Shown: piece by piece, positions 1 through 64,000 of the stretch | How the letters are laid out: each line of letters starts with the position of its first letter | Numbering within the stretch: position 1 is the first letter of the stretch | Assembly: GCA_041661005.1 (NCBI GenBank) | Contig: JBAZVG010000001.1 | Location: 543,515 to 607,514, forward strand | Origin: Minisyncoccota bacterium | GTDB lineage: Bacteria > Patescibacteriota > Minisyncoccia > Phycocordibacterales > UBA9973 | Direction of reading: 5' to 3' | Length of the DNA: 64,000 nt | Translations under genes and position numbers: made by a program | The notes under the pieces: model-generated | Database searches by the model: none | What the model saw: only the letters and a program-made list of their open reading frames with translations | Told to the model about the DNA's origin: nothing

Positions 1-368
1 GAAGAAAGCGAAATCCCACGGAAATCTTTCGTTCGAGGGAGGGCGACATTGATAAGCTTTTCCAGAAAAGCATACATCCTTTTACCCCGCAATGTCACGA
101 TGACTCCGATCGGATCGCCCTGCCTAGTCTTAAAAGACGCGACTGATTGCTTGGCGCCTCTAGTCACCGGCTTCTGGCCAGTTATCTTTGCTAAACGCAG
201 AGCAATAGCTTCATTTTTATTCTTATCTTTTTTCATAGCTGTCCCTGTGCCCACATTCAGCACGATTTTTTGCATTTTTGGCGCAGCTATAGCGCTCTTG
301 TAATGAAAAGTTGTTTTCATTTTATCAAACACTTCTATTTCTTTTTCTTTAACAGTTAAATGTTTCAT
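1..368 (-). CDS. rplE: 50S ribosomal protein L5, N-terminal part (gene continues past window start)
   Basis: Minus-strand translation from ATG at 366-368 gives MKHLTVKEKEIEVFDKMKTTF...KIVLNVGTG...ITGQKPVTRGAKQSVASFKTRQGDPIGVIVTLRGKRMYAFLEKLINVALPR, typical L5. It follows rplX as in the spc operon. No stop inside the window. Confidence 0.8.
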   Translation of the reverse strand, partial: MKHLTVKEKEIEVFDKMKTTFHYKSAIAAPKMQKIVLNVGTGTAMKKDKNKNEAIALRLAKITGQKPVTRGAKQSVASFKTRQGDPIGVIVTLRGKRMYAFLEKLINVALPRTKDFRGISLS

Positions 369-375
369 TTGGTTT

Positions 376-594
376 TTAATCTAATTTTTTAACGTTCGAG
401 GCATGGATCGGCATTTCGATACTTTTCATGCTTCCTTTTTCGCCAGACTTTCTCGGACGCTGGTGTTTCTTCATCATATTCGCGCCTTCGACAATGACCT
501 TGTTCTCATTCACTAAAACTCGGACAATTTTTCCTTTTTTGCCTTTATCCTTGCCTGTTATTATTGTTACACTGTCTCCTTTCTTGATTTTCAT
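376..594 (-). CDS. rplX: 50S ribosomal protein L24
   Basis: 72-aa ORF MKIKKGDSVTIITGKDKGKKGKIVRV..., KOW-type L24 signature. Lies between rplN and rplE. Confidence 0.9.
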   Translation of the reverse strand: MKIKKGDSVTIITGKDKGKKGKIVRVLVNENKVIVEGANMMKKHQRPRKSGEKGSMKSIEMPIHASNVKKLD

Positions 595-603
595 ATTGTG
601 TTG

Positions 604-975
604 TTATATTACCTCTTGCGCTAATGAAATTATTTTCTGAAATCCTTTTTCGGCTAGCTCTCTCGGAATCGGACCGAATACGCGACCAGCTTTTGGATCC
701 AGCTTGCCTTTCTCGAGAAGCACGACAGCATTATCATCAAAACGAATATAAGATCCGTCACGCCTTCTGAAAGCATTTCTGGTGCGCACGATGACTGCTT
801 GATGCACATCTTTCTTTTTGACCCCCTTTCTAGGACTCGCCACTTTGACGGTAATAATGACCTGCTCACCCAAAGTAGCGTATCTTTTTTTAGAGGAACC
901 TAAAACCTTAAACACCTTTCCTATGGTGCCTCCAGCATTGTCTGTTATTTTTACCCATGTTCCTGCTTGAATCAT
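604..975 (-). CDS. rplN: 50S ribosomal protein L14
   Basis: 123-aa ORF MIQAGTWVKITDNAGG...AVIVRT...IRFDDNAVVL, canonical L14. Confidence 0.95.
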   Translation of the reverse strand: MIQAGTWVKITDNAGGTIGKVFKVLGSSKKRYATLGEQVIITVKVASPRKGVKKKDVHQAVIVRTRNAFRRRDGSYIRFDDNAVVLLEKGKLDPKAGRVFGPIPRELAEKGFQKIISLAQEVI

Positions 976-979
976 ATAT

Positions 980-1267
980 TTATTTGCTTAAAACTTTAAA
1001 GTGTTTATCCTTTGAAATCGGTTTCGTTTCTACTATTTGCACGTTGTCTCCGATTTTATATTTATTTTCCTCATCATGCGCTTTGTATTTTTTGCTTACT
1101 TGGTAAAATTTGCCATACAAAGGATGCTTGATAAACCTGAAAACGTTGACAGTCACAGTCTTGTCCATTTTATCGGAAACAACCACACCTTTTAAGACGT
1201 TGCCTGTCCTGAGCGAAGTCGAAGGACCTTTGTTTTCTTTATTTTCTTTTTGTATTTTCGTTTTCAT
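980..1267 (-). CDS. rpsQ: 30S ribosomal protein S17
   Basis: 95-aa ORF with the [14 protein letters not shown]...[16 protein letters not shown]17 pattern. Operon position fits. Confidence 0.9.
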
Positions 1268-1282
1268 TTTTTTTACAACTTT

Positions 1283-1474
1283 TTACTTTGCGCGATTTAT
1301 TTCCGTCAAAACCCGAGCGATCTCTTTCCTCAAAGTTGCAAACTCTTTCACATTCTTTGATTTTGACCCTTCAGCTTTGAACTTTATAAGTCTCGCATTT
1401 TCCTGTAAAACAGCAAGTTTCTTTTTCAGCTCGCTTTCTGTCATGTCTTTTAAATTATCTTTTTTCTTTGCCAT
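1283..1474 (-). CDS. rpmC: 50S ribosomal protein L29
   Basis: Internal start MAKKKDNLKDMTESELKKKLAVLQENARLIKFK... (L29 coiled-coil pattern). The ORF-track start at 1513 is probably upstream of the true start. Confidence 0.8.
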   Translation of the reverse strand: MAKKKDNLKDMTESELKKKLAVLQENARLIKFKAEGSKSKNVKEFATLRKEIARVLTEINRAK

Positions 1475-1487
1475 ATGATTATCTAAA

Positions 1488-1916
1488 TTATTGTTTGTGA
1501 ACTCTGGACACAATTCTTACTTTGATCGGAAGTTTACTACCAGCTTTTCTGAGAGCCTCCCCCGCAGTTTTTTCATCTACCCCGTCCACTTCAAAAATAA
1601 TACGGCCGGGAAAAACGTCAAAACAATATCCCTGTGGATCTCCTTTACCCTTTCCCATGCCCACTTCCGCCGCTTTGGCGGTATATGGACGATCCGGAAA
1701 AATGCGAATCCAATACTTTCCAGCCTTGGTGAGCGTTCTGGCTATCACCTTTCGAGCAGCTTCAATCTGGGCTGACCTCACACGCGCCTGAGATACAGAT
1801 TTGAGTCCATAAGAACCGAAAGACAGCTTGATGCCTCTAGTATCCGGCGATGTCGCCTTTGGATTACTTCGTCCCGTCTGCCATTTCCTAAATTTTACTT
1901 TTTTTGGAGTCAACAT
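1488..1916 (-). CDS. rplP: 50S ribosomal protein L16
   Basis: 142-aa ORF MLTPKKVKFRKWQTGR...GMGKGKG... canonical L16. Confidence 0.95.
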   Translation of the reverse strand: MLTPKKVKFRKWQTGRSNPKATSPDTRGIKLSFGSYGLKSVSQARVRSAQIEAARKVIARTLTKAGKYWIRIFPDRPYTAKAAEVGMGKGKGDPQGYCFDVFPGRIIFEVDGVDEKTAGEALRKAGSKLPIKVRIVSRVHKQ

Positions 1917-1920
1917 AAAA

Positions 1921-2625
1921 TTAATCAGACTTGGCTTTATTTTCTAATGATTCGTTCTTTTTTGTATTTTTGTCAGCAAAAATTTTACCGCGATAAATCC
2001 AGACTTTCACACCCACAACGCCATAAGACAAAGTCGCGCGCTCACGTTTGAAGTCTATGTCCGCGCGGAAAGTCTGAAGCGGGATACTTCCACGCTTGAG
2101 CTCTTCCGTGCGGGCAATGTCTGCCCCTCCTAACCTGCCTGATAACACCACTCTCGCTCCCTCTACCCCGCGCGCTGTCATAACCTTTTCGATAATTGTT
2201 TTGATGACCCGGCGATAAGGCATTCGTTTCTCCAATCCTTCAGCGATCATATATGCCACGATCGCGGCATCAGCTTCTGGATTTGTGACTTCAATGACTT
2301 CGAGTTTGAAATCTTCCGGTCGTGGAAGTTTCAGATTATCCATTTTTTTAAGAATTTCCTCTTTGAGCTTTGTCGCTCCTTCGCCATTTCTGCCGATAAT
2401 GAGACCGGGGCGAGAAGTTTTGATGATAAATCTGGTAGCTTTTCTGCTTCTCTCGATTTCAATTGTAGAAACATACATCCCACGCAATTTCTTTTCCAAA
2501 TATTGGCGCACGAGCACATCTCCTTTCAAATAAGAGACATACTTTTTCGGATCGGCAAACCAGCGACTTTTCCAGTCTCTGAGCATGATCAATCTATGTG
2601 CGTATGGATGAACTATTTTTGACAT
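1921..2625 (-). CDS. rpsC: 30S ribosomal protein S3
   Basis: 234-aa ORF with KH domain and S3 C-terminal domain (MSKIVHPYAHRLIMLRDWKSRWFA...). Confidence 0.95.
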   Translation of the reverse strand: MSKIVHPYAHRLIMLRDWKSRWFADPKKYVSYLKGDVLVRQYLEKKLRGMYVSTIEIERSRKATRFIIKTSRPGLIIGRNGEGATKLKEEILKKMDNLKLPRPEDFKLEVIEVTNPEADAAIVAYMIAEGLEKRMPYRRVIKTIIEKVMTARGVEGARVVLSGRLGGADIARTEELKRGSIPLQTFRADIDFKRERATLSYGVVGVKVWIYRGKIFADKNTKKNESLENKAKSD

Positions 2626-2629
2626 ATTA

Positions 2630-3013
2630 TTATTTCGTAACTTTTTTTGTTTTAATCGCCTTTGTCTTCTTTGTTTTTGTTACTTGCGCCACTTTCTCAC
2701 CCAAAAGGAGGCTGAGATGACTGGTGCGTTTGTTTATCCTGTGTCCTGTGCCCATGGCAGCCGGCATCATTCTTTTCATTGTTATACCTTTGTCTACTCG
2801 CAATTCTTTAACAAATAAATTTTCTGCGTCTATTCCCATAGACTTTGCATTCGCAACAGCAGAAAGTAAAAGCTTTTTTATCGGCAAGCCTGCTCGCTTT
2901 GCCAAAAAATCAAGTTCAGCTATGGCTTCATTCACACTCTTTCCCTTTACCAGTCCTGCAACTAAGCGAACTTTTCTCGGAGCCTGTCTGTAATTTTTTA
3001 AAAAAGCTTTCAT
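2630..3013 (-). CDS. rplV: 50S ribosomal protein L22
   Basis: 127-aa ORF MKAFLKNYRQAPRKVRLVAGLVKGKSVNEAIAELDF... L22 pattern. Lys-rich C-terminal tail. Confidence 0.9.
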   Translation of the reverse strand: MKAFLKNYRQAPRKVRLVAGLVKGKSVNEAIAELDFLAKRAGLPIKKLLLSAVANAKSMGIDAENLFVKELRVDKGITMKRMMPAAMGTGHRINKRTSHLSLLLGEKVAQVTKTKKTKAIKTKKVTK

Positions 3014-3030
3014 GTTTATCTTATTTTTTA

Positions 3031-3384
3031 TTATTTCTTAGCCCCCTTTGCGTCGAGAGCGGCGGCAGTCGCTCCTTTTGCCGCATTTATTTCAGCTTCC
3101 TGTTTCTTTTGTTCAAGTTCTTTCTGCATCTTTCCGCCATGCTTTGTGAATTTCTTTGTTGGAGAAAATTCTCCCAATCTATGACCCACCATGTCTTCGG
3201 TGACCAGGACATCCACATGCACTTTGCCATTGTAAACGCCAAAAGTGAAACCAAGCATCTCGGGAGAAATGACGCAAGCCCTCTTCCATGTCTTGATGGA
3301 AGGAGTATTGAGCGGATTTTTGCCGGCAATCTTTTTTAAGAGCCTTTCATCCACGTATATTCCTTTTTTGATTGATCTTGTCAT
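3031..3384 (-). CDS. rpsS: 30S ribosomal protein S19 (with Lys/Ala-rich C-terminal extension)
   Basis: Start at internal [19 protein letters not shown]...[18 protein letters not shown] (S19 core), followed by a ~30-aa K/A-rich tail. The upstream in-frame extension in the ORF track overlaps a structured leader and is unlikely to be coding. Confidence 0.9.
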
Positions 3385-3390
3385 GTGTTT

Positions 3391-3486
3391 ATTCCCCTCT
3401 TGAGGGGTGGCTCGCTTGCGAGACGGGGTGGAAAAATACATCCACCTCCCTCCGACCAAAGTCGGAGTACTCCTCAAGAGGAGAAT
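3391..3486. repeat. Structured intergenic repeat, family A copy 1 (in the rpsS 5' leader)
   Basis: ATTCCCCTCTTGAGGGGTGG...GGTGGA-N8-TCCACCTCCC...CCGAC-caaa-GTCGG...ACTCCTCAAGAGGAGAAT. This is about 85% identical to 37083-37169. The third hairpin differs by compensatory changes (CCGAC/GTCGG here versus CCC/GGG in copy 2). The ends are near-inverted repeats. Confidence 0.7.
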
Positions 3487-3529
3487 TAATTAAAAATAGC
3501 TCGTAACGAGCTTGGTTTTATATTAGCAA

Positions 3530-3557
3530 ATATGAATAAAATGTCAACAAACAAACA
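3530..3557 (-). promoter_or_regulatory. Candidate sigma70-type promoter driving the rpsS leader (internal promoter in the S10 operon)
   Basis: Minus strand reads TTGACA-16 nt-TAATAT: -35 at 3552-3557 and -10 at 3530-3535. It lies directly after the U-tract of the upstream terminator. Confidence 0.5.
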
Positions 3558-3590
3558 AAAATGGGGGCATCAGACTGCCGATGCCCCCAC
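3545..3590 (-). terminator. Intrinsic terminator
   Basis: Minus strand reads GGGGGCATCGGCAGTCTGATGCCCCC followed by ATTTTTGTTTGTTTG (GC stem 3563-3588 plus U-tract). Confidence 0.65.
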
Positions 3591-3601
3591 ATGCCTCATT
3601 G

Positions 3602-3664
3602 CTACCGCCGCCGATTTGCGAACTTCTTCAAGTGTCTTGGAGAGGGTTTTTTCTTCTCTGCCAT
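3602..3664 (-). CDS. Candidate 20-codon basic mini-ORF (MAEKKKPSPRHLKKFANRRR) with a canonical Shine-Dalgarno
   Basis: GGAAGGGAGGTGAGAACC precedes the ATG (GGAGGTG 6 nt upstream). TAG stop is followed directly by the 3563-3588 terminator. It lies inside the rplB-rpsS insert and was not in the ORF track because it is under 60 aa. Confidence 0.35.
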   Translation of the reverse strand: MAEKKKPSPRHLKKFANRRR

Positions 3665-3797
3665 GGTTCTCACCTCCCTTCCGTGATCAAAAGACCACAT
3701 TGTTCGTTGTTCACTTATATTTATACAACTTACAAAAAATAACACAATACAAAAAAGTGGATAAACACAACCTCCTGAATCCCCCTTGTCAGGGAGA

Positions 3798-3830
3798 CAC
3801 CAAAAACCCTCCCTTGATAAGGGGAGGGTT
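3798..3830 (-). terminator. Intrinsic terminator directly after the rplB stop
   Basis: Minus strand reads CCCTCCCCTTATCAAGGGAGGG followed by TTTTTG. Confidence 0.6.
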
Positions 3831-3847
3831 AGGGAGGGGTTGAATTT

Positions 3848-4687
3848 TTATTTTGATTTCCCAGTCTTCCTGCGAGAAACAATGAAAACATTTGAGTACC
3901 TCTTTGGACCACGAGTTTTTCTGCCACCTGTGACTTTACCCCACATGGTTTTCGGACGTTTGGTTCCTCTGCCCTGTCTACCTTCTCCACCTCCATATGG
4001 ATGGTCTACTGGGTTCATAGCAGTACCACGAACTGTTGGTCTGATTCCTTTCCAGCGACTTCGTCCAGCTTTTCCATAATTTTCAAGATGGTGCTCATCG
4101 TTTGAGACAGTTCCGACACATGCCCAACAATTTTCATTTATTTTTCTGACTTCCGTCGAAGGCATTTTGATGTTTGTGTATCCGTCGGCATTTGCCACCA
4201 CTTGCGCAAAAATCCCCGCCGAACGTCCGATCTTCGATCCACCATTTGGTTGTATTTCCACATTGTAAACGAAAGTTCCAACTGGAATATTTTTTAGCGG
4301 AAGTCTATTGGCAACGGTAAAAGGCGCCTTTTCTGACACGACAAAGGTATCGCCGGGCTTCACGGACTTTGGTAAAATAACATATCTTTTTTCTCCGTCT
4401 TTATAAACAGCGAGTCCGATAAAAGCCGAGCGGTTTGGATCATATTCAACGGATTTTATTGTAGCAGGAATTTCTTTTTTGTTATATAAAAAATCTACAT
4501 CTCGGTAGAGACGTTTGTGTCCGGCGCCTTTATGTCGCACAGTTATCCGCCCGGCGCTGTTTCTGCCCACCCTGCGATAAAAACCATGAGTCAAAGATTT
4601 AGTCGGCTCTGTGTGAGTCAAAAGCTCCCTATAAGGGATATGGGTCATTTGTCTTCTAGATTTGCTTGTGGGTTTGTATGTTTTCAT
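3848..4687 (-). CDS. rplB: 50S ribosomal protein L2
   Basis: 279-aa ORF with the conserved L2 C-terminal motif GTAMNPVDHPYGGGEGR. Confidence 0.95.
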   Translation of the reverse strand: MKTYKPTSKSRRQMTHIPYRELLTHTEPTKSLTHGFYRRVGRNSAGRITVRHKGAGHKRLYRDVDFLYNKKEIPATIKSVEYDPNRSAFIGLAVYKDGEKRYVILPKSVKPGDTFVVSEKAPFTVANRLPLKNIPVGTFVYNVEIQPNGGSKIGRSAGIFAQVVANADGYTNIKMPSTEVRKINENCWACVGTVSNDEHHLENYGKAGRSRWKGIRPTVRGTAMNPVDHPYGGGEGRQGRGTKRPKTMWGKVTGGRKTRGPKRYSNVFIVSRRKTGKSK

Positions 4688-4727
4688 CTGATTTACTTTA
4701 TGAACTTGATAACTTTCTACTTTATGA

Positions 4728-4997
4728 CTAAACGAACTCTATTTTATCTTCCTTTTTCAAATACACAAGAGCTTTTTTACCTCCGCCTTTCGTGCCCATG
4801 CGTCCTTTCGACATGATATTTTTCTTTGGCACGCTTAAAATATTTATTCGGATAGGTTTTACTTTATAAAGCGCAAAAATAGCCTTATTTATTTCTGTCT
4901 TGTTGGCATTATTTGAAACATCGAAAGTGTAGACATTTTGCTCTTGCGCCAATGATGCTTTTTCAGTAATTCTTGGGTTTTTAATTATGTTTGTCAT
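4728..4997 (-). CDS. rplW: 50S ribosomal protein L23
   Basis: 89-aa ORF in the conserved L4-L23-L2 position. ...NKAIFALYKVKPIRINIL... is L23-like. Confidence 0.85.
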   Translation of the reverse strand: MTNIIKNPRITEKASLAQEQNVYTFDVSNNANKTEINKAIFALYKVKPIRINILSVPKKNIMSKGRMGTKGGGKKALVYLKKEDKIEFV

Positions 4998-5002
4998 AAA
5001 AA

Positions 5003-5662
5003 TTATCCTCGAGACTCCAAGAATTTTACACTCTCGACCGGATTTTCTATTAAAAGATACTTGTAATTTAAAACATCAAACGGATTTAAATTTTTCAAAA
5101 AAGCTATCTCGAGTTGTGGTATATTTCTAAAACTTTTCTCTATCTTTTCATCACGTCCGAAAATCGTAGTCAAAACGCGAGGCTTCTTCGAAGCATCAAT
5201 GATTTTCCAACCTGAAACTTTTACCAAATTTTGCACTATCTTCACAGCATCTTTCGTTTTGATAGAAGACGTAGATAGTGAATCAACAAAAAGTATTTCT
5301 CCATCTTTTAATTTTTTTGAAAGAACGGAAAAGAGAGCTTGCGCGCGCATTTTCTTTGAGATTTTTCTCTTGTAATTCTTCTCAGCAAGAGGTCCGTGAG
5401 TCACACCTCCACCAACCCATATAGGGCTTCGAGATGATCCATGTCTAGCCTGTCCGGTTCCTTTTTGCTTCCAAGGCTTTCTACCTCCACCCCGAACTTC
5501 TCCTCGGTCTTTGGTATCGGCAGTTCCAGCTCTTTTGTTGCTCCTCATGCTCTGCACAACTTGGTGTACCAAATCACTGCGCCACTTAGCAGCAAAAACT
5601 TTTTCCGGAAGATCTATCTTCCCTGCCTCCGCCCCTTTTTGGTTGTATATTTTTGCTTCCAT
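5003..5662 (-). CDS. rplD: 50S ribosomal protein L4
   Basis: 219-aa ORF with ...RGGGRKPWKQKGTGQARHGS... L4 signature. Confidence 0.9.
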   Translation of the reverse strand: MEAKIYNQKGAEAGKIDLPEKVFAAKWRSDLVHQVVQSMRSNKRAGTADTKDRGEVRGGGRKPWKQKGTGQARHGSSRSPIWVGGGVTHGPLAEKNYKRKISKKMRAQALFSVLSKKLKDGEILFVDSLSTSSIKTKDAVKIVQNLVKVSGWKIIDASKKPRVLTTIFGRDEKIEKSFRNIPQLEIAFLKNLNPFDVLNYKYLLIENPVESVKFLESRG

Positions 5663-5673
5663 TTGCTTTTGCT

Positions 5674-6288
5674 TTATCTGCTGATTATTTCCACTAAACT
5701 CCCGCGTTTGCCGGCTACTGCTCCTTTGACAAGCATTATGTTATTTTCCTTATCAACAGAAACAACTTTTAAATTCTTTTGAGTAATGCGATCTCCACCC
5801 ATTCTGCCCGCCATTCTCATGCCCTTGGGGACGTGAGTTCGCAGTCCGCCACCGATACTTCCAGGCTCTCTTTCGGAATGTTTCTGACCGTGTGTTCGAG
5901 GACCGCCAGAAAAGCCATGGCGTTTCACAACACCCTGAAAGCCCTTGCCTTTTGACACGCTTGAAATCTGCAACTTATCATCCGGAGAAAAAACTGAAAC
6001 ATCAATACTAGCGCCTTCTTTAACATCTATCGTATCAGTGGGCTTGAGTCTAAATTCTTTAAGATATTTATAAAAAGCTCCTTTCATAGCCCCAGCCCTA
6101 CCCTTTGTAATTCTTTCTTTCTTTTGTGTTCCAAAACCAACTTGAACAGCATTGTAGCCATCCTTATCTTTTGAAAACACTCTCGTCACCGTGATCGGTC
6201 CAGCGGAGAGTATGGTAACTGGAACAACAACCCCCTCAGGTGAGAAGTATTCCGTCATGTTTTCTTTTGTTGCTAAAATGAATTTCAT
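5674..6288 (-). CDS. rplC: 50S ribosomal protein L3
   Basis: 204-aa ORF with ...KGKGFQGVVKRHGFSGGPRTHGQ... L3 signature. Confidence 0.95.
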   Translation of the reverse strand: MKFILATKENMTEYFSPEGVVVPVTILSAGPITVTRVFSKDKDGYNAVQVGFGTQKKERITKGRAGAMKGAFYKYLKEFRLKPTDTIDVKEGASIDVSVFSPDDKLQISSVSKGKGFQGVVKRHGFSGGPRTHGQKHSEREPGSIGGGLRTHVPKGMRMAGRMGGDRITQKNLKVVSVDKENNIMLVKGAVAGKRGSLVEIISR

Positions 6289-6300
6289 GGTTTTTTGTAA

Positions 6301-6335
6301 TAGCGCTTTAGGCGCTCAGAGCGCCTAAAGCGCTA
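6301..6335. promoter_or_regulatory. Perfect 16-bp inverted repeat (stem-loop) between rpsJ and rplC
   Basis: TAGCGCTTTAGGCGCT-cag-AGCGCCTAAAGCGCTA. GC-rich in an AT-rich genome. Possible attenuator, processing site or protein-binding site. Confidence 0.5.
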
Positions 6336-6346
6336 TCTCCTCGGTT

Positions 6347-6784
6347 CTACAACATTTTCACATCAATATCTACACCAGAAGGTAATGACAAATTGGTAAG
6401 GGCCTCAATGGTCTTTGCGTTTGGATTTATAATATCAATCAATCTTTTGTGCACTCGAATCTCAAACTGTTCCCTTGTATTTTTATAAATAAAAGGAGAA
6501 CGATTGACTGTATATTTCTTGATCTCAGTAGGTAGTGGCACAGGACCGACTATCGTCGCATCATGACGAACTGCAGTATCTATAATCTGCTTGACTGAGC
6601 TGTCGAGTATTTTACTCTCATAAGCTCGCACTCGTATGCGAAGTATAACCTCGCCATCTTCCTTTTTTTTCTTTAAAGAAACTTTAGAGACTTTTCCCGC
6701 TTTCTGCGGAACCCCAGAAGAGGTGGTGGTTTTTGCGTCTTTCACCATTTTAGGTTTTTTTATTTTTGTCTCTGTTGTTGTCAT
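6347..6784 (-). CDS. rpsJ: 30S ribosomal protein S10 with ~40-aa Lys-rich N-terminal extension
   Basis: C-terminal ~100 aa are canonical S10 (ILRIRVRAYES...GPVPLPT...EIRVHKRLIDI). The N-terminus is K/T-rich, and the start may be an internal Met. Confidence 0.88.
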   Translation of the reverse strand: MTTTETKIKKPKMVKDAKTTTSSGVPQKAGKVSKVSLKKKKEDGEVILRIRVRAYESKILDSSVKQIIDTAVRHDATIVGPVPLPTEIKKYTVNRSPFIYKNTREQFEIRVHKRLIDIINPNAKTIEALTNLSLPSGVDIDVKML

Positions 6785-6823
6785 GGTACTTTTACTTTAT
6801 AACTTTGTGAACCTTTGAAGCTC

Positions 6824-8017
6824 CTAGCCTAATATCTTAGTAACAACTCCGGCTCCGACAGTCTTGCCTCCTTCACGAATAGCGAATCTTTGAGATTCTT
6901 CGAGCGCAACTGGGGTAACCAATTTAACTGTAATCTTTACTGTGTCTCCCGGCATGACCATCTCTGTTCCTTCAGCTAGAGCGACATCACCAGTAACATC
7001 TGTGGTTCGAATGTAGAATTGAGGTTTGTAACCCTTAAAGAAAGGAGTATGACGTCCACCTTCCTCTTTCTTCAAAACGTAAATTTCAGCAGTGAAATTG
7101 TCATGTGGAGTAGTAGTGCCCGGCTTACAAAGAACTTGTCCGCGAGTGATATCTTCTTTCTTAAGACCACGAAGAAGAATACCAGCATTGTCGCCAGCCA
7201 TACCTTCTTTTAGGCTCTTGTTAAACATTTCTATACCTGTAACTGTTGATTTTTGAGTAGGCTTGATTCCAACTATTTCGACATCTTCATCGACTTTAAC
7301 GACACCTCTTTCAATCTTTCCTGTAACGACAGTTCCACGTCCTTCGATTGAGAATATGTCTTCAACTGGCATGAGAAAAGGCTTTGCTAGATCTCGAACT
7401 GGAATCGGAATATAAGTATCAAGAGCGTTTGCAAGCTCGAGAATTTTCTTTGCCCATTCATCATCAACTGACTTTGACTCGAGACCTTTTAGAGCTGAAC
7501 CACGGATAACCGGAGCTCCTGCGCCGTCAAACCCTTGCTTGGTTAGAAGCTCACGAATTTCTTCCTCGACTAGATCGATCATTTCCTTATCATCAACCAT
7601 ATCGCACTTGTTTAAGAATACGATAATCTTTGGAACACCAACTTGCTTTGCTAGGAGAACGTGTTCACGAGTCTGAGGCATGGCACCGTCAGTAGCGGCA
7701 ACCACCAAAATGGCGCCATCCATTTGCGCTGCGCCTGTGATCATGTTTTTAATATAATCGGCGTGTCCCGGAGCATCGATGTGCGCGTAGTGGCGAGCAT
7801 CCGTAGCATACTCATTGTGAGAAATGTTAATAGTGATTCCACGAGCTTTTTCCTCGGGAGCATTGTCGATCTGATCAACACCTCGAAGTCTGACTTGCTT
7901 TCCAGCCAAGTTTAAAACATGCAAGATCGCAGCGGTTAAAGTGGTCTTACCATGGTCAACGTGACCAATAGTTCCGACATTTACGTGCGGTTTATCTCTT
8001 TTAAATTCTTCTGCCAT
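6824..8017 (-). CDS. tuf: Elongation factor Tu
   Basis: [31 protein letters not shown]... throughout. Likely start at the internal Met (8017) rather than the ORF-track start at 8038. Confidence 0.95.
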
Positions 8018-8282
8018 ATTTTTATTCTTACCCCGCAAGAGCGAGGAGACGTTACTAACTAAAACTCAACATACAGGAGCCAGTTGCTGGGGCTTAGTTA
8101 CTAACTTGCCCCGCTATAAGCGTGGGCGATAATTAAACTTATAATAATGTGCCTCAAGAGCGTTTCCGCTATTAGGAGGCAAATTGGTAAATCAAAACAA
8201 AAACTGCAAAAAGTGCAGTTATTACCATACTAACAAATTAAAAAGTAATGTCAATATTATTTATACAAGTATAAAAACAAAA

Positions 8283-8325
8283 GAAAAAACTTCAAGGCCC
8301 TCCTCCTCGAAGTTTTTTTCTTTTG
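8283..8325. terminator. Bidirectional intrinsic terminator
   Basis: AAAAAACTTC...GAAGTTTTTTTCTTTTGTTTTTT: a hairpin flanked by A-tract and T-tract. Confidence 0.55.
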
Positions 8326-8337
8326 TTTTTTATAAGA

Positions 8338-8787
8338 TTAATTAACTTTTATTGGCTCACTAGATAGACTACATCCTGATTTAAAAACATAGCTATTTGA
8401 ACATGTAACTTGAATATACAAATCAGCTGAATTTTCTCCACTTAAAGGAACCCATGATTCTTGCTTATCGTTTGGAGTATTTGTCTCAATTGTTCTTACA
8501 AGCACAAATTGTCTTGGAGAATCTGAAACCTTTCTAATTAAATTTATATTAACTCCGGCATCAACTGGATAATTAGAAGTTTGCCAGTTAACAGTCTTTG
8601 TCCCAGCAAGTACAGCTACTGCCGGTGAAGTGACTAAAGTAACCGACTGGGTAGAAATTGTCGCTGGAGCAACTTCTTCAGGAGTTTTTTCAGTCTTGGA
8701 TGAAGTAAGAACCCAAAAAATAATACCTAAAACAATGATTACAAAAAGCGCGATATATTTATTTTTATTCATACTTTTATTATACAA
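8338..8787 (-). CDS. Hypothetical membrane-anchored or secreted protein
   Basis: 149-aa ORF with an N-terminal hydrophobic segment (IALFVIIVLGIIFWVL). No recognised domain. Confidence 0.5.
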   Translation of the reverse strand: MYNKSMNKNKYIALFVIIVLGIIFWVLTSSKTEKTPEEVAPATISTQSVTLVTSPAVAVLAGTKTVNWQTSNYPVDAGVNINLIRKVSDSPRQFVLVRTIETNTPNDKQESWVPLSGENSADLYIQVTCSNSYVFKSGCSLSSEPIKVN

Positions 8788-8885
8788 AGTTAATTAATAA
8801 ATTACCAACTCACTACCCCATAGTATATCACACTTATCATAAAAAGCAAGCTCCCCGTCCCCGAATTCTGACTCCAAGCGCAATG

Positions 8886-8912
8886 TATAGTTAAAAAAAG
8901 CCCCACAGACTG
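8886..8912 (-). terminator. Intrinsic terminator after pyrF
   Basis: Minus strand reads CCCCAGTCTGTGGGGC followed by TTTTTTT. Confidence 0.6.
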
Positions 8913-8914
8913 GG

Positions 8915-9733
8915 TTATTTATATTTATTTATCTCTTCCCAAAGTTTTCTTGCCTCATCTTTTGGATTTTCAGCAAAAATTATACTGCGAGCAGAATTTA
9001 TGATAAGTCCCAAACCCTCACTATTTAATCCAGCTTCAATAGCAGATCTTAAATCTCCCCCTTGAGCCCCGATTCCCGGGACAAGAAAAGTCATATCTGG
9101 AGCGAGATTGCGAATCTTTTTCATCTCTTCCGGATACGTCGCTCCCACTACCAGCATGCAATTTTTATTTTTATTCCATTCTTCCGAAACTTTCTCTGCG
9201 ACAATTTGCCAAAGCGGAACACTTTTGTTGGACACCGGGTGTCCAACATTTAGATCTTGAAACTCGGGAGCGCCCGGATTGGAAGTTCTACACAAAATAA
9301 TCGAACATTTGTCTTTTCTATCTAAAAACGGCTGTAAGGCCTCCTTCCCTAAATATGGATGCAAAGTGACAGCGTCAAAACCAAGCCAATCAAAAATCGA
9401 AGCTACATATCCGTTATTTGTATTTCCAATATCTGCCCGTTTGGCGTCTAAAATAGTGAAAATATCGGGATGATTGTCGATCAAATAATCCATTGTCATT
9501 TTCAATTCTTTTATCCCCTTGTCCCCACGAGCTTCATAAAAAGCGCTGTTTGGTTTATACGCAGATGCATATTCATGCGTTTCATTTATAATCCATTTAT
9601 TAAATTCAAACTGTGGGAATTCTAATTTCTTAAATTTTTCAGGAATTTTAGCAAAATCCGCATCCAACCCAACACAAAGAAGTGAATCAATTTTCTTGGC
9701 TCTTTCGTTGTATTTGTTTATTATCTGACTCAT
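8915..9733 (-). CDS. pyrF: Orotidine 5'-phosphate decarboxylase (long, type-2 form)
   Basis: 272 aa with LCVGLDAD...ILDAKRADIGNT... (the catalytic Asp-x-Lys-x-x-Asp motif of OMP decarboxylase). Last gene of the pyr operon. Confidence 0.85.
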   Translation of the reverse strand: MSQIINKYNERAKKIDSLLCVGLDADFAKIPEKFKKLEFPQFEFNKWIINETHEYASAYKPNSAFYEARGDKGIKELKMTMDYLIDNHPDIFTILDAKRADIGNTNNGYVASIFDWLGFDAVTLHPYLGKEALQPFLDRKDKCSIILCRTSNPGAPEFQDLNVGHPVSNKSVPLWQIVAEKVSEEWNKNKNCMLVVGATYPEEMKKIRNLAPDMTFLVPGIGAQGGDLRSAIEAGLNSEGLGLIINSARSIIFAENPKDEARKLWEEINKYK

Positions 9734-9734
9734 A

Positions 9735-10358
9735 TTATTTAATCACATGCTTCAAAATCCAATCTTCCACAATCTTTAATCCGTCTGTGTTCAAGATTTT
9801 TTGTCTTTTTGCTTCTTCCAAAATAACAGGAAAGGATGTGAGTGTATGCAAACGAACCTTGGCTTTTTCAAACCCTTCTCTTGCTTCATCAAAACCATAA
9901 CTTAGAATGACTAAACAGTCATCGACAATTGCACCTTCAGCCCTTAAAGCGGAAACACCCGCAAGAGAACTGCATCCAGCGCTAACGACATCCTCAATAA
10001 GCAAAACCCTTTTTCCAGCGACATCACCCCCTTCAATCTTTTTTTTAGTTCCATGATCCTTCACTTGTTTTCTCACAAAAACTGACGGCACTTTCAAAAA
10101 AAATCCCAACCCGGCGCTGTGTGGTATACCAGCCGCTTCCACTCCGGCAATAATATCAAAATTTATGTTATCTCTCTCGATAATTTCCGCAAAACTTCGG
10201 ATAACACTCTCCCACTCTTTAGGATGAAAGGGAAATTTTCTATTATCCACATAAACCGGAGATTTAATTCCCGACTTAAATGTTACCGGGTCGTTTACAA
10301 CAAAGCTCACTGCGCCAATTTTTATAAGCGCTTGGGCAATTTTTTGTTCTATATTCAT
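9735..10358 (-). CDS. pyrE: Orotate phosphoribosyltransferase
   Basis: 207 aa with the PRPP-binding motif KRVLLIEDVVSAG, type I PRTase. Confidence 0.9.
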   Translation of the reverse strand: MNIEQKIAQALIKIGAVSFVVNDPVTFKSGIKSPVYVDNRKFPFHPKEWESVIRSFAEIIERDNINFDIIAGVEAAGIPHSAGLGFFLKVPSVFVRKQVKDHGTKKKIEGGDVAGKRVLLIEDVVSAGCSSLAGVSALRAEGAIVDDCLVILSYGFDEAREGFEKAKVRLHTLTSFPVILEEAKRQKILNTDGLKIVEDWILKHVIK

Positions 10359-10390
10359 ATCTTTATCTTAGCTCTCCTTCGCTGAAAAAG

Positions 10391-11476
10391 CTACGAACGG
10401 GCAAGCCTTTCCTTTATCTCTCTTGCAAGATATGGATTCCACATTGCCCCTGTGGCAGACATTACAATATCCGCCCCAGCATTTCTGTATTCAAAAAAAT
10501 CTTCTGGCGTAGCGACTCCACCGACCCCAATAATAGTATAATTTAAACCCAATTCGTCGCGTAATTTTTTTAACCTTTTCGCCATATCAAGCCCCGCCCA
10601 TTTTATAGCATGCCCACAAACCCCGCTTCTTGATCTCGCATCGCCCGGCAGAGCCTGTTTGCCGTTTTCATCAACAATTTCCGCGGAAATCGTATTGATA
10701 GCGGAAATGCCTTGCACCAAAGATCCAACCTCTTTAATAAAACTTCGCAACTTTTCTTCATCTTGGAAGAATGAAATTTTAATAACAAGAGGGACGTCTT
10801 TTATTTCATCTTTTATAGCTCTTGCAACCTTGACGCTGCGCTCTGTATCGTAACAAAGTAAATTATTTGTTCCTTCGTTTGGGCAACTCAGATTTACCTC
10901 CATCACTTTTACGCCTGTATCCCTAAGCAATCGGGCCGTCAAAACAAAATCATTTATGTATTCTTCGGCGCTTTGTCCCTCCTTTTTTGTTCCCTGAAAA
11001 CTTCCTACCACGATCTGACCAAGGCGAGCATTTTTGACAACTCTTGCTAGATCTTTCTGCCAAAATTCTGGATCAGTTGACGGCACGCCAAAAGAATTGG
11101 TGATAGAAAGAGGTTCATGATAATTTCTGTTCGCCTCTAATTTACTTTCAGCTTTTTTAAAAGTTAAATCTCCATCAATCTTTACGGACAAAACATTCGG
11201 CCACTCGTGACAAGGATATTTACTGCTCCGCACCGTTTTATAAGTCACAATGTCAAAACCTTTATCTAACGCTGCCTGAACAAAGTTGCCATTGATAAGT
11301 GGACCAGCCGGAATGCCAAAAGGTGAATCTACTTTAAAACCAAAAAAATTATACTTGCCATTTTCAGTAAGGACTCCCCTTGCTGAAGTTGCTGAAATTG
11401 CAAAGGCGCCAAAAGGACCATCTTTAAAATTTTCCTCGTAGGATTTTTCTGGATCGTAAAATGGGAAGTGAGGCAT
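10391..11476 (-). CDS. pyrD: Dihydroorotate dehydrogenase
   Basis: 361 aa TIM-barrel flavoenzyme with FGIPAGPL and NLSCPN motifs. Confidence 0.85.
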   Translation of the reverse strand: MPHFPFYDPEKSYEENFKDGPFGAFAISATSARGVLTENGKYNFFGFKVDSPFGIPAGPLINGNFVQAALDKGFDIVTYKTVRSSKYPCHEWPNVLSVKIDGDLTFKKAESKLEANRNYHEPLSITNSFGVPSTDPEFWQKDLARVVKNARLGQIVVGSFQGTKKEGQSAEEYINDFVLTARLLRDTGVKVMEVNLSCPNEGTNNLLCYDTERSVKVARAIKDEIKDVPLVIKISFFQDEEKLRSFIKEVGSLVQGISAINTISAEIVDENGKQALPGDARSRSGVCGHAIKWAGLDMAKRLKKLRDELGLNYTIIGVGGVATPEDFFEYRNAGADIVMSATGAMWNPYLAREIKERLARS

Positions 11477-11481
11477 AGTTT

Positions 11482-12399
11482 CTATAAATTGAGACTAAAA
11501 AGTAATACCGCCATTCGAATGTATAAACCATTTTGTGCCTGACGAAAGTAGGCTGCGCGAGAATCTAGATCAATTGCTGAATCAACTTCATTTACCCTTG
11601 GTAAGGGATGCATGATGATCGCCTCTTTCTTTAATCTTTTTAAATGTTTTGTTTTTAGTAAAAAAGCATCTTTAACTTTATTGTAATCCTCAATATTTGA
11701 GAACCGTTCTTTCTGCACTCGTGTCATATACAAAACATCTATATCTGGTATTATTTTTTCTAGATTATCCATTTCTAAAAAAGAAACTTTTTTATTACGT
11801 AAATATTCTCGATATTCTTCTGGCAAAACTAATTCTTTCGGAGAAACAAAATAAAATTTATTGTCTGGATATAGCATCAAAAGCGGGACAAGCGAACGAA
11901 GCGTTCTGCTGTTTAACACATCACCCACAAAGGCAATGGAAATATTATCCAATCTTCCATGTTCTTTTTTTATAGTGTAAAGATCAAGAAATCCCTGGGT
12001 CGGATGCTGGTTAGCGCCGTCTCCAGCATTTATTATTGGCTTAGTTGAGACTTTCGAAGCAGTCTCCGCCGCTCCCATCTTCGGATGACGCATGACGATA
12101 AGGTCGGCGTAACAATTGAGCATTTTTGTCGTATCCTCAACCGTTTCACCTTTATAAGCAGAAGAACTGGAAGACGCGTTCTCAACAGAAATCACACTGG
12201 CTCCGAGTTTGATCGCCGCTGTTTCAAAAGACAATCGAGTGCGGGTGGATGGTTCAAAAAAAATAGAAGCTACAATTTTATTTTCTAGTTGTTTGCCATT
12301 TTTACCGCTTTTACAAAGCTTTTCCATCTTTGAAGCGACCGACAAAATCTTTTCAACATCTTTCTTCTCAAATTGTTTTGTATCCAAAATGTGTCGCAT
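11482..12399 (-). CDS. pyrB: Aspartate carbamoyltransferase catalytic subunit
   Basis: 305 aa with STRTR, HPTQ and HPLP motifs. Confidence 0.9.
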   Translation of the reverse strand: MRHILDTKQFEKKDVEKILSVASKMEKLCKSGKNGKQLENKIVASIFFEPSTRTRLSFETAAIKLGASVISVENASSSSSAYKGETVEDTTKMLNCYADLIVMRHPKMGAAETASKVSTKPIINAGDGANQHPTQGFLDLYTIKKEHGRLDNISIAFVGDVLNSRTLRSLVPLLMLYPDNKFYFVSPKELVLPEEYREYLRNKKVSFLEMDNLEKIIPDIDVLYMTRVQKERFSNIEDYNKVKDAFLLKTKHLKRLKKEAIIMHPLPRVNEVDSAIDLDSRAAYFRQAQNGLYIRMAVLLFSLNL

Positions 12400-12405
12400 A
12401 TAATT

Positions 12406-15400
12406 TTAATTATTGAGATACTCCCTATATGATTTAATTTCTAAATCCGAGATCACATAGCGCGCCAATGCTTTGATAAATGCTCGCGCCAGATGCAAAT
12501 CAGTAAATAAAGGAATTTGATTATCGACCGTAGCCCTTCTGATACGAAAACCATCCGTGATGGTTTTCGCCAAAATTCCACTTTCGTCCTCTTTATTTAA
12601 ATTTATCACAAAAGCCACTTGCTTGCTAAGAATTGCATCGAGAACATTCGGAGATTGCTCGGACGCTTTCCTGACAATTATACAATCTACATTCTTATTT
12701 TTCAAAAACTCTCCGGTCGTATCGGTAGCCAAAATCTTATAATCAAGTTCTATCAACATTCGCGTTGCTTCTAAAAATTTTGCCTTATTCAAGTCTCCTC
12801 CAAGGGAAAGAAGAACAGTTTTCCTATTGAAATCAAATTTGTTGGCGCTTAAAATCGACTTTAGCAAGGCTTCATCATAATCTTTGCCAAAACAAGCCAC
12901 TTCCCCAGTCGAAGACATTTCTACCCGCAAAATAGGATCCGCGCCTGAAAGTCTGGCAAATGAAAATTGTGGCGACTTCACTATTACATTCTCTGGATAT
13001 GTAAATTTATGCATCTTGGCCACGCCCAAAAATGCGTCCACTGCAACTTCAGAAAAATTAACATCCATAGCCTTTGATAACAATGGAAAAGTTCGACTAG
13101 CGCGTAGATTCACTTCGATCACAGATGGGTGATTATCTTTTACTAAAAATTGGATATTGAAAGGTCCGGTGATATTGAGTTCTTTGGCTATTTTTTTAGA
13201 AATTTCACGCAGTTGAAATTCAGTGGAAGCGTAGACGCGCTGAGTTGGAAAAACTATCGTAGCATCGCCTGAATGGACGCCAGCATTTTCCACATGTTCA
13301 GAAATTCCGTAAATCATAATTTCTCCCCCTTGCGCAACCGCATCAAATTCAAGCTCTTTGGCATGTTCTATATATTGAGAAATAGTAACTGGATATCCGG
13401 GAGAAAGTCTGGAGGCTTTCATAATAAAATCCCGCAATTGGCGCTTGTCATAACATACGCTCATAGCAGAACCGGAAAGCACATAAGAAGGTCGCACCAA
13501 AACCGGAAAACCTGTTTTGTCTGTAAATTTGAGAGCTTGAGACATGTTGGTAAAACTCTGCCATCTCGGCTGGGCAATTTGAAGCTTATCTAAAAGCGCT
13601 GAAAAAAGATTGCGATCCTCAGCTTGATTAATATCGAAAGCTTTAGTGCCTAGAATATGAAAACCTTCTTTGGAAAGTTTTTGAGCCAGATTGTTTGGAC
13701 GCTGTCCGCCCACGGAGATGACAAGCCCGTAAGCATTTTCAAATTCAAAAATATCAGCCACAGTTTCAAAAGACAAGTCTTCAAAGTAGAGACGGTCGGA
13801 CATGTCATAATCAGTGGAGACAGTTTCCGGATTGCAGTTTATGATTATAGATTTTTTCTGATGTCGTTTAAATGCCATCGCCGCGTGCACACAAGACCAG
13901 TCAAATTCAACGCTGGAACCTATATGATACGAACCGCTCCCGAGCACCAAAACGGCATCTTTGCCAAATGCGGAAACGTCATTATAATTTGCATGATAAG
14001 TGAGATAAAGATAATTAGTTTTCGCCGGAAATTCTCCAGCCAAAGTATCAATGGCCAGGACTCTTGGTAAAATATTCAGACTTTTTCTTAATTTTCTTAT
14101 TTCTAATTCCTCCTTTCCACAAAGCGCGCCTATTTTTTTGTCGGAAAAGCCGGCTTGCTTTAATTCTAAGACTTTTTCTCTATTTAATTTTTTATTTTTT
14201 GAAAAAGCTTTTTCCATACGAACTATGTTTTCCAATCTAAACAAGAACCACGGATCAATGCCTGTGATTTTATAGATCGAAGCCACAGATGCGCCTTTTT
14301 TCATGGTTTCAGCAATGGCAAATAATCTCTTTGGAGTCGGAATCGATAAAAATTTTTTTAATTCTTTTCCATTTTTGAAACCATTATCAGTCACCCCTCC
14401 CGCTAGTCCGGACTGCATGCGCACTGCTTTTTGGATAGCTTCTTCAAAACTTCGGCCAATAGCCATGACCTCTCCCACCGACTTCATTGCGCTACCAATT
14501 TTTTCTTCCGCGCCCTTAAATTTTTCCAAATCCCATCTGGGCATCTTTACGACTACATAATCGAGCGCCGGCTCAAAAAAACTCTGAGTAACTTTGGTTA
14601 TTTTATTTTTGATTTCTAGCAAGCTGTGTCCGAGCGCAAGTTTTGCCGCTACATACGCGAGCGGATAACCAGTTGCCTTTGAAGCTAGCGCGCTCGAACG
14701 GGAAAGCCGAGCGTTAACTTCGATAACAAAAAAATCTAGCCCCTCACCCCCTCCTCCCCCTCTCCCCGAAGGAGAGGGGGACGGATTTAAGGCATATTGC
14801 ACATTGCACTCTCCGACAATTTTTAGACTCTCAACTATTTTTATGCTTGCCTCTCGCAGTCCGTGATATTCACTATTTGATAAAGTCTGACTCGGTGCCA
14901 CCACAATAGAGTCACCAGTATGGATTCCCAGCGGATCAAAATTTTCCATGTTGCATACTGTAACAATATTTCCAAATCTGTCTCGGACTACTTCATACTC
15001 TATTTCCTTAAAATGATGCAAATATTTTTCTATTAGAACTTGGGGGCTGACAGCTAACGCTCCTTCTACTATTTCCCTTAGATCTCGTTCGTTTTTCGCA
15101 ACACCTGATTTCTGCCCACCCAATGTGAAAGCTGCCCGCACCATTAGCGGGAATCCGATTTCTTTCGCAATTTTTTTCGCCTCTTTCAAATTCGTGGCAG
15201 AGCCAGAAGGTGGCACCGGAATTCCGATTTTTTTTAAATGATCGGCGAAAAACTGACGATCTTCGGTCAATTCAATAGAAGAAATAGGAGAACCAAGAAC
15301 TTGCACATTATATTTTTTCAAAATTCCTTTCTTCTCCAAACTAAGTCCGCAATTTAGCGCTGTCTGTCCGCCAAAAGACAGCATGATTCCGTCCGGGTGT

Positions 15401-15648
15401 TCTTTGATTATGACTTTCTCAACAAAATAATCATTGATTGGCAAAAAATAAACTTCATCGGCTAAGGTTTTGGAAGTTTGAAAAGTTGCAATATTTGGAT
15501 TCACCAAAATGACTTTAATTTTTTCTTCTTTCAGGGCTTTGATGGCCTGACTGCCACTATAATCAAATTCCCCCGCTTCACCTATTTTCAACGCTCCGGA
15601 ACCCAAGACCAATATTTTTCTGAATTTATTTTTATTAATTTTTGTCAT
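12406..15648 (-). CDS. carB: Carbamoyl-phosphate synthase large subunit
   Basis: 1080 aa with duplicated ATP-grasp halves and an MGS-like C-terminus. Carries an in-frame low-complexity insertion (SPSPSPSGRGGGGGEG) encoded by a GC-rich palindrome at ~14748-14790. Confidence 0.95.
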   Translation of the reverse strand: MTKINKNKFRKILVLGSGALKIGEAGEFDYSGSQAIKALKEEKIKVILVNPNIATFQTSKTLADEVYFLPINDYFVEKVIIKEHPDGIMLSFGGQTALNCGLSLEKKGILKKYNVQVLGSPISSIELTEDRQFFADHLKKIGIPVPPSGSATNLKEAKKIAKEIGFPLMVRAAFTLGGQKSGVAKNERDLREIVEGALAVSPQVLIEKYLHHFKEIEYEVVRDRFGNIVTVCNMENFDPLGIHTGDSIVVAPSQTLSNSEYHGLREASIKIVESLKIVGECNVQYALNPSPSPSGRGGGGGEGLDFFVIEVNARLSRSSALASKATGYPLAYVAAKLALGHSLLEIKNKITKVTQSFFEPALDYVVVKMPRWDLEKFKGAEEKIGSAMKSVGEVMAIGRSFEEAIQKAVRMQSGLAGGVTDNGFKNGKELKKFLSIPTPKRLFAIAETMKKGASVASIYKITGIDPWFLFRLENIVRMEKAFSKNKKLNREKVLELKQAGFSDKKIGALCGKEELEIRKLRKSLNILPRVLAIDTLAGEFPAKTNYLYLTYHANYNDVSAFGKDAVLVLGSGSYHIGSSVEFDWSCVHAAMAFKRHQKKSIIINCNPETVSTDYDMSDRLYFEDLSFETVADIFEFENAYGLVISVGGQRPNNLAQKLSKEGFHILGTKAFDINQAEDRNLFSALLDKLQIAQPRWQSFTNMSQALKFTDKTGFPVLVRPSYVLSGSAMSVCYDKRQLRDFIMKASRLSPGYPVTISQYIEHAKELEFDAVAQGGEIMIYGISEHVENAGVHSGDATIVFPTQRVYASTEFQLREISKKIAKELNITGPFNIQFLVKDNHPSVIEVNLRASRTFPLLSKAMDVNFSEVAVDAFLGVAKMHKFTYPENVIVKSPQFSFARLSGADPILRVEMSSTGEVACFGKDYDEALLKSILSANKFDFNRKTVLLSLGGDLNKAKFLEATRMLIELDYKILATDTTGEFLKNKNVDCIIVRKASEQSPNVLDAILSKQVAFVINLNKEDESGILAKTITDGFRIRRATVDNQIPLFTDLHLARAFIKALARYVISDLEIKSYREYLNN

Positions 15649-16726
15649 ATTCTTTATTTGTTTTTATCCCCGCCTTTTTTAAGAAAAAATCAAATATCCA
15701 GCCCGTATCAAGGGGTCCCGGAGAACTCTCTGGATGAAATTGCACCGACATGAAAGGCAAGCTTTTGTGAATAATTCCTTCATTGGTGCCATCATTCGCA
15801 TTGTGAAACCATTCTTGGAAACCTTCTGGGATTTTCTTGATCGCAAAACCATGATTTTGAGTTGAAAGATATGCTCGCTTGGCGCCGATTTCCATAACTG
15901 GCTGATTTTGACTGCGATGCCCAAATTTAAGCTTGTAAGTGGTGCCACCAGACGCCAATGCCAAGATTTGATTGCCCAAGCAAATGCCAAAAATCGGAAT
16001 TTTTCTATCAATAATTTTCTTTACATTTTTTATAGTTGCCTGCGCCATAGTCGGGTCACCCGGACCGCTGGAAATAACTACAGCATCAAAAACGCTATCA
16101 AGTTTGGTGACATCTGTATCCCAAGGCACCACAACAACTTTCAATCCCCTCCAAACGAGACTGCGAATTATGTTTAGCTTCACTCCGCAATCTATCAATA
16201 CAATCGTATTTTCACCAACACCGCTCGTCCATATTTTTTTTGTGGAAACTTCAGCCACCAGATTTCTCAAGTTCGGATCTTCGAATGAGACAATCTCATT
16301 TTTATTTTTTTCCTGAAACTGAATTTTCCCTAGCATCACACCTTCGGTCCGCAGTTTCTTGGTCAATTCACGAGTATCTTTAACCTCTAGCGCTGGAATA
16401 TTTTGTTCCTTGAGCCATTTGGATAGAGTCATCGTCGAAGAATGATGAGACGGCGTATCAATATAATTACATACTATGAGACCAGATATTTGTATCTTGC
16501 CGGACTCCCACAATTCCTTTTTAGGAACACCATAATTCCCAATAAGCGGATAAGTCATTATCAAAATCTGACCAGCAAAAGAAGGATCGGTAATGGCCTC
16601 CGGATAACCCACCATGCCAGTCGCAAAAACAACTTCGCCAGAAATAGATTTTTCCGCACCAAAACTTTTACCCTCATAAGAGCTTCCGTCTTTTAATACT
16701 AATTGGGCTGTTTTATTTGTTTTCAT
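15635..16726 (-). CDS. carA: Carbamoyl-phosphate synthase small (glutaminase) subunit
   Basis: 363 aa, class I glutamine amidotransferase (GICLGNQ...HGFA). Overlaps carB by 14 nt. Confidence 0.9.
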   Translation of the reverse strand: MKTNKTAQLVLKDGSSYEGKSFGAEKSISGEVVFATGMVGYPEAITDPSFAGQILIMTYPLIGNYGVPKKELWESGKIQISGLIVCNYIDTPSHHSSTMTLSKWLKEQNIPALEVKDTRELTKKLRTEGVMLGKIQFQEKNKNEIVSFEDPNLRNLVAEVSTKKIWTSGVGENTIVLIDCGVKLNIIRSLVWRGLKVVVVPWDTDVTKLDSVFDAVVISSGPGDPTMAQATIKNVKKIIDRKIPIFGICLGNQILALASGGTTYKLKFGHRSQNQPVMEIGAKRAYLSTQNHGFAIKKIPEGFQEWFHNANDGTNEGIIHKSLPFMSVQFHPESSPGPLDTGWIFDFFLKKAGIKTNKEYDKN

Positions 16727-17942
16727 ATACTTTACCTTTAATAACAGTCATAACTACACTACCCGGAAAGGTCACATTTAAAAATGGCGACTGGCGCGAT
16801 TTGGTTTTTAGTTCTTTTTCCATTATTTTTACTTGCTTATCCATATCCAAGACAGTAAAAGAACCAACATATCCTTTTTCTATTCTGCCGTATTTATCTG
16901 GGGTAAATTTATTGATAAAATTCCCAGGATTGTAACTGCAAACCCTTGCGATGTTTTCGGGAATAAAATTGTGTTCTTTCATCAACCATGCAACAAATGG
17001 ACCGTAAGTATCGAGATGCGTGAGCCCAGAAATGCCTTTTTCTTTTTCCTCAATAGTGTGCGGAGCATGATCTGTCGCCAGATAATCTATGTCACCATTC
17101 TTAAGCGCGGCAATCATGCTGAGACGATTACTCTTTGTCTGACGTATAGGCGGATTCACTTGAAAGTTTCTCTTGTTCTTGGGAAGCATGGTCTCGTCAA
17201 AAAATAAGTGATGAGGCGTCACCTCGACAGTCACATTTATTCCACGTTTTTTTGCATTTATTATTTTATTTATCCCCTCTAAGGTAGAACAATGGCAAAT
17301 CTTCCCAGTGAGGTTATATTTTTCAATGAGTTTCAAGGCAAAATCCACGGCGGAAATTTCGGCCTCAGGTGGACGCCTTGCTTCATGCACATCTCTGTCT
17401 GCATTTTCTTTTAAAATTTCAGGATCTTCACAATGAAAACTTACGTGCTGATTTTTATATTTCTCTAAAGCCTTTTCCAACTCTTCATTCGAAGTAAAAA
17501 ATAAATCTCCAACAGATTGTCCCATAAAAACTTTGTAAGGAACTATTTTGGAGAGGGGTTTTGTGCTTGGCCCAATGCCAGCATAAAGAATTATGGTAAC
17601 AGGAGACTTTTCTGTTAAATCACTTTTTGTTTTAAAACTTGCATCATCTATCGGTGGCACCGGATTATTCGGCATCTCTGCAAAAGCGACCACTCCACCA
17701 TTTATCGCCGCCTCGCCTGCGCTCTTGAAATCTTCCTTATAATCCTGTGTATGACCTGCATCTTCCCTCGCATGCACATGCAAATCTATAAATCCCGGGA
17801 AAATTAATTCATCTTTAAAAATAAAATCCGCAGTCCCAGTAGGTTCGCTAACTTTTAAAATCAATCCGCTTGCTTCATCTATCTCGATTCTACCTCGCGA
17901 GACTTTATCCTTATCCACAATGTTGCCTTCAATGCTAATCAT
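16713..17942 (-). CDS. pyrC: Dihydroorotase
   Basis: 409 aa amidohydrolase with DLHVHAR... metal-binding motif. First gene of the pyr operon. Overlaps carA by 14 nt. Confidence 0.85.
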   Translation of the reverse strand: MISIEGNIVDKDKVSRGRIEIDEASGLILKVSEPTGTADFIFKDELIFPGFIDLHVHAREDAGHTQDYKEDFKSAGEAAINGGVVAFAEMPNNPVPPIDDASFKTKSDLTEKSPVTIILYAGIGPSTKPLSKIVPYKVFMGQSVGDLFFTSNEELEKALEKYKNQHVSFHCEDPEILKENADRDVHEARRPPEAEISAVDFALKLIEKYNLTGKICHCSTLEGINKIINAKKRGINVTVEVTPHHLFFDETMLPKNKRNFQVNPPIRQTKSNRLSMIAALKNGDIDYLATDHAPHTIEEKEKGISGLTHLDTYGPFVAWLMKEHNFIPENIARVCSYNPGNFINKFTPDKYGRIEKGYVGSFTVLDMDKQVKIMEKELKTKSRQSPFLNVTFPGSVVMTVIKGKVYENK

Positions 17943-18075
17943 ATATTTGGGCCAGCCTCGCCGCCCGCTTCACCGAATCGAGGCGAGAGTCTAGGCGGGC
18001 AAAAAAATAACCCCGTGATAGGGGCTTTTATAAAAGAAGAGGTGACAGAAATACAAAAAAGTTTTGGGGTATTGC
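17943..18075 (-). promoter_or_regulatory. GC-rich structured 5' leader of the pyr operon (candidate attenuator or translational switch)
   Basis: Minus strand reads AAAAGCCCCUAUCACGGGGUUAUUUUUUU (hairpin plus U-tract), then GCCCGCC..CUCGCC..GCGGGC..GGCGAGG. These are two mutually exclusive helices, and the second overlaps the presumed SD (GGCGAGG) 16 nt before the ATG. Confidence 0.4.
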
Positions 18076-18369
18076 AAGTATAAAAATTTTTTTTCATGTC
18101 ACGCATATTGAGAGAAATGATATCATCTCCTAGAAAAGAAGCAAGTTTCTCGACAGTGGAGTAAGTGGACAAACTTTTTTGTTTAATTTAGAAAAATAAG
18201 AAAGTGCGCCAAGCTCGGAAGCTCGACGCACGATGCTGGCTCGGGGTAATCTTACGGACGAACGCAAGATCACCTTGATATAGGAAAACCTCCTTAAAAG
18301 CCAGCACACAAAGTGTATCATATCCAATGACCTTATCAACTACTTCCTCGCCGTAATAATAGGAAACAT

Positions 18370-18627
18370 TTATTTATAAATATCATGACTGCCTATTGAA
18401 TGAAAATAGACAATATTGTTTTTCCCGAATTCGCATATTATTCTGTAGGAAAAAGAAATGGAAAAAGCGGAACAACCTTTTAGTTTGCCTGAAAGTTTAT
18501 GGGTTTTTAATTTAGCATCAGAAGGATTTCTTTTAAATAGTGCTTCCTTTTTTACAGCTTCTTTCTTAATGTCTAGTGGAAGTTTCTTGAAAAGACGAAT
18601 AAATTCAGCTGTATAAATAATATCCAT
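18370..18627 (-). CDS. Type II toxin, RelE/ParE superfamily
   Basis: 85 aa with ...CSAFSISFSYRIICEFGKNNIVYFHSIGSHDIYK, which matches the RelE/ParE C-terminal pattern. Sits immediately downstream of the RHH antitoxin gene. Confidence 0.75.
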   Translation of the reverse strand: MDIIYTAEFIRLFKKLPLDIKKEAVKKEALFKRNPSDAKLKTHKLSGKLKGCSAFSISFSYRIICEFGKNNIVYFHSIGSHDIYK

Positions 18628-18632
18628 GTTAA

Positions 18633-18848
18633 TTACATAAGATCTTTAAGAGATCGCAATCTTTTGAACTTTCCTTGAGCAAAATCTCTCTGACTTCTCA
18701 TGACAGATTGATACAGCTGTTCTTCTTCCCAGGCTCTCACAGCATCTCTAAAAAATTCAGAGACAGAAGCATAACTACCCTCTCTTACAGCCAAGTCCAC
18801 ACTGCGCTTGAGCGAAACTGGCATTGAAATGTTTAATGTTGTTCTCAT
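18633..18848 (-). CDS. Type II antitoxin, ribbon-helix-helix (ParD/CopG-like)
   Basis: Internal start MRTTLNISMPVSLKRSVDLAVREGSYASVSEFFRDAVRAWEE, an RHH fold signature. 5-nt spacing to the toxin gene. Confidence 0.7.
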   Translation of the reverse strand: MRTTLNISMPVSLKRSVDLAVREGSYASVSEFFRDAVRAWEEEQLYQSVMRSQRDFAQGKFKRLRSLKDLM

Positions 18849-18965
18849 TCGGGAAGTGTAGCACACTGTGCTACAGGGTGTCAAATATCTCGAATCCAGC
18901 AAGGACTCCCCTTGCTGAACATTACTGGGGCTTTTGCAAAAGAAGAGGTGGATAACTTTATTTAT

Positions 18966-19346
18966 CTAGTTTTTGATTCTTAACGTAAGAAAACCCCATG
19001 ATTCAAGTAATGCCCACAATATTGATATCACCCAAAAAACAATTAACGAAGAATGTACTGTGATTTCTGAAAAAAGTATATAAATTATAGTAAATCCAAA
19101 AACACCCGTAATCACATCCGTTACTTTATTCCATTTTTCTTCATGAAGACCATTGATAATTTCTATTATTTCCCATGCAAGCATGATCATGAAAGAAATA
19201 AAAAATCCAAAATAAAAATCAATGTTATAGAAATAAATAACTGCACCAAGGAGTCCACCCGCAAGGGTGTGGTTTACAGACCAGAGATCTAAGAATTTTC
19301 CATTTTTCCAAACTTTAACCGACCAGCGTTTAAAGTCCTGTTTCAT
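18966..19346 (-). CDS. Hypothetical integral membrane protein
   Basis: 126 aa with three or four hydrophobic helices. Begins 6 nt after the fusA stop. Confidence 0.5.
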   Translation of the reverse strand: MKQDFKRWSVKVWKNGKFLDLWSVNHTLAGGLLGAVIYFYNIDFYFGFFISFMIMLAWEIIEIINGLHEEKWNKVTDVITGVFGFTIIYILFSEITVHSSLIVFWVISILWALLESWGFLTLRIKN

Positions 19347-19351
19347 TTGAG

Positions 19352-21511
19352 TTATTTCCTCGCAGCAATGATAGTCTCCGCGACATTATTAGGCACAATG
19401 TCATAGCGGAAGAATTCCATAGTGAAAGATGCTCGGCCTTCGGTCATCGAACGCAGTCCTGTCATATAACCAAACATTTCGGAAAGAGGCACTATCGCTT
19501 TGATAACTTTATTCATTCCCCTGTCTTCCATGCCCTCAATCAACGCGCGTTTTGAAGAAAGATTGCCTGTTACGTCTCCCATAAATTTGTCTGGGGTGAC
19601 AACTTCCACTTTCATCATAGGCTCGAGAATAACGGGGTTCGCCCTTTTGCAGGCATCCTGCACCGCCATGCTTGAGGCAATCTTGAAAGCCATTTCGTTC
19701 GAGTCAACTTCATGATAACTTCCATCCCAAAGCTCCACCGACACGTTGACGATTTTAAATCCAGCCAAAACTCCGCGATCCAAGCCCTCTTTGAATCCTT
19801 TTTCACAAGGCGCAATATATTCCTGTGGAATTACTCCTCCTTTAATGGTGTTCACAAACTCAAAACCCGGAGACCTCTTGGTGTTTTTCGGCAAGTCTTC
19901 CAGCTCTTCTTTTGAAAGCATTTCCATGGGCTTCACTTTGATCTTGACATGTCCGTAGTTTCCACGTCCACCAGATTGTTTGATATATTTTCCTTCAGCT
20001 TCGGCCTGACCGTTGATTGTCTCACGATATGCTACCTGCGGTTTACCCACATTCGCTTCGACAGTAAATTCGCGTTTCATTCTATCCACAATAATTTCCA
20101 AATGCAATTCTCCCATGCCGGCGATGATAGTCTCCCCCGTTTCTTGATCAGTGCTAACTTTAAAAGTAGGATCTTCTTGAGCAAGACGATTAAGAGCCAT
20201 ACCCATTTTTTCCTGGTCAGCTTTTGTTTTTGGTTCAATGCGGAGTGAGATAACTGGTTCTGGAAAAACAATCCTATCTAAGATAATTGGATTTTCTTCA
20301 TCGCAAAGAGTATCTGAAGTAATAGTGTCTTTGAGTCCAACTGCTGCCGCGATTTCTCCAGCAAAAACTTGCTTCACTTCTTCTCGGTCATTCGCATGCA
20401 TTCGAAGAATTCGGCCGATACGTTCTTTGTTGCGCGTGCGTGGATTGTAAACATAACTGCCAGCCGAAAGAGTTCCAGAGTAAACACGGAAGAAGATAAG
20501 TTGACCGACGAATGGGTCAGTCGCAACCTTGAAAGCAAGAGCCGCAAAAGGTTCTGTGTCTGAAGCGTGTCTCTCAATAGCAACATCATCATTGTTTGGA
20601 TCAATACCACTGATTGCAGCGATGTCTGTAGGAGACGGCAAGTAGTCAATAACTGCATCCAGCACAAGCTGAACACCTTTGTTTTTTAAAGCTGAACCAG
20701 CAAATACTGGAAAGATCATATTAGCAATAACAGCCTTGCGCAGAGTCTTCTTCAAAACATCGAAATTCGGAATCACCCCCTCCAAGTATTCAGTCATCAT
20801 GACATCATCCGTCTCAACTATTTTTTCAATAAGATCTGAATGATATTTTTCCGCATCAGCTTTCAAATTCTCTGGCAAAGTGTCTAAGTCTTTTTCAATA
20901 ACTTTATTTCCCATTTCTCCTTCAAAGTAATAAGCCTTCATGCGGAGAAGATCGATAACTCCCTCAAATTTATCTTCGAGGCCAATAGGAATCTGCACTC
21001 GCACAGCTTTTTTACTCAACCTGTCTAAAATTGTTGAAAAGGAATGTTCAAAAGAAGCGCCTGTTCGGTCTAATTTGTTTATAAAACAAATACGAGGAAC
21101 TTTCGCTTCGTCAGCATAGCGCCAATTAGTCTCAGATTGAGGCTCTACACCAGCCACACCGTCGAAAACAACGACAGCGCCGTCTAGAACGCGAAGAGAA
21201 CGTTTTACTTCAACCGTAAAATCAATGTGTCCAGGAGTATCAATAATATTAAAACGATTTGTCTTTGTCTTGTCAGTGGGAGCATAGGTGGGCGTCCAGA
21301 AACATGTGACAGCCGCAGAAGTAATGGTGATTCCACGCTCTCGTTCTTGCTCCATCCAGTCAGTCGTGGTCTCACCTTCATGAACTTCACCGATCTTGTG
21401 TTTTTTTCCAGTATAATAAAGCACACGTTCTGTGGTCGTCGTTTTACCCGCATCAATGTGCGCGATAATTCCAAAATTTCTAACTTTTTCTAAAGGATAG
21501 TCTCGTTCCAT
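19352..21511 (-). CDS. fusA: Elongation factor G
   Basis: 719 aa with [18 protein letters not shown]..., full EF-G domain order. Confidence 0.95.
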
Positions 21512-21517
21512 AAATTT

Positions 21518-21988
21518 CTACCAAGCAAAGTGAGCAAAAGCTTTATTGGCTTCAGCCATTTTGTGTGTGTCTTCTTTCTTTTTGATAGCTGCGCCTTCGT
21601 TCTTAGAAGCGGCGATGAGTTCATCTGCAAGTTTCAAGTGCATTGGTTTGCCTTTGCCTCCGCGAGCCGCATCACGAATCCATCGCATAGCCAGAGCGAG
21701 CTTTCTCTCCGGTCGGACTTCGATAGGTATTTGATAGTTCGCGCCTCCGATACGCTTTGAGCGAACTTCGGTTGAAGGTCCAGCATTTTTCATCGCTAAA
21801 TCAAAAATCTCCAGCGGATTTGGATTGCCTGTCTTTTCTTTGATCATGTCAAAAGTGGCATACATCACCTTGCGAGCTGTTTCTTTTTTTCCAGACCACA
21901 TGATGTAATTAATAAACTTCTCTAGTTTTGTAGAGTTGTAGATAAAATCAGGAGCAACTATATTTCTATTTTTAACTTTTCGTCTCAT
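21518..21988 (-). CDS. rpsG: 30S ribosomal protein S7
   Basis: 156 aa, canonical S7 (MRRKVKNRNIVAPDFIYNS...). Confidence 0.95.
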   Translation of the reverse strand: MRRKVKNRNIVAPDFIYNSTKLEKFINYIMWSGKKETARKVMYATFDMIKEKTGNPNPLEIFDLAMKNAGPSTEVRSKRIGGANYQIPIEVRPERKLALAMRWIRDAARGGKGKPMHLKLADELIAASKNEGAAIKKKEDTHKMAEANKAFAHFAW

Positions 21989-22024
21989 TTTTTTACTTTA
22001 TAACCTTATGAACTTTATAACTTT

Positions 22025-22441
22025 CTACTTACCCTTTGGTTTCTTGTTTCCATAGAGCGACCGAGCCTGTCTCCTCTTTTCCACTCCTTGTGTATCTAAA
22101 ACTCCACGCACAATATGATATCGTACTCCGATCAAATCTTTCACACGACCTCCCCGAAGCATCACCACTGAGTGTTCTTGTAAATTATGTCCTTCACCTG
22201 GGATATAGGCCGTAACTTCCATGCCGTTAGTGAGACGCACTCTCGCGATCTTTCGAAGAGCTGAGTTTGGCTTCTTTGGGGTTGTTGTCGAAACCTTGGT
22301 GCAAACACCGCGCTTGAAAGGACTAGAGAAAAAAACCGGTCTATTTTTCAAGACATTAAATCCGCGCGTCAAAGCGACCGTCTTGTCTTTCGGATGAGCC
22401 TTGACTCTATTTTTCTTTATTAGTTGATTAATTGTTGGCAT
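22025..22441 (-). CDS. rpsL: 30S ribosomal protein S12
   Basis: Internal start [12 protein letters not shown]... with ...[12 protein letters not shown]...[17 protein letters not shown]. The ORF-track N-terminal extension is unlikely to be coding. Confidence 0.9.
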
Positions 22442-22519
22442 ACAAGTATGTCTTTTGTAAAATAAAAGAGTCCGAAGACTCAGCCCATAATTTACTATAA
22501 ACAACTCTAAAATGCAAGC

Positions 22520-22587
22520 CCCGTAGTGAAACTTTGCGACGCATTAACAAATGCATGCTTCGCATATCGCAAAGTTCTACTACAGGG
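22520..22587. repeat. Structured intergenic repeat, family B copy 1 (in the rpsL leader, overlapping the M50 protease stop)
   Basis: CCCCGTAGTGAAACTTTGCGA...TCGCAAAGTTCTACTACAGGG: an imperfect long palindrome. It shares both termini with copies at 56281-56355 and 59882-59953. The interior differs but stays base-paired. Confidence 0.7.
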
Positions 22588-23203
22588 CAAGACCGGTAAA
22601 TAAATGAAAAAGAAACGACAATATGGGCGCTAAATAATCAGAAAAGAAAACAATAAAAACTAGCAACAAAATCAAAGAATATTGCTCATAGGCAAAGATA
22701 AAAGAAGAAGCCTTAGCGGGTAAAAAAGAAAAAAGTATTTTAGAACCATCAAGCGGGGGGATCGGAACTAGATTAAATATACCTAAGGCTAGATTTACTA
22801 TGACAATCACCGAAGTTATAAAATAAAAACCTACTGGTAGCGCTAAACCAGAAGTGAGGCGAATGATAACTCCAAATATAATTGCAATAGAAAAGTTCGC
22901 CAGAACTCCTGCAATGGCAACCCAGAAAGTTCCCCATTTTTTATTACTCAAATTGTCTGGATTGTATGGCACCGGCTTCGCCCAACCAATTAAAAAAGGT
23001 GAATGGGATAAAACTAACAATGTTGGCAAAATAATTGAACCAAAAAGATCTAGATGTTTAAGTGGATTCAAGGTCAACCTTCCGGCAAAGCGCGCAGTCT
23101 TGTCGCCAAAATATTCCGCCATGAAACCATGAGATACTTCGTGGATCACTACAGACATGATGAGTATAGCTACATAAAAAATTGCGTTGGTGCTATTGGC
23201 CAT
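22580..23203 (-). CDS. Site-2 protease family (peptidase M50) zinc metalloprotease
   Basis: 207 aa polytopic membrane protein with HEVSHG (HExxH) and a downstream LDG motif. Confidence 0.8.
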   Translation of the reverse strand: MANSTNAIFYVAILIMSVVIHEVSHGFMAEYFGDKTARFAGRLTLNPLKHLDLFGSIILPTLLVLSHSPFLIGWAKPVPYNPDNLSNKKWGTFWVAIAGVLANFSIAIIFGVIIRLTSGLALPVGFYFITSVIVIVNLALGIFNLVPIPPLDGSKILFSFLPAKASSFIFAYEQYSLILLLVFIVFFSDYLAPILSFLFHLFTGLAL

Positions 23204-23269
23204 TTGTATATTATTCTCTTCGTTTAAGTGTTTGCATTATAATAACTTTAATGATAACATAAAAAAACC

Positions 23270-23521
23270 ATGGCGAAAATATGCGTTATAACAAAAAAGG
23301 GCTCAATTATGGGAGGTGGATACTCAAACAGAACTCGTGCCACCAAATTCAACCCGACTGGTAAAGTGCGTAAATTCTTAAATCTTCAAAAGAAGAGGAT
23401 TTTTGTTCCCGAATTAAATAAATCTATAAATATAAAAGTGTCCACTCAAGGCATGCGCACAATGAAAAAAAATGGCACTTACGCCACCCTCCTCAAAGCT
23501 GGGTTGATAACATCTAGATAG
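23270..23521 (+). CDS. rpmB: 50S ribosomal protein L28
   Basis: MAKICVITKKGSIMGG...RKFLNLQKKRIFVPELNKSINIKVSTQGMRTMKKNG aligns with the L28 pattern (MxxxCxxTGK..., RRFLPNL...RV...SAKGMR...KKG). Confidence 0.85.
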   Translation: MAKICVITKKGSIMGGGYSNRTRATKFNPTGKVRKFLNLQKKRIFVPELNKSINIKVSTQGMRTMKKNGTYATLLKAGLITSR

Positions 23522-23540
23522 AAAACAAGAAGGAAATTTT

Positions 23541-23612
23541 TGCCGGTACGGATTTTTTGAAGCTTAAAAAATCCTGAAGTTTTCGGCTCGTCAGCCTCAA
23601 AACCCCTTAAAA
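23541..23612 (-). repeat. Structured repeat, family C copy a (inverted orientation; rpmB / helicase convergent 3' region)
   Basis: Reverse complement reads GGGGTTTTGAG-GCTGACGAGCC-GAAAACTTCAGGATTTTTTAAGCTTCAAAAAATCCGTACCGG. Matches 27389-27455 and 37694-37787 with compensatory changes in the first hairpin. Confidence 0.7.
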
Positions 23613-23642
23613 ACTTCCTTCTTATTTTCTATCTACGGAAAT

Positions 23643-25028
23643 CTACACTGGCACGAAAGTCAGCGCTGTGCCAGCTTTGCCACTTCGGCCGGTTCGGCCG
23701 ATACGATGCACATAGGTGTCGTAAGTTTGAGGCACATCATAGTTTATAACGTGTGTAACATCTGGAATATCAAGCCCCCTAGCGGCAACATCAGTCGCAA
23801 TCAAAATATTAATTTTATCTTGTTTAAATGAATCCAAAATGCGAATACGTTCACGACTTCTTTTGTCACCATGAATTCCGCCCACTTTGAATCCCATTGT
23901 GTGTAATTCTTTGGCGAGCGTATCCACGCTATGTTTCATCTCGCGGAAAATTAAAACCTTTTGGGTCGGACCGCTTGCCCCGCCGTGGCGTGGGTCTTTT
24001 TTCAAGACTTCATGCAACTTTTCTAACTTTTCTTCTTTGGTACGCACGCGAATTACGTCTTGATCAATATTTTTCGCCGTCTCGCCAGAGACGACAGAAA
24101 TAAAAGCTGGATCTTTCAAATATTGCTCAGTCATTTTTCTAATTTCTGGAGAAAGAGTCGCTGAAAAGAAAAGGGTTTGGCGTTCCTTTGCTGTCTTCCC
24201 TATTATAAACACCATATCATCTCGGAATCCCATATCAAGCATTCTGTCAGCTTCATCTAGCACGACACTGTGGCAAGTCGACAAGTCTAAAACTTTTTTC
24301 TCAATCAAGTCTCGCAAACGTCCGGGTGTGCCGATGACAAACGAAACTCCGAGCTTTATTTCCCTAATTTGTTTCATTATCGGCAATCCACCCACACATG
24401 CGACGGAAAACATCCCAAATCCAAAAGCTAGAGTTTTAAAATCACTTTCTATCTGAAGCGCGAGTTCACGAGTCGGCGCCATTATTAAAACTGTCTCTCT
24501 TTTATTTTGTCCTTTTGTTTTAGAAATTTTCTCAATTAAGGGAAGCAAGAAAGCTGCAGTTTTTCCTGTGCCAGTATTTGCCATACCAAAGACATCTTTG
24601 CCGGCTAAAATCGTCGGTATTGCTTGATCTTGAATTGGCCTAGGATTTTCAAAACCAGCTCCTTTTATATTTTTATGAAGTTGTGGATTAAAAGGAAAAT
24701 CGAGAAATGTGTGTCGGGAAACATAAGGTTTTTCCTCCACTCGAACACCTTTTTTAATGAAACGCGAAAAATCTATCCGTTCACCACGAGATCTCTTATT
24801 GCTTGAACGTCTAAAATTGCCCCCGCCTGCAACGCTATGCGTAGCATTGCGGGCAGGTCCAAAACGAGGACGAGAATTATTAAACCTGCCTCGACTTGCG
24901 CTGGACAAGGCGGGTTTTCCACTGCTTGAGTTGTATTTTGCTTTGTGAGCAAAAGTATGACTGCTAAATTTTTTCGGGTTAGCCGAATGGCTCGCCCGTA
25001 GGGCTATGCCCGAGGGATGTTTATACAT
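23643..25028 (-). CDS. DEAD-box ATP-dependent RNA helicase with ~110-aa R/S/G-rich N-terminal region
   Basis: Q motif (FENPRPIQ), motif I (GMANTGTGKT), DEAD (VLDEADRM), SAT, HRIGRTGR. The first ~20 codons overlap a family D mini-palindrome, so the true start is uncertain. Confidence 0.85.
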   Translation of the reverse strand: MYKHPSGIALRASHSANPKKFSSHTFAHKAKYNSSSGKPALSSASRGRFNNSRPRFGPARNATHSVAGGGNFRRSSNKRSRGERIDFSRFIKKGVRVEEKPYVSRHTFLDFPFNPQLHKNIKGAGFENPRPIQDQAIPTILAGKDVFGMANTGTGKTAAFLLPLIEKISKTKGQNKRETVLIMAPTRELALQIESDFKTLAFGFGMFSVACVGGLPIMKQIREIKLGVSFVIGTPGRLRDLIEKKVLDLSTCHSVVLDEADRMLDMGFRDDMVFIIGKTAKERQTLFFSATLSPEIRKMTEQYLKDPAFISVVSGETAKNIDQDVIRVRTKEEKLEKLHEVLKKDPRHGGASGPTQKVLIFREMKHSVDTLAKELHTMGFKVGGIHGDKRSRERIRILDSFKQDKINILIATDVAARGLDIPDVTHVINYDVPQTYDTYVHRIGRTGRSGKAGTALTFVPV

Positions 25029-25137
25029 AATGGGTCACTCCCAAAATGTAAAAGATGAGAATGATGTTTTAAGAGTAGCATTTTATCATTAATTTGTCAA
25101 CGTTTCATTAAACTATTGGAAAAGTTACAATAAAAAT

Positions 25138-26487
25138 ATGCCAAACATAGATAATTTAAAACATAGTCAAGTACAAATCAAAGGAGGTGGAAAAGTTATT
25201 GTTTTAGATACTGGATCAGTTATTGGTCCTGAAGCTGACGCTATGCTTCAGGCGCTCCATTCCAGATCTGTCGGAGGATTGGAAAGCCATCTCAAAATAC
25301 TTTCCGAAAAAGGACCGAATAATTTTATGAAAAATTTCTATGTCGGATATGGACATAAGTCTATAGGCGACTGTGGGAGTACTTCCCTTTTTATTGAGGG
25401 AATATCAATGCTCACAGCTAAGGCAATCCAAGATTGGGCACTTTATTCAGGACAAGAATCTTCGACTAGATACATTGATTTTCAAACTCAGCCTTTTAAA
25501 AATATACTAGGTACAAAAGAAGGAGAAGATATTCTTGAATCATATAGAAAATTTTATGTCGAAGCACTTCAACCGACAAAAGAATATTTAAAATCACAAT
25601 TCCCCCTTGATGCAGGTGAAAAGGAAAATATTTATATTAAAGCAATTGATGCCAGAGCCTTTGACATATTGAGAGGATTCTTACCAGCAGGATCAGCAAC
25701 TAACGTAGCTTGGCATACAAACCTGAGACAAGCAGCAGACAAAATAATGCTTCTTCGTCATCATCCGTTAGAAGAAGTAAGAAATGTTGCAAAAGCCATA
25801 GAGGAAGCTTTGCGCATGGCATTCCCAAATTCATTCGGACATGAACGTTATGAAAATACGGAAAATTACAATAAAGAATGGATGGAAAAAGATTATTATT
25901 ACCACGATAAAAACTGTCCGGATTTCAAAATGGTTAATAACTCTATAAACACTGATTTACTGCCAAGAAAAATTTTACAAAGCAGGCCAATAAAAACTGA
26001 ATTGCCAAAATATCTGGCTGAAGCTGGAAATTTACAATTTGAATTTTTACTTGATTTCGGGTCTTTTCGTGATTTACAAAGACATCGTGCGGTAATTCAA
26101 AGAATGCCACTCCTAACTACAGAAATTGGTTTTGAAAAATGGTATCTAGGTGAACTTCCTAAAGAATTAAAAAATAAAGCGGAATTATTTCTTAAAAAAC
26201 AAGAACAAAAAGTAAATAATTTAAAAATTTCAAAGGAAGAAAAGCAGTACTACACAGCCATGGGTTATCTTACTTCAAATAGGTTAACAGGAAATATCCC
26301 CGCTTTAGTTTATTTAGCAGAACTACGAGCTACAAGATTCGTGCATCCGACATTAAGAAAAAGGGCAAAAATGATAGCTGATACATTGTCGGAACTTTTA
26401 GGCAAATTTGGATTAGTAATGCATTTAGATAAAGAAATAGATAGATTTGATATTAAGCGCGGAGAACATGATATTGTTTTAAAATGA
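25138..26487 (+). CDS. Tandem-domain ThyX-like (flavin-dependent thymidylate synthase-like) protein
   Basis: 449 aa, two ThyX-like halves. Half 1 has ...YSGQESSTRYIDF and ...ATNVAWHTNLRQAADKIMLLRHHPLEEVRNVAKAIEEAL. Half 2 has ...FRDLQRHRAVIQ (the RHR motif) and ...ALVYLAELRATRFVHPTLRKRAKMIADTL. Each half lacks part of the canonical RHRxxxxxS...SQRY signature that the other retains. Confidence 0.5.
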   Translation: MPNIDNLKHSQVQIKGGGKVIVLDTGSVIGPEADAMLQALHSRSVGGLESHLKILSEKGPNNFMKNFYVGYGHKSIGDCGSTSLFIEGISMLTAKAIQDWALYSGQESSTRYIDFQTQPFKNILGTKEGEDILESYRKFYVEALQPTKEYLKSQFPLDAGEKENIYIKAIDARAFDILRGFLPAGSATNVAWHTNLRQAADKIMLLRHHPLEEVRNVAKAIEEALRMAFPNSFGHERYENTENYNKEWMEKDYYYHDKNCPDFKMVNNSINTDLLPRKILQSRPIKTELPKYLAEAGNLQFEFLLDFGSFRDLQRHRAVIQRMPLLTTEIGFEKWYLGELPKELKNKAELFLKKQEQKVNNLKISKEEKQYYTAMGYLTSNRLTGNIPALVYLAELRATRFVHPTLRKRAKMIADTLSELLGKFGLVMHLDKEIDRFDIKRGEHDIVLK

Positions 26488-26488
26488 T

Positions 26489-26821
26489 TTAGGGATCCTC
26501 GGGAGTTTTTATTCGAATAAAAATGTCTTCGCCCTCAGGTGATTTTTCTTTTCTATATTTTCTCTTCTTATTTTTTTCTATTTTGGCAATTAATTCTTTT
26601 TCCATATCAAAACCCATCGCTTCGCACATCCCAAGAATAAAAATCATTACATCCGCAAATTCCTCCGCCACACCGGGCTGATTCTTATTATGTTTAGAAA
26701 ATGCTTCAGAGAGCTCTTCATGCGCTCGACAGAATTCAAGCGCAACATTAGTTGTATTAAAACCTTTCTCCAACTTATTTCTCATTACCTCTTTTTGTAA
26801 TTCTTTTAAATTTATAGACAT
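26489..26821 (-). CDS. Small MazG-like all-alpha nucleoside triphosphate pyrophosphohydrolase
   Basis: 110 aa with EELSEA...EEFADVMIFILGM (the EExxE/D metal-binding helices of the MazG/HisE superfamily). Confidence 0.6.
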   Translation of the reverse strand: MSINLKELQKEVMRNKLEKGFNTTNVALEFCRAHEELSEAFSKHNKNQPGVAEEFADVMIFILGMCEAMGFDMEKELIAKIEKNKKRKYRKEKSPEGEDIFIRIKTPEDP

Positions 26822-26826
26822 TTTAT

Positions 26827-27360
26827 TTATTGATCTTTATATGATTCTATTTCTTTATTCACAATTTCCAATTTTACTCCCGATTTTTTAAAAACATTTT
26901 TTGACTGCTCAGTTAGATGATAATTTTTAAAAGCAACAACACGTTTAATCCCCGCATTGATAATTGTTTTCGCACAAGTATAACAAGGAACCATTTTGCA
27001 ATATAGTGTTGCCCCATCAATCACAACACCGTGCCGGGCGGCATTCGCGATAGCGTTCAATTCTGCATGAGCTGTCCTGAGACAATGACGAGAAACTGTT
27101 CCATCTTCATTCGTGAGAGTATGCATCTCATGACCCACCTCGTCACAATGAGGAAGTCCAACCGGAGAACCCACGTAGCCAGTAGCAAGAATTCTTTTAT
27201 CTTTTACCAAGATTGCGCCTGAGCGTCCACGATCACAAGTTCCACGTGAACCGACAAGTTCTATCATTTGTAAGAAATACTCGTCCCAGGATGGACGTTT
27301 GTGTTTTGTAACTTTTTCGACAGTCTTTTTCATATCTCTAATATACTCCAAAAATATCAA
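26827..27360 (-). CDS. dCMP deaminase (CMP/dCMP-type zinc deaminase)
   Basis: 177 aa with HAELNAI...PCYTCAKTII (the H-A-E and PC-x-x-C zinc motifs). Confidence 0.8.
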   Translation of the reverse strand: MIFLEYIRDMKKTVEKVTKHKRPSWDEYFLQMIELVGSRGTCDRGRSGAILVKDKRILATGYVGSPVGLPHCDEVGHEMHTLTNEDGTVSRHCLRTAHAELNAIANAARHGVVIDGATLYCKMVPCYTCAKTIINAGIKRVVAFKNYHLTEQSKNVFKKSGVKLEIVNKEIESYKDQ

Positions 27361-27388
27361 AAAACAAAATTTTTAAAATATAACTTTT

Positions 27389-27455
27389 GGAGGGGTTTTG
27401 AGCGCGACGGCGCGAAAACTTCAGGATTTTTTAAGCTTCAAAAAATCCGTACCGG
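27389..27455 (+). repeat. Structured repeat, family C copy b
   Basis: GGAGGGGTTTTGAG-CGCGACGGCGCG-AAAACTTCAGGATTTTTTAAGCTTCAAAAAATCCGTACCGG. Confidence 0.7.
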
Positions 27456-27482
27456 AAAAAGTTCATATTTTAAAAATTTTGT

Positions 27483-28511
27483 CTAATCTTTTTTTCCAAG
27501 CGCTTTTAACACTTTTAAATACATGGCTTCAACTATCTTTTTCTGTTTTTTACCAGTTGTAACATAGTGATCCAACCCCGGAGCGGCGTTAATCTCGATA
27601 ATATAATAACTACAATCTTTAGGATTTTGGGTTATATTTCCCTTTGTGACCATGATGTCCACCCCTGCAATACGTAGCCCCATTTTTTTTGTAAGTTCTA
27701 TGGCAATTTTCTGAAACTTTTTATGAATTACGTCAGTAACATCAACAGAATCTCCACCAGTGGACAGATTTGCGTTATCCAGTAGAAATATTTGCTGGTT
27801 TTTTTTGAGGATACTTTTAAAACTTAAAGTTTGTCTTGCCAATTTGTTTTTAATTCTTTCGTCAGAAAAATTTATTTTTGTATCTCGCTTATCAAAAATA
27901 AAATTCCTTTGTTTTTGTTTCAAAAGTGAAAGTACCGAACTTTTTCCATCTCCAGTAACAGAAAGTGGTATTCGTTCATAAGCAGAAATTATTTTTTCAT
28001 CGAGAACCACGATGCGATAATCGAGCCCCGGTAAATATCGCTCAATAATCGCTATTTTATCTGTCTTGAAAATTTCCAGCAGTACTCGCTTCAACTCTTT
28101 ATCATTCCAAACAAGAGCCACACCGGAACCTTGGCTCTGGCTATTTGGCTTTGCTATAACTGGATATCCTAAATGTTTCGCATATTTTATCCCTGACAAA
28201 ATTGTGCGATTGCTTTTTATGGCTTTAGCCCAGGAATCTTTAAAAAAAGTCCGTCCTTTCGCTACCGGATACCCGAGCTTTTTCATGAAAAATTTGGCGT
28301 AATCTTTATCTTTAGCAATATCCGCTGAAGCGACATGATTCAAGTCCAAAGAATAAAAACGCAATGACCTAGTGATGCCATTTGGATAAATTATTTGAGC
28401 TACGACTCCCCATTCCGGCTCGATCACAATCTTTGCGCCAATTTTCGGCGCAAGTTTTTTTAGAAGATTAGTCAAATACGGAAAAGATGGTTTTTTATTT
28501 CTTTTTTTCAT
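27483..28511 (-). CDS. ATP-grasp ligase, RimK/CofF/cyanophycin-synthetase-like
   Basis: 342 aa with ...NLSTGGDSVDVT...GVDIMV...YIIEINAAPGLD, which is comparable to RimK SNLHRGG...VDIL...MEVNASPGL. Overlaps the upstream cofE-like gene by 17 nt. Confidence 0.55.
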   Translation of the reverse strand: MKKRNKKPSFPYLTNLLKKLAPKIGAKIVIEPEWGVVAQIIYPNGITRSLRFYSLDLNHVASADIAKDKDYAKFFMKKLGYPVAKGRTFFKDSWAKAIKSNRTILSGIKYAKHLGYPVIAKPNSQSQGSGVALVWNDKELKRVLLEIFKTDKIAIIERYLPGLDYRIVVLDEKIISAYERIPLSVTGDGKSSVLSLLKQKQRNFIFDKRDTKINFSDERIKNKLARQTLSFKSILKKNQQIFLLDNANLSTGGDSVDVTDVIHKKFQKIAIELTKKMGLRIAGVDIMVTKGNITQNPKDCSYYIIEINAAPGLDHYVTTGKKQKKIVEAMYLKVLKALGKKD

Positions 28512-29217
28512 CTTTTATGATTTTTAAATTGGAAAAAAGCGGGGCATAAATATCTTTACTTGGATTAATGACAAGCTCTCCTCGTTTTATCTTATTAGTA
28601 AAAGTCACTGGCGCATTAGAAATGACCGCGAGGGGTTGCTTTTCTTTTCCCTCACCCATGCAAAGCACCGCAGATGTGGCCAAGCTATCTGCGATATCAG
28701 TCTTAGACATTTTCAAAACCCTGCCAAAAATATCTTTAGCGCCTACATAGTTTCGAATACCCTCAAATCCAGCGTAACTCAACGCCACACCCACAACCCC
28801 TGCGCGAAGTGGCATAAGTCTTGAGTCTGTTATTAAAACTCCTAGATTTTTTAAGTGAAAATGTCGCATTAATTTTCGACGTAAAACCTCTGCGCTTTTA
28901 AAACTATTTTTAGGCAAAAGAATTAGCTTCCCATCGGCATTAGACTCATCAATGCCAGCATTCGCCATCACTATGCCATTTTTAATGGAAAGCCAGACAA
29001 GTTTAGTCTTTAAGGCAAAATCACTTTCTTGTTTTATTAGAGCGACTTTTTGCTTTTCATTTTTATAGTCTACAGTCCTTCCCTCGGCAAGCGCAACAAT
29101 TTTAGAAGTCACGACTAAAACAGATTTCTCAGGAATTTTTTTAACGTATTTTAAAATAAATTGGAGCAAGTTTTCGTCTTTCCGAAATATTCTAGTTTTG
29201 ATTGCTTTGATTTGCAT
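28495..29217 (-). CDS. CofE-family gamma-glutamyl ligase-like protein (F420-0:gamma-glutamyl ligase family)
   Basis: 240 aa with VLVVTSKIVALAEGR and IVMANAGIDESN, the two hallmark CofE/FbiB-N motifs. No other F420 genes in the window. Confidence 0.6.
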   Translation of the reverse strand: MQIKAIKTRIFRKDENLLQFILKYVKKIPEKSVLVVTSKIVALAEGRTVDYKNEKQKVALIKQESDFALKTKLVWLSIKNGIVMANAGIDESNADGKLILLPKNSFKSAEVLRRKLMRHFHLKNLGVLITDSRLMPLRAGVVGVALSYAGFEGIRNYVGAKDIFGRVLKMSKTDIADSLATSAVLCMGEGKEKQPLAVISNAPVTFTNKIKRGELVINPSKDIYAPLFSNLKIIKDEKKK

Positions 29218-29854
29218 TTGGATTACCTCTAAGGAGTTTAATACCTAAATATGAGAGCGGAGTGTAAAACAAGCCCATCAAAACTTTATACAGCCACCAA
29301 GTAATAATGATACTGATTAAGGTTTTTGTCTCATAAATCCCGGCGAAAGCAATTAACATAAACAAGGCACTGTCGAGCAGCTGCGACCAAAGATTTGATA
29401 AGAGTGAGCGCAACCAGAAAAATTTAGGTCCTAATTTTTCTCGAACAAAGAAGAAAGTAAACACATCTTGATATTCAGCCACGATAAATGCTACGAGAGA
29501 TGCTAAAGCCATTCGGCCAGAAATACCAAAAATAAGGTTGTAACCTTCTTTTGCCCAAAGTCCCTGCTCTGCCCAAGGCAACCATAATGACAATAAAGAA
29601 TACAGAATAAATAAAGCGGTGCTGATAAAACCGGCCCTCACGAATAACTTTGCTAAACGCTTGCCGTAAACTTCTCCGATTACGTCAGTCATCAAAAATA
29701 CTATCGGGAATGAAAACACGGCCACGGACAAATGCGATCCAAACAGAAAAGGCATAATTTTTAAGCCTAAAGTATTCGCCGCAAAAAGAGAAGTAAGATA
29801 AAGGGTCAAACAAATAAGGATTTTCTTATAATCTCTTTCAGTAAGTGTTTGCAT
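29192..29854 (-). CDS. VUT/DUF165-family transporter (YhhQ-like putative queuosine-precursor or vitamin transporter)
   Basis: 220 aa with six predicted TM helices. Length and topology resemble YhhQ-type proteins. Assignment is from memory of the family and is moderate. Confidence 0.45.
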   Translation of the reverse strand: MQTLTERDYKKILICLTLYLTSLFAANTLGLKIMPFLFGSHLSVAVFSFPIVFLMTDVIGEVYGKRLAKLFVRAGFISTALFILYSLLSLWLPWAEQGLWAKEGYNLIFGISGRMALASLVAFIVAEYQDVFTFFFVREKLGPKFFWLRSLLSNLWSQLLDSALFMLIAFAGIYETKTLISIIITWWLYKVLMGLFYTPLSYLGIKLLRGNPNANQSNQN

Positions 29855-29869
29855 ATTTTATCGTAAAAA

Positions 29870-30295
29870 TTATCCCTTTACCTCAATGCCCATTGAGCGA
29901 GCCGAGCCAGCGATGATATTTATAGCACCCTCATCATCTTTGGCATTCAAGTCGCCTCTTTTTTTATTCGCAATTTCCAGAGCTTGCGCGCGGGTAATCT
30001 TTCCAGCTTTTGTGGCAACATTTTTACCTGATCCCTTTTCCACTCCGGCAGCTTTCAAAATAAGCCCAGTTGCAGGCGGAGTCTTTACTACGAAATCATA
30101 GCTACGATCTTCATAAACAGTAATAGAAACACCGACTTTATCCCCCGCCATTTTAGCAGTAGCCGCATTGAATTTAGTAACGAAGTCGCCGATGTTTATC
30201 CCCGCTTGTCCAAGAGCCGGCCCTAGTGGTGGCGCCGGAGTAGCTTTGGCAGCCTGAATTTGTAATTTTATTTTTTTTGTAATTTTCTTCGCCAT
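29870..30295 (-). CDS. rplK: 50S ribosomal protein L11
   Basis: 141 aa with [35 protein letters not shown]..., canonical L11. Not followed by rplA. Confidence 0.95.
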
Positions 30296-30317
30296 ATGTT
30301 TATTAGGTTAGATTAGC

Positions 30318-30860
30318 TTATATTTTCTTAACTTGCAAGAAATCCAGTTCGACCGGGGTTTCGCGACCAAACATTGAAACAAGCACCTTGACCTTCCCGC
30401 GTTCCTCGTCGACAGAATTCACTTTTCCTTCAAGATCTTTGAACGGACCATCGGTAATCAAAATACTTTCGCCAATAACCATATCGATATTGTGTCTTGT
30501 CGTACCGGCATCCATTTTCTTGAAAAGATAATCAACTTCTTCTTTTTTGAGAGGCACCGGATTCACTCCTGCGCCAACAAAACCAGTAACTCTGGGGGTA
30601 TTCCTAACAACATACCAAGAATCATCCGTCACGATCATATCAACTAATACGTAACCCGGATAAATCTTTTCTTCCACTTCCACTCTCTTGCCTCCCTTTA
30701 TTTTTATCTTCTTTTCAATAGGAACGATGACATTAAAAATCTTGTCATGCATACCCAAAGAATCTATGCGTTGTTTTAAGTTACGCAGAACAACGTTTTC
30801 ATATCCGGCATAAGTATGGATAGCATACCAATTTCTAGATCCTTGTTCTTCTTGTTTCAT
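30318..30860 (-). CDS. nusG: Transcription termination/antitermination factor NusG
   Basis: 180 aa with NGN domain (WYAIHTYAGYENVV) and C-terminal KOW. Confidence 0.9.
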   Translation of the reverse strand: MKQEEQGSRNWYAIHTYAGYENVVLRNLKQRIDSLGMHDKIFNVIVPIEKKIKIKGGKRVEVEEKIYPGYVLVDMIVTDDSWYVVRNTPRVTGFVGAGVNPVPLKKEEVDYLFKKMDAGTTRHNIDMVIGESILITDGPFKDLEGKVNSVDEERGKVKVLVSMFGRETPVELDFLQVKKI

Positions 30861-30876
30861 GGTAAATTTTTAAAAA

Positions 30877-31062
30877 TTACAGCAAAATTATTTTTTCCAA
30901 ACCTTTTGAAAAAATAAAATCGAAAATACCCAAATAATACGCTACGATGACAGACAAGACTATGACAATCAAAGTATAATAAAAGGTTTGGCTCCTGTTT
31001 GGCCAAATCACGTGCTTCAATTCTGTCTTTGTTTCTTTAAAATATTCAGTAATTTTTGACAT
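30877..31062 (-). CDS. secE: Preprotein translocase subunit SecE
   Basis: 61 aa, single TM helix, located upstream of nusG. Confidence 0.75.
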   Translation of the reverse strand: MSKITEYFKETKTELKHVIWPNRSQTFYYTLIVIVLSVIVAYYLGIFDFIFSKGLEKIILL

Positions 31063-31140
31063 CCCATTAGAAAATTAAAATAATAAACTTCAACTTTTTT
31101 ACAAGTTCCCTGATTTTCTAACGGGACAAGTAAATTCTTT
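31063..31140 (-). promoter_or_regulatory. Conserved ~75-nt promoter/5'UTR block shared by secE and ruvX
   Basis: Minus strand reads TACTTGTCCCGTTAGAAAATCAGGGAACTTGTAAAAAA...TTATTATTTTAATTTTCTAATGGG-ATG. The ruvX upstream reads TACTTGTCCCGTTAAAAAATCAGCGGACATGTGGAAAG...TTATTATTTTAATTTTTTAATAGG-ATG. Confidence 0.5.
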
Positions 31141-31274
31141 TAAAAAAGCCCCTCGGAGGGCTATTTCAATAATACTCCTTTTCTCTGAAATAGTCAAACA
31201 ATCAAAAAAGATGCCAGCCATGGAGATTCCTGCGACATCTTTTTTGATTTATATAGATTATAAATTATTTCGTA

Positions 31275-31991
31275 TTATTCTCTGTGAGAAATCTCTTCGC
31301 TGACTTTCGCAATAAACTTCGCAGCCGCATCGCGTCCACCCAAGCCAAAAGCGAGAGCGCCACCGATCGAAAGCATCGCTATAATTCCAGTGAAAAGCAC
31401 ATTCATGTAGTAATCAGCAACTCCGAGCTGACCTAGAGCTATGATGAATGCAAAGATCCAGACAGCATACTTAGCTATAGTAGCAAATAGGTTTGCTGTA
31501 GAAAGACCCATACCCATTGCTCCAGCTTTGACTGTCTTTGAAATACCTTCTGATACAAAAGCCGCAATGATCAAGATAAGCGCAGCAATAACAACTTTGA
31601 CCAAGTATACGAGCACAGCATCCTTCAAGAAAGAAGTGACTGCATTAGTACCTATATTTGGATCGACTGGTAAAACCAAACTAAGTGAAGCAATAAGGAA
31701 AACGATAATTACAAACCATTTGACCACTTCACCAATGAAATACCCAGAATTTAGATTCATTCCAGCTCTTCTAAAAAAACCTTCCACTCCGACAGATTTC
31801 AAAAGGTTATCTATCTTCAGAGTACTGAAAACTTGCGCTAGGGCCTTAGCGATAATATTGCCCAAAACCCAACCTATCACAAAAAACACGATTGCAATTA
31901 CAAGCTTCGGGGCAAATTGAATAAAACCCCACCACAACTCTTGAAGCGATGAATTAAAAACATCACCCCATGTAAGCCAAATATTACTCAT
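31275..31991 (-). CDS. Hypothetical polytopic membrane protein
   Basis: 238 aa with five or six hydrophobic helices. No confident family assignment. Confidence 0.5.
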   Translation of the reverse strand: MSNIWLTWGDVFNSSLQELWWGFIQFAPKLVIAIVFFVIGWVLGNIIAKALAQVFSTLKIDNLLKSVGVEGFFRRAGMNLNSGYFIGEVVKWFVIIVFLIASLSLVLPVDPNIGTNAVTSFLKDAVLVYLVKVVIAALILIIAAFVSEGISKTVKAGAMGMGLSTANLFATIAKYAVWIFAFIIALGQLGVADYYMNVLFTGIIAMLSIGGALAFGLGGRDAAAKFIAKVSEEISHRE

Positions 31992-32083
31992 AGTAAATTA
32001 CTAATATTAATAATAAAAACACTTTTTTAAGTTTCGACCTTATTAAAGTTCCTACTCTTATTATACCAAACTCTAATCGCTTT

Positions 32084-32674
32084 CTAGTATTTTTTTAACA
32101 CCTGTGTGGATAACTCTCGAACCTGCAAAAGAACCTCGTGCGGATAATCGAGAATATCTCGAACAAGTTTATCATACATATTTAATCTATAAACAAATTC
32201 CTTTGTATCGAAGACAGCGTAAGTGAGCTCCGCGCCGATTTCGGCTTCAAGCCTTTTAACACCTTCTTCGATCTTGCTTCGTTTCATTTTATCTCCAACG
32301 ATCAACAAATCAACTCTGGAGTCGTTGTTTTTTATAAATACGCCAGAAACAACGAGGAACTTCACTCGTCCAACTCTTTTGAAATTATCCAGAAGCTTTT
32401 GTTTGTTCAAATTATCAGACCGCACTAATAAATCCTCAAATTCTCCCGCATATTTAAAAAGAGAATTAAAATACCATTCCAAAGATGTCCTCGAGTGTTT
32501 TCTGACGAAATTAACAGATTCCAATAGTCTGAGTTCTCGGCGGACAATATCGAGACTGACCCGGCTTCTTTTGGCTATATCCTTGCTTTTAAAACTTTTC
32601 CCTCTATTCAACAAAAACAGTCGCATTATTTTCACTCGCGCTGAGTTACCCAATATTTTCTCTAGAATTTCCAT
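32084..32674 (-). CDS. Hypothetical protein, probable winged-helix regulator N-terminus
   Basis: 196 aa. The N-terminal ~60 aa look like a wHTH (ARVKIMRLFLLNRGKSFKSKDIAKRSRVSLDIVRRELRLLESVNFV). The remainder is unassigned. Confidence 0.4.
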   Translation of the reverse strand: MEILEKILGNSARVKIMRLFLLNRGKSFKSKDIAKRSRVSLDIVRRELRLLESVNFVRKHSRTSLEWYFNSLFKYAGEFEDLLVRSDNLNKQKLLDNFKRVGRVKFLVVSGVFIKNNDSRVDLLIVGDKMKRSKIEEGVKRLEAEIGAELTYAVFDTKEFVYRLNMYDKLVRDILDYPHEVLLQVRELSTQVLKKY

Positions 32675-32719
32675 CCCCTTATTCTATCCCTTTTCCGATA
32701 AAAATCAAGAAAAAACCAC

Positions 32720-32757
32720 TCCAGCACAACGCCAAAGTGGTTTTTTCATTAACAATA
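32720..32757. terminator. Bidirectional intrinsic terminator
   Basis: AAAAAACCACTCCAGCACAACGCCAAAGTGGTTTTTTC. Confidence 0.6.
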
Positions 32758-32766
32758 AAAACAACT

Positions 32767-35700
32767 TTATCTATTTAACAAACTTCTCACCTCGTATCCG
32801 ACAATTCCATCGCTTTTTAATCCATTGTCAGTTTGGAATTTGATGACAGCCTCTTTGACTTTGGCACCGAAGTTTCCATCGACATTTCCAGCGTCATATC
32901 CTGCTCCATTCAAGAATTTCTGAAGCTCTCTGACTTCATTTCCATAAGAACCTTCTTCTAGAAATTGAGTGAAGTGAAAGGAACCTGCGTTAGAAACATT
33001 TCCATCTGTATTCGCCGTTCCGTTTATCGCGGTAGCAACTAGAGACGATGATAGATTGCGAGTGGTCGAACCTGAAGAACAAGTATATAATCTCGGATAA
33101 TCGCCAACGCCTACATTCACCCATTGAGATCCATCGAAACGATAATGATCTCCAGTCGTGGGATTATCACCCTGAACCTTCGAAGTTCCACTGGTATATA
33201 CTTTTCCCGGCACGGCTTGGCACCATTTTGTGGCCGTTCCGGTGTCATTGAAAGGCAAGAGGTCGCCATTTCCAAAATTCACTCGTGGATTGTAATAAAT
33301 ATCTCCTGAAGAGATACTAGTCATCCAACTAATGGACTTTAGATCAAGTGAATTAGTTACCGTCTTGTTAGCACATGCGCCATTTACTGAATACTCTGTA
33401 GAACAGGACATGAGAATGTTTGAAACTTTGCCGTCATCTGCACAGTAACCTTCAGCAACAGAAGTGCAAGAATCTCCGGAACATACTCCTCCATTCGAAG
33501 CAACAGATACATCCCTAAAATATGAACCTAACCCATTAACACGCCCGTCGGCAAGCCCCGCCACGTTTGGATTTCTTCCATCGTCAGAATCGGTGCAGGA
33601 CGATACAGTGGTTGGAGAGGTGATGGTGAAATAATTATTACTTAATCCGATTGCGAGTACGCCGCTTCCCGTCACAGTATCAAAAGCTTCGATACGGAGT
33701 TTGTAATGATTCCCGGCAGGAATCAGGTGTGGCATCGGCGTAGCCAGGGTGATTCTACTTGTTGAGAGCTGAATTGCGGTTGAGACCTGATAATTTAAGT
33801 TTGTATCGGTATTCAAGAGAAAAACGTTGGCTTGTTTGCCGACCAAACCGCTTGGTGTGAAATCAATTCCAATCACATCCGTCGAGCTGAATGTTCCCCC
33901 ATTTGGACTTGTAACGGTGATGGAAGGTTGAGTGGTAGAAACTGGACTAAAACTCACTCCAATAATATGACTCCCTGTAACATTGTAAAACGTATAGGAG
34001 GAGGCGACTGGAACAGTACTGTTATTATCAAGAGTAATAGTACTAACTTTGTAACCAACATTAGGAGTAAAAGTGAAAGTCTTGTTACTTCCAGCCGGAA
34101 CAGTAATATGTCCAGATGGAGAAATCGTTCCACCTTCGCTAGTAGAAGTAATAATCGTGGGTTGCGTTGCTCCAACAGAACAAAGAACATTACTACTTGC
34201 ATTAACATTGTTTAAAGTACAATCATTCCTAGCATTATTTGTACATCCCTGATAAACGCCACTCTTACTGAAACAAACGTTTTCAAACCCTTGATTTTTG
34301 CAAGAATTGTAATAACCTTGCTGGGTCTGTTGAAGGGTAGAACAACTTAGGGTTGAAGTCGTTGGAGAAGTGATGGTGAAAACACCACTTCGAGAAACAA
34401 TTCCATGTGGAATATCACTAATGATAATTTGTGTGTTTGTCATTGCAGTATCTGGTGTCCATGAGTATCGACAAGCATACGTGGCATCACATCTGCTTCC
34501 TGTTCCTTGAAGTTGGCCTGCAGAAATACTTGATACAATTGTCCTGTTACCACCGCTTGTTACATAAGCTATTGAGAATGAATCGTTTATATTACTGATA
34601 TTTGGGTCCAGCCATGTAATTTGATACGGTTGACCAACTACCAAATTTTCTCCACTTGTTGGACTAACGACAGTGATGGAAGGGCTAGTAGAAACAGTTC
34701 CCCTTGGTACTATATTTGATGCTGGAATGCTTATTCTTGCACTAGTGTTATCGGTGAAATTTAACAAGAGATAACCTCCGGCAAATCTCTGACTGCCGGG
34801 ATAACCATAAGCATAGAAACTAAGTCCACCATAAGCGGGAATTTGCCAGCCAATGTTGTCAGTTTGAGTGGCATTGGGTTCACAATTGACTCCGCAGGAT
34901 TGGCTTGTGGTCCATCCTAAAATGTAAAGATATTTACCAACAGGATTGTTGGATGAAGCATCAGTCGCCCAGCCTTCTCCGGAAGTGTTGTGCACAAGTA
35001 CCATTCTCTTGATGGTCTTCGCGCTAGAGCCCGAATTATTTATTTTAACTGCCCATTTCCAATCAGGACCATGAATTCTGCCCCCGATTGAAGTATTCCA
35101 TTTAATCGGATGGTCTTCACTGGCGCTTACTAATTCTGCGGAGCCGGTGATGTAGGGAGTTTGAGTATTAGTACCAGAAGTGATAGTGATAGTTGAATTG
35201 CTTAAACCACAAGTGTCGGAAGAACTTTGGCAAACTTTAACAGTATAAACTCCATCCGGAACAATCCCACTCAAATAATTACCTACTGTCCAATTGTAAG
35301 AAGAACCTTGAGTATTAGCAATGACATATACAGATCCAGTTGAAATTAGTTCTACTTCATGAGTAGAAATATTGTTTGTATCATTCCAACTAAGAGTTTT
35401 TGTTGTACCTCTCACCCACGTCACTCTCTCATTTGGGCTTGTGACAGTGATAGAAGGTTGGGTTGATGGTGTACCGATAGTAAACGAAATCGAGTTTTGT
35501 GTATTGAACGCAAGAGAGCCGTTTGAATTACGACCTTGTGCAGTTAGTGAATATAGTCCAGGAGGGAAATTGGGAACTGTAAAACTTAAATAAGTACCAA
35601 CTATGGATGCATCTGTATCACCAGATAAAGTTTTTCCAGCAAAGGTGACGGTGTAAGAATATGCACTATGTAAATCAAACATGTACATTGCGACTTTTTC

Positions 35701-36489
35701 ACCTGGCAGAGCATTATTTGTGCCTAAAGAAGTGATAGAAGGTTGAGTGGTATTCCCCACATTCACGCTCAAACTCGTCTGCGCAGTTTGACCAACTGCA
35801 TTTTGAACTGTAAACCTCGGAGTGAATATTCCTGATTTTACATAGCTATGTTGAAAGGTTGCAGACTGTGTCGGAATGTTAAGAACTTGCGAGTTAGAAC
35901 CTGCTTGTATATTAGTAGCTTCATCTCCCCAAAGCACAGAATACATGAGTTCTCCTCCATTTGGACTAGAAGCACGGACACTCCAAGTCCCTTGCTGATT
36001 GACATTCAATGTTTGTGGTCCACTTACTCCGCTGATAACTGGATTATTATTGGTTCCTTCTTCGCAAGACCTGCCGGTAGTAGAACTAAAACCTGTGTTT
36101 GAAGCACAACCTGGCGGAAAATTCGATGAGTTACCGCAAGGTAGACCCGTGGTTATGCTGTATCCGGAATTAGATGTACATCCCGCTGGAAAATTTGTGG
36201 AAACAAGACTATCGCATTTTACCCCAGTGAGCGGACTGTAGCCGGCAGTTGAAGTACAACCTGAGGGAAGCGATGAGTTAATTACTGTATCGCACTTTAC
36301 TCCGGTAAGTGGACTATACCCACGAGTTGAAGTACAACCTGCTGGCAAAGATCTGGTGGACGAAGATCCACTACCTCCACCGGAAGATCCTCTATTTATA
36401 GCTGCCATCTGCGCACTTGCAGAATTAGTAAAACCTAGTAAAGAAAATACTAAAGTAAAAATAAACAAAAACAATATGTATTTTTTCAT
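32767..36489 (-). CDS. Giant cell-surface protein with Cys-motif repeats and a C-terminal peptidoglycan-binding domain
   Basis: Likely start at MKKYILFLFIF (signal/TM). Four ~20-aa repeats xPxGC[TA]S[TN]xG[YF]SxxTGxxC, long beta-rich Thr/Ser-rich regions, and a C-terminal PG_binding_1-like segment (LQKFLNGAGYDAGNVDGNFGAKVKEAVIKFQTDNGLKSDGIVG). Confidence 0.7.
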   Translation of the reverse strand: MKKYILFLFIFTLVFSLLGFTNSASAQMAAINRGSSGGGSGSSSTRSLPAGCTSTRGYSPLTGVKCDTVINSSLPSGCTSTAGYSPLTGVKCDSLVSTNFPAGCTSNSGYSITTGLPCGNSSNFPPGCASNTGFSSTTGRSCEEGTNNNPVISGVSGPQTLNVNQQGTWSVRASSPNGGELMYSVLWGDEATNIQAGSNSQVLNIPTQSATFQHSYVKSGIFTPRFTVQNAVGQTAQTSLSVNVGNTTQPSITSLGTNNALPGEKVAMYMFDLHSAYSYTVTFAGKTLSGDTDASIVGTYLSFTVPNFPPGLYSLTAQGRNSNGSLAFNTQNSISFTIGTPSTQPSITVTSPNERVTWVRGTTKTLSWNDTNNISTHEVELISTGSVYVIANTQGSSYNWTVGNYLSGIVPDGVYTVKVCQSSSDTCGLSNSTITITSGTNTQTPYITGSAELVSASEDHPIKWNTSIGGRIHGPDWKWAVKINNSGSSAKTIKRMVLVHNTSGEGWATDASSNNPVGKYLYILGWTTSQSCGVNCEPNATQTDNIGWQIPAYGGLSFYAYGYPGSQRFAGGYLLLNFTDNTSARISIPASNIVPRGTVSTSPSITVVSPTSGENLVVGQPYQITWLDPNISNINDSFSIAYVTSGGNRTIVSSISAGQLQGTGSRCDATYACRYSWTPDTAMTNTQIIISDIPHGIVSRSGVFTITSPTTSTLSCSTLQQTQQGYYNSCKNQGFENVCFSKSGVYQGCTNNARNDCTLNNVNASSNVLCSVGATQPTIITSTSEGGTISPSGHITVPAGSNKTFTFTPNVGYKVSTITLDNNSTVPVASSYTFYNVTGSHIIGVSFSPVSTTQPSITVTSPNGGTFSSTDVIGIDFTPSGLVGKQANVFLLNTDTNLNYQVSTAIQLSTSRITLATPMPHLIPAGNHYKLRIEAFDTVTGSGVLAIGLSNNYFTITSPTTVSSCTDSDDGRNPNVAGLADGRVNGLGSYFRDVSVASNGGVCSGDSCTSVAEGYCADDGKVSNILMSCSTEYSVNGACANKTVTNSLDLKSISWMTSISSGDIYYNPRVNFGNGDLLPFNDTGTATKWCQAVPGKVYTSGTSKVQGDNPTTGDHYRFDGSQWVNVGVGDYPRLYTCSSGSTTRNLSSSLVATAINGTANTDGNVSNAGSFHFTQFLEEGSYGNEVRELQKFLNGAGYDAGNVDGNFGAKVKEAVIKFQTDNGLKSDGIVGYEVRSLLNR

Positions 36490-36540
36490 ATACCTAAGTA
36501 TACCCACCCCGGGCGAATTTGTTAAATAAGTTATCCACAC

Positions 36541-36577
36541 TAAAAAAACATCAAGGAGTATCTTTGATGTTTTTTTA
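36541..36577. terminator. Bidirectional intrinsic terminator
   Basis: AAAAAAACATCAAGGAGTATCTTTGATGTTTTTTTAG. Confidence 0.6.
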
Positions 36578-36696
36578 GTGCTTCCGGTCGAAAAGTCGAG
36601 TATTTTATTTTAGCTCGACTCTTGCACATAAAATTCTGCTGAATTTTTGTACAAGCCGGCCCTCGATGCCGACGCATCTGTGGACCGAAAATTGAG

Positions 36697-37062
36697 CTAT
36701 TTAAGCTCAATTTTCCCTCCTGCTGCTTCGATTTTTTTCTTTAAATCGTTCGCTTCTTCTTTCTTCATTCCCTCTTTCAAGGTTCCCGGAGCGGCATCAA
36801 CCAAGTCCTTGGCATCTTTCAAACCAAGACCAAGAGTTTCTTTTACGACTTTCATCACAGCTATCTTTTGGTCGCCAGCGGACGCCAAAACAACAGTGTA
36901 AGTGCTTTGTTCTTCGGCTACAGGAGCTGCTCCAGCGCCTCCACCGATAGCGACAGCTGCGGCAGACACTCCAAATTTCTCCTCAATGGCTTTTACAAGC
37001 TCATTGAGCTCCAAAACTGAAGCGCTTTCTAAATCTTTCATAAACCCATCGAATTTTGACAT
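36697..37062 (-). CDS. rplL: 50S ribosomal protein L7/L12
   Basis: Internal start [38 protein letters not shown]...[22 protein letters not shown]...[21 protein letters not shown]. The ORF-track upstream extension overlaps repeat A2. Confidence 0.9.
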
Positions 37063-37082
37063 AATATTTTTGTTTAAAAATA

Positions 37083-37169
37083 ATTTTAATAATTCCCCTC
37101 TTGAGGGGTGGCGTTTATGCCGGGGTGGATATAATTCGTCCACCTCCCCCCTAAAGGGTACTCCTCAAA
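37083..37169. repeat. Structured intergenic repeat, family A copy 2 (between rplJ and rplL)
   Basis: ATTCCCCTCTTGAGGGGTGG...GGTGGA-N8-TCCACCTCCCC-CCTAAAGGG-TACTCCTCAAAGAGGAGAAT. See copy 1 at 3391-3486. Confidence 0.7.
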
Positions 37170-37178
37170 GAGGAGAAT

Positions 37179-37658
37179 CTATTTCCCTTTCGCTACTTCA
37201 CCAACCGCGATAGCTAAACGTTGCATCGGACTCTTGAGTAAGAATGCAAGTTTCGAAAGCAAAACTTCTTTCGAAGGTATCATCGCTAGCTCCATCATTT
37301 TTGCGCCGGTGATAAATTTCCCTTCAAAAATCCCTCCTAAAATATTCAGCATCCCCTTGTGGGTTTTCTGAAAATTATAGATTTCACGCGGTCCCGCTAT
37401 TTCATCCTTTGAATACGCGATAGCAACTTCTCCTTCAAGATCCGGAATTTCGCCTTCCGCTTTTCCTTTCAATGCTCGAGCAAGAAGGGTTTTTCTGGAA
37501 ACTTTATAGCCTACTCCACCTGAACGAAGGTCCCGACGAAGTATAGTCTCATCGCTGACTTTCAAACCATGAAAATTCACGAAAACTAAAGACTCAGATT
37601 CTTTGATCACTCCCTCAAGATCTTTTACTATTTCTTCTTTTTTTGATTTTTGTAACAT
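37179..37658 (-). CDS. rplJ: 50S ribosomal protein L10
   Basis: 159 aa in the rplJ-rplL arrangement. The L10 fold is recognisable (MLQKSKKEEIVKDLEGVIKESESLVFVNFHGLKV...). Confidence 0.85.
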   Translation of the reverse strand: MLQKSKKEEIVKDLEGVIKESESLVFVNFHGLKVSDETILRRDLRSGGVGYKVSRKTLLARALKGKAEGEIPDLEGEVAIAYSKDEIAGPREIYNFQKTHKGMLNILGGIFEGKFITGAKMMELAMIPSKEVLLSKLAFLLKSPMQRLAIAVGEVAKGK

Positions 37659-37693
37659 GTTTGATTTTTAAAAACTTTTGAAACATAATTTTT

Positions 37694-37787
37694 TGAAGGG
37701 GTTTCGAGGCTGTCGAGCCGAGAACTTCCCTTGGCCGTCCCGGCACGGGCGAGGCAGGATTTTTTAAGCTTAAAAAAATCCGTACCG
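37694..37787 (+). repeat. Structured repeat, family C copy c (with a 27-nt internal insertion)
   Basis: GAAGGGGTTTCGAG-GCTGTCGAGCC-GAGAACTTCC[insert CTTGGCCGTCCCGGCACGGGCGAGGC]AGGATTTTTTAAGCTTAAAAAAATCCGTACCG. Confidence 0.65.
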
Positions 37788-37799
37788 AAAAAAAATTGA

Positions 37800-37990
37800 T
37801 GTTGATAAAGTTTTAACTAAAAAAACGGCTTTCGCCGTCAAAGATATCGACCCCGCCTTGACTCGCATAGGCGAGGCAGGCCACTAAATAGGCTATAACA
37901 AAGATTTATCTTTGTTCGCCCGTTCCGACTATGTCGGAATTAGGGACTTATTAAGACCTTACGGTCGCCTATCTTCTTTGCGGTATTTAC
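37800..37990. other. GC-rich multi-hairpin non-coding region (candidate structured RNA)
   Basis: Successive hairpins ACGGC-TTTC-GCCGT, GCCT..CTCGC-ATAG-GCGAG..AGGC and TTCCGAC-TAT-GTCGGAA. No ORF. GC-rich relative to surroundings. The motif GGCGAGGCAGG recurs at 37748 and 37869. Confidence 0.3.
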
Positions 37991-38008
37991 AATATAACAC
38001 AAGACGCT

Positions 38009-38278
38009 CTATTTTGCAAAATAGTTCACCAAGAAAACACTGCCAAGCCCTAAAACTATGATCGTGGTAAAAAGAAGTAATGTTTTTAAAAAGTGTTTTG
38101 TAACCATATAAATTAACGATATCCCCTCAACCACAATACAACCAACAGAAAAACTAGAACAACAATAAAAGAATGCCAGACATCCCAATCCGAATATATG
38201 TTTTTTTTCTTCAAAAAGTTTGAGAACTTTTTGTCCCCTTCCAGAAAAAGAATATATGGCAAAACAGCAATCATCCAC
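38009..38278 (-). CDS. Small hypothetical membrane protein (uncertain; overlapping alternative ORF at 38113-38304)
   Basis: 89 aa, hydrophobic. No homology recognised. Confidence 0.25.
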   Translation of the reverse strand: MDDCCFAIYSFSGRGQKVLKLFEEKKHIFGLGCLAFFYCCSSFSVGCIVVEGISLIYMVTKHFLKTLLLFTTIIVLGLGSVFLVNYFAK

Positions 38279-38349
38279 CAGACTTTAAAAAGGAATTCAA
38301 ACATAAACCTATTTTAACAAAATCTTGTTACAAACACTAGACGACCAAT

Positions 38350-39168
38350 TTACCGTATTTCGTAGGTTATCGTCACATCCGAGCTAATCGTATTTTCACC
38401 TTTAGGAATCACAGCTGGAGCTGGAGCTCTGCCTGCGCCATCTTTCATCATTGCCGACTCAGCATACATCATGACGGGATAATTCCCAGATTCGCTGAAG
38501 TTTGCAACCCTGCCCAACCTTACACCCAAATCATCTGCCAAGACTTTGGCTTTTTCCCTAGCATCTTCGATAGCCTCCTTTCTGGCTTGCGCTTTCAGAG
38601 CATCCTCGTCATCTATCGCAAAGTTTGGTCCGCTTAAATTCAAGACACCTGTCGTGCCCAACCCCTGCATAACTGCACCGGCCTCATCTGTGTTGCGAAT
38701 TTTTACAGTAATACTTTCACTTGCCTCATAACCAGTAAGAACTTGCTTGCCAGTACCGCAATCATAAGACGATCCAGAGACACCGCCCGTCTCAACCTGC
38801 GGACATAAAGCGCGAACATACTCGTATTTTGGATAAAAAGATGCGTTCGTGGTTTTTATATCTTTATCGGCAATATCTTTTGTTTTTAGAAAATCGAGAG
38901 CCTTTTTCTCTATCCCAGCAACGCCATTTTGAGCTTCCTTGACCGTCTTTGCAGTTTTGCTGATTGTAAAGTATACACTCGCAATATCTGGCACTGCTTG
39001 AACTTCTCCATGACCAGACAAAGTAATAGTGTTGGTATCTGAACTACCCATCTTGCCATAAGATCTGAATTCAGATAATAGTCTAACTACGAAGAACAAA
39101 GAAAGAACAACCAAAAAAACAAGTGAGACTTTGTATAAATTTTTTACGTATTGCTGTGGTATTTCCAT
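38350..39168 (-). CDS. SIMPL-domain (DUF541 / BP26-like) protein
   Basis: 272 aa with an N-terminal TM, then ...ITLSGHGEVQAVPDIASVYFTISKTAKTVKEAQ...GYEASESITVKIRNTDEAGAVMQ...AKVLADDLGVRLGRV, matching the SIMPL family pattern. Confidence 0.7.
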   Translation of the reverse strand: MEIPQQYVKNLYKVSLVFLVVLSLFFVVRLLSEFRSYGKMGSSDTNTITLSGHGEVQAVPDIASVYFTISKTAKTVKEAQNGVAGIEKKALDFLKTKDIADKDIKTTNASFYPKYEYVRALCPQVETGGVSGSSYDCGTGKQVLTGYEASESITVKIRNTDEAGAVMQGLGTTGVLNLSGPNFAIDDEDALKAQARKEAIEDAREKAKVLADDLGVRLGRVANFSESGNYPVMMYAESAMMKDGAGRAPAPAVIPKGENTISSDVTITYEIR

Positions 39169-39232
39169 ATATTTTTACCTTATTTATTCTTAATAATTTG
39201 ATTATAACATAAAATAATATTAATCAAAAATT

Positions 39233-40213
39233 TTAATACGGATCAGTGCCTTGAATAAGTCGTGGGGAACCTGGCTGAACTATTATGCCTTGTCTGGTAT
39301 TGGGAATATTTCGTGGAACCTCAGGATTATTAGTATTATTTCCATTATTTGTATTTTGATTTTCTGGATTAGGATTTGTGGTAACAGGAGGAGTGGTGGG
39401 AGAAGTGGGAGTCGGAGGTGGTGGATTGGGAGTAGATTGCTGTATCTCTTGTTCCACCTGTGTCAATTTTTCTTTTATACTATCTACTTCATCTTCTACT
39501 TGTTCCACGACTTCTTGTTGATTACCGACATCTTCCGGTGTGACTGATGGTATATTCGAAGGAGAAGTTGGAGGGGTTTGTGGATTATTAGAATTTTCAA
39601 TAGCAGTTTCGAGAGAGACCAATACTTCTTCGATGGCTTCTACGGGTGGAAGTTGTGATAAATAAATATCTATTTGCAATTGAGAAAGTCCAGAATCTGC
39701 CGGCGTTAAGCTTTCTATTATTTCAGAAAGATCTTCCAGAAATTCTTTAATCGTTTGCATTTCTTTCTGTATTTTCTCCCTCTCGTTTACATCTATTGTC
39801 TTGATTAACAGAATGTCAGTTTTTTTCCGCCATTCTTCAAGTAATAAATTTATATTTTTTCTTTCATCATTTATGAGAATATTTTTCAGAGGATTTTTAA
39901 CTATGAGTTCTGGATTTGATCCAGATGCGTCTTTAAACATAAAATCGGTCTCCTCGACTATCCCAGAAGCTTTCCTCATTTGATCTTGGAAAGTTGCAGC
40001 AAGATAAAATTCACTCTCGAGGTCGTCCGTCATCGTATCTAGAGTTTCTTTTTCTTTATTTAATTTATTTTTCGCTATCGCTAAATCGCTTTGTAACATA
40101 TTTTTTTGAGTGACCAAATCGTTGTATTTATCTCCATGCATAAAAAAATACACTCCAAAAGCAAGAACGAGTGCAAACACTACCCCTCCGCCAATAAGGC
40201 TTAATTTATTCAT
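39233..40213 (-). CDS. Hypothetical membrane-anchored coiled-coil protein with Pro/Thr/Asn-rich C-terminus
   Basis: 326 aa with an N-terminal TM, a long coiled-coil, and a low-complexity PTSP-rich tail. Confidence 0.5.
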   Translation of the reverse strand: MNKLSLIGGGVVFALVLAFGVYFFMHGDKYNDLVTQKNMLQSDLAIAKNKLNKEKETLDTMTDDLESEFYLAATFQDQMRKASGIVEETDFMFKDASGSNPELIVKNPLKNILINDERKNINLLLEEWRKKTDILLIKTIDVNEREKIQKEMQTIKEFLEDLSEIIESLTPADSGLSQLQIDIYLSQLPPVEAIEEVLVSLETAIENSNNPQTPPTSPSNIPSVTPEDVGNQQEVVEQVEDEVDSIKEKLTQVEQEIQQSTPNPPPPTPTSPTTPPVTTNPNPENQNTNNGNNTNNPEVPRNIPNTRQGIIVQPGSPRLIQGTDPY

Positions 40214-40239
40214 CTATTTATTATAATTTTTTATACCAA

Positions 40240-41280
40240 CTAAATCAAATTAACTTCTGAGGTAAGTTCAAGACCAAATTTTTCTTTTACATCAACGATG
40301 ATTTTATTTGCCAGAGCCAACACTTCTTCTCCTTTTGCTTTACCATAATTTACCAAAACTAACGCTTGTTTTTCATGGACGCCAACATTTCCAAGCCTTT
40401 GTCCTTTCCACCCACATTGTTCGATCAACCATCCAGCTGGGATTTTGACAAGATTATCTTCTTCAAAATACGGCATTTCCGGATATGCTTTTTGCAGTTT
40501 TTTTAATTCCTCCGGTTGTACAAAAATATTTTTAAAAAAACTACCTGCGTTAGGAATGCTAACCGGATCTGGAAGTTTACTCCTGCGTATAGCAGAAACC
40601 GCATTGCTTATATCCCTCGGCCGTAGCCCTACGGGCGAGTCCTTTAAACTTCTGACTTCAATTTTATTTTTCTCTAAATAATCCTGTAAAATTTTATAAG
40701 TTACATTTTTATTTTCTTTTTTACTTAATCGAAGAGTTGTCGCGATAATAAAATATTTTTCCTTTAATTCATTTTTAAAAATACTATCTCGGTAGCCAAG
40801 TTTGCATTCTTCTTTGCTGAAAACCATCTTTTCTCCAGTAATAATATTAATCGTCTCGACATTTTCTAATACATTTTTGAGCTCGACTCCATACGCTCCG
40901 ATATTTTGCATCGGCGCTGCGCCGACTGTCCCCGGGATAAGCGCCAAATTCTCGATGCCCCACAAATCACGTTCCACTGCAAAAGTCACAAGATCGTGCC
41001 AAATCTCTCCGCCCATGGCGCGAACCATAACGGTTTCAGAATTTTCTGATAGAATCTCAATACCTTTCAATTTATTTAAAACAACTAAACCATCGAAATC
41101 TTTAGTAAACAAAACATTGCTCCCTCCGCCGAGAAATAATTTATTGCTGTTTTGAAACTCTTTCGTAGTCAAAAGTTCTTTTAAATCGGCCTCATTCGCG
41201 ATTTCTACAAAAAATTTAGCATTCACCGAAATGCTAAAAGTGTTTAACTTTGACAAATTGTAGTTGTGCTCTATTTTCAC
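40240..41280 (-). CDS. murB: UDP-N-acetylenolpyruvoylglucosamine reductase
   Basis: 346 aa with an FAD-binding PCMH domain (LFLGGGSNVLF) and the MurB C-terminal KLPDP...GSFFKN motif. Contains an in-frame copy of the family D mini-palindrome at 40614-40639 encoding DSPVGLRPRD. Confidence 0.85.
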   Translation of the reverse strand: MKIEHNYNLSKLNTFSISVNAKFFVEIANEADLKELLTTKEFQNSNKLFLGGGSNVLFTKDFDGLVVLNKLKGIEILSENSETVMVRAMGGEIWHDLVTFAVERDLWGIENLALIPGTVGAAPMQNIGAYGVELKNVLENVETINIITGEKMVFSKEECKLGYRDSIFKNELKEKYFIIATTLRLSKKENKNVTYKILQDYLEKNKIEVRSLKDSPVGLRPRDISNAVSAIRRSKLPDPVSIPNAGSFFKNIFVQPEELKKLQKAYPEMPYFEEDNLVKIPAGWLIEQCGWKGQRLGNVGVHEKQALVLVNYGKAKGEEVLALANKIIVDVKEKFGLELTSEVNLI

Positions 41281-41891
41281 TCTCTAAGTATATAGACAGA
41301 CCCATCTTTCTGCAATTTAATTACTTTGGATGCTTTTCCTTTGATCTCTCCCCCGTCTATATATAAATCCACTAAATTTCCAAAATATTTTCTAGCTTCA
41401 GAAATATTCTCACTCGGAGACAAGCCCTCTGGGTTAGCCGAGGGCGCAATGAGCGGACCTGTTTCCTTCAATAAATCTCGTAAACTTTCTTCCGCAGGCA
41501 AACGAAATGCCAAAGTCTGCGTTCCTCGATGCAGATATGCGAATTTTTCATCTGAACATTCAAAAACAATACTAACTGGAAGAGATCCTCCGACTGTGAT
41601 CAGAGCAGACCAATATTCTTGAACTATAGCTTTTTGTTTTTCAGAAAGAACAATAGAAAATTTTTCAAGCTCGTCAATATCACCAATTAATATTACACAA
41701 GGTTTTTTGGGATCTCTTTTTCTTATACTATAAATTCGATTTACCGCAGAGACGTCCAGAGCACTACCGACAATGCCATAAATAGTGTCTGTGGGTATGA
41801 CAGCGACGCCATTTCCTTTCAAAGTTTTTATCAAACTTTCATTATTCCAAATGTTTTGCTGTGACAACATAAAATGTATTATAATATACAA
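41277..41891 (-). CDS. tsaC: L-threonylcarbamoyladenylate synthase (Sua5/YrdC family)
   Basis: 204 aa with ...VAVIPTDTIYGIVGSALDVSAVNRIYSIRKR...PCVILIGD..., the YrdC fold signature. Confidence 0.8.
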   Translation of the reverse strand: MYIIIHFMLSQQNIWNNESLIKTLKGNGVAVIPTDTIYGIVGSALDVSAVNRIYSIRKRDPKKPCVILIGDIDELEKFSIVLSEKQKAIVQEYWSALITVGGSLPVSIVFECSDEKFAYLHRGTQTLAFRLPAEESLRDLLKETGPLIAPSANPEGLSPSENISEARKYFGNLVDLYIDGGEIKGKASKVIKLQKDGSVYILRE

Positions 41892-42281
41892 ATGATAAAA
41901 AACATCGTAAAATTTTTCGATAAACTAGAAGATCGCATGCGAGGTAAATTAAGCCACTACCCTATTGTTTACGCTTTCATTGGAGGTATTGGAATCGTAT
42001 TATTTTGGCGCGGAGTTTGGTACACGGCAGACGATACGAACATCGGAAGCATTGATTCATTTGTCATCGGATCTATCATCCTCCTCATAACCGGAGTGTT
42101 TGTTTCCGCTTTCATTGGAAGCCGGCTCATTATTTCCGGCTTAATTGGAGGGAAAAAACTAGCCGAAAAAGAACAAAGTGAAATAGAAACTGAAGAAACC
42201 CAACTTGTAAATCTGCAAAACACCATGAACAGAGTGGAGGAGAAGATAGATAATCTCAAAAAAGAAACAGAAAAAAAATAG
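41874..42281 (+). CDS. Hypothetical membrane protein with C-terminal coiled coil
   Basis: 135 aa, two TM segments then a charged helical tail. Plus strand. Starts at a divergent junction with tsaC. Confidence 0.45.
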   Translation: MYYNIQMIKNIVKFFDKLEDRMRGKLSHYPIVYAFIGGIGIVLFWRGVWYTADDTNIGSIDSFVIGSIILLITGVFVSAFIGSRLIISGLIGGKKLAEKEQSEIETEETQLVNLQNTMNRVEEKIDNLKKETEKK

Positions 42282-42298
42282 TTTTATACGGCTATGGA

Positions 42299-42829
42299 TT
42301 AGAAAATTTCTTCTTCTAATTTTCTTTCTATTTCCTCTTCACTGATAGGTTTGAGCAACTTCCTCAGTTCTGGATCTTCCGACAAATCCACTCCTTGCCT
42401 TTCCAGCACTATGGCCAACATTTGCATAAGTTTAGTAATTTCCTTCTCGGAAATAAGATTGACTTGCAAATGAGTTTCTTCACGCAGATCATCTATCTTT
42501 GAGTTGCGATTCTGGGAGATGAGCACAAAAATTGCAAGAAAAATAGCTTCGAGGGAGACAACCATCGTCAGAAGGTTGAAGGGAAAAGGATCAAACGGAG
42601 GTATCCACTTTATCTGATTGGTATTGATGAGTATCCACCCAGTAAACAAAAATATATTCAATAATAAAAAAGCCATACTACCAAAACTCGAAGTCATCCA
42701 ATCGGCAATTCTCTCTGTCACCGTTCTTTTAGAATCAAAAGTGGCTTTAATGCTCTTAAATATTTTTCTTCTCGACCCCTTGCTTTCTCCAAACAATGAG
42801 CTCAAAAATGAAACGTGGTTTTTTGACAT
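42299..42829 (-). CDS. DUF1003-family membrane protein
   Basis: 176 aa with ...WILINTNQIKWIPPFDPFPFNLLTMVVSLEAIFLAIFVLISQNR...HLQVNL..., the characteristic DUF1003 pattern. Confidence 0.65.
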   Translation of the reverse strand: MSKNHVSFLSSLFGESKGSRRKIFKSIKATFDSKRTVTERIADWMTSSFGSMAFLLLNIFLFTGWILINTNQIKWIPPFDPFPFNLLTMVVSLEAIFLAIFVLISQNRNSKIDDLREETHLQVNLISEKEITKLMQMLAIVLERQGVDLSEDPELRKLLKPISEEEIERKLEEEIF

Positions 42830-42849
42830 ACATCTTTATTATACACTAA

Positions 42850-42935
42850 AATTGGGTGCCTATTCGGTTATGCTCCGAATCTAAGAGCTCCACAAGCTCT
42901 TGTGCTACTATTACACCATAGGCACCATGTATTGA
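42850..42935. other. Nested multi-hairpin element between the P-type ATPase and the DUF1003 gene
   Basis: GGTGCCTAT[TTCGG..CCGAA][TAAGAGCT-ccaca-AGCTCTT]...ATAGGCACC: a 9-bp outer stem enclosing two inner hairpins. Confidence 0.3.
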
Positions 42936-43052
42936 TATTTATAACAATAAAAGAGGAACATATGCAAGTTTATTTGCATAACGTCCGAGAGTAATTGGTA
43001 TATGGTAATCCATATAACAAAAAATATACGTAAATGCTACTTTTTTTATCTT

Positions 43053-45716
43053 TTATTTTATTCTAAATAATTTTAGATAATGTTCTTTGGTGAATAAATG
43101 ATTCTTGTTGTGAAGAAGATATTTTGCACCCTCAACCATAGCAATATTAAAAATAAGCCAAAATACGATTAAGGGCGTCCAAGCGAGAGGTAATGGCGCA
43201 ATTTCGAAAATATTTCTAATCGCCGGTATGGTCATCGTAGCGACTAAAATGACAACTGCAATCAAAATACTTATGTTGAGTTTTTTGTTGGCAAATATAG
43301 GATATGAAAAAAGCGGACGATGCAAACTTCTGAAAGAAAAGGAAATAGCAAGGATGTAAGAAGAGAAACAAACGAAAAATATGGAACGAGTGACATCTAA
43401 ATCCAGGCCGATTTGCAATAGAAAATAATACAAAAAGAAAAGAAACAATGAACTTAAAACTCCAACGCCAAAAATAAACACTTTAACATTCTTTGTAAAA
43501 ATAAGATGCGTACTTTCCATCTTTTTGCTTTTTCTTTTTTCTTTATCTATGTCTTCTTCAAATGCAAAAGCGAGCGCAGGCAGACTTCCGGTAAAAAGAT
43601 TCACCCAGATGATTTGGAGCGCGGTAATGGGCAGAGGAAGCCCCATCAAGAGACTCCCCCCAATTACAAACACTTCATCAAGAGAATTAGACATTAGATA
43701 TGTGAATGCTTTTTTGATATTGGAAAGAATTCGGCGTCCTTCATCTATGGCCAGAGAAATAGTTTGAAAATTGTCATCAAGCAATACTAAATCTGCCGCG
43801 CTTTTTGCCACATCACTTCCTGAGCCGAGCGATATGCCTATATCCATCGCCTTGAGCGCCGGAGCATCATTGACACCATCCCCCGTCATAGCCACTACCT
43901 CTCCAAGACTTTGATACAGCCGTCCTATGCGAAGTTTGTCTTCTGGTGTCACTCGGGCGAATATTTTTATTTTAGGAATGATGACAAGTAATTCTTTATC
44001 AGAAAGACTCTTGAGGTCATTGCCGGTAAGTATTTCATCTTCACGCGCTTCCCAATCCAAACTTTTTACCACAGAAAGCGCGGTTCCCATGAGATCTCCT
44101 GTGACTAAAACCATTTTTATGCCATGAGACTCAATATTTTTAATTGCAGCCGGAACTTCTACTCTTATGGGATCATAAAAAACAAACATTCCGAGAAAAT
44201 CAAGTCCCTCCATGTCTTGAATAGAAAAACTTTTTGGATGTTTTTTGGAGATTGTCGCAATACCGATAAGTCTTTTGCCCTCTCTGCTCGTAACATCTAT
44301 CCATTCTTCTAATTTAATATATTCTTCTTTCGAAATATTTGATTTCTTGAGTAAAATATCCGGCGCGCCCATCACCACATACAATCCATTTTTCTCGGCT
44401 ACAGAAAATTTGTTGGTTGAATTAAATGGCAAAACCAAAAAGGAAGAACTGAAAACAATGTCATCAAAAGAAACATTATGCAAGAGGCTTGCTTTGGCGA
44501 TATTGACTTCAAACGGTCGCCCCCGAAAAGTCCATTCTGCCTTGTCTTTATCTCTGTTTTCAATAGAAACGTCAATATTGAGTAATGCCAATTCTAATAA
44601 TTTTTTTTGATCATCAGAAAAAACTTTATGCAATACTTCGTGTTCATCTTTTTTAATTGGATTAGAGAGAAGCGCTGTTCTGGTGTGTATTCCAACGAGT
44701 TGCATATCTGCTAGCGTCAACGTCCCCGTTTTGTCTGTCATTATGAGGGTTGCAGAGCCGAGTGTCTCCGCCGCGGTAAGCTTTCTGACGATTCCCTTCT
44801 TGTTTGCAATACGCTCGGAACCGATCGCTAAAATAACAGTGAGTGCGATAGGCAATGCCTCGGGCACGGCCCCCACAGCAACAGCCGCGGAAAGGACGAG
44901 CATTGGAATCAATGACTCTCCACGCATTATTCCCAAAATTAAAATTCCTATGACAATAATAGAAACTATAAAAAAAATGAACCAAGCCAAACGTCCGATA
45001 CCTCTCTGTAGTGGAGTTTGAGTTCTTTTAGTGGTGGAGACTATCCCGGCAATTTTACCGATTTCAGTTTCATTGCCCGTAGCATAGACAACCGCGGTAG
45101 CATATCCCTGCACCACCAAACTCCCAGCATGAGCAATATTTTTACGTTCCGAAACCGCCGAAGTTATATTGATAGTTATATTATTTTTTTCCACTGGCAG
45201 AGATTCTCCAGTAAGTATTGCTTCGTCTACATTGAGATCAATTTCACTGAGAATGCGCGCATCAGCAGGCACTCTCGAACCGTAAAATAATTTTATTATA
45301 TCCCCGGGCACCAAAAGAGAAGAATCAATTTCTTGTTCTTTTCCGTTACGAATAACTTTAGCCCTATCTTTTATATATGTTTTTAATTTCTCAAGGGTAT
45401 TTTCAGCATGATATTCATGATAAAACCCCAGCACCACATTGAGCAATACCGCAAAGACAATCACAGCTGTGTTCATCCACTCGGCAAGTATGCTGGTGAG
45501 AACAGCCGCGCCAATAAGTAAAAATATAAGCGGACTTAAAAATTGTTTCAAAAAAAGAGAAGGAATATGGATCTTTTCTTTGCTGTGAAAAGTATTATTT
45601 CCGTATTTTTGCAAACGAACTTCTGCCTCTTTGTCAGTTATGCCAACTTGCGTCGAATGTAATTGTTCGACGGTTTCTTTGTCCGATAGTCCCCATGGTT
45701 GCATAGTATTCTGCAT
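43053..45716 (-). CDS. P-type cation-transporting ATPase (P2-type, Ca2+/Mg2+-ATPase-like)
   Basis: 887 aa with TGES, the phosphorylation motif DKTGTLT, MTGDGVNDAPAL, and ten TM helices. Confidence 0.85.
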   Translation of the reverse strand: MQNTMQPWGLSDKETVEQLHSTQVGITDKEAEVRLQKYGNNTFHSKEKIHIPSLFLKQFLSPLIFLLIGAAVLTSILAEWMNTAVIVFAVLLNVVLGFYHEYHAENTLEKLKTYIKDRAKVIRNGKEQEIDSSLLVPGDIIKLFYGSRVPADARILSEIDLNVDEAILTGESLPVEKNNITINITSAVSERKNIAHAGSLVVQGYATAVVYATGNETEIGKIAGIVSTTKRTQTPLQRGIGRLAWFIFFIVSIIVIGILILGIMRGESLIPMLVLSAAVAVGAVPEALPIALTVILAIGSERIANKKGIVRKLTAAETLGSATLIMTDKTGTLTLADMQLVGIHTRTALLSNPIKKDEHEVLHKVFSDDQKKLLELALLNIDVSIENRDKDKAEWTFRGRPFEVNIAKASLLHNVSFDDIVFSSSFLVLPFNSTNKFSVAEKNGLYVVMGAPDILLKKSNISKEEYIKLEEWIDVTSREGKRLIGIATISKKHPKSFSIQDMEGLDFLGMFVFYDPIRVEVPAAIKNIESHGIKMVLVTGDLMGTALSVVKSLDWEAREDEILTGNDLKSLSDKELLVIIPKIKIFARVTPEDKLRIGRLYQSLGEVVAMTGDGVNDAPALKAMDIGISLGSGSDVAKSAADLVLLDDNFQTISLAIDEGRRILSNIKKAFTYLMSNSLDEVFVIGGSLLMGLPLPITALQIIWVNLFTGSLPALAFAFEEDIDKEKRKSKKMESTHLIFTKNVKVFIFGVGVLSSLFLFFLYYFLLQIGLDLDVTRSIFFVCFSSYILAISFSFRSLHRPLFSYPIFANKKLNISILIAVVILVATMTIPAIRNIFEIAPLPLAWTPLIVFWLIFNIAMVEGAKYLLHNKNHLFTKEHYLKLFRIK

Positions 45717-45745
45717 TTTAAATAAATATTCTAGGAATTACTCCA

Positions 45746-46378
45746 TTAGAATTCTTTAAAACAATATTCTTTATCGGGTTCACTTTTTATTAAATTACAA
45801 ATTTGCGAATCATTTTTATTTTTAGCTATTTGCATATAACAACTGGTAATATACACTTGTGCAACTACCTTTTCACATATTCCAGCGTCTCCTTTTTTAA
45901 TCGCGATACCGACATAGCATAAATCTTTCGAAGATAATCCTACTATATTTTCACAAGCTTGTTCGTCACCAGATTCAATAGCGCTTTTCTTTTGAATTTG
46001 AGTTTCACAACTAAATCTATAGTCATCTGATTTTAATGTTTTACAAAGACTTAAATCTTTTATCTTAACTGCAATACCCATAATACATACCTGATTATCA
46101 AATTCAGGCAAGCCATTGCAGGCATTTAAATCTTCTTTCTCTTTAGCAAAATTAGTTATACATGAATATTTAGTTCCATTTGTACTAGTTGTATTGCAAA
46201 TTTCTATATTATTTTCTTGGACAGCGGCTTTATATAAACAATAATTGTACTCAGCAAACGGTAAGTTTTTACTACATCCTGATTTTTTATTATAAACATA
46301 CATACCACCTCCAATTACTAATAATGCGATAATCACTATTAATAGTGGTGCAACGAAACCTTTTTGTGAGTTTTCCAT
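45746..46378 (-). CDS. Hypothetical Cys-rich secreted or membrane-anchored protein
   Basis: 210 aa with an N-terminal TM and repeated ~35-aa Cys-containing units (C..N/D..C..G). Confidence 0.5.
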   Translation of the reverse strand: MENSQKGFVAPLLIVIIALLVIGGGMYVYNKKSGCSKNLPFAEYNYCLYKAAVQENNIEICNTTSTNGTKYSCITNFAKEKEDLNACNGLPEFDNQVCIMGIAVKIKDLSLCKTLKSDDYRFSCETQIQKKSAIESGDEQACENIVGLSSKDLCYVGIAIKKGDAGICEKVVAQVYITSCYMQIAKNKNDSQICNLIKSEPDKEYCFKEF

Positions 46379-46427
46379 AATTGCTATTTTAACATTTTAT
46401 CAACGAAACCCCCAAACGCCTACACTA

Positions 46428-46513
46428 TGGTGCGCGGGAGAGGAATCGCACCTCCACGCCCTTGCGGGCACTACCACCTCAAGGTAGCTCGGCTACTGTT
46501 ACGACACCCGCGC
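46428..46513 (-). tRNA. tRNA-Leu(GAG)-like, class II, atypical D and T loops
   Basis: Minus strand reads GCGCGGG-UG-UCG-UAACAGUAGC-CGA-G-CUACC-UUGAGGU-GGUAG-[UGCCCGCAAGGGCGUG]-GGAGG-UGCGAUU-CCUCU-CCCGCGC-A-CCA. Perfect 7-bp acceptor, encoded CCA, long variable arm. The D-loop lacks GG and the T-loop is UGCGAUU, so it may be a variant or a pseudo-tRNA. Confidence 0.5.
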
Positions 46514-46522
46514 ATGTTTTTG

Positions 46523-47200
46523 TCAATAGTATGTTTGTTGTTGCTTGTAGTTAATTTTTAAAGCCTTCTCTATCTTTAACCTCTTGCGCGACAGACACAT
46601 GACTTTTTTATCATAGTACATTCTTTTAATAATTTCCAGCGCTTCCTTTTTCGCATATTTAAGTTGAAAAGTGCTCCCTTTACCATCTTTAGTTATGTGA
46701 CCATAAATATTTAATCTACACTTGAGTTCTTCTCTTAACCAATCAATGTGTTTTTTGCTGGCAGAAATAAATTCTAAGTAAAACATAAAACTAGATCTCC
46801 ATCTTTTGTCCCAATAGGAATAGAAAGTTCCGTCTCCGTCAAAACACCCTCTTAGAAAATCAAAGAAATATTTAGGTGGCATTAAAACTTTACCAATTGT
46901 TTTAGACTTTTTAGCATACAATCCTATCGACTCTAAAAATCTATATAAAAGCACATCACCAAATTGTACTTTGTGTGATAAATTACCATCATAACCAGAA
47001 ATCGCCTTACCTATTTTAACATCAAGATTAAAACACTTCATGAAGTTATTAATCTGCTCAATTTCTTTAGAAACAAAAGCTATATGGCGATTATCGGGTG
47101 AAAGATTCCCATCCGTAGTTAAAAGTCCAATTGCATACGCAAAATTTTCTGACCATTTTATTTTTACTTTACCTTTTGGCTTTGGTCCCCTCTTCCCCAT
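46523..47200 (-). mobile_element. LAGLIDADG homing endonuclease (double-motif), free-standing
   Basis: 225 aa with two dodecapeptide motifs: FAYAIGLLTTDGNL and FLRGCFDGDGTF. Sits 9 nt upstream of the tRNA-Leu-like gene. The 12-mer TACCTTGAGGTG from the tRNA anticodon arm is repeated just upstream of its start codon (47215-47226), next to an extended -10 TGATATAAT. Confidence 0.8.
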
Positions 47201-47282
47201 TTGTATATTATATCACCTCAAGGTAATAGCGTCTACCAATTATTAGATAAACAAAAAACCACTTTCGTGGGATTATGTTTAT

Positions 47283-47756
47283 TTATTCTGCAACCTTAAC
47301 TTCTTCGGCTGGAGCTTCTTCCTCAACATCTACCTGATTAGTGATAGAACGCATTTTACTGCGAACATCTTTCACCGCCTTGGTGCGGATATAATAAAGC
47401 TTTGATCTGCGAGCGCGAGATCTTTTAGTTATTTCAATTTTATCTATCATCGGAGAATAAAGTGGAAAAATTCTCTCGACTCCGACGCCGGAAGCTACTT
47501 TTCTTACCGTAAAAGTTGCGCCTATTTCTGTCCCATGTTTCCTCCCAAGCACGATACCTTCAAAAGCCTGAAGTCTAAATTTGCCAGCTTCGCCCTTTTT
47601 AGCGTCTCCTTTTTTCTTTTCACCCTTTTTTTCAGTTTTTTCCTCTAAAATCTTGGACCAAATGTTTACAGTATCTCCAGCCTTAAAACTAAGGCTCTTG
47701 CGAGCTTCCATATCCACTGGGCTAAATTTAATATTGGTAACTTTATTTCCTGTCAT
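47283..47756 (-). CDS. rplS: 50S ribosomal protein L19 (with Lys-rich internal insertion and acidic C-terminal tail)
   Basis: 157 aa with ...GKFRLQAFEGIVLGRKHGTEIGATFTVRKVASGVGVERIFPLYSPMIDKIEI..., matching the L19 core. Confidence 0.85.
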   Translation of the reverse strand: MTGNKVTNIKFSPVDMEARKSLSFKAGDTVNIWSKILEEKTEKKGEKKKGDAKKGEAGKFRLQAFEGIVLGRKHGTEIGATFTVRKVASGVGVERIFPLYSPMIDKIEITKRSRARRSKLYYIRTKAVKDVRSKMRSITNQVDVEEEAPAEEVKVAE

Positions 47757-47812
47757 AGTAGAAGCACTTTAGCATAAAAGATTTTACAAATCAAATGCAT
47801 ACGCTGTGTGCT

Positions 47813-49516
47813 TTAGATAAATTCCTGCTGATAGCATTTCTCACAATAAATTATTTCTGGTCTTTCCGGCGCGTAAGAAGTCCTTATCATCTTGTCGCAT
47901 TTTGCGCATGTACGATTGTAGAGTTTCGGCATCTGCAGTTTATCAAAACGAGATTTCTCTCTACATTTCAAACACCGATCAGGAAGAGGTATATTCATTT
48001 TTCTTAGAAGATCAAACTCTAAACCGGCAATCTTATATCTCCTGTCGCAAGTAGTGCAAGAAATAACTTCCTTTAACATCGATTCATCCACTTCGCTTAT
48101 AGTTTCAGGTAAGTCATTGCCAGAAATAGTTGCTTTGCTTTGTTGTTCTACCTCATCATTCCAAAAATATCCGTCTCTTAATGCTTCCTCTTTTGTCTTT
48201 GGACAAAATTTATAAGCCGTAGAATTATTATAAGCAAATTTACCAAAAACTATTTGAGGAAATTCTCCATATGTCCATATTCTACCTTTTTCATCAACAT
48301 ATGGATTTATTTTCATATCTTCAATTATTTTTTCACGTAAAATTTCATACTCTTCCTTTGAATATTCCTTGTTTAGGATGCAATGTTTTTTTCTCTTTAA
48401 ACTCACACAACCGAAATCATTTTTACCAGATCTATTCCAAAGACAGTACTCAACATCTACAACATCTTCGACGCAATATGCAGAGAATTTAACGTTACTG
48501 ACATTTTCACCAACTGTAACAGATTCATAAATAAGTTCAGCATTATTACCCCAACCCGAATAATCCATACAATCTTTTATTGGAGAGACAGTAATAAACT
48601 GGCACCATTTACTATTTTCTGCTTTACTTGCAATATAAATTTCTTTAGAATTTTTAGAATTAAATAAATATTCTCCAGTAACATTTAAATTTAAAGTGTT
48701 GCCTGTATAAAACCTGTAAGGATGTTTTTGCCAAAATTTTTCGGCTTCTTTTTGAACTTTTTTAATTCCAGAACGCGTGTCTAACTTAAATTCTTTTAAT
48801 TTTTCAAAATATTCTTCTTTAGAATACTGAACATTAAAGATCTGGTAGGATGCGCCCCGTAAATTTACACAACCAACACAATACATAGAACTATAGCAAT
48901 TTCTAGAAAACCAAACATCTGTACAGGCGTCGCATTCTTTGGAATAAAAAACGCGATAAGAATCATTCTGACCTATAGATTCGTAACACAATTCTGATTT
49001 AAATATTCTAAATGAATCAGCTGTATCTTTGGCATTATTTAAGAAGGAAGAAAAGTAAACATTTTCACAATAATCAGCCCAGATGGCAAGGGTGCAATTT
49101 TTAGAAAAACCGATAGAATTACTGTAGTCACAATTTTTCAAATTTAAATAACCCGATTCTAATGACGGAAAAGGAACTTTTTCTGAAAGTTGTTTTAATT
49201 GTTCTAAAAAAGAACGGCTAGAATCATAATCCATACCATACTCTGTTCCATCCCAAGAATCTTCCCACCAACATGGCTGGCAATATACCGTAATTTTTTG
49301 TTCTGGTGGATACATTGAAAGAGCACGCTTGCCACACTTGTCGCAATCACGATAAAAAAGATACCAGCCATTGTGACAAGACATGCGTCTGATCATTCGA
49401 CACTCCGGACACCAAGTCGGCGCTGGAACTTTTATTTTCTCGTAAAAATTAAAGTCTTCGGATTCTATTGTGAAATCTTTTTTGCAATTCTGGCATATTT
49501 TATCTTCTGCTTCCAT
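47813..49516 (-). CDS. Hypothetical large multi-zinc-ribbon (Cys-rich) protein
   Basis: 567 aa with at least ten CxxC pairs clustered at both termini (CQNCKK...CPEC; CDKCGK; CTTCDRR...CLKCREK...CAKCDK...CEKC), internal repeats, and no TM. Confidence 0.5.
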   Translation of the reverse strand: MEAEDKICQNCKKDFTIESEDFNFYEKIKVPAPTWCPECRMIRRMSCHNGWYLFYRDCDKCGKRALSMYPPEQKITVYCQPCWWEDSWDGTEYGMDYDSSRSFLEQLKQLSEKVPFPSLESGYLNLKNCDYSNSIGFSKNCTLAIWADYCENVYFSSFLNNAKDTADSFRIFKSELCYESIGQNDSYRVFYSKECDACTDVWFSRNCYSSMYCVGCVNLRGASYQIFNVQYSKEEYFEKLKEFKLDTRSGIKKVQKEAEKFWQKHPYRFYTGNTLNLNVTGEYLFNSKNSKEIYIASKAENSKWCQFITVSPIKDCMDYSGWGNNAELIYESVTVGENVSNVKFSAYCVEDVVDVEYCLWNRSGKNDFGCVSLKRKKHCILNKEYSKEEYEILREKIIEDMKINPYVDEKGRIWTYGEFPQIVFGKFAYNNSTAYKFCPKTKEEALRDGYFWNDEVEQQSKATISGNDLPETISEVDESMLKEVISCTTCDRRYKIAGLEFDLLRKMNIPLPDRCLKCREKSRFDKLQMPKLYNRTCAKCDKMIRTSYAPERPEIIYCEKCYQQEFI

Positions 49517-49520
49517 AAGT

Positions 49521-50321
49521 TTATTTTATCACCTTTCCGAACTCTTTAGGCACTGTTGATTCAACTTTTACAGTCTTGCCCTTTAAATTTTCAAATTCAA
49601 TAGATTTTGCATGAAGTGCCATGCGAGAAATGCCTTTCGGGCAAAAACCGTCTGGATTATAAAGCAAATCACAAACCACTGGATGATTCAAGAATTTCAT
49701 GTGCACACGGATCTGATGCGTTCGGCCGGTTTTAGGCTTAACTTCAAGATAAGTAAAAGGCAATTGATCTAGCACATCAAAATTTTTCCTCCTGCGCCCT
49801 TCCCCGAGTACGGGGCGGGACCCTCGGAGATAAAAATTTTGATACGCTTTCGCTTTGAATCGCTTTAAAACTTTGTATTCAGTAATTGCTTCACGCATTT
49901 CTCCTCTTGCTCCTCTGCCAGCCAAATGACGACGGAAATCTTTTGGACTCCTACCAATTGGTTTATTTATAATTCCTCTATCATTTTTTACCCAACCAGA
50001 AACTATTGTGTAATAAGTTTTTTTTATTGTTCTATCTTGAAATTGTTTTTTGAGAAATTCATGCGCTTTTTTATTTTTTGCTAAAAGCATAACACCGGAA
50101 GTGTCACGATCTAAACGGTGTACAACTTCGAGTTTGGGATATTTTTTCAAAAAAATACTAAGAATTGTACTTTTGTCCGAGCCTGCCCCGTGCCGAACTC
50201 TTTGTCCCGTAGTGAGCTTTGCTCTACTACTGGGATGTTCTGGTGCAGGGTGCACCAAAATACCCGACGGTTTATCGATGGCTAGAATATTTGTATCTTC
50301 GTATAAAACTTTTATTTTCAT
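49521..50321 (-). CDS. RluA-family pseudouridine synthase
   Basis: 266 aa with the catalytic motif HRLDRDTSGVML and ...THQIRVH... Confidence 0.8.
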   Translation of the reverse strand: MKIKVLYEDTNILAIDKPSGILVHPAPEHPSSRAKLTTGQRVRHGAGSDKSTILSIFLKKYPKLEVVHRLDRDTSGVMLLAKNKKAHEFLKKQFQDRTIKKTYYTIVSGWVKNDRGIINKPIGRSPKDFRRHLAGRGARGEMREAITEYKVLKRFKAKAYQNFYLRGSRPVLGEGRRRKNFDVLDQLPFTYLEVKPKTGRTHQIRVHMKFLNHPVVCDLLYNPDGFCPKGISRMALHAKSIEFENLKGKTVKVESTVPKEFGKVIK

Positions 50322-50432
50322 AAATTGATATTTTTGTTGATTCTATCATATCATTTTTATTTTTTTGAACAGATATGAATCAAAACACTCTGCTGGCTTT
50401 CACCTGCAGAGTGCGCGATTGAAATGTCCCCA

Positions 50433-51152
50433 TCACCTTGGGACAGACCGATAAAACACGTTCGGTGATGAGTAACTGTCGCGAAACGTATTTGTGAAAC
50501 CGGACCGCACCCGCCAATCAATGATGGGCACCCAGTCGACGAGATTGGTTGACCTCTCTAAGCCAGCCAAGACCCCCTCCGTATCTACTGGAGGTTGTCC
50601 GACTGACCAAGATAGATTCGGAATTCCTGCTTCGTCAACAGGCATTCCTAAGTCCTGAAAACTGACAGGTTTAAGATCTGTATCCTTCTCAAAGAGAAGC
50701 GCAAGAGCAACTCGCCCTGTCTCATTGAGAGTCGCATACACGACCGGGGAAATGATTGCAACTGCCTGAGTCTGGGTCTGAGCCATAATAGGAGTAAAAC
50801 TCGTCGACCTCAAACCCTGACCTGAACTTGAAGAAGAAACAATCGAAACCGCCGGTGGTAAATTACTCTCATCCACCCACTCAAACCAGATGCGCTGATC
50901 TTGCCAACTTGCCGAAGTGATATTTGTGACACCACCACCCGGAATAAAAATCCGGACTTCGTTTGTTTCCTGTCCAACTGGTGGCGGACGGTTCAACCGT
51001 TGGGCAAGTTTGTAAATGTTGTAGGCGACATAGCCGCCTCCAACAATGACTAGCGTTGCCACAGCAAACGCCATGAGAACACTGAGAGCGGATGCTTGTT
51101 TTGTCAGCACCATAATCAGCATGCCGACAATGCTCGGGCTCTTGGTTTTCAT
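50433..51152 (-). CDS. Hypothetical membrane-anchored protein (island gene 2)
   Basis: Start at internal MKTKSPSIVGMLIMVLTKQ... giving an ATGA overlap (translational coupling) with the upstream 77-aa ORF. N-terminal TM then a Ser/Thr/Pro-rich extracytoplasmic domain. GC-rich codons. Confidence 0.45.
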   Translation of the reverse strand: MKTKSPSIVGMLIMVLTKQASALSVLMAFAVATLVIVGGGYVAYNIYKLAQRLNRPPPVGQETNEVRIFIPGGGVTNITSASWQDQRIWFEWVDESNLPPAVSIVSSSSSGQGLRSTSFTPIMAQTQTQAVAIISPVVYATLNETGRVALALLFEKDTDLKPVSFQDLGMPVDEAGIPNLSWSVGQPPVDTEGVLAGLERSTNLVDWVPIIDWRVRSGFTNTFRDSYSSPNVFYRSVPR

Positions 51153-51382
51153 GGCAACAGCCCTCCCGATTTGATGTCGTTCAGGATGTAATAAACCAAC
51201 CACACAATCCCCGAGACTAAAACCAGCGTCCCGAGAACGTACTGCACCGGTCGTGACAACCACCGGTTTGTAAACCTGGACTCCGCCTCGCAGAGTCTTG
51301 TGAATATCGTCATAAGACTTCTCCAGCTTTGTCTTTGTCCGTCATCGTAGTTGATGAAGTTAACAAAGATCAATTTTTCCAT
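51149..51382 (-). CDS. Hypothetical small membrane protein (island gene 1)
   Basis: 77 aa with a C-terminal TM (YVLGTLVLVSGIVWLVYYIL). Its stop overlaps the start of the downstream gene. Confidence 0.4.
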   Translation of the reverse strand: MEKLIFVNFINYDDGQRQSWRSLMTIFTRLCEAESRFTNRWLSRPVQYVLGTLVLVSGIVWLVYYILNDIKSGGLLP

Positions 51383-51610
51383 TTTAGAATACTACTTGGT
51401 CGTCAATTTGTCAAATAATCTAAGACACTCTTGATCATGATATTTCTTGATTTTGTATCTGTATTATGACAAGCTCTTAAACGGAATCCCAAAACAGTTT
51501 GTCCATTTTTAGACGAGAAGCACAGTATTAGGTTGTCATCTAAAAAAACAAATGCGCATGAGCGCGATCAATGAGATTTTGTTTTGGGATAGTTTACGGG
51601 AGAAAATCGT

Positions 51611-52168
51611 ATGGAAACCTACACGTTTGGGTTTGGTAGTGATAGGAAACCAGCCTTGGTACCTGGTTTCAAAGTCGACACCTGTGGACAAGTCTTCAAA
51701 GAAGAAAAGGTGGTCGGGTTGGGCGCTGAAGGATCACACCACTACTGGGAAGTACCTTTAAAGATCTACAGGGATAAATACCCTAAAACAGTCGTAACCA
51801 ACCAGATTGAAGCTATTTTTCATGCCCATCCCATCAGAGAAGGACACAATCCCAAATTCTATCTTGTCTATGCAGGCCCTGAACGTCCGTCCGACAGGGT
51901 CCTGATACGAGTTAGAACAATGGCAGGAGACGATGCAGGTTGTGAACCTGGCAGAATCATATTCTGCCACCCTGGGCGGGCATTCAAGATCGCTCATGGA
52001 CATTCGATTAGTTCTGATGGAATTCGGTCTGTGGACATGATCCTCGATGTGCACCCAATGACCTTCTTCATAGTTGTCGCTGGAAGCGATCAACTGCATC
52101 GTCGATTCAAGATAGCTTATTCCGGAGGATGTCCCCCGACTTTCACGGAAATCAAACCCCATCCATAA
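51611..52168 (+). CDS. Hypothetical protein (island gene 3)
   Basis: 185 aa with a GGGAG SD 10 nt upstream, followed by the plus-strand terminator CGGGAGAAATCCCACG-TCTTTTTTATTTT. An overlapping antisense ORF (51758-52225) is the less likely alternative. Confidence 0.45.
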   Translation: METYTFGFGSDRKPALVPGFKVDTCGQVFKEEKVVGLGAEGSHHYWEVPLKIYRDKYPKTVVTNQIEAIFHAHPIREGHNPKFYLVYAGPERPSDRVLIRVRTMAGDDAGCEPGRIIFCHPGRAFKIAHGHSISSDGIRSVDMILDVHPMTFFIVVAGSDQLHRRFKIAYSGGCPPTFTEIKPHP

Positions 52169-52298
52169 TGGGTGAATTAAGCATCGTTGGCTACAAGCCA
52201 AGTTAGCACCAATCAATCTCATCAAAGGCGCGGGAGAAATCCCACGTCTTTTTTATTTTCCAGTTTTCTGGCTTTTAAAAAGACGTTGATTTCTGTGT

Positions 52299-52373
52299 TG
52301 GTGCCCCCGGCAGGAATCGAACCTACATCAAGGCCTTAGAAGAGCCTTGTTCTATCCATTGAACTACGAGGGC
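52299..52373 (-). tRNA. tRNA-Arg(TCT)
   Basis: Minus strand reads GCCCTCG-UA-GUUC-AAUGGAUA-GAAC-A-AGGCU-CUUCUAA-GGCCU-UGAUG-UAGGU-UCGAUUC-CUGCC-GGGGGC-A-CCA. Canonical cloverleaf with anticodon UCU. Confidence 0.85.
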
Positions 52374-52399
52374 TACTTGCCCCGCCCTAGGCGTGGGGG

Positions 52400-52472
52400 T
52401 GCGCGGTGAGGGACTTGAACCCCCGACCTTCTCAGTGTAAATGAGTTGCTCTACCAACTGAGCTAACCGCGC
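52400..52472 (-). tRNA. tRNA-Val(TAC)
   Basis: Minus strand reads GCGCGGU-UA-GCUC-AGUUGGUA-GAGC-A-ACUCA-UUUACAC-UGAGA-AGGUC-GGGGG-UUCAAGU-CCCUC-ACCGCGC-A. Anticodon UAC. CCA not encoded. Confidence 0.85.
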
Positions 52473-52498
52473 ATAAACACCCTTTTAAATTAACATTT

Positions 52499-52813
52499 TT
52501 ACAGCGACGGGTCAATGACCGGCGCAGGAGAGTTCAATATTTTATCTGATTTTTGTTCTCGTCGAGAGAAATATTCCAACACTTTTTCAATCCTTTCTTT
52601 TTTTACTGTCTCAACTTCGGGGATAACATCGACGGTTGATAAAACGAGTTCTTTATTGGTTTGTGTAAAAAGATAATAACCAAAAAAAGAAGATAGCAGA
52701 ATAACCACAAATATGAAAAGAACAGCCAATTGCCAATAAAAATTAATGTTTAATAATAAATTTTCTTTCTTCTTCTTGAAACTTTTTTCTTTTTTGAGAA
52801 ATTTTATTTTCAT
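52499..52813 (-). CDS. Small membrane protein, last gene of the pilMNO cluster (PilP-like position)
   Basis: 104 aa with a single TM. Sits downstream of the pilO-like gene in the same operon. Confidence 0.4.
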   Translation of the reverse strand: MKIKFLKKEKSFKKKKENLLLNINFYWQLAVLFIFVVILLSSFFGYYLFTQTNKELVLSTVDVIPEVETVKKERIEKVLEYFSRREQKSDKILNSPAPVIDPSL

Positions 52814-52828
52814 AACATTATTTGAAAT

Positions 52829-53374
52829 TTATTTTATAAAACTCAAAAGCCTTATCTTGAAAATCGCTTCCCATTCCGAAACTTGAATATTTTTACTCTT
52901 TGTGTCTGGAATGGTTTTCCTGTCAATGTCCATACCAATAAATTCAAGTTCATATGGAGAATTTTCTAAAAGCATCAAAAATTTATAGAGACTATAGAAG
53001 GTTCCAGAAGCTTTCATTCCAACCATGAGCCCGACATCGTCAGCTAAAATACTGACAGAAGTAACCTCAGCTTTGGCGTTCACCTTCTTTGCTAACCCTT
53101 CAATCGTATCCAAGAACGGCACAACATCGGAACTTTTAGCAAAATGGGTTTCTAACTGAGCTCTTTCCCCCTCGATCATTTCGATTGAACGATCGAGCGC
53201 CCTTATTCCATCCCGTCTGAGTGTTTCATTTTGCCATTTTTCTTCTTTGGTTTGCAATTCTCTGTTGTTGGTATTTACCGTCCAATATAAAAAAAAGAAT
53301 GCTAGAAGGGAAATACAAAAAAATGCTGTAAAAAAAAGTAATGGAGTTTTTGGAAAATTGCTTTGCATGTTCAT
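52829..53374 (-). CDS. pilO: Type IV pilus assembly protein PilO-like
   Basis: 181 aa with an N-terminal TM, a coiled-coil, then a ferredoxin-like periplasmic domain. Operon position after pilN. Confidence 0.55.
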   Translation of the reverse strand: MNMQSNFPKTPLLFFTAFFCISLLAFFFLYWTVNTNNRELQTKEEKWQNETLRRDGIRALDRSIEMIEGERAQLETHFAKSSDVVPFLDTIEGLAKKVNAKAEVTSVSILADDVGLMVGMKASGTFYSLYKFLMLLENSPYELEFIGMDIDRKTIPDTKSKNIQVSEWEAIFKIRLLSFIK

Positions 53375-53384
53375 GTTACATTTA

Positions 53385-53936
53385 CTACGGAATTAAACTC
53401 AAATAAAATTTAATATCGGATCCCTTTACAAAATTCGAGATCGGCAAATCGACCTGCTTAAAAATGGCCCCATCTTCGAGTGCTTGACGAAATGAAAGTA
53501 AAACTTCTCGAGAAGGCGCGTTACCTTGAATACCAACCTTTTTGTCGGTTTTTCCACTATTGGGCAGATCGCCTTCATAGGCAATGCTGGTAATTTCGAT
53601 ACCGGGTATTTTTTTAGAAATAATAGCATTTATTATTTTTTCAGATATAGTAAATTTGTTTTTTTCAGCATTTTCAATCAGATCAAGCTTGTAATTCAAG
53701 TCTTTGATCACTATAAGAGTTTTCTGGTCGATTGAAGGCACTGGCTCGCTTTTTTGTATCTCCAGTTTGCTATTTATGATGCTATTCTTCACAGAAGAAA
53801 GAAAGTAAGACGGTAGAATCGCGACAAAAGCAATAAAGACAGACACCCCGCCCACAGCCAAAAACAAAACAACAAGTTTATAATAAAAAACTCTGACCAT
53901 TTTTTTCTTTTCTTCTTTTGGAATTAAATTGATCAC
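53385..53936 (-). CDS. pilN: Type IV pilus assembly protein PilN-like
   Basis: 183 aa with the N-terminal INLIPKEEKKK...TM pattern typical of PilN. Confidence 0.6.
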   Translation of the reverse strand: MINLIPKEEKKKMVRVFYYKLVVLFLAVGGVSVFIAFVAILPSYFLSSVKNSIINSKLEIQKSEPVPSIDQKTLIVIKDLNYKLDLIENAEKNKFTISEKIINAIISKKIPGIEITSIAYEGDLPNSGKTDKKVGIQGNAPSREVLLSFRQALEDGAIFKQVDLPISNFVKGSDIKFYLSLIP

Positions 53937-53942
53937 AAAAAA

Positions 53943-55055
53943 TTAATTGTTATTATAATTCCTCAGGGCTAGTCCTAATGCGGTGGCAAACGAAAGCGCT
54001 TGTTTAAAATTCATGTCTGGAACATGATTTTCTGTATCAACTATATTGACCCAGACATTGGCCATCTCTACCGGACTTTTCATGCTAACAGAAAAGTAAT
54101 CAACAAGTCCTGTCAAATTAGAATCTCCGCCACAAAGAATTATTTTTTTAATCGGCATATTATTTTTTCCTTCCACGTCTTTGTGTGTATGCCAATATAA
54201 AAAGTGCTTCACTATCTCGTCACGCAGAATAGAAACGCTGTTCAAGAGAACAGAAAACAGTTCCTTGTTGGGAGCATTGCGCTCCAGCCCGTATTTGCGC
54301 TTCATTTTTTCCGCTTCGTCGAAATTTATTTTGAAATTTTTGGCAATCATGTCGGTGAGCATAACTCCACCCACGTCAAGCGTCGAGGTAAACATCACAA
54401 TGCCACGAGATACGATGAAGATACCTGTGCGTTTTTCTCCAAAATCCACGATCATGTAAGTATCTAAGTCTCCCTTTTTAACGACAGCTCGAGAAATCGC
54501 TTGCGCTTCGAGCTCAAACGACTGGACTAATATTTGAGAATTCCGAAATATAGCAAGATAATTTTCAATAACATTTCTTGATATAGTCGCGACTTGAAGC
54601 TCTATGCTTTGCATATCTTCGGAGATAATTTCATAGTCAAAGATAGCATCCTGAGCTGAGATTGGCACATGTTCTTCGAGAGCAAGCTCAATACTCTCTT
54701 TAATATTCACTAATCCATCCTTCTCCAATCGAAGTTTAAAAAGATACACTTGTTCTTCCGGCAGAGAAGCGCGCACAGATTTCAATCCGATCTCTTTTTT
54801 AAGCGAGATAAGAATTTCTTCTATCCGTTTTGGATTTTTAATCTTACCCGAATCAATGATCCCAGGAGGAATGGCGCGCTCCCCGTGCCGTCCGACTCTT
54901 ATACCATTTTTGGTGCTGACAAGCTCCATAAATTTTATTGATTCATCGCCGATATCTAACCCAAAAGAAGAATCTGAAAGAAAAGAAGGAACCGGAAAAA
55001 ATCTGCTGAAGAATGTGTCGAACAAATTGAAAGACATGCGCATATTATACAACAC
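53943..55055 (-). CDS. pilM: Type IV pilus assembly ATPase-fold protein PilM
   Basis: 370 aa actin-like fold (LGLDIGDESIKFMEL...IVDFGEKRTGIFIV...ILCGGDSNLTGL). Confidence 0.75.
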   Translation of the reverse strand: MLYNMRMSFNLFDTFFSRFFPVPSFLSDSSFGLDIGDESIKFMELVSTKNGIRVGRHGERAIPPGIIDSGKIKNPKRIEEILISLKKEIGLKSVRASLPEEQVYLFKLRLEKDGLVNIKESIELALEEHVPISAQDAIFDYEIISEDMQSIELQVATISRNVIENYLAIFRNSQILVQSFELEAQAISRAVVKKGDLDTYMIVDFGEKRTGIFIVSRGIVMFTSTLDVGGVMLTDMIAKNFKINFDEAEKMKRKYGLERNAPNKELFSVLLNSVSILRDEIVKHFLYWHTHKDVEGKNNMPIKKIILCGGDSNLTGLVDYFSVSMKSPVEMANVWVNIVDTENHVPDMNFKQALSFATALGLALRNYNNN

Positions 55056-55203
55056 ATCCCATCATCTCGCTATCATTTTCTCCTACTTTTGTGGATTAAA
55101 AAAAATGTTCTTGAAGAAGATGTCATTGACATAGAGAGGTAAATTTCATAATCTTGACTAGAATCAACAGCATCTTGAAACAATAGAACCAAGTAAAGAA
55201 ACT

Positions 55204-55701
55204 ATGGAAAAATTACCAAAAAAACCTCACTCCATCATTCGATCCTGCGACTTTCTCGTAGATTACGAGCCGGATGCTATAGCACAAGCAATAAGGTCGG
55301 TTCGTTTTCACGAAAAGGATCTCAAGCTCGATCTGGAAGAAATTCCGGTTTTGAGTCACGTCAGAGCTTGGCGGCGTGTCTTTGGGGTCTGCCTATATAA
55401 CCAAACATACGGTTACGAAGTCCCAGAGGCACTAAGCAAAGTGCCTTGCGCGAACAGACCTCTGGTGTTAGCGGATCCGCTGACATCGATACTCTTCATC
55501 GCACTAAATGCTAAAATGATGCGCAGGCATTATTTTGTCAGCATTTTTACCGATACCCACGGACAACAATGGGTCATCAATATGGAAGCCCTCGTTAGGG
55601 AGCCCATTATCCAAATCCACCCGACCTGCCCTGAGGCAATTTACCGGGATGCCGCTATCCACTTGGCCACCCCTAGCAGGCCTCTTGCTTGGGCATCCTA
55701 G
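55204..55701 (+). CDS. Hypothetical protein, GC-richer orphan (candidate horizontally acquired singleton)
   Basis: 165 aa, ~50% GC. Has its own strong promoter (TTGACA-17-TAATCT at ~55120-55150) and a terminator at 55722-55752. Confidence 0.5.
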   Translation: MEKLPKKPHSIIRSCDFLVDYEPDAIAQAIRSVRFHEKDLKLDLEEIPVLSHVRAWRRVFGVCLYNQTYGYEVPEALSKVPCANRPLVLADPLTSILFIALNAKMMRRHYFVSIFTDTHGQQWVINMEALVREPIIQIHPTCPEAIYRDAAIHLATPSRPLAWAS

Positions 55702-55721
55702 GCCTATCTCATCATCACCCC

Positions 55722-55752
55722 CCCGCAGGGTCTAACTCTGCGGGTCTTTTTT
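55722..55752 (+). terminator. Intrinsic terminator
   Basis: CCCGCAGGGTCTAACTCTGCGGG followed by TCTTTTTTTATC. Confidence 0.7.
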
Positions 55753-55754
55753 TA

Positions 55755-56195
55755 TCAAATTTTTTGATTCTTTCTATCCAAATATCTTTGTAAGATTATT
55801 GCAGCTGCCTGCGCGTCAATCCGTCCGCTTTTTATTTGCTTTACTTTACTGTGCGCTTGGGACGGATTTAATCCCGCCTTGCTATCTTTCCCTCGCCTAG
55901 CTTCGACTGAAGTCAAAAATTCTTTTTGTTTATGAATGGGCAGTTTAAATTTCTCCTCAAGTTCTAAAATAAAGACTTCTATCCTCCCCGACAGCGCATT
56001 TAATTTTCCAGAAAAATCTACCGACTCCCCTATTATTATTTCTCCAATATTTTCTTGTTCTATGATCTCGCAGAATTTTTTCATGACATTCGAATAATTC
56101 AATATTATTTCTTTCGGAAAAGCAAAAACTCCATTTTCGTCCGAAATAGCCACCCCTATCCTTTTTGTTCCATAATCAATGCCCAGAAATTTCAT
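55755..56195 (-). CDS. ruvX: Holliday-junction resolvase-like protein RuvX/YqgF
   Basis: 146 aa with MKFLGIDYGTKRIGVAISD..., RNase H-like fold. Confidence 0.85.
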   Translation of the reverse strand: MKFLGIDYGTKRIGVAISDENGVFAFPKEIILNYSNVMKKFCEIIEQENIGEIIIGESVDFSGKLNALSGRIEVFILELEEKFKLPIHKQKEFLTSVEARRGKDSKAGLNPSQAHSKVKQIKSGRIDAQAAAIILQRYLDRKNQKI

Positions 56196-56280
56196 CCTAT
56201 TAAAAAATTAAAATAATAATGCTTACTCTTTCCACATGTCCGCTGATTTTTTAACGGGACAAGTATTTTAGATACTAGCA

Positions 56281-56355
56281 CCCCGTAGTGAATTTTGGAA
56301 ATGCGCGGAGCGTGCTCCGACGCAAGTCGGAACTTTTCCAAAATCTACTACTGGG
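56281..56355. repeat. Structured intergenic repeat, family B copy 2
   Basis: CCCCGTAGTGAATTTTGGAAA-[TGCGCGGAGCGTGCTCCGACGCAAGTCGGAAC]-TTTTCCAAAATCTACTACTGGG. Confidence 0.7.
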
Positions 56356-56390
56356 TAGCATAAAACCTATTTTTCTGATATGATTTTATT

Positions 56391-56630
56391 ATGGAACAAT
56401 TGCCAACTTCTTTCAATATACTCATAGTAGTAATCACCCTTTGGACTATTCCTTGGAAAATTTATGCCGTGTGGACGGCGGTAAAGCACAACCACAAGAA
56501 ATGGTTTGTGGTGTTGCTCATATTAAACACAGTGAGTATTTTAGAGATTTTTTACATCTTCAAAATTGTCAAGAAAAGTTGGGCTGAAGTAAAAAGAGAT
56601 TTCAGAAAAGCATTTTCGTCTTTTAAATAA
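56391..56630 (+). CDS. Small hypothetical membrane protein
   Basis: 79 aa, two TM helices. Confidence 0.45.
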   Translation: MEQLPTSFNILIVVITLWTIPWKIYAVWTAVKHNHKKWFVVLLILNTVSILEIFYIFKIVKKSWAEVKRDFRKAFSSFK

Positions 56631-56682
56631 ATCAGCTTGAGAAAAAACTCAAAATAGATATACTGAATTAGTTATTCAGTAA

Positions 56683-56758
56683 GGGATGGGTGCCTGAGTG
56701 GTCTAAAGGAACAGTCTTGCCACCGCCTTTGGCGGGGTCCCGCAGTAAGCGGGAAAAA
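56683..56758 (+). other. tRNA-like 5' fragment fused to a conserved hairpin element (pseudo-tRNA / element 1)
   Basis: GGGATGG-GU-GCCUGAGUGGUCUAAAGG-A-ACAGU-CUUG looks like acceptor, D arm and the anticodon stem up to the loop of a class II tRNA. It then diverges into CCGCC-TTT-GGCGG and GTCCCGCAGTAAGCGGGAAAAAC. The latter motif recurs at 57200-57225. Confidence 0.35.
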
Positions 56759-56759
56759 C

Positions 56760-57014
56760 ATGTATATGTTTAAGGTTTATATTTTAAAAAGCTTAAATTA
56801 TAACCGTTACTACATCGGTCATAGTGCAGATGTTGAAAAAAGATTAAGGGAACATAATATTGGAAAGGTTCATTCGACTAAAGCATACAAATCTTGGAAA
56901 ATAGTGTATATTGAGAATAAACCAAGTAAGAAAGAAGCGTACGCTAGGGAAATGCAAATAAAATCTTTCAAACATGGCGAAGCTTTTAAAAAATTAATTG
57001 AAAATAAAATTTAA
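56760..57014 (+). mobile_element. GIY-YIG nuclease family protein (small URI-domain homing-endonuclease-like)
   Basis: 84 aa with MYMFKVYILKSLNYNRYYIGHSADVEKRLREHN...WKIVYIE...EAYAREMQIKS, the GIY-x10-YIG core plus R and E catalytic residues. Confidence 0.75.
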
Positions 57015-57033
57015 AATTATTTGGTGTTCTAGC

Positions 57034-57122
57034 GGAGGCGTCGCATAGTTGGTCTAGTGCGCTTGTCTTGAAAACAAGTACGCCGCAAGGCGTCGTGAGT
57101 TCGAATCTCACCGCCTCCGCCA
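57034..57122 (+). tRNA. tRNA-Ser(TGA)
   Basis: GGAGGCG-UC-GCAU-AGUUGGUCUA-GUGC-G-CUUGU-CUUGAAA-ACAAG-[UACGCCGCAAGGCGUC]-GUGAG-UUCGAAU-CUCAC-CGCCUCC-G-CCA. Long variable arm, anticodon UGA, encoded CCA. Confidence 0.9.
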
Positions 57123-57300
57123 GAATACCAAGTCTTGTCATCGCCTTCCACGACCCGCCGAAGGCGGAGTCTCGCCTACGGCGGGACGAGTCGGCGAGAT
57201 CCCGCAGTAAAGCGGGAAAAACTATCGGGAGAAATCCCTTAGAGGTTCTCATTCCCTAGGCAGATCCGCCTTGGGCGGAGACTCCTCTGTCATCCGCAAA
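57123..57300 (+). other. Hairpin-rich element 2 following tRNA-Ser (paralogous to element 1)
   Basis: Begins AAGTCTTGTCATCGCC (compare element 1 CAGTCTTGCCACCGCC). Contains CCGCC-GAA-GGCGG, CCGCC-TTG-GGCGG and GATCCCGCAGTAAAGCGGGAAAAAC. Bounded by TGTCATC(G/C) at both ends. Confidence 0.35.
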
Positions 57301-57341
57301 TTTTCAAACTGCCAAAATAAAATATAAGCTATAATAGTATT

Positions 57342-57926
57342 ATGCAGAAAAAATTCGAAAAACTCCTAGATTTTGTAAGATTCATGCACGAGTTTAGAGA
57401 GATCGTTAGATATGAGGGTTCAAAACTCGGCAAAAAAGTTGAAACTGATTCGGAACATAGTTATCAAGTTGCAATGGTTGCTTGGTTTTTGATTGATGAG
57501 AATAATTTAAAATTGAACAAGGAACTTTGCTTAATGTATTCACTAACTCATGATTTAGTGGAAGTTTACGCCGGAGACACGTTTGTCTTTGACAAAAAAA
57601 GGTTATCCTCACAACATGAAAGAGAGAAAGGGGCATTAATAAAAATCAAAAAAAGATTTCCCTATTTTAATAATCTGATCAAAATAATAGAAAATTATGA
57701 AAAAAAAGAAGATGGAGAAAGTAAATTCATCTATGCGGTAGATAAAATAATCTCACCACTTCAAATATACATAGAAGGAGGAAAATTATGGCATGAAAAG
57801 AAGGTTTCTTTTTTAGATGCGTTCGAAAACAAGGATAAAAAGATTGCTGTATCTTCGGATGTATATAAATATTGGCAAGAACTTCTGAAAGAATTCAAAA
57901 AAAACAAAAAGATGTTTTACAATTAG
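57342..57926 (+). CDS. HD-domain phosphohydrolase (YfbR-like 5'-deoxynucleotidase family)
   Basis: 194 aa with ...SEHSYQVAMVAW...LTHDLVEVYAGD..., the HD motif arrangement of the YfbR family. Confidence 0.7.
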   Translation: MQKKFEKLLDFVRFMHEFREIVRYEGSKLGKKVETDSEHSYQVAMVAWFLIDENNLKLNKELCLMYSLTHDLVEVYAGDTFVFDKKRLSSQHEREKGALIKIKKRFPYFNNLIKIIENYEKKEDGESKFIYAVDKIISPLQIYIEGGKLWHEKKVSFLDAFENKDKKIAVSSDVYKYWQELLKEFKKNKKMFYN

Positions 57927-58283
57927 TTTAACGTCTGATTAAGCCTTATTCCTCAACAACCAGTTCCAACAGCGTACCCCTCGGTCGTAGCCCTACGGGT
58001 GAGACAAACTGCCTTCGCCTGCCAAAAGGTTTGTAAAGACCACATATATTGTTACACTGTAAAAAAAATAGACAAAAGATATCTAATCTGTTATACTAGC
58101 GGAGTTGAATTTTAGAAATTTATTTTAATTCGGTTTAGGGGAATATTCCATATATTATGAAGTGTTTAAAGCAAAATTTTCCACGCCACGGCGAGGTAAA
58201 TAAAATCTTTTTTAACGTACGCTTTGGGCTAGGGACAAATCCATAAATATAGGGACATGTTCTTGTAAGCTGACATAAAGCTT

Positions 58284-59816
58284 ATGAGCATAACACTGAT
58301 AACAATTTTTATAAGCGCAGGAGCGCTCCTTTTGGGTGTCGGCATCGGATACTATCTCCGCTTGATTATTGCATTGGGGAAAAGACGGTCAATTGAAATC
58401 GATATCAAGCAGATGATGGTGAGCGCAAAAGAGGAAGCACAAAAAATAACAGATGAGGCAAAAAAGACATCAGAGTCCAAACTTGCAGAGTTGAAAGAAG
58501 AAGAAAAAAAGAAAGAGCAGGAGTTTCGAGAGAGGGATATGAGGCTCATTAAAAAAGATGAGTTTCTTGATGCTCGACAGATCGAAATAGACAAAGAGGT
58601 TGAAAATATCAAAACGAGAGTAGAAGAAGTAAAAAAGATTCAAGAAAAAGTAGTAAAGGTAGAGGAAGAAAAAAGGACAGAATTGGAAAGAGTGTCAAAA
58701 TTAACACAAGAAGAAGCGAAGGAAGAACTCTTGCGAGATATCGAAAAGAAATATGAGGAAGACATCTTGACCAGAATTCAAAAACTTGAAAATAGCAACC
58801 AAGAAAAACTGGATCGTAGAGCAAAAGACATATTGGCCACAAGCATCCAACGCTTGGCTTCAAGCACAGCCTCGGAACTCATGACAACTGTGGTTTCTAT
58901 TCCCAACAACGAAATCAAAGGAAAGATAATCGGAAAAGAAGGCAGAAACATCAGAGCCTTTGAAAGGGCATCTGGGGTGGAACTCATTGTGGATGATACT
59001 CCCGGCTCCATTGTCATATCTTCATTCGATCCAATCAGAAGGCAGGTGGCAAGGCTTGCGCTAGAAAATTTGATTTTAGACGGACGTATTCAACCGGCAA
59101 AGATAGAGGAGTTAGTGGAAAAAGCAAAAGAGGAGATAAATAAAATCATTAAAGAAAAAGGTGAACAAGCGGTTTATGAATGTGGAATATTAAATTTCGA
59201 TCCACGCATCATTGCAATCATTGGACGATTGTATTTCCGTACAAGTTATGGACAAAATGTTCTTCAACATTCCATCGAGATGGCGCACATCGCCGGAATG
59301 CTCGCTGAAGAACTCGGCGCAGATGTGGCTATTGCCAAAGCCGGCGCGCTTGTTCACGACATCGGTAAGGCTCTCGATCATGAAGTACAAGGCACGCACA
59401 TCGAGATAGGTATTAGAATCCTGCAGAAATTCGGCGCTGATGAACGCATTATCACTGCAATGAAAAGTCACCATGAAGACTACCCCTATGAGACTATCGA
59501 GTCCATTATCGTTCAAACTGCCGACTCTATCTCCGGCGGACGACCTGGAGCTCGCCGAGATTCAGTAGAAAATTACCTAAAGAGACTCCAAGAATTGGAA
59601 GCATTAGTAAACACCTTCCCTGCAGTAGAGAAATCATATGCTTTGCAAGCTGGCCGTGAAATCCGCATCTTTGTTACCCCAGAAAAGATCTCTGATGCCG
59701 AAGCTAAGATCATGGCTCGCGATATAGCGTTAAAAATAGAGCAAGAACTAAAATACCCAGGTGAAATCAAGGTCACAATGATCCGTGAACTCAGGGTTAT
59801 AGAATACGCGAGGTAG
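58284..59816 (+). CDS. rny: Ribonuclease Y
   Basis: 510 aa with an N-terminal TM, coiled-coil, KH domain (IGKEGRNIRAFE), and HD domain (HSIEMAHIAG...VHDIGKA). Confidence 0.9.
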   Translation: MSITLITIFISAGALLLGVGIGYYLRLIIALGKRRSIEIDIKQMMVSAKEEAQKITDEAKKTSESKLAELKEEEKKKEQEFRERDMRLIKKDEFLDARQIEIDKEVENIKTRVEEVKKIQEKVVKVEEEKRTELERVSKLTQEEAKEELLRDIEKKYEEDILTRIQKLENSNQEKLDRRAKDILATSIQRLASSTASELMTTVVSIPNNEIKGKIIGKEGRNIRAFERASGVELIVDDTPGSIVISSFDPIRRQVARLALENLILDGRIQPAKIEELVEKAKEEINKIIKEKGEQAVYECGILNFDPRIIAIIGRLYFRTSYGQNVLQHSIEMAHIAGMLAEELGADVAIAKAGALVHDIGKALDHEVQGTHIEIGIRILQKFGADERIITAMKSHHEDYPYETIESIIVQTADSISGGRPGARRDSVENYLKRLQELEALVNTFPAVEKSYALQAGREIRIFVTPEKISDAEAKIMARDIALKIEQELKYPGEIKVTMIRELRVIEYAR

Positions 59817-59881
59817 AAAATATTGGAAATATAATTTTTGTCAAATTGCACAGCCTCTTGCCTTAAAAAACCCTTGATATA

Positions 59882-59953
59882 TCCCGGTAGTGAATTTTGG
59901 CAAAGCATTAAATGCGCTCGCTTTGCGAGCATTGCCAAAATCTACTAACCGGG
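59882..59953. repeat. Structured intergenic repeat, family B copy 3
   Basis: TCCCGGTAGTGAATTTTGGCAAAGCATTAAATGCGCTCGCTTTGCGAGCATTGCCAAAATCTACTAACCGGG. Confidence 0.7.
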
Positions 59954-60048
59954 TATAATGTATGGGTATTAAAAATAAGGGTAAAAGTCCCGCCTGCGCA
60001 CAAAGCTTCGGCGTGGCAAGGTCGAAAGAATTATTAATAGTTAGTTAA

Positions 60049-60090
60049 CTAGGTTCTAGCTTCTAGATTTTACTAGCAACTAGTCACTAG
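60049..60090. promoter_or_regulatory. Array of six CTAG tetranucleotides in 42 bp upstream of hup
   Basis: aaCTAGgttCTAGcttCTAGattttaCTAGcaaCTAGtcaCTAGcat, located 20-60 nt upstream of the hup ATG. Confidence 0.4.
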
Positions 60091-60109
60091 CATCTAAAAC
60101 CTAATCTAT

Positions 60110-60382
60110 ATGAATAAACAAGCATTAGCAGAATTTGTACACGGAAAGCTGGGTGGCACAAAAGTGCAAGCAGAAGAGATCGTAGACGGATTGTTTGGAG
60201 TTATCATCGACACTTTAAAGAAGGGCGGTGAGGTTTCAATCGCCGGCTTTGGTATCTTTTCCGTAAAACAAAGAGCTGCTCGAATGGCTCGCAATCCAAA
60301 GACTGGAGAGCAAGTCAAAGTGGAGGCAAAGAAAGTGCCAAAATTCCGAGCTGCAAAAGGTTTGAAGGACACAATTGCATAA
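60110..60382 (+). CDS. hup: DNA-binding protein HU
   Basis: 90 aa with MNKQALAEFVH...GGEVSIAGFGIFSVKQRAARMARNPKTGEQVKV..., canonical HU. Confidence 0.9.
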   Translation: MNKQALAEFVHGKLGGTKVQAEEIVDGLFGVIIDTLKKGGEVSIAGFGIFSVKQRAARMARNPKTGEQVKVEAKKVPKFRAAKGLKDTIA

Positions 60383-60404
60383 ATTCTTTTCGCGCGAAAA
60401 GAAT

Positions 60405-60440
60405 GAACATAAAAAACACCCGATGAGGGTGTTTTTTATG
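60405..60440. terminator. Bidirectional terminator between convergent hup and lexA
   Basis: AAAAAACACCCGATGAGGGTGTTTTTTATG. Confidence 0.7.
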
Positions 60441-60454
60441 TATTTGAGTAATTT

Positions 60455-61033
60455 CTAGTATTTCCTTATCACCGCCTTTAAAACTGCATTGATATTCAAA
60501 CTACGTTCTGGATATATCGGCTTATAATTTTTATTGGCTGGCTCGAGCCAAACTTTGTCTCCAACTTTTCTGAAATATTTTAGAGTGAATTCCCCATCTA
60601 TTTCGGCAATAACTATCTGCCCATCGCGGGCTACGTTCGCCCTTTCTACCAACACCATGTCTCCCTTTTCTATATGCGCATCTATCATTGAGTCGCCATC
60701 TACCTCAAGCATATAAGTTAGCGGTTTATTTTTTATCAAAAGATCATCCAGGTTCACAGTATCAGCTAATTCTTCCTCAACAGTAGCCGGAAAACCAGCA
60801 GTAACAAAACCAAGCATTGGGACACTGACAGTATTTTCTGCAAAAGTTTTGGTAGGTATTAGCCTACCTAAGTGATCTTTCGCCACAAGTCCTGCTTCTA
60901 GCAACTTCTCTACCACCTTGAACACTGCATTCTTTGACTTAAAACTGAAAAGTTTCATCATCTCTGAATACGTGGGCATTCTTTTATTTTCTGAATAAAA
61001 AGACTCAATCTTTGTCTGGTGTTCGTTACGCAT
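60455..61033 (-). CDS. lexA: LexA repressor
   Basis: 192 aa with an N-terminal wHTH and a C-terminal S24 peptidase domain (GDSM catalytic Ser, downstream Lys, cleavage-site region VTAGFPA). Confidence 0.85.
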   Translation of the reverse strand: MRNEHQTKIESFYSENKRMPTYSEMMKLFSFKSKNAVFKVVEKLLEAGLVAKDHLGRLIPTKTFAENTVSVPMLGFVTAGFPATVEEELADTVNLDDLLIKNKPLTYMLEVDGDSMIDAHIEKGDMVLVERANVARDGQIVIAEIDGEFTLKYFRKVGDKVWLEPANKNYKPIYPERSLNINAVLKAVIRKY

Positions 61034-61232
61034 GAATAGGAGTTCTAAAGAATAAATTTATAAATCTATTCATCCAACCCCTACGAGTGTGATAGCGAAC
61101 CTTTTGTAATAGCAACTTATGATCTCTCGCCTCCTTTAGATACGTCTCTCCTTGAAGTATCTTCAAATCAATCTTCTTATTAATCCTATTTATTTCTCGC
61201 TCTAACATTTTTAAATATTGTGTTTGTGACAT
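61026..61232 (-). CDS. Small hypothetical protein co-transcribed with lexA
   Basis: 68 aa. Overlaps the lexA start by 8 nt. The LexA box lies ~65 nt upstream. Confidence 0.4.
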   Translation of the reverse strand: MSQTQYLKMLEREINRINKKIDLKILQGETYLKEARDHKLLLQKVRYHTRRGWMNRFINLFFRTPIHA

Positions 61233-61297
61233 ACTTGTCTCGCCGAAGCTTATTAAGCGAAGGCGGATGTTTATATTTCTAATACTCGACTATATGT

Positions 61298-61311
61298 TTA
61301 GTATAAGTGAA
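61298..61311. promoter_or_regulatory. Cheo-type LexA operator (GAAC-N4-GTTC)
   Basis: TGAACGCTCGTTCA, a perfect palindrome upstream of the small-ORF/lexA unit. This points to autoregulation. Confidence 0.6.
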
Positions 61312-61504
61312 CGCTCGTTCACTGTCAACAAACGACCTGTGGATAACTAAGGAAAACTAAAATCTAGCGAACTTGAAGCCCGCTAGAATTACTCGTCTTT
61401 CCGAGTTGCCAAGATGTTTCACCTTCCCTTCTTCCCTCTTTTACGATAGGGGAATCGACGATGTCCGCGCACTGCCTTAACGACCACCCCGCCAAAGCGA
61501 ATTT

Positions 61505-61753
61505 TCATAGGCTTAGGCGATGAGTGAATTCGGGTGGGGAAGTTTGTAGCACCACCCCCGACTGTTCAAGTGCATGCCTTTCGGCACACATGGTTGAGCA
61601 AAAGAAAAAATACTGCACTTCCTTTGCTCCGTTTTCCCCAGTGAGTACCCAATTGAATGGGAATTTGCCGTTGCACTGGGAGCAAGTAACCGTCTCCAAA
61701 TCCCAATCTTTGCCAGTGAGCATAGAACAATTCCTTTCAAATATATTATACAT
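61505..61753 (-). CDS. Small Cys-containing hypothetical protein (uncertain)
   Basis: 82 aa with CSQC...C..MC spacing suggestive of a zinc ribbon. The region has overlapping ORFs in other frames, so coding status is uncertain. Confidence 0.25.
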   Translation of the reverse strand: MYNIFERNCSMLTGKDWDLETVTCSQCNGKFPFNWVLTGENGAKEVQYFFFCSTMCAERHALEQSGVVLQTSPPEFTHRLSL

Positions 61754-61857
61754 CTAGTAAAACACCACAATACCCCATGCAGTGCATAACTTACCTTAGA
61801 AATTCCAAGCTAGAGGAAAGCCCAGCCCAAGACACATTTAAAATAAATAAATTTTAT

Positions 61858-62601
61858 TTACTCAAATTCTAACAACAATGGCAAATGGTCAGAAACTTCA
61901 TCTGTAAGAACTTCAAAATTTTTTACCTCAACCTCAGGAGAAACTATTATATAGTCTACAACCTCAGATCTATTTTTAAGAGAACTTCTTGTGGTGATTA
62001 TTCCATATTCCTCAACCAGATTTCTATTACCATCTTTTAAAATTGCTAAACTCTGGGTATCTGGAGACACATTCAAGTCGGCACATAAAATTCGAGCGCC
62101 TTTTGATTCGTCAAAAATTTTCTTTACTTTTTCCGATTGCAAAATACGTTTCTCGGTATCTGCTTTGCCTCTTGCTATCCACATCCCATGAAAATTAAAA
62201 ATTTTGTATGTTTTTCCTGAAAAAGAAAATTCTACAATTTGCAAATTTCTACCCATCGAAAAATAACTATCATCGTTTTCATCTTCTGTGTTATTTAATT
62301 CTGGAAAAAGGATTAAATTCTCAGTCTTCTTCACAACCCAATCTTTTTTAATAAATATCACCAGACCTCCTACGTCAATTTCAACTGGAGCGGCATAATA
62401 TCCATTAAAATCCGGGAGAATATTCTGCAGTTCGGAGAAAAGTTTTGGCTGAACATTCCCCAAAAGCGGTCTCGTTTTTTTTGCATCATGAAAAACTTCT
62501 TGGAAAGAAAAGATATCTGTGCTCAACGAATGATTTTTAATAAACTCCATCATGGGTTCATAAACAACACCACCTTGAAGATTTAAGTTAATTAATTTCA
62601 T
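61858..62601 (-). CDS. Endonuclease/exonuclease/phosphatase (EEP) family protein
   Basis: 247 aa with the C-terminal SDHLPL motif and N-terminal ...FQEV... typical of the EEP superfamily. Confidence 0.7.
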   Translation of the reverse strand: MKLINLNLQGGVVYEPMMEFIKNHSLSTDIFSFQEVFHDAKKTRPLLGNVQPKLFSELQNILPDFNGYYAAPVEIDVGGLVIFIKKDWVVKKTENLILFPELNNTEDENDDSYFSMGRNLQIVEFSFSGKTYKIFNFHGMWIARGKADTEKRILQSEKVKKIFDESKGARILCADLNVSPDTQSLAILKDGNRNLVEEYGIITTRSSLKNRSEVVDYIIVSPEVEVKNFEVLTDEVSDHLPLLLEFE

Positions 62602-62610
62602 TAAAAATGA

Positions 62611-62859
62611 TTAAAGAAACCAATAATTAATAACACCAAAAAGTATAACAGCTGTAAGTATCAGCGTACTTATAAAAGCGCCAATCTGGTCTGCATTTTT
62701 CCATGATTTATAGGAACTATACAACCAAAAAGGTTGCGATACTAAATTACTGATTAACCCCCATTCAGGTAATTTTAAAGCTGTAAGTAAAAATCCCAAC
62801 AAAGTAAAAAAAACAATAGAAACTTGCACGAAGCCATTAAAATTTAAATAGTTTCTCAT
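62611..62859 (-). CDS. Small hypothetical membrane protein
   Basis: 82 aa, three hydrophobic helices. Confidence 0.4.
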   Translation of the reverse strand: MRNYLNFNGFVQVSIVFFTLLGFLLTALKLPEWGLISNLVSQPFWLYSSYKSWKNADQIGAFISTLILTAVILFGVINYWFL

Positions 62860-62868
62860 ATTTCTATA

Positions 62869-63471
62869 TTATAATTTATTTTCCAAAGGCTTGAATAATT
62901 CTTTTAATTCTTGCATCTTATCCGAGTTAAGTTTGGCTTCAAAAAATTTTACAATAACCTCTTTTTCATAAAAATCTTGATGACCATTGGTGGCTATATC
63001 AATAAGCTTATCAAGTGTCACAGGTAATAATTTTATTTTTTCTCCCGCATCAAGGTGGAGATCAGAAACTTTTTTTAAACCTTTCGCAATAAAAGTATAT
63101 ACCACCCAATCAATTTTACTTATTGGATGTTGTGAATCCCATAAAATAAACTCTTCAGCCTCATACCCACTTTCTTCTAAAAGTTCTCTCTTGGCAGCAG
63201 AAAGTATATCTTCTCCTTCATCCACTCTGCCTCCTGTCGCTCCGACGAAAGGAGCTTTTCCGGGCTGTTCTTGTTCTGTCAAAATAATTTTTCCATCAGG
63301 AAGCACAGGGAAAACAACAACTGTGTCTGGCCGTTTTAATTTCTCAAATGTTTCTTTTGTTCCGTCAAACATTTCTTGCTCCCATTGATATACATCAAAA
63401 ATAACCCCCTTAAAAACTTTCTTGGCATTTTCGGGAATGGGTTGTTTTGATTTTGGACGATCTATATTCAT
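62869..63471 (-). CDS. Nudix hydrolase
   Basis: 200 aa with Nudix box GGRVDEGEDILSAAKRELLEESG. Confidence 0.8.
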   Translation of the reverse strand: MNIDRPKSKQPIPENAKKVFKGVIFDVYQWEQEMFDGTKETFEKLKRPDTVVVFPVLPDGKIILTEQEQPGKAPFVGATGGRVDEGEDILSAAKRELLEESGYEAEEFILWDSQHPISKIDWVVYTFIAKGLKKVSDLHLDAGEKIKLLPVTLDKLIDIATNGHQDFYEKEVIVKFFEAKLNSDKMQELKELFKPLENKL

Positions 63472-63508
63472 TTATATATTATAGCAAAATTCCAGATTAC
63501 TGAATAAA

Positions 63509-63991
63509 TTAGATGCCCGTGTTGCCATAATAAGGACAATATAAAGATCCTGAAGAATGAAACATACCGCATCTGGGACAACTACCTAAGGATACACCTG
63601 ATGCAGTTGTGGTATTAACTCCAGTAACTGTTAGTGGAGACGTCCCAGTTATACTGGAATAAAAACCAGGTTGATAAATTGGGGTAGATATAGTATATGC
63701 TCCAATTGTAGCTTCGTCTTTTTTGAGACTATCTATGGCTTTTTGTATTTCTTTTTTATTGGCTGCTGTAGCTGAACTTAAAGCTTTTTCCTGTTCAATA
63801 ATAAGAATTTGTAATTTCTTTTTAGCCTCGTCTCGTCCCTTTTTAGAAAGTTCTTCGAACCTAGTTATACTTTCTTTGGAAATTTTTTCTTGTGACTCTA
63901 AAAATTCCCTAAATTTTTTCTTCTGTTCATCGCTGTTTTTCCAGAGTGCGTAACCTACAAGAATTGCAACTATGGCAATAATTACTGACAA
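63509..63991 (-). CDS. Hypothetical membrane-anchored protein
   Basis: 160 aa with an N-terminal TM and a coiled-coil. A C-terminal CPRCG...CPYYG Cys pair could bind metal. Confidence 0.45.
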   Translation of the reverse strand: MSVIIAIVAILVGYALWKNSDEQKKKFREFLESQEKISKESITRFEELSKKGRDEAKKKLQILIIEQEKALSSATAANKKEIQKAIDSLKKDEATIGAYTISTPIYQPGFYSSITGTSPLTVTGVNTTTASGVSLGSCPRCGMFHSSGSLYCPYYGNTGI

Positions 63992-64000
63992 AATACCAAC

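Follow-up and report, generated by a model that had tools for sequence, protein, structure and literature searches.

A probable patchwork of exchangeable cargo and a mobile-type palindrome separates rplB from rpsS in a CPR ribosomal protein cluster

The window analyzed here, a 64-kb stretch of a Minisyncoccota genome, carries on its minus strand a tuf-S10 cluster of ribosomal protein genes that is interrupted after rplB (Table 1). In E. coli, rpsJ through rpsQ form one unit with an L4-controlled leader, and rplB and rpsS are adjacent. Here, exactly 463 nt (3385 to 3847) lie between the rplB stop codon and the rpsS ATG (3384 to 3382); the gap described in an earlier note on this DNA is therefore real. 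The remaining junctions of the cluster measure 4 to 58 nt each. The product of the rplB open reading frame is 94% identical to Nomurabacteria L2 proteins with PF00181/PF03947. Every feature listed for the gap in the earlier note was found on the minus strand, some with corrected coordinates, but the segment is not richer in GC than its flanks as had been stated (0.443 in the gap versus 0.437 in rplB and 0.441 in rpsS); instead, its composition is a mosaic of GC-rich (0.51 to 0.55) and AT-rich (0.26 to 0.30) blocks. The label "non-coding" holds only if the 20-codon mini-ORF within the gap is untranslated. Terminator-like sites were enriched in positions 1 to 9000 (20 versus 7.9 ± 3.1 expected). 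Rfam covariance models returned no match at the gathering score and only chance-level matches at E ≤ 10 over positions 3200 to 4000.

Table 1. Features at the rplB-rpsS junction, in order of transcription, and the second family A copy in the window
Feature	Positions	Strand	Remarks
rplB (L2)	3848..4687	-	Final gene of the tuf-rpsJ-rplC-rplD-rplW-rplB unit upstream
Terminator-like hairpin AACCCTCCCC-loop-GGGAGGGTT + T-run	3798..3830	-	Directly past the rplB stop
Second GC hairpin UCUCCCU-GACA-AGGGGGA	3780..3797	-	-12.7 kcal/mol, z = -1.5
AT-rich promoter-like head	3707..3755	-	TTGTGT 3747-3742, 16 nt, TATAAA 3725-3720, then AAGTGAACAA
Shine-Dalgarno sequence GGGAGGTG	3671..3678	-	6 nt ahead of the mini-ORF ATG
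20-codon basic mini-ORF MAEKKKPSPRHLKKFANRRR + TAG	3602..3664	-	ATG at 3664, TAG 3604-3602
Strong intrinsic terminator (predicted)	3548..3590	-	13-bp stem 3590-3561, U-tract 3560-3548; adjoins the -35 hexamer
Sigma-70-type promoter of rpsS (predicted)	3520..3547	-	TTGACA, 16 nt, TG-n-TAATAT
Conserved hairpin AGCUCG-UUA-CGAGCU + U-tract	3492..3513	-	Predicted 5' end of the rpsS transcript
Family A copy 1, 96-nt palindromic REP/RPE-like element	3391..3486	-	rpsS 5' UTR
rpsS (S19)	3031..3384	-	First gene of the downstream unit
Family A copy 2	37092..37178	-	Begins 1 nt past the rplJ stop and ends about 30 nt short of the rplL ATG

The terminator reported after the rplB stop was recovered as a predicted 9-bp hairpin with a T-run (3830 to 3805; -17.6 kcal/mol). 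Both this hairpin and the stem after the mini-ORF (3590 to 3561) consist of a GC-rich stem followed by a U-tract, the pattern of a sequence-predicted intrinsic terminator. The second GC hairpin is not significant alone and is kept in relative L130, with which positions 3898 to 3763 are shared at 77.5%; there, the block lies between convergent rplB and NUDIX genes. The gap as a remnant of an L130-type NUDIX gene was considered and rejected, since the similarity ends at the hairpins after rplB.

At the other end of the gap, rpsS and the genes that follow it (rplV, rpsC) very probably have their own promoter, as had been proposed: the -35 hexamer, the extended -10, and the 5' hairpin are nearly invariant in 11 relatives, whereas the sequence upstream of this block differs. 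The TTGACA-16-TAATAT promoter is present, although at 3547 to 3542 and 3525 to 3520, about 10 nt from the first placement (3530 to 3557). It matches the consensus at 10 of 12 positions and has a TG at 3528-3527, and the columns TTGAC, TTTG, and TA.TAT are invariant in the 11 distinct relatives. TTGAC(A/T)-16/17-TAnTAT with an AGCUC...GAGCU hairpin after it stands immediately ahead of rpsS in every case, and this conservation extends to the distant relatives L138, L140, and L142. The block occurs once in the window, and 9 of 9 metagenome matches lie at rplB|rpsS junctions. Recognizable hexamers, a spacing of 16 to 18 nt, and a position kept among relatives, the marks of a sigma-70 promoter, are all found here.

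The palindromic hairpin with its T-tract likewise exists, at 3512 to 3498 rather than 3501 to 3518 (-6.3 kcal/mol, z = -3.3), and its AGCTC...G.GCT is invariant in 11 relatives. We infer a transcription start near 3513, so that a strong sigma-70-type promoter would drive rpsS and the later genes from a transcript beginning with a small hairpin and U-tract. Because the hairpin keeps its sequence with almost no compensatory change, selection on structure and sequence-specific binding are indistinguishable; it would most likely act as a 5'-end stabilizer, or as an attenuator or operator. The E. coli S10 leader similarly has a hairpin and U-tract early in a ribosomal protein operon transcript; in contrast, the control point here would fall mid-cluster, and no Rfam ribosomal-leader model matched.

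Comparison of the junction across relatives (L2 identity of 85 to 94%) bore out only part of the earlier picture: the promoter-hairpin block is kept, but the junction is split in every relative sampled, and the cargo differs. HicAB, NUDIX, DAGK, HIT plus a serine recombinase, or small basic-ORF cassettes occupy it, and relatives with 92 to 94% identical L2 have HicAB, NUDIX, unrelated mini-ORFs, or nothing at the place of the mini-ORF. In L005 and L130, the NUDIX gene is on the opposite strand, and in L135 to L137 the insert bears a recombinase; in these genomes a downstream promoter for rpsS is therefore required. A GC hairpin of different sequence stands at the position of 3548 to 3590 in cargo-bearing L006/L133, L126, L127, L130, L138, and L142, and the HicAB cassette of L001 has no GC terminator before the rpsS promoter. 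On either side of the HicAB cassettes, which are tandemly amplified in L003, the rplB 3' end recurs as a direct repeat. Rather than a single 460-nt insert, the comparison points to at least three independent pieces at a junction that varies lineage-wide. We consider it probable that the spacer is a patchwork in which an operon split, exchangeable cargo, and a mobile palindrome have come together at this lineage-variable junction. The S10 cluster would have been cut after rplB in Nomurabacteria and their relatives, with terminator hairpins closing the upstream unit, and the stretch from the rplB terminator to the rpsS promoter would serve as a cargo bay for whatever accessory DNA lands there. 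Cassette exchange probably uses two conserved sequences, the rplB 3' end and the promoter, as homology arms; these very sequences recur as direct repeats around the HicAB cassettes. CPR phylogenomics takes the synteny of the 16-gene ribosomal block to be invariant; one of its junctions appears to receive toxin-antitoxin, NUDIX, kinase, and recombinase cargo again and again, with an internal promoter behind. The arrangement would show how a reduced genome hosts accessory DNA within an essential cluster while the cluster stays unbroken, and it suggests that these organisms could be engineered at the rplB-rpsS junction as a natural neutral site. Among CPR bacteria, Saccharibacteria can be transformed (PMC10633639).

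In the window, the cargo is a small-ORF cassette whose parts are all present as first described: a 20-codon ORF after a perfect Shine-Dalgarno sequence and then a strong terminator, with its stem at 3590 to 3561 (previously 3563 to 3588; -25.2 kcal/mol, z = -4.6, a stability reached by none of 200 shuffles). The cassette head, which scored below the threshold of the consensus promoter scan, is 86% identical over 51 nt to that of L127 and 78% identical to that of L006/L133, where similar heads also stand ahead of small basic ORFs. Shine-Dalgarno sequences of the AAGGAGGTG type precede small ORFs in L006/L133, L126, and L127 as well. Pfam and NCBIfam gave no match for the mini-ORF or for any of six mini-ORF peptides; no ortholog of the window peptide was found, and relatives carry unrelated basic mini-ORFs there. 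The mini-ORFs were also considered as small ribosomal proteins (bL37, bS22), a candidate rejected because the peptides are non-homologous among close relatives.

The earlier note regarded the mini-ORF as a leader-peptide-like cistron, a reading in which its translation would control the terminator at 3590 to 3561 and thereby rpsS and downstream genes, the 460 nt being one regulatory insert. The spacing from Shine-Dalgarno sequence to ATG is perfect, and with the stop codon only 11 nt ahead of the terminator stem, a ribosome terminating there might disturb folding of the hairpin. However, a strong conserved promoter is predicted downstream of that terminator, so that rpsS would not depend on read-through, and the cassette has a promoter-like block of its own. 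In addition, the ORF is unconserved among relatives with nearly identical L2 and has no run of regulatory codons, and no antiterminator or other alternative pairing was found, the cassette RNA minus its terminator folding no better than shuffles (z = -1.7). We therefore give control of rpsS by a leader peptide scarcely any credence. Less easily dismissed, though still unlikely, is that the cassette is not a working gene but a decaying remnant of older cargo, or a small noncoding RNA with an incidental Shine-Dalgarno-like sequence: the ORF has only 20 codons and no homolog or family match, and sequence turnover here between close relatives is extreme. Nevertheless, a perfect AAGGAGGTG occurs in five independent cassettes, with a rightly spaced ATG in four (in the first ORF of L127, the exception, the ATG is about 17 nt downstream); each of the five retains a strong terminator and a promoter-like head, as would not be expected of decaying DNA; and the RNA showed no significant structure beyond the terminator. 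We favor a self-contained cassette comprising a promoter-like head, a perfect Shine-Dalgarno sequence, and a 20-codon basic ORF, with a terminator that would insulate the rpsS promoter.

The structured element reported next to the rpsS ATG, here called family A, was confirmed at 3486 to 3391 and stops 6 nt short of the ATG (-55.2 kcal/mol, z = -7.35). Regex searches with mismatches found only two copies in the 64-kb window. Its layout is a closing stem or terminal hairpins around three inner hairpins, with terminal inverted repeats of the kind that define MITEs (ATTCTCCTCTTGAGG...CCTCAAGAGGGGAAT, 14 of 15 complementary), and a 45-nt module, TCCACCCCGTC-hairpin-GCCACCCCTCAAGAGGGGAAT, forms the right arm. 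A 19-mer of family A was found in no fewer than 119 genome stretches, where about 4 would be expected by chance if the collection size, as we estimate it, is divided by 4^19, and the 45-nt module occurs in more than ten phyla. Across 31 full CPR copies, the arms are invariant and the inner hairpins covary (17 and 22 distinct sequences). Alignment with MAFFT and RNAalifold resolved P1, H1, and H2 and misaligned the length-variable H3, which was assessed by folding each copy. In a test for selection on the RNA strand, sense and antisense folding showed no asymmetry (-45.3 versus -45.9 kcal/mol). At the same rpsS-leader site, L130/L131 have family A with different inner hairpins, L001, L005, and L127 lack it, and other elements with terminal inverted repeats replace it in L006/L128/L133 and in L126.

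Both window copies are intergenic; in relatives, family A also lies within coding regions. In-frame copies occur in CPR genes for KsgA, PurD, PheT, and Tgt, where they would add 28 to 33 aa with the peptide NSPLEEYPLGGGG..TP..ATPQEGN, and the domains concerned are RrnaAD, GARS_C, PheT, TGT, and FAD_binding_4; all 5 proteins tested show a break in the Pfam domain where the insert lies. The same intragenic sites are occupied in two to three genomes. With boundaries as we drew them, length is 2 mod 3 in 10 of 11 intragenic copies (the exception is that of L093, 88 nt), whereas intergenic copies have mixed lengths mod 3. No consistent target-site duplication was seen in the flanks of the 31 copies, no filled/empty site pair with exact ends was identified, and a literature search for the 45-nt module sequence found nothing relevant.

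The suggestion that family A is a regulatory structure specific to this leader thus gave way to a dispersed, mobile-type palindrome, most plausibly a non-autonomous mobile element of the REP/REPIN/RPE kind and, in the rpsS 5' UTR, most likely a tolerated passenger. The alternative, a functional cis-regulatory RNA of ribosomal protein operons (a ribosomal protein site or a switch that sequesters the Shine-Dalgarno sequence) rather than selfish DNA, would fit the location of both window copies in the sense strand of such operons, of others upstream of rplJ (L014, L055, L086), after rplB (L109), and in the L130/L131 rpsS leader, and the strong co-orientation with the downstream gene. It would also fit the predicted hairpins, which sequester GGAGGUG and GAGGAG, with GAGGGG 8 nt before the rpsS ATG. 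However, the closest relatives (L001, L005, and L127) have the same leader without the element, in-frame copies lie in unrelated enzymes and others in many different intergenic contexts, the antisense strand folds equally well, the module brackets a nuclease gene and is spread over more than ten phyla, and Rfam gave no match. Moreover, IS200/IS605 elements insert into single-stranded DNA at replication forks, and elements that do so would be equally expected to show an orientation bias. A regulatory RNA is accordingly quite improbable, and the mobile palindrome remains our preferred reading.

Family A copy 1 leaves only 6 nt between a stable predicted structure and the start codon of rpsS. Family A copies look over-represented beside rpsS, rplB, rplJ, rplL, and possibly rpsG, and by hand tally the downstream gene is co-oriented in about 17 of 19 intergenic cases. 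This apparent bias toward translation genes and the co-orientation could hint at a function.

In other genomes, the 45-nt module flanks, as inverted repeats, a gene for a DUF559 endonuclease (Vsr-like PD-(D/E)XK, PF04480). The gene adjoins the module in six loci, five assigned to different phyla and one unclassified, and inverted modules stood on both sides in 7 of 7 loci inspected. In 89 of 120 independent homologs of DUF559, the called N terminus contains module-derived peptides, and their spacing from the domain is constant. When every ORF near the module was clustered, no transposase emerged, DDE types included, and DUF559 was the only recurrent neighbor. In L034, the gene-bearing unit is flanked by a 22-nt direct repeat. 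Family A would then have the layout of a module-DUF559-module unit with the gene removed. DUF559 as the mobilizing enzyme is a matter of association, and we give about even weight to the broader proposal: that a selfish element not yet described has the DUF559 endonuclease as its enzyme, and family A and the module TCCACCCCGTC-hairpin-CCACCCCTCAAGAGGGGAAT as its cis-acting ends. Such a nuclease-based "REPtron," spread over more than ten phyla, would supply the missing enzyme of CGTC-type REPs and would have seeded ORF-less CPR copies in operon spacers and, in frame, in essential enzymes. No description of such a REPtron-like system was found. If the link is true, it would give a role to a widespread orphan domain, PF04480, and a candidate mobilizing enzyme to CGTC-type REPs, a point left open in 2013.

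Di Nocera et al. 2013 (PMC3733652) describe a CGTC-tagged REP superfamily that includes Neisseria dRS3 and Rickettsia RPE-4 and RPE-6, report such REPs from Thermotogae, Bacteroidetes, and Chlorobi, and say that they have no dedicated transposase. Measured against that description, the inner right-arm hairpin of family A reads CGTC-stem-loop-stem-(G)CCA, with the family's tag and tail; the units are similarly dispersed head-to-head pairs, mostly between co-directional or convergent genes and sometimes intragenic; and our module, too, is found in Thermotogae, Bacteroidetes, and Chlorobi. The unpaired tag (CGTC, or TGTC/CCTC) appears in window copy 1 as CCCCGTC-TCG-CAAG-CGA-GCCA and in copy 2 as a CGGC variant, most of 139 module instances have CCCCGTC, and (G/T)CCA follows the hairpin in all copies as part of the invariant CCACCCCTC. 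In contrast to the 8- to 9-bp stems starting from A/T pairs, with loops of 4 to 5 nt, that the CGTC REPs have, H3 stems are 3 to 7 bp with loops of 3 to 6 nt (CGTC-1 to CGTC-4 compared by description only), and H3 starts AA..TT in some non-CPR copies only. Also unlike that description, a longer shell (TCCACCC...CCCCTCAAGAGGGGAAT) is identical across phyla here, and modules flank a DUF559 gene.

REPIN/RAYT systems (REPtrons) share with family A the inverted doublet of hairpin repeats, about 80 to 100 nt, and the coexistence of many ORF-less copies with a few in which inverted repeats surround a small enzyme gene. They differ in their GTAG tag and Y1 IS200-like (HUH) RAYT transposase, where we found no such tag and a PF04480 nuclease, and in being lineage-specific families, whereas the module keeps an identical 19-mer across phyla. 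Rickettsia RPEs (reviewed in PMC10969869) are likewise palindromes in frame in housekeeping genes that add a conserved peptide, as the relatives' copies in conserved domains would do. Here, however, the hosts are CPR (Nomurabacteria, Paceibacteria, and Saccharibacteria), the elements are 80 to 98 nt versus about 150 nt and belong to a different sequence family, and translation is inferred from frame preservation only. Rickettsia-like, frame-preserving intragenic palindromes thus seem to exist in CPR housekeeping enzymes too, where they would affect gene calling, alignment trimming, and structure prediction. Correia/NEMIS and other 5' UTR MITEs (PMC10969869) resemble family A as short elements with terminal inverted repeats between promoter and start codon that would be part of the mRNA and could fold into a long hairpin (predicted here); for family A, no consistent target-site duplication was seen and no DDE transposase partner was found. 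Finally, as a PF04480 gene, the module-bracketed gene resembles the Vsr-fold homing endonucleases of the I-Bth0305I type, a fold group that includes a group I intron homing endonuclease (PMC3424549). In contrast to these, it has no intron or intein context and is free-standing between inverted repeats. The nearest solved structure to the DUF559 protein is 3HRL, an endonuclease-like protein of Neisseria gonorrhoeae (E = 1.6e-8).

The window belongs to a low-GC genome (0.39) of Candidatus Nomurabacteria (Parcubacteria, CPR), and its L2 was 92-94% identical to Nomurabacteria L2 proteins. Within its S10 cluster, rplB and rpsS were separated by 463 nt, versus 4 to 58 nt at each remaining cluster junction. 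The earlier note had described this gap as a single 460-nt insert, and every feature it listed was found: the terminator after the rplB stop, the 20-codon ORF with its Shine-Dalgarno sequence and strong terminator (together 3678-3561), the promoter (present, but 10 nt from where it had been placed), the palindromic hairpin with T-tract, and a structured element abutting the rpsS ATG. The claimed GC enrichment did not hold (0.443 in the gap versus 0.437 and 0.441 in the flanks). No Rfam family matched the gap region.

Features of the S10 cluster, the rplB-rpsS junction and family A. Positions are window coordinates unless a handle is given; L handles denote genome stretches from relatives or other bacteria compared with the window.
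Feature	Location	Strand	Remark
tuf	6824-8038	-	first in cluster order
rpsJ, rplC, rplD, rplW	after tuf, before rplB	-	gene order
rplB (L2)	3848-4687	-	before gap
rplB-rpsS gap	3385-3847	-	463 nt
Terminator-like hairpin	3830-3805	-	after rplB
Second hairpin	3797-3780	-	downstream of 3830-3805 hairpin
AT-rich promoter-like block	3755-3707	-	TTGTGT, 16 nt, TATAAA, then AAGTGAACAA
Shine-Dalgarno GGGAGGTG	3678-3671	-	ahead of mini-ORF
Predicted 20-codon mini-ORF	3664-3602	-	after GGGAGGTG
Very strong predicted terminator	3590-3561	-	-25.2 kcal/mol; no shuffle equally stable
Predicted promoter TTGACA-16-TAATAT, upstream TG	3547-3520	-	ahead of rpsS
6-bp palindrome and T-tract	3512-3492	-	downstream of -10
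Family A copy 1, 96 nt	3486-3391	-	z = -7.35; ends 6 nt before rpsS ATG
rpsS	3031-3384	-	then rplV, rpsC, rplP, onward
Family A copy 2	37092-37178	-	1 nt past rplJ stop to ~30 nt before rplL start
Direct repeats around HicAB	L001 4788-4875 and 5480-5565		rplB 3' end and promoter start
HicB-like and HicA cassettes	L001-L004, L128, L129, L132, L134		junction cargo; tandem duplication in L003
NUDIX gene	L005, L130, L131	opposite	junction cargo
Diacylglycerol kinase	L140, L141		junction cargo
HIT, resolvase, large serine recombinase	L135-L137		junction cargo
66-aa ORF	L142		junction cargo
Small basic-ORF cassettes	window, L006/L133, L126, L127, L138		junction cargo
In-frame family A copies	L021, L053, L063 (KsgA); L025, L026 (PurD); L030, L077 (PheT); L066 (Tgt); L093, L091, L099		conserved enzyme domains
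DUF559 abutting module, six loci	L115 (Saccharibacteria), L096 (Limisphaerales), L100 (Cloacimonadota), L105 (Ca. Brocadia), L034 (unclassified), L106 (Nitrospirota)		pseudogene in L106
DUF559 between inverted modules	L115 3347-3844; L144 1514-2032; L147, L096, L100, L105, L034		

We compared this junction in contigs encoding the closest L2 proteins and in a metagenome scan with the rpsS promoter sequence. It was split throughout the lineages sampled (85-94% L2 identity), with varying content. Because relatives' split junctions each held different cargo, a single insert was not supported; the gap sequence is instead the local state of a lineage-wide cargo bay between the rplB terminator and the rpsS promoter. 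Read from rplB to rpsS, the usual order is terminator 1, cargo, terminator 2, promoter and hairpin. In most cargo-bearing relatives a strong GC hairpin, different in sequence each time, lay 10-25 nt before the -35; the HicAB cassette of L001 was without one. In the Parcubacteria GWB1_41_5 lineage (L135-L137, ~828-1383), a HicAB-like pair was also seen between rplC and rplD, so other S10-cluster junctions are occasionally invaded too.

On either side of HicAB cassettes lay direct repeats made up of the final 40-odd rplB bases and the promoter start; in L003 the unit was amplified in tandem (three to four repeats). Direct repeats of conserved flanks are a signature of recombination via those flanks rather than of site-specific transposition, suggesting that the HicB-like/HicA units integrated or amplified by homologous recombination. 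Natural competence is possible in CPR bacteria (PMC10633639), which makes it plausible that cassettes are exchanged by homologous recombination.

The same comparison favored a separate promoter for rpsS. One block directly upstream of rpsS was kept in eleven distinct relatives, in the order TTGAC(A/T), 16-17 nt including TTTG, TA.TAT, ~8 nt, AGCTC-loop-G.GCT and a T-run, despite DNA upstream of the -35 that bore no sequence relation among the eleven. The promoter pattern was single copy in the window, and all metagenome promoter matches (9/9) fell at the rplB-rpsS junction. Where the cargo is an antisense NUDIX gene or a multi-kb recombinase element, an upstream promoter cannot serve rpsS and an internal one is required; the promoter sequence of those relatives is also present in the window. 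The separate promoter proposed in the earlier note, as predicted from sequence, is well supported. A site of the same type upstream of tuf (TTGACA-16-TAGTAT with TG; 8227-8254, minus strand) likely starts the upstream (tuf) transcription unit. If transcription starts ~7 nt past the -10, the rpsS mRNA is predicted to begin directly with the conserved hairpin. As 5'-terminal stem-loops protect mRNAs, we favor, by analogy, a role as mRNA stabilizer; the hairpin plus U-tract makes an attenuator possible, and the perfect inverted repeat an operator. Next to no compensatory change was seen in this hairpin among the eleven relatives, and its structure is thus a prediction.

The window's own cargo was a small-ORF cassette. 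Its AT-rich promoter-like block was 86% identical to L127 and 78% to L006/L133, where the counterpart likewise heads such cassettes. Every small-ORF cassette compared carried a AAGGAGGTG-type Shine-Dalgarno sequence, Arg/Lys-rich ORFs of 20-48 codons and a terminator at the end; the ATG stood at the usual spacing in four of five, and ~17 nt downstream for the first ORF of L127. Peptides of different cassettes shared no sequence relation, matched no Pfam family and gave a single, chance-level NCBIfam match. Without its terminator, the window cassette RNA had no significant structure (z = -1.7). With a terminator of its own at the end and the rpsS promoter coming after it, the cassette does not act as an rpsS leader, and the leader-peptide-like cistron claimed for this gene was unsupported.

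Downstream of that promoter, family A has three inner hairpins (H1 to H3) set between terminal inverted repeats (ATTCTCCTCTTGAGG...CCTCAAGAGGGGAAT). The two window copies, beyond which no others were found in the window, had identical arms, with H1 and H3 rebuilt from different sequence. When one genome per species was scanned with the 19-mer CCACCCCTCAAGAGGGGAA, from the 45-nt right arm (the module), at least 119 stretches matched, versus ~4 by chance (estimated as collection size over 4^19). Among the matches listed were Nomurabacteria, Paceibacteria, Saccharibacteria and Gracilibacteria within the CPR, and Ignavibacteria, Nitrospirota, Verrucomicrobiota, Planctomycetota, Cloacimonadota, Bdellovibrionota and others; the 19-mer also occurred in MAGs labelled Thermotogaceae and Bacillota (at least 10 loci each), a complete Kapabacteria chromosome and the isolate Parasediminibacterium JCM 36343. 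All matches listed shared the module, TCCACCCCG(T/G)C, a short covarying hairpin and (G/T)CCACCCCTCAAGAGGGGAAT. In at least 31 full-length CPR copies both arms were near-invariant, and H1 and H3 took 17 and 22 different sequences, respectively. In the rpsS leader, family A occupied the same site in L130/L131, was absent from L001, L005 and L127, and gave way to two unrelated TIR elements in L006/L128/L133 and L126; the rpsS 5' UTR is itself a place where small mobile elements land. The element of L006 (2317-2456), L128 and L133 runs at one end into the rpsS ATG, where ATGA may be duplicated, and belongs to a second MITE-like family (TIR TCCC(G/A)TTAGA...TCTAACGGGA) with window members at 31060-31132 and 56193-56265.

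Among the matches listed, the downstream gene was co-oriented with family A in ~17 of 19 intergenic cases (hand tally), and copies near translation genes were apparently over-represented. Both observations are compatible with strand-biased insertion into DNA that is replicating or highly transcribed; they would also allow exaptation to an RNA role, which we consider very improbable. Sense and antisense strands folded equally well, which favors a DNA-level palindrome over single-strand selection for an RNA. At rpsS, the copy adds a modeled structure of -55 kcal/mol that ends 6 nt short of the ATG and could weaken or buffer initiation. Most likely, family A at rpsS is a tolerated passenger with nothing adaptive about it.

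Eleven CPR copies among the matches listed lay within long ORFs in constant phase, encoding (N/D)SPLEEYP(L/K)GGGG..TP..ATPQEGN and interrupting the Pfam domains RrnaAD (KsgA), GARS_C (PurD), PheT, TGT and FAD_binding_4. The added peptide was 28-33 aa (NSPLEEYPLGGGG..ATPQEGN), and the same insertion sites were occupied in two or three genomes. By the A...T boundaries of this analysis, intragenic length was 2 mod 3 in 10 of 11 copies, which makes the inserted length divisible by three; the exception, 88 nt in L093, exits in a different frame. Intergenic copies were 0, 1 or 2 mod 3 in length. Around residue 60, KsgA of L021 held an additional, smaller insert derived from the module (STPLPQAGAPLKRG). 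Such frame-preserving insertion is what has been described for Rickettsia palindromic elements (PMC10969869; PMC3733652).

Family A also matches the CGTC-tagged REP superfamily (PMC3733652) in the CGTC tag and CCA tail of H3, head-to-head pairing, intragenic copies and the phyla involved, but its stems are shorter and its conserved shell is absent from that description. A dedicated transposase is, as the same paper emphasizes, missing from CGTC REPs. Other repeats were present. GC-rich palindromic hairpins (..CCTCGGCCGTAGCCCTACGGGCGAG..; 24986-25014, 37725-37753, 40611-40639, 57975-58003), dispersed in this AT-rich genome, are probably another REP-like repeat, and two 39-nt hairpin repeats, 95% identical (CAGGATTTTTTAAGCTT.AAAAAATCCGTACCG.AAAAA), lay at 27422-27460 and 37755-37793, one just upstream of rplJ. 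Nested GC-rich, BIME-like palindrome mosaics occupied CPR intergenic regions (L069 2950-3420, L126 3034-3110, L082 6497-6649), that of L126 including a module variant directly after rplB.

Clustering of ORFs near the module, among the matches listed, gave one recurrent neighbor, PF04480 (DUF559; 130-165 aa), with 48-59% mutual identity among the module-abutting proteins. Searching a database independently with the L115 protein yielded 383 homologs, of which 120 were listed; 89 of these had a called N-terminus that was a module translation, NSPLEGW from the reverse strand or STP..HPSRGE, ATPQEGN or PPLKRG from forward frames. HPSRGE preceded the LPKN motif by exactly 12 residues in 34/50 cases among the homologs listed. 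On DNA, inverted modules bracketed the gene at all seven loci inspected, and bracketed loci spanned at least six phyla. In one of two arrangements (L115, L096, L100, L105, L034) the gene takes the H2-loop position, so the family A layout is that of the DUF559 unit minus the gene; L100 and L096 also carry the variant arm that serves as the left half of family A in CPR. Among solved structures, the Neisseria gonorrhoeae DUF559 protein 3HRL was nearest, and the fold group also includes Vsr and a homing endonuclease (PMC3424549). In the literature collection searched, papers mentioning DUF559 drew no link to repeats. This association suggests that the nuclease may mobilize the module, making the bracketed unit a candidate nuclease-based REPtron. 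The most interesting outcome was not part of the original claim: a conserved cargo bay lies within an essential operon, and one of its passengers belongs to a cross-phylum palindrome family associated with DUF559 nucleases. In L034, a 22-nt direct repeat (cccaagtttttggtgttggagt; ~1-30 and ~600-640) surrounds the DUF559-plus-module unit and may represent a long target duplication or insertion into a repeat.

Follow-up and report, generated by a model that had tools for sequence, protein, structure and literature searches.

Dispersed palindromic elements ahead of rpsS and rplL in a Patescibacteria genome are likely mobile DNA with relatives that flank DUF559 nuclease genes

Introduction

Two genes for ribosomal proteins, rpsS and rplL, are preceded by similar structured sequences in a 64-kb stretch of a Candidatus Paceibacterota/Nomurabacteria-like genome (the window, by which we mean all 64,000 nucleotides analyzed). 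The locus raises the question of whether these sequences control r-protein synthesis or arrived as mobile DNA. An initial annotation of the window had offered both readings, a shared cis-regulatory leader or r-protein autoregulatory site on the one hand and a MITE-like element that landed twice on the other.

Results

Two copies of one element in the window

A covariance model (R1) built from 27 family members and run over the 64-kb window recovered two copies and none other; the third-best score was 19 bits. Copy 1 (96 nt; 91.4 bits, E = 6e-23) occupies 3391..3486 on the minus strand, in the 5′ untranslated region of rpsS (S19; 3031..3384, minus strand), with its 3′ end 6 nt ahead of the ATG at 3384. 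The rpsS ORF has the translation MTRSIKKG..., and its product is 92% identical to the L111 homologue. Copy 2 (87 nt; 84.8 bits, E = 4e-21) lies at 37092..37178 on the minus strand; it begins where the rplJ stop codon (37179-37181) ends, and 29 nt separate its far end from the rplL ATG (37062). The product of the translated rplL ORF (L7/L12; 36697..37062, minus strand) shares 81-85% identity with Nomurabacteria homologues, and that of its upstream neighbor rplJ (L10; 37179..37658, minus strand), the gene whose stop codon abuts copy 2, is 100% identical to MFA6077068.1, the L10 protein of a Ca. Paceibacterota MAG. The initial annotation had placed copy 1 exactly but copy 2 at 37083-37169, a shift of 9 nt; its statement that both copies lie upstream of r-protein starts on the coding strand holds. 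Both are intergenic, and neither falls inside coding DNA.

The 17-mer at the left end occurs twice in the window versus 0.05 occurrences expected. The copies agree in 78 of 99 aligned columns (79%), or in 93% when gapped columns are left out, so that the earlier figure of ~85% identity is fair. At 21% divergence the window copies are old, a point against the mobile reading.

Upstream of copy 1, a promoter-like TTGACA-16-TAATAT (3520..3547, minus strand; 10 of 12 matches, with TG) is a consensus match of the kind expected once by chance in that region; if this promoter is used, copy 1 would lie inside a rpsS leader of ~130 nt. The sole purine-rich stretch ahead of the rpsS AUG, the SD-like GAGGGG, is part of the terminal stem, as had been proposed. 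The rplL ATG, 29 nt from the end of copy 2, has no SD nearby. A scan for intrinsic terminators (a G+C-rich hairpin followed by a U tract) flagged neither copy, the 3′ flanks being AATAAACAC for copy 1 and TATTAAAATT for copy 2. Rfam returned no relevant family at the gathering threshold for the whole window, or at E values up to 10 for both loci.

Architecture and predicted fold

The element consists of two inverted half elements of ~45 nt and a short joining loop. Each half runs from ATTCCCCTCTTGAGGGGTGG through a variable hairpin to ACGGGGTGGA, and so comprises an invariant hairpin, a freely varying hairpin, and a GGGGTGG-type motif after each. In copy 1, the L-type half (3391..3432) is made up of ATTCCCCTCTTGAGGGGTGG (3391-3410), the variable hairpin CTCGCTTGCGAG (3411-3422), and ACGGGGTGGA (3423-3432); a loop of 8 nt (3433-3440) leads to the inverted R-type half (3441..3486), with TCCACCTCCC (3441-3450), the variable hairpin TCCGACCAAAGTCGGA (3451-3466), and GTACTCCTCAAGAGGAGAAT (3467-3486). 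In copy 2, ATTCCCCTCTTGAGGGGTGG, the hairpin GGCGTTTATGCC (37110-37121), and GGGGTGGA (37122-37129) form the L-type half (37092..37129), and a loop of 9 nt (37130-37138) precedes the inverted R-type half (37139..37178), which contains TCCACCTCCC, the hairpin CCCTAAAGGG (37149-37158), and GTACTCCTCAAAGAGGAGAAT. The termini, ATTCCCCTCTTGAGG... and ...CCTCAAGAGGAGAAT, pair over ~15 bp and are near-inverted, as first described. The GGTGGA-N8-TCCACC hairpin reported for both copies is present as such in copy 1, but its spacer in copy 2 is N9. At 96 and 87 nt, with terminal inverted repeats and without a transposase ORF, both copies are of MITE size.

The predicted fold of copy 1 has an energy of −55.2 kcal/mol (z = −7.0 versus shuffles) and that of copy 2 an energy of −43.3 kcal/mol (z = −4.8), so the stable structure anticipated in the initial annotation is borne out. 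The opposite strands yield −53.9 and −43.2 kcal/mol, respectively. Equal stability of both strands is what a DNA palindrome shows; it is no argument for a strand-specific RNA.

The variable hairpin exists in at least 92 distinct versions, with a mean perfect stem of 3.95 bp compared to 1.72±0.09 bp in shuffles, stems mostly of 3-7 bp, and loops mostly of 3-4 nt. GNA triloops are strongly enriched on one strand (33 versus 3); stem G-U versus A-C counts (13 versus 2) are too lineage-dependent for strand assignment. Because MAFFT misaligned the variable hairpins of full-length copies, the covariation table from that alignment was left unused for them. The compensatory difference noted earlier between the window copies is real (CTCCGAC..GTCGGAG versus CCC..GGG), but it does not signal r-protein regulation, being general to the palindromic family in all contexts and phyla. 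Even between distant phyla the half element hardly differs, whereas its inner hairpin shows free covariation; this combination argues for recognition by a conserved protein. Singlets and L-L doublets of the half element are found in other phyla.

Dispersal of the family in other genomes and phyla

The family is dispersed, occupies unrelated contexts, is variably present at orthologous sites, and occurs in frame inside conserved genes. We found 27 further full-length copies of 80-98 nt in varied contexts, and several related MAGs hold at least 2-7 copies each. An exact 17-mer scan returned at least 119 loci, with ~70 chance matches expected, and the half element occurs at more than 100 loci in many phyla; among the matches listed, multi-copy cases come from Patescibacteria, a Thermotogaceae MAG, a Bacillota MAG, Kapabacteria, Bacteroidota isolates, and others. 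The suggestion of a MITE-like element that landed twice is thereby supported, the 80-98-nt element being found in unrelated places of many Patescibacteria genomes.

In relatives, the element stands before rplJ, rpsL, rpsF, dnaK, murB, and a pilB-like gene, and it also follows rpsO and rplB. Genes for r-proteins are the neighbors at ~7 of 23 independent sites, and half elements are found, too, in phyla and settings that have no connection to r-proteins. The ATTCTCC...GGGGAAT strand is the sense strand of the neighboring or host gene in ~24 of 27 copies.

The window copies resemble copies in other Patescibacteria genomes (91-94% identity) more than they resemble each other (79%). Copy 1 matches a copy in L113 that sits, oppositely oriented, within an RNase R gene, and copy 2 matches the L087 copy upstream of rplJ. 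The rplJ 5′ region contains the element in L010, L051, and L087 and lacks it in L053 and in the window, which differs from the relatives with upstream copies in having its element between rplJ and rplL. Conserved blocks are intact in the orthologous rplJ copies of the three genomes, which may reflect selection or gene conversion. Upstream of rplJ, at 37819-37984, there is also a distinct conserved leader, which has a terminator-like hairpin.

No consistent direct repeat indicative of a target-site duplication was found at 23 full-length copies, where duplication of the invariant "AT" is indistinguishable from conserved termini. Annotated plasmid and phage collections held no copy and IMG/VR only three exact motif matches, which gives no evidence for a phage or plasmid vector. 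Among 1310 ORFs beside the 119 loci listed, there was no shared transposase-like ORF, and the sole recurrent neighbor was DUF559. A search for an autonomous element of 1-3 kb between inverted halves likewise found none, only DUF559 units of ~0.5 kb.

Copies read in frame inside protein genes

Ten copies are open in frame, in KsgA (three genomes), PurD, PheT (two genomes), Tgt, an FAD oxidase, and two further proteins; an eleventh intragenic copy, oppositely oriented, lies within an RNB-domain (RNase II/R family) protein. In Tgt and the FAD oxidase, the Pfam match of the host protein falls into two stretches; in KsgA, PurD, and PheT, one end of the match is close to the insert; and in the RNB-domain protein it is a single stretch that spans the insert. 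Nine of the ten intragenic copies have a length of 2 mod 3, and the lengths of intergenic copies are unconstrained. These lengths, together with the lack of stop codons and with DUF559 units that are in frame with split host domains, point to read-through translation. Intron-like excision and translational hopping of the intragenic copies were set aside in view of the same lengths and open frames. The predicted element peptide in KsgA, PheT, and Tgt reads, for example, SPLEEYPLGGGG...TPQEGN.

Half elements flank DUF559 genes

Inverted half elements bracket ORFs that match PF04480 (E = 1e-19 to 1e-24) at five loci from different phyla, and truncated DUF559 remnants are present at two more loci. 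When 80 metagenome loci were picked by DUF559 protein similarity alone, 42 proved to have a correctly oriented half element, upstream (within 260 nt) at 30, downstream at 29, and on both sides at 17, compared to a chance of ~0.001 per locus. The arrangement is mixed: the gene lies between the inner ends at 37 loci, and at nine, which include all Paceibacteria cases, the outer ends face the gene. DUF559 genes of 30-40% identity in Sphingomonas, Azospirillum, Neisseria, Synechocystis, Pseudanabaena, and Photobacterium have flanking palindromes of the same grammar.

DUF559 was seen once in the protein set of the source genome. As read from the protein termini of MFA6076932.1, the N-terminus (SSTPS..HPSRGE) and the C-terminus with the stop (KFPS plus stop) of the source genome's DUF559 protein are translated half elements; for two Nomurabacteria DUF559 genes, the DNA itself begins and ends as half elements. 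DUF559 units are in frame inside split host domains, with no splicing element. Host genes named for in-frame DUF559 "domain insertion" are HsdR, HsdS, DNA methylases, fumarase, and QueA; filled and empty QueA alleles are found in L176 and L179.

Element ends are common to DUF559-encoding units, and DUF559 is a nuclease and no known transposase. To our knowledge, a PD-(D/E)XK nuclease alone is not known to perform transposition. Judging from these sequence associations, we see about an even chance that the family is generated or maintained by the small DUF559 (Vsr-like PD-(D/E)XK) nuclease. We tentatively propose, in addition, that DUF559, a very widespread family to which no function is assigned, could serve as the partner enzyme of G/C-rich palindromic repeats present throughout bacteria. 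These repeats, with a grammar of a CCCCTC..GAGGGG hairpin and GGGGTGG motifs, would perhaps include relatives of the CGTC-tagged REPs and of the Rickettsia palindromic elements (RPE), both without a known mobilizing enzyme; the ~0.5-kb DUF559 gene, bracketed by inverted halves, would sit in frame and unspliced in host genes and would spawn miniature doublets such as the two in the window, tolerated likewise in frame in essential proteins.

Discussion

Relation to known repeat families

We know of no transposase for either the present element or RPE. Both are short dispersed palindromes in small genomes, found between genes and in frame in unrelated conserved genes, where they are read as a short hydrophilic loop (RPE: PMC10969869). 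The present element, which we liken to RPE by description, differs in its sequence, in its occurrence in Patescibacteria and many other phyla, in its shorter length (80-98 nt, compared to ~100-150 nt for RPE), and in having a candidate cognate gene, DUF559, flanked by half elements.

REPs are usually lineage-specific, whereas the invariant hairpin of the present element is nearly identical across phyla, and its in-frame coding insertions are frequent. Common to this element and the REP/REPIN-RAYT system are singlet palindromes paired in inverted orientation into a hairpin doublet as the dispersed unit (PMC3116915, PMC3337134), a small nuclease gene between inverted singlets, and the lack of a visible target duplication. 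The flanked gene here is the PD-(D/E)XK Vsr-like DUF559, however, and not an HUH Y1 transposase (among the neighboring ORFs searched), and the 5′ GT(A/G)G tag is missing, with GACG/CGTC present.

The CGTC-tagged REPs (Di Nocera et al. 2013) include RPE-4, RPE-6, and Neisseria dRS3 (PMC3733652). The present element resembles them in reading CCCCGTC-hairpin-GCCA on one strand, that is, a CGTC tag and a CCA tail, in 77 of 104 versions, in forming head-to-head dimers and intragenic in-frame units, and in the overlap of phyla (Thermotogae, Bacteroidetes, Chlorobi relatives). Their stems, however, are of 8-9 bp and start with AT, with loops of 4-5 nt, whereas the stems here vary freely between 3 and 7 bp and are accompanied by GGGGTGG repeats and a further invariant hairpin, CCCCTCTTGAGGGG; the supplements of PMC3733652 contain no motif string of our element. 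Correia and ERIC MITEs are likewise small, bounded by terminal inverted repeats, and situated in operon spacers and 5′ UTRs, where they form long RNA stems that are possible RNase III substrates and can change expression (PMC10969869). Unlike the present element, they have target duplications and DDE-type parents, or none known, and they show neither an in-frame bias nor a link to DUF559.

With Vsr-like homing endonucleases (I-Bth0305I; "fractured genes", PMC2677866), the DUF559 units share a nuclease clade and the habit of selfish nuclease genes that invade conserved host genes, and VSR, DUF559, and DUF2726 have been grouped together with a group I intron homing endonuclease (PMC3424549). The homing endonucleases ride in introns or split inteins, whereas translation continues through the DUF559 unit, the translated palindromes serving as linkers. 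Searches of the literature on the DNA motif, the junction peptides, DUF559, CPR with MITE, and Vsr-like with in-frame insertion found no description of the family, and both the element family and its DUF559 link appear to be undescribed.

Regulatory leader, RNA module, or mobile element

A dedicated leader or autoregulatory site common to rpsS and rplL would bind an r-protein (L10/L12 or S19) or mask the SD. The position of both copies on the coding strand just upstream of r-protein starts, the stable fold with GAGGGG of rpsS inside a stem, and the r-protein genes adjoining ~7 of 23 independent sites in relatives (rplJ, rpsL, and rpsF; after rpsO and rplB) all speak for it, yet we consider it highly improbable. 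The same element stands before dnaK, murB, and a pilB-like gene and inside KsgA, PheT, Tgt, PurD, and RNase R; in the rplJ region its position changes among close relatives; and half elements are also known from phyla and contexts unrelated to r-proteins. The window copies are not each other's closest kin, both DNA strands fold equally well, the rplL ATG is 29 nt away with no SD nearby, no Rfam family corresponds, and a distinct conserved leader exists upstream of rplJ. The regulatory half of the initial annotation accordingly finds no support in position, kinship, or the Rfam result. Less specific is the idea of a domesticated RNA structure, which a mobile origin would allow: its sense insert would stabilize or process mRNA, through 5′ stem-loop protection or an RNase III site, or offer an SD-like GGAGG and would be kept by host-level selection. 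Presence and absence differ between close relatives, and the in-frame protein insertions could not fill such a role, so that we regard this module as unlikely, even with the orientation bias (~24 of 27 copies relative to genes) and the conserved blocks of the three orthologous rplJ copies in its favor. MITEs such as Correia and ERIC do alter mRNA processing and stability (PMC10969869), and REP elements are described as often transcribed (PMC3733652); the bias, however, could also stem from a strand-specific insertion mechanism.

Movement as a classical REP/REPIN by a RAYT (Y1 HUH transposase), with DUF559 incidental, for example as a homing-type gene that targets or is trapped between palindromes, would fit the REPIN-like doublets, the occurrence of singlets and doublets, the missing target duplication, and the two different DUF559 arrangements; the one-strand excess of GNA triloops (33 versus 3) hints at single-stranded DNA hairpins. 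This appears improbable given that DUF559 alone, and no common transposase-like ORF, recurs among the 1310 ORFs beside the 119 loci listed, that the GTAG tag is absent while 77 of 104 versions carry GACG (CGTC on the opposite strand), that CGTC-tagged REPs are reported without any transposase association (PMC3733652), and that the DUF559 link extends across phyla and across DUF559 subfamilies of 30-40% identity. The reading we favor, and hold to be likely, is that a non-autonomous palindromic mobile DNA element (MITE, REPIN doublet, or RPE-like), and not a dedicated r-protein regulator, gave rise to both window sequences. Such copies would have landed independently in two r-protein operon spacers, where they would be co-transcribed and tolerated. 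The flanking of DUF559 genes by half elements parallels that of RAYT transposase genes by REPs. Any effects on rpsS and rplL expression, through a stable 5′ structure, an SD-like GAGGGG locked in a stem, or a possible RNase III substrate, would be a by-product. Pure selfishness explains neither the orientation bias nor the r-protein adjacency, and these two features are compatible with an exapted RNA role or with insertion by a strand-specific mechanism.

Implications

Reading the "structured leader" of rpsS and rplL as mobile DNA does away with an attractive but misleading interpretation; the true conserved leader of rplJ is at another site. It also means that the tiny, streamlined genomes of the Candidate Phyla Radiation carry an RPE-like element that is read in essential enzymes (KsgA, PheT, Tgt). 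The DUF559 linkage offers a specific function, open to experiment, to a large family of orphan nucleases and makes DUF559 a candidate mover of REP and RPE classes that lack a transposase. If true, it would amount to a REP-RAYT-like partnership built on a PD-(D/E)XK nuclease, and to a new route by which a selfish nuclease gene invades coding DNA with neither an intron nor an intein.

Two copies of a bipartite palindrome flank ribosomal protein genes

The r-protein operon on the minus strand of the window runs tuf, rpsJ, rplC, rplD, rplW, rplB, a gap, rpsS, and rplV onward, and rplJ and rplL form a separate r-protein cluster on the same strand. Copy 1 of the family A element (3391–3486) ends 6 nt 5' of the rpsS ATG, and copy 2 (37092–37178) directly follows the rplJ stop codon, with 29 nt between its other end and the rplL ATG. 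The initial annotation had placed copy 1 exactly and copy 2 9 nt too low; we recovered the inverted termini, the central GGTGGA-N8/N9-TCCACC hairpin in both copies, and the compensatory hairpin difference between them that it described. The left-end 17-mer occurs twice in the window (0.05 expected), and a covariance model derived from 27 members of the family matches only these two copies (91.4 and 84.8 bits), with the next-best match at 19 bits (3779–3827). The copies are identical in 78 of 99 aligned columns (79%; 93% without gaps), with a G+C content of 53–55% versus 39% for the window. On the gene strand, the first half reads ATTCTCCTCTTGAGGAGTAC, a variable hairpin, and GGGAGGTGGA, then the loop, followed by TCCACCCCG(TC), a second variable hairpin, and (G)CCACCCCTCAAGAGGGGAAT. 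From this module order, the element consists of two inverted half elements of ~45 nt each.

The predicted fold has a terminal stem of ~15 bp closing three hairpins, with energies on the gene strand of −55.2 kcal/mol (z −7.0) for copy 1 and −43.3 kcal/mol (z −4.8) for copy 2. The complementary strand is predicted to be as stable (−53.9 and −43.2 kcal/mol); as modeled, the structure is a property of the DNA palindrome and by itself no sign of a functional RNA strand.

Upstream of copy 1, the spacer between rplB and rpsS, which are usually adjacent genes, spans 463 nt. It contains a single promoter-like site (TTGACA-16-TAATAT), a 20-codon ORF, and terminator-like hairpins. An rpsS leader of ~130 nt probably includes copy 1, and the rpsS AUG is unpaired in the predicted fold with copy 1. 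The ORF (MAEKKKPSPRHLKKFANRRR; 3602–3664, minus strand) has a strong SD (GGAGGTGA) and a terminator-like hairpin on its 3' side (3590–3561); L111, a relative, carries a different basic ORF of ~50 aa at the rplB-rpsS position. Directly after the rplB stop (3779–3830) are two small palindromes, CCCTCCC..GGGAGGG with a T run and TCTCCCTgacaAGGGGGA, which give a marginal covariance-model match (E 0.007). L111 has a full family A copy at the equivalent position, and the window palindromes are possibly a relic, or else a related element that doubles as a terminator.

The element is dispersed among relatives and is translated within genes

A search for exact matches to the 17-mer CCCCTCTTGAGGGGTGG, covering one genome for each species, returned at least 119 loci, against a chance expectation of ~70 matches in that collection; many genomes hold several copies, and the extended module is present in nearly all matches listed. 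We found 27 further full-length elements (80–98 nt), nearly all from Patescibacteria MAGs (Nomurabacteria, Paceibacterota, and some labelled Saccharibacteria). The window organism is closely related to them: Tuf and RpsS are 93% and 92% identical to those of L111, RplJ and RplL are 80–85% identical to those of Nomurabacteria MAGs, and the L10 protein is identical to MFA6077068.1 from a Ca. Paceibacterota MAG. Each window copy is nearer to a copy in a foreign genome than to its partner, copy 1 being 90.7% identical to that of L113, which lies in the opposite orientation inside an RNase R gene, and copy 2 94.3% identical to that of L087, upstream of rplJ.

Intergenic copies lie 5' of rplJ (three genomes), rpsL, rpsF, dnaK, murB, a pilB-like gene, and a deoxyhypusine-synthase-like gene, and immediately 3' of rpsO and rplB. 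A comparison of the rplJ 5' region in five genomes revealed a conserved leader with a terminal terminator-like hairpin in all five. The element follows this leader in three (L010, L051, and L087) and is absent from L053 and the window, where other sequences occupy the gap; in the window it sits between rplJ and rplL instead. The element is thus a dispersed palindromic repeat whose position is not conserved among relatives. The leader itself (37819–37984, minus strand; accgcaaagaa..cctatttagtgg..gtcgatatcttt) is common to four Nomurabacteria relatives, ends in the hairpin GACGGCgaaaGCCGT plus T7 (37825–37839), has no match in Rfam, and may represent the CPR counterpart of the L10 leader or attenuator. 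The window also contains at least three further families of small repeats: a CTCGCCCGTAGGGCTACGGCCGAG-type palindrome (24986–25014, 37725–37753, 40611–40639, and 57975–58003), an A/T-rich repeat of ~80 nt (23535–23616, 27382–27463, and 37755–37797), and a 73-nt repeat pair (31060–31132 and 56193–56265). Two of these occupy the rplJ upstream spacer, where relatives have family A.

In ten cases the copy continues the reading frame of a conserved gene, encoding the peptide SPLEEYP(L/K)GG..STP..ATPQEGN. Hosts identified for eight of these are KsgA (three genomes), PheT (two genomes), PurD, Tgt, and an FAD oxidase. An eleventh in-frame copy lies in the other orientation inside an RNB-domain (RNase II/R family) protein, where a single Pfam stretch spans the insert. 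In Tgt and the FAD oxidase, the Pfam match is split into two stretches, one on either side of the insert; in KsgA, PurD, and PheT, it ends or begins near the insert. Intragenic copies lack stop codons and have a length of 2 mod 3 in 9 of 10 cases, so that the inserts are translated rather than removed; intergenic copies represent all residues mod 3. Family A copies thus resemble Rickettsia palindromic elements, for which in-frame insertion has been described (PMC10969869). Further G/C-rich inserts that are in frame with CPR proteins, in the deoxyhypusine-synthase-like ORF of L012 (6720–7790; ..TPPSEGGE..GGVPEGQGG..) and the downstream ORF of L100 (..LPSGEGLGVRV..), look like products of related palindromic families.

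A single half element occurs across phyla

In other phyla the unit is a single half, AATTCCCCTCTTGAGGGGTGG, a variable hairpin, and (G)ACGGGGTGGA, arranged alone, in tandem, or as inverted pairs. Carriers include one Thermotogaceae MAG, one termite-gut Bacillota MAG, further groups (Kapabacteria, Ignavibacteria, Nitrospirota, Limisphaerales, and Bdellovibrionales), and, among Bacteroidota, isolates of Parasediminibacterium and Pedobacter. We counted 92 distinct versions of the inner hairpin, with a mean perfect stem of 3.95 bp, versus 1.72±0.09 bp in shuffles, and its triloops are GNA in 33 cases on one strand versus 3 on the other. GACG stands 3' of the variable hairpin in 77 of 104 versions; the opposite strand accordingly reads CGTC and also shows a CCA tail. 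These features liken the half element to CGTC-tagged REPs, which include RPE-4, RPE-6, and Neisseria dRS3, form head-to-head dimers, show in-frame intragenic cases, and as a class "apparently lacks a dedicated transposase" (Di Nocera et al., PMC3733652). Stems of the half element are shorter, and its motif is absent from the data of that study. On a Kapabacteria chromosome (OY761611.1; L027, 2600–7100), three tandem units of ~2.1 kb each contain an element of ~240 nt with diverged half elements in inverted orientation at its two boundaries.

Half elements bracket DUF559 nuclease genes

No recurring transposase-like ORF adjoins the 119 loci listed. A small ORF recurs between inverted halves ~0.5 kb apart; its product matches DUF559 (PF04480, E 1e-19 to 1e-24) and has the conserved nuclease motif IVDF..EIDG.SH. 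Carriers are Ca. Brocadia and four MAGs (one unclassified, one labelled Saccharibacteria, one of Limisphaerales, and one of Cloacimonadota), with truncated remnants in Kapaibacterium and Nitrospirota. In a reciprocal test of 80 metagenome loci picked solely by DUF559 protein similarity, a correctly oriented half lay within 260 nt upstream in 30 and an inverted half downstream in 29 (wrong orientation, 10 and 8); 17 loci had both and 42 at least one, against a chance expectation of ~0.001 per locus. The element is therefore physically associated with DUF559 genes. By their nearest halves, 37 of 82 loci had the "gene between the inner ends" and 9 had "outer ends facing the gene."

At E ≤ 1e-10 the subfamily comprises at least 7177 members, Nomurabacteria and Paceibacterota proteins among them. 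Two Nomurabacteria DUF559 genes start within a half element and stop at the TGA of the next, and one flanking half there has the same TAC and TCCGAC..GTCGGA hairpin as copy 1. The source genome's own DUF559 protein, MFA6076932.1, begins ..SSTPSFDYKVHPSRGE.. and ends ..LKFPS*, both translated half elements. In one Nomurabacteria genome (GCA_020851595.1; L204), the DUF559 gene with flanking halves lies within the secY-adk-...-map stretch of the ribosomal super-operon; here too, the family occupies a spacer of an r-protein operon.

Distant DUF559 genes (30–40% identical; L208–L213) likewise have palindromes on both sides, and these follow the same grammar, CCCCTCCCC-loop-GGGGAGGGG beside GGGGTGGGG. 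Such genes occur in Sphingomonas (between sufB and sufC), Azospirillum, N. gonorrhoeae, Synechocystis, Pseudanabaena, and Photobacterium, suggesting that nuclease and palindromes are associated throughout the family. The N. gonorrhoeae locus matches the sequence of 3HRL, an "endonuclease-like protein" that is the nearest solved structure to DUF559, and Vsr and a homing endonuclease fall in the same clade as DUF559 (PMC3424549).

Of the 80 metagenome loci, 22 have the DUF559 unit embedded in an ORF of >250 aa that is open through the flanking halves, with junction peptides NSP(P)LEGW and TP(P)(Q/K)EGN. Hosts are HsdR (five loci, one site; e.g., L138, L148, L151, and L159), HsdS (e.g., L120, L133, and L135), DNA methylases, fumarase (e.g., L149), and QueA (L176 and L179, two related contigs that differ in the site of the unit and also have short remnants). 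In fumarase (Lyase_1) and QueA (Queuosine_synth), the nuclease separates two stretches of host Pfam match, and in HsdR and HsdS the host domains are confined to one side. These units in large host genes (L120–L199) showed no intron or intein features.

Discussion

For the repeats before rpsS and rplL, the initial annotation proposed a shared cis-regulatory leader, an autoregulatory protein-binding site, or a MITE-like element that had inserted twice. Measured against its own refuting criterion, copies are many, vary in position, and are in some cases intragenic, and we therefore reject a dedicated r-protein leader, yet orientation is non-random and the hairpins covary. The element would instead be selfish DNA persisting where harm is small. 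In the window it would be co-transcribed and fold into a stable three-way structure, with a possible incidental effect on rpsS translation, since an SD-like GAGGGG lies within the stem, or on how the mRNA is processed, an effect described for elements of the Correia and ERIC types (PMC10969869). By analogy with RAYT and REP/REPIN (PMC3116915, PMC3337134), chances are about equal for and against DUF559 recognising the hairpin and GGGGTGG module and making DNA breaks that spread or maintain the repeats. The orientation bias relative to genes (~24 of 27 copies), the enrichment of r-protein-adjoining sites (~7 of 23 independent sites), the intact conserved blocks of orthologous copies, the lack of visible target duplication at element copies, and the two different arrangements of halves around DUF559 still allow for strand-specific insertion or for a secondary use of the RNA by the host.

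Palindromic mini-elements have precedents, as do in-frame "protein-coding palindromes." In the searchable literature and Rfam, we found no description of this palindrome family, of its presence in CPR genomes, including in essential enzymes, or of the DUF559-repeat link. With the regulatory reading rejected, the interest of the two window copies is as a lead to this family.

Follow-up and report, generated by a model that had tools for sequence, protein, structure and literature searches.

The regulatory region reported here resembles the attenuator of pyrBI, the mechanism of which has been described (PMC4824070, PMC5021804). With respect to the pathway, Parcubacteria that make pyrimidines de novo have been published before, and a 2017 paper presents a nearly complete pathway in one Parcubacterium (PMC5220378). 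The present locus lies in a stretch of DNA of 64 kb (hereafter the window) and has a block of about 11 kb inserted between the translation genes fusA and tuf. The block is likely to be a self-contained UMP operon that was relocated within the Paceibacterota, not imported, and that carries a pyrBI-like attenuator; this position, where the rpsL-rpsG-fusA and tuf-S10 transcription units meet, is characteristic of one Nomurabacteria-like subclade. The new result is the predicted pyrL-like leader-peptide attenuator upstream of pyrC, which was previously unannotated.

Organization of the locus

Every gene of the locus is on the minus strand, and the order is rpsL-rpsG-fusA, u126, an RHH antitoxin and a RelE toxin, pyrC-carA-carB-pyrB-pyrD-pyrE-pyrF, u149, and tuf-rpsJ. 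The upstream transcription unit bordering the slot (19352..22504) consists of rpsL (22504..22025; Pfam Ribosom_S12_S23), rpsG (21988..21518; Pfam Ribosomal_S7), and fusA (21511..19352) with the full Pfam domain set of EF-G. The first genes of the downstream transcription unit (6347..8038) are tuf (8038..6824), for which Pfam and the sequence indicate a likely ATG at 8017 and a product of 397 aa, and rpsJ (6784..6347; Pfam). The gene calls bear out the separation of fusA from tuf reported in the first-pass annotation. Its gene list also stands, but its order required correction: in the direction of transcription, the membrane protein gene and the toxin-antitoxin (TA) pair precede the pyr operon and the gene of the secreted protein follows it. 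The fusA-pyr-tuf arrangement is not an assembly artefact because the identical layout is present in independent assemblies (NCBI, JGI, ENA, and Logan). The host, suspected earlier to be CPR-like, is a CPR MAG: its proteins match exactly those of an NCBI MAG named Candidatus Paceibacterota (phylum Minisyncoccota; 813-kb contig), and every close CarB or EF-G relative that has a name belongs to the Nomurabacteria, Paceibacteria, Parcubacteria or Patescibacteria. The EF-G identity to relatives is 87–95%.

At the tuf side of the junction, a terminator-like hairpin of 14 pairs followed by a T-run (8284..8318), supported by prediction and inverted repeats, would end the pyr/u149 unit. A promoter scan placed the tuf promoter at 8254..8227 (TTGACA, 16 nt, and TAGTAT with an upstream TG). 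Together with a structured leader of approximately 200 nt, which includes a hairpin at 8220..8202 and, further downstream, a stem with apparent covariation, it forms an element spanning 8018..8254. The leader had no match in Rfam. All nine of the loci compared retain the promoter and leader, irrespective of the genes that precede them. Since tuf has its own promoter at the junction, an insertion need not disturb the expression of the translation genes.

Genes of the pyr operon

All seven pyr genes were assigned, in agreement with the complete UMP pathway proposed earlier. The first gene, pyrC (17942..16713; Pfam Amidohydro_1), encodes a type I dihydroorotase of 409 aa, whose score against TIGR00857 pyrC_multi (277.6 bits) is slightly under the cut-off of 279. 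The glutamine-dependent carbamoyl-phosphate synthase is encoded by carA (16726..15635; TIGR01368, 436.7 bits) and carB (15648..12406; all CPSase_L domains and the MGS domain), which together span 12406..16726. The 14-nt overlaps noted in the first-pass annotation are present at both pyrC/carA (16726–16713) and carA/carB (15648–15635). The catalytic chain of aspartate carbamoyltransferase is encoded by pyrB (12399..11482; TIGR00670, 355 bits, cut-off 237), and pyrI is absent from the operon.

The earlier assignment of pyrD (11476..10391, 361 aa) holds in that Pfam DHO_dh (85 bits, cut-off 27) and a catalytic motif identify a dihydroorotate dehydrogenase; it is corrected in that the protein is a divergent class-1-like form that scored under the cut-off of every NCBIfam DHODH model. 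Its best PDB match is the PyrD subunit of Lactococcus lactis DHODH B (1ep1_A, E = 3e-10), with which the retained class-1 catalytic cysteine motif NLSCPN aligns, and no pyrK adjoins pyrD. The operon ends with pyrE (10358..9735; TIGR00336, 120.8 bits, cut-off 106.8) and pyrF (9733..8915), a type-2 OMP decarboxylase (TIGR02127 pyrF_sub2, 224 bits, cut-off 110.6).

Variable genes at the edges of the block

The remaining genes, namely the TA pair, u126, and u149, are strain-variable passengers at the two edges of the slot. u126 (19346..18966) encodes a 126-aa membrane protein with four predicted transmembrane segments and had no Pfam or NCBIfam match. Only four homologues (36–66% identity) were found among 5.8 billion proteins, and the nearest relative, L088, has a different 68-aa hydrophobic ORF in its place. 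The 149-aa ORF u149 (8787..8338; 144 aa from the NCBI start at 8772) has an N-terminal hydrophobic signal or anchor and no family match in Pfam or NCBIfam. At 90% identity it clusters with no other protein, and other genes or nothing occupy its position in relatives.

The RHH (ParD-like) antitoxin (ORF 18902..18633; likely ATG at 18848, 71 aa) was recognized by Pfam RHH_1 (24.3 bits, cut-off 20.5) and scored under the cut-off for ParD TIGR02606 (25.2 bits, cut-off 46.2). The promoter scan and sequence show promoter-like boxes TTGACA (18884..18879) and TACACT (18860..18855), and the ATG starts at the 7th nucleotide past the -10 box, a leaderless geometry. The toxin (18627..18370, 85 aa) starts 5 nt past the antitoxin and belongs to the RelE/StbE family (TIGR02385, 32.3 bits, cut-off 27.9; NCBI name RelE/StbE), with a weak match to Pfam YafQ_toxin. 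The TA module had been taken as a marker of acquired DNA. The pair itself varies, however: it is shared only by L088 (antitoxin 98% identical), while HicAB, a DGR, an unrecognised gene or nothing is found at its position in the other fusA/pyr/tuf loci. In L157, a homologous TA pair (41% and 28% identity, the toxin being at 41%) lies between rpsG and fusA.

Distribution in relatives and origin of the block

The fusA/pyr/tuf layout was found in five further lineages, L082, L083 (= L093), L084, L088, and L112 (= L121), with CarB 81–84% identical to that of the window. Approximately 32 related loci have pyrC-carA-carB-pyrB between clpP and tig, the full address being rny-clpP / pyr / tig-hppA-nusA. 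With about 45 related loci carrying the pyr cluster, in addition to the 2017 report, the pathway is not unusual in this lineage, contrary to the first-pass annotation.

The block might be read, in line with the first-pass annotation, as a recently acquired foreign island in the str operon stabilised by the TA module. A normally contiguous gene pair is interrupted, a type II TA pair is present, and the G+C content of the block (0.34–0.41 versus 0.40–0.44 in the flanks) is slightly lower toward the edges (0.34 at 8–9 kb and 0.37 at 18–19 kb). The comparative data contradict this reading and make it highly improbable. The pyr part is at the same place in the five other lineages, and the nearest homologues of CarB, in more than 120 clusters of at least 75% identity, belong to the same CPR lineage wherever named. 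Furthermore, the promoter and leader are the same as those of the clpP/tig copies, variation in the TA pair does not follow the operon, and neither an integrase nor a tRNA nor direct repeats at the flanks were found. The first-pass annotation had also considered an arrangement shared across the lineage; it is shared in the subclade but probably derived relative to the wider clpP/tig lineage.

In a neighbor-joining (NJ) tree of PyrC, CarA, and CarB (1801 columns), the fusA/tuf set was monophyletic in 100/100 bootstraps, while a group of all clpP/tig loci excluding it appeared in 0/100. The fusA/tuf set joined the main clpP/tig group, with the clpP/tig locus L002 outside, in 74/100. This nesting of a monophyletic fusA/tuf group among clpP/tig loci indicates relocation inside the lineage; we infer the direction and number of the relocation events. 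Taking along its own promoter and leader, the pyrC-carA-carB-pyrB module would have moved from the rny-clpP/tig-hppA-nusA address and joined pyrD-pyrE-pyrF at fusA/tuf. A PyrD tree favoured neither order of arrival of the two modules at this junction. In L086, all seven genes are at clpP/tig in the order DEF-C-carAB-B, which suggests two independently mobile modules.

The fusA/tuf junction is a general slot for variable cargo in this lineage. L156, L157, and L158 have unrelated genes there and nothing related to pyr, L160 has pyrDEF only, and L159 has a lyase, an amidohydrolase, pyrD, a 239-aa ORF, and pyrF; EF-G of both L160 and L159 is 92% identical to that of the window. These partial sets, and the interleaving of loci with and without the insertion in the translation-gene tree, would fit an opposite polarity in which fusA/pyr/tuf is ancestral, clpP/tig is derived, and the junctions of L160 and L156–L158 reflect later losses. 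This is unlikely given the paraphyly of the clpP/tig loci around a tight fusA/tuf clade, their diversity and number relative to six fusA/tuf loci, and the different gene order of L086.

An NJ tree of M50, rpsL, rpsG, and fusA (200 bootstraps; WIN is the window locus) separated {WIN, L121, L156, L157} from {L082, L083, L084, L158} in 194/200, and the insertion-bearing loci did not form one group. Within the fusA/tuf clade, PyrC (178/200) and CarA (180/200) favoured WIN with L082, while the translation genes favoured WIN with L121 (200/200). WIN and L121 are 95% identical over M50–fusA, and the excess similarity ends at pyrC. The conflict between the pyr and translation-gene trees indicates that a single vertical relocation is too simple and has to be combined with loss, or with exchange by recombination. 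A cassette that formed once and then spread or was exchanged among related lineages, by homologous recombination in the highly conserved fusA and tuf sequences on either side, could account for the monophyly of the pyr proteins in hosts that are not one group and for the end of the excess similarity at pyrC. Replacements in situ within the cassette, where pyrF is of type 2 or type 1 and L083 has a xenologous PyrD, point in the same direction. However, the trees are NJ trees on few taxa, the EF-G identities of 87–92% are near saturation, and the pattern is also explained if the L156/L157 lineage lost the cassette, so that we hold such exchange only as a tentative possibility. It would add to the relocation and is compatible with it.

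Promoter, leader ORF, and putative attenuator upstream of pyrC

A predicted terminator-like hairpin with a 12-bp stem and a T-run (18204..18231) follows the toxin gene and would shield the pyr promoter from transcription that arrives from upstream. The pyr promoter (18117..18144) has a -35 box TTGCTT (18144..18139), a 16-nt spacer, and an extended -10 box TGaTATCAT (18125..18117). The pattern cTTGCaT, ~17 nt, TGnTAnnAT, 8 nt, ATG is kept in approximately 30 leaders at both genomic addresses. In the window, translation gives an unannotated leader-peptide ORF of 55 codons (17939..18106; MRDMKKNFYTCNTPKLFCISVTSSFIKAPITGLFFCPPRLSPRFGEAGGEAGPNI*), which reads through the attenuator and whose TGA stop overlaps the pyrC ATG (ATGA). 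NCBI annotates no protein between pyrC and RelE, as their accession numbers are consecutive.

The putative attenuator (18001..18026) comprises the hairpin AGCCCC-UAUCAC-GGGGUU (18026..18009), present in the MFE fold, and an A+U7 run on its 3' side (18008..18001). The window contains a single copy of the motif CCCC-N3-8-GGGGNTATTTTT (0 expected). Among the 160 loci examined, it was found in pyr-cluster loci only, mostly directly upstream of pyrC; the exceptions are L002 (between pyrC and carA) and L118 (~230 nt past pyrF). Fourteen clpP/tig loci have the promoter and lack the hairpin, and RNAalifold on the leaders found no conserved antiterminator; both observations speak against attenuation. 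A GC-rich palindromic insertion (17950..18000) separates the U-run from the pyrC ATG and keeps the leader ORF in frame, and L090, L124/126, L127, and L112/121 contain analogous in-frame insertions.

The leader frame is open through the hairpin and U-run in 28 of 30 leaders, a count that does not represent 28 independent trials because the leaders are related sequences, compared with 7/30 and 3/30 for the other frames and a mean of 3.6/30 (maximum 10) in shuffled leaders. The ORF is 35–55 codons long across loci with a near-leaderless start geometry, and in nearly all leaders the stop lies between -8 and +13 nt relative to the pyrC ATG. The T content is 0.20 over the first 40 nt and 0.41 over the 40 nt that precede the hairpin. 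The hairpin might instead work without leader translation, as a plain insulator terminator or as an attenuator that depends on a PyrR-like protein or a small-molecule-sensing RNA, with the open frame as a by-product of composition. In line with this, stop codons are less probable in the T-poor start, the peptide shows little sequence conservation, and two leaders (L108 and L112/121) end at or before the hairpin. Nevertheless, the conserved-ATG frame stays open despite shifts between frame and hairpin and insertions of up to ~50 nt, and its stop stays close to the pyrC ATG. In the clpP/tig loci the upstream gene is divergent, leaving nothing upstream to terminate; an Rfam scan gave no match, including PyrR, even at E ≤ 10, and RNAalifold gave no conserved alternative fold. 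A leader-independent hairpin thus appears doubtful, and the architecture, which is common to both addresses, is, as read from the sequence, that of a pyrBI/pyrL attenuator.

Comparison with the pyrL attenuator

By analogy with pyrBI, UTP sensing, ribosome coupling, and a leaderless start may be proposed for this leader. The conserved extended -10 promoter would start a nearly leaderless mRNA, the first ORF of which would be the leader peptide, running through the U-rich stretch, the terminator hairpin, and U7 to the pyrC start codon. At low UTP, RNA polymerase would stall in the U-rich stretch, and the ribosome translating the leader would catch up and block the hairpin, so that pyrC is transcribed; at high UTP, the polymerase would outrun the ribosome and terminate. 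The overlap of the leader stop with the pyrC start may couple translation of pyrC to that of the leader. pyrL of Escherichia coli has 44 codons and an attenuator of the sequence AGCCCCTCAATCGAGGGGCTTTTTTTTGCCC, and its stop precedes the pyrB ATG by 3 nt. The leader of 35–55 codons described here, likewise with a hairpin and a U-run, has its stop at the ATG of pyrC.

Host lineage and gene content of the block

The first-pass annotation had suggested a CPR-like organism, and database matches bore this out. CarB, S7, RelE and the two proteins encoded at the block edges, u126 (a 126-aa membrane protein) and u149 (a 149-aa secreted protein), are exact matches to an NCBI MAG of Candidatus Paceibacterota bacterium (locus tags WC735_03105–03155 on an 813-kb contig). 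In the NCBI taxonomy, Candidatus Paceibacterota is the phylum Minisyncoccota, i.e. CPR/Patescibacteria. For both CarB and EF-G, every named close relative belongs to the Nomurabacteria, Paceibacteria, Parcubacteria or Patescibacteria. The arrangement of the ribosomal protein genes points the same way: L1 does not follow L11, and L10-L12 is located at another site without rpoBC. Specifically, at 29870–30860 (minus strand), in place of rplA, the genes downstream of nusG-rplK encode a Vut_1 transporter, a CofE-like F420-0:gamma-glutamyl ligase homologue and an ATP-grasp protein. At 36697–37658 (minus strand), 7 kb from nusG-rplK, rplJ-rplL is followed by a gene for a 1257-aa PG_binding protein and not by rpoBC. 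L1 is likewise missing beside L11 in three of the related loci (L156, L158 and L160).

The whole region is encoded on the minus strand. Pfam and NCBIfam assignments confirmed that the block lies between fusA and tuf, as originally observed. On its upstream side are rpsL (22504..22025), rpsG (21988..21518) and fusA (21511..19352). The block itself begins with u126 (19346..18966; hydrophobic, without family match), an RHH antitoxin ORF (18902..18633) and a RelE/StbE toxin gene (18627..18370). The pyr operon consists of pyrC (17942..16713), carA (16726..15635), carB (15648..12406), pyrB (12399..11482), pyrD (11476..10391; above cut-off in Pfam only), pyrE (10358..9735) and pyrF (9733..8915). It is followed by u149 (8787..8338; N-terminal hydrophobic anchor, without family match), tuf (8038..6824) and rpsJ (6784..6347). 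Both 14-nt overlaps reported previously, pyrC/carA and carA/carB, are exact. An assembly chimera was considered and rejected because the fusA-pyr-tuf layout recurs in independent assemblies.

The claim of a complete UMP pathway was upheld, as the seven pyr genes with Pfam/NCBIfam matches encode all six activities: carbamoyl-phosphate synthetase (CarA and CarB), ATCase, DHOase, DHODH, OPRTase and OMP decarboxylase. PyrC is 1.5 bits short of the TIGR00857 cut-off. The weak point of this predicted pathway is PyrD. It is a DHO_dh member at 85 bits (Pfam), and it scores approximately 70 bits against the NCBIfam DHODH models of all classes, whose cut-offs are 200–500 (e.g. 270 for an equivalog). Its class-1 catalytic cysteine motif, NLSCPN, aligns with that of L. 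lactis DHODH B, and the protein is approximately 50 aa longer than class-1 enzymes. No pyrK adjoins pyrD, and a PyrK partner was not found nearby. PyrD is probably a divergent DHODH of an organism presumed to lack quinones. None of pyrH, ndk, pyrG and prs is present within the 64-kb window.

Upstream of rpsL, the window encodes an unusually long 449-aa ThyX-domain protein (25138–26487, plus strand) where relatives have ThyA-DHFR. In L082, L083, L156 and L158–L160, ThyA-DHFR lies between MazG-like/dCMP-deaminase genes and a DEAD helicase upstream of rpsL. The arrangement suggests that ThyX has displaced ThyA/DHFR in situ within a conserved pyrimidine-deoxynucleotide neighbourhood. At 46428–47200 (minus strand), adjoining tRNA-Leu(GAG) and upstream of rplS, a free-standing ORF of 225 aa matches LAGLIDADG_3 weakly.

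Two genomic addresses of the pyr genes

The proposal that the block was acquired as foreign DNA was contradicted by relatives carrying the operon at the same site, by closest homologues that, where named, all belong to the same lineage and by the absence of mobility hallmarks. Genomic addresses were assigned from the neighbourhoods of relatives, a metagenome scan with PyrC and marker classification. The pyr genes are also present at the fusA|tuf junction (address A) in L082, L083/93, L084, L088 and L112/121, in the order rpsL-rpsG-fusA, pyrC-carA-carB-pyrB-pyrD-pyrE-pyrF, tuf-rpsJ. In the synteny check suggested by the first-pass annotation, the pyr layout is conserved in five further lineages; u126, the toxin–antitoxin (TA) pair and u149, and only these, vary. 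CarB is 81–84% identical to that of the window in the four address-A loci that hold it. L088 ends inside pyrC, and its PyrC is 92% identical. At a second address (address B), represented by ~32 loci, pyrC-carA-carB-pyrB is flanked by divergent rny-clpP and convergent tig-hppA-nusA, and CarB is 74–79% identical to that of the window.

More than 120 clusters at the 90% identity level hold CarB proteins 75–86% identical to that of the window, and every named cluster among the top 120 (75–100% identity) belongs to this lineage. Among the matches listed, the next tier is at ~62% or less (Roizmanbacteria), followed by one at 52–57%. Among the matches listed in the contig scan with CarB, L002 and L003 were the two close relatives; others matched through universally conserved peptides. 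A neighbor-joining tree of PyrC, CarA and CarB was constructed from 35 taxa and 1801 columns with Roizmanbacteria as the outgroup. In this tree, address A was monophyletic in 100/100 bootstraps, address B excluding A was monophyletic in 0/100, and L002, an address-B locus, fell outside A and the main B group in 74/100. The most parsimonious reading of the pyr protein tree is that address B is older and that address A arose within the lineage.

Hallmarks of mobility were not observed around the block. There is no integrase or transposase gene in the block, no tRNA near it and no pair of direct repeats flanking it, only two short internal repeats. Its G+C content is 0.34–0.41 vs 0.40–0.44 in the flanks. 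An empty clpP|tig donor site was also sought without success: rny is present at 58284..59816, and clpP, tig, hppA and nusA are absent within the 64 kb. A PyrD tree intended to order the arrival of pyrDEF relative to that of pyrC-pyrB was uninformative. The seven-gene cluster can be divided into two modules because loci carrying only pyrDEF exist, and the order pyrD-E-F-pyrC-carA-carB-pyrB of L086 at address B fits this division. Taken together, these comparisons indicate that a self-regulated pyr operon was relocated and assembled within the lineage at an operon boundary that permits insertion, and that the passengers at the edges of the block vary between strains.

Edge passengers and gene replacement within the cassette

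Every lineage has its own gene content between fusA and the pyr promoter. The window has u126 and the RHH/RelE pair, and L088 shares this TA pair (98% and 93% identity) together with a 68-aa hydrophobic ORF. A 133-aa membrane protein with HicB/HicA is found in L112/121, a 108-aa protein in L082 and nothing in L083. In L084, this interval (3799–7491) contains a diversity-generating retroelement, followed by HicB/HicA, and a 228-aa protein. The retroelement comprises bAvd, a reverse transcriptase and two ORFs of 250 and 94 aa that share 37 aa at 73% identity (VR/TR-like). On the pyrF–tuf side, u149 in the window corresponds to a response regulator and an Xre-type antitoxin fragment in L082, a 115-aa protein in L083, nothing in L084 and a large secreted protein in L121. 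The 2.2 kb after pyrF in L121 had been a candidate ORF-free stretch but contains this long secreted-protein gene, which runs past the locus end.

The TA module had been put forward as a marker of an acquired operon. Since the edge content varies by lineage and the pair itself is replaced by other genes or by nothing, the TA pair is the mobile part and does not mark acquisition of the operon. The toxin scores 32.3 bits against RelE/StbE TIGR02385 (cut-off 27.9). The antitoxin scores 24.3 against RHH_1 (Pfam cut-off 20.5) and 25.2 against ParD TIGR02606, below its cut-off of 46.2. The two genes are separated by 5 nt. The likely antitoxin ATG (18848) begins at the 7th nt past the -10 box of the TA promoter, the same geometry as in the pyr leader. 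In L157, three genes between rpsG and fusA (8069–9899) encode a ParD-like/RelE-like pair and a 433-aa fn3/PG_binding protein. This pair is homologous to that of the window (RelE-like 41%, ParD-like 28% identity), and the same TA family occupies different str-region gaps of related genomes.

The flanks and the pyr genes at fusA|tuf (the cassette) group the loci differently. The translation genes unite the window with L121 (200/200; EF-G 95% identity), and the excess similarity of this pair ends at the fusA end. PyrC and CarA unite the window with L082 (178 and 180 of 200, respectively). In a tree of M50, rpsL, rpsG and fusA, cassette-bearing and cassette-free loci are interleaved, with the window, L121, L156 and L157 separated from the rest in 194/200. 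Two types of pyrF are present: type 2 (269–272 aa) in the window, L084 and L121, and type 1 (224–225 aa) in L082 and L083. PyrD of L083 shares only 57% identity and clusters with distant sequences, and PyrE in L082, L083, L084 and L121 ranges from 54% identity to undetectable similarity relative to that of the window. These patterns indicate that genes within the cassette (pyrF, pyrD and pyrE) are replaced in situ. The uneven distribution would reflect either loss of the cassette in some lineages or its exchange via the conserved flanks.

Two short near-exact direct repeats in the window may be recombination scars. The first (18927–18950 and 18021–18044; 24 nt, 22/24 identical) places a copy of the pyr leader segment entering the attenuator hairpin 15 nt past the u126 stop. 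The second (18897–18919 and 11365–11387) is a palindrome of 23 nt that lies immediately 5' of the TA promoter and matches a pyrD coding segment at 22 of 23 positions. The DNA homology between the window and L088 starts exactly at 18919.

The fusA–tuf junction and the tuf leader

Relatives for a survey of the junction were chosen by EF-G similarity (88–92% identity). In the relatives examined, fusA and tuf never directly adjoin. The junction contains a gene for a 129-aa protein on the opposite strand in L156, a sigma70_r4 protein in L157 and a 386-aa protein, a thioredoxin and an 88-aa protein in L158. In L159 it contains a Lyase_1 protein, a 327-aa amidohydrolase, pyrD, a 239-aa ORF and pyrF, and in L160 only pyrD-pyrE-pyrF, starting 27 nt past fusA. 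Whatever lies upstream, a strong tuf promoter (TTGACA, 16–17 nt, TGnTAnnAT; 8254..8227, minus strand, in the window) and a leader of approximately 200 nt (8220..about 8018, minus strand) are conserved in all nine loci compared. Because tuf has its own conserved promoter and leader, the junction is a boundary of two transcription units, and for this reason cargo is tolerated there.

In the window (8220..8202), L082–L084 and L156–L160, the tuf promoter is followed by a terminator-like hairpin that is conserved, AACTGCACTTTTTGCAGTT, with a T-run after it. A stem further 3' in the leader appears by eye to covary (AGCA..TGCT, AGCG..CGTT and AGTG..CACT). A search of Rfam at E <= 10 gave only chance-level matches for the tuf leader. 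The structured tuf leader may serve in autoregulation of the tuf-S10 unit. Within the S10 operon, the rplB|rpsS junction also has a variable gap: ~370 nt with two GC-rich hairpins in the window (3480–3848), small ORFs in L082 and L083, and 2.2 kb in L157.

The pyr leader: promoter, leader ORF and predicted attenuator

The 428-nt gap between relE and pyrC contains the control elements of the operon, all on the minus strand. A terminator-like hairpin after relE (18231..18204) is followed by the pyr promoter (TTGCTT, 16 nt, TGaTATCAT; 18144..18117) and a leader ORF of 55 codons (18106..17939), whose ATG at 18106 is 10 nt past the -10 box and whose TGA stop overlaps the pyrC ATG (ATGA). Between the leader ATG and the attenuator hairpin is a U-rich stretch. 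The hairpin (AGCCCC-UAUCAC-GGGGUU; 18026..18009) is followed by A and U7, and a GC-rich palindrome (18000..17950) lies between the U-run and pyrC. No protein is annotated in the leader region by NCBI. The hairpin motif occurs once in the window, with 0 copies expected, and among the 160 loci it occurs only in pyr-cluster loci, mostly directly 5' of pyrC.

Some 30 non-redundant loci have the promoter box, ATG, U-rich stretch and hairpin ahead of pyrC. Because these elements are the same at both addresses, the relocated module brought its control region with it. In 28/30 leaders, no stop codon interrupts the frame of the conserved ATG up to and across the hairpin and U-run, compared with 7/30 and 3/30 for the other two frames, and 1000 composition-preserving shuffles gave a mean of 3.6/30 and a maximum of 10. 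The frame is kept open despite differences in hairpin phase between leaders (read as GVIFL, GLFF or GYFF), and insertions of up to ~50 nt between the U-run and pyrC stay in frame. In nearly all leaders, the stop is located -8 to +13 nt from the pyrC ATG. T makes up 0.41 of the 40 nt preceding the hairpin vs 0.20 of the first 40 nt, and T4–T6 runs are present; by composition, this is a candidate U-rich pause region just 5' of the terminator.

RNAalifold on 29 leaders gave the terminator stem only, and a conserved antiterminator was not found. Long-range A-rich/U-rich pairings appeared in single-sequence folds at positions that are not conserved. At the gathering threshold, Rfam matched only tRNAs in the window, and at E <= 10 the pyr leader (17900–18400) had chance-level matches with no pyrimidine-leader family. 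PyrR-mediated attenuation was not supported, as neither search of this interval gave a match for it and there is no pyrR-like gene in the block.

Fourteen address-B loci have the promoter and a mini-ORF of 9–13 codons, without the hairpin. In about a dozen short-leader loci of this kind (L085, L091, L092, L094, L098, L101, L102, L111, L114, L120, L144 and L149), the mini-ORF (M[CY]xIxLCLx) extends 13 nt into pyrC. The distribution indicates that part of the lineage has lost the attenuator or never acquired it.

Small GC-rich palindromes (GCCyGCC...GGCrGGC) are present at equivalent sites of AT-rich leaders in the window, L083, L084, L090, L112/121, L124, L127 and L160. Those between the attenuator U-run and pyrC are always in frame with the leader ORF, and others are found in the tuf leader (within 8100–8190 in the window). 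A scan of the window for a family of such palindromes yielded six perfect hairpins and no repeat family.

Discussion

The block had been flagged in part because a complete UMP pathway seemed unusual for CPR. It is less remarkable than that: the DNA is not foreign, and de novo pyrimidine synthesis is a common capacity of this Paceibacteria lineage and has already been published for a Parcubacterium. The locus is of interest as a clear operon relocation and assembly in a reduced-genome lineage, in which two pyr modules appear to have been joined at a translation-unit boundary and the pyrC–pyrB module to have brought its own promoter and attenuator. The range of cargo at fusA|tuf (TA pairs, a diversity-generating retroelement, thioredoxin, a sigma-like protein and pyr genes) matters for synteny-based annotation and may matter for binning based on ribosomal markers. 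The unannotated pyrL-like leader-peptide attenuator is the reason why the locus merits follow-up. If it works as inferred, it would offer a handle on regulation, transcription–translation coupling and leaderless translation in organisms not yet grown alone, and the leader is short enough for testing in vitro or in a surrogate host. It would also imply tight transcription–translation coupling in these minimal cells and a compact cis-regulatory unit that moved with the operon between genomic addresses.

A near-complete de novo pyrimidine pathway was described in a Parcubacterium (OD1) genome of the same superphylum, with the same metabolic capacity as the window (Castelle et al. 2017, PMC5220378); in the passages found by term search, that paper mentions neither genomic address nor regulation. 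IMP synthesis has been noted in Paceibacteria (PMC9166423). A full-text literature search gave no paper joining leader peptides, attenuation and Patescibacteria. Compared with the canonical str/S10 region (rpsL-rpsG-fusA-tuf, rpsJ and onward), the order of translation genes on both sides of the block is canonical, whereas fusA and tuf belong to separate units in this CPR lineage, with variable cargo between them in every relative examined. The predicted TA pair resembles type II RelE/StbE systems with RHH (ParD/CopG-like) antitoxins in having the antitoxin first and the toxin 5 nt on (71 and 85 aa). It differs in that the antitoxin is below the cut-off of the ParD model and its mRNA appears leaderless.

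Gram-positive pyr operons (pyrR-pyrP-pyrB-pyrC-carA-carB-pyrK-pyrD-pyrF-pyrE), which are controlled by PyrR attenuation, are likewise single packed operons with overlapping genes and a terminator-bearing leader. The operon described here has another gene order and lacks pyrR, pyrP and pyrK, and its leader has a single attenuator spanned by a leader peptide, with no PyrR-binding RNA detected by Rfam.

The CPR leader closely resembles that of pyrBI/pyrL in E. coli and Salmonella, where UTP-dependent pausing lets the ribosome reach the polymerase and suppress the terminator (PMC4824070, PMC5021804). Translation of the 44-codon pyrL of E. coli passes through AGCCCCTCAATCGAGGGGCTTTTTTTTGCCC and ends 3 nt short of pyrB; the leader ORFs here have 35–55 codons. 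Both precede a pyrimidine biosynthesis operon, run through a U-rich stretch and an intrinsic terminator, and stop at or beside the ATG of the first structural gene. The hairpins are near-identical (AGCCCC-loop-GGGGC, U8 and GCCC in E. coli; AGCCCC-loop-GGGGUU, A, U7 and GCCC in the window). The differences are the phylum, the first gene (pyrC instead of pyrB), the overlap of the leader stop with the pyrC start instead of a 3-nt gap, and the absence of room for a Shine-Dalgarno sequence, which E. coli pyrL has (GGAGG). As the ATG is 8–10 nt past the -10 box, leaving no such room, the CPR leader mRNA is probably leaderless. In the proposed mechanism, a near-leaderless leader peptide would be translated through the intrinsic terminator and the ribosome would then be handed to pyrC; UTP sensing and ribosome coupling are inferred by analogy with pyrBI. 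We consider the chances evenly balanced that Paceibacteria regulate pyrimidine synthesis by such a convergent, translation-coupled, probably UTP-sensing pyrL-like attenuator, with a near-leaderless peptide that passes the ribosome to pyrC. Homology to enterobacterial pyrL was not found, either in the peptides compared by eye or by Rfam (E <= 10) over the leader; peptide similarity is limited to the translated hairpin (GAFFCP in E. coli, GLFFCP in the window). The resemblance is probably convergent. Since the peptides are unrelated beyond the hairpin and Rfam gave no match, our claim is that the CPR leader would work like pyrL, not that it is a pyrL homologue.
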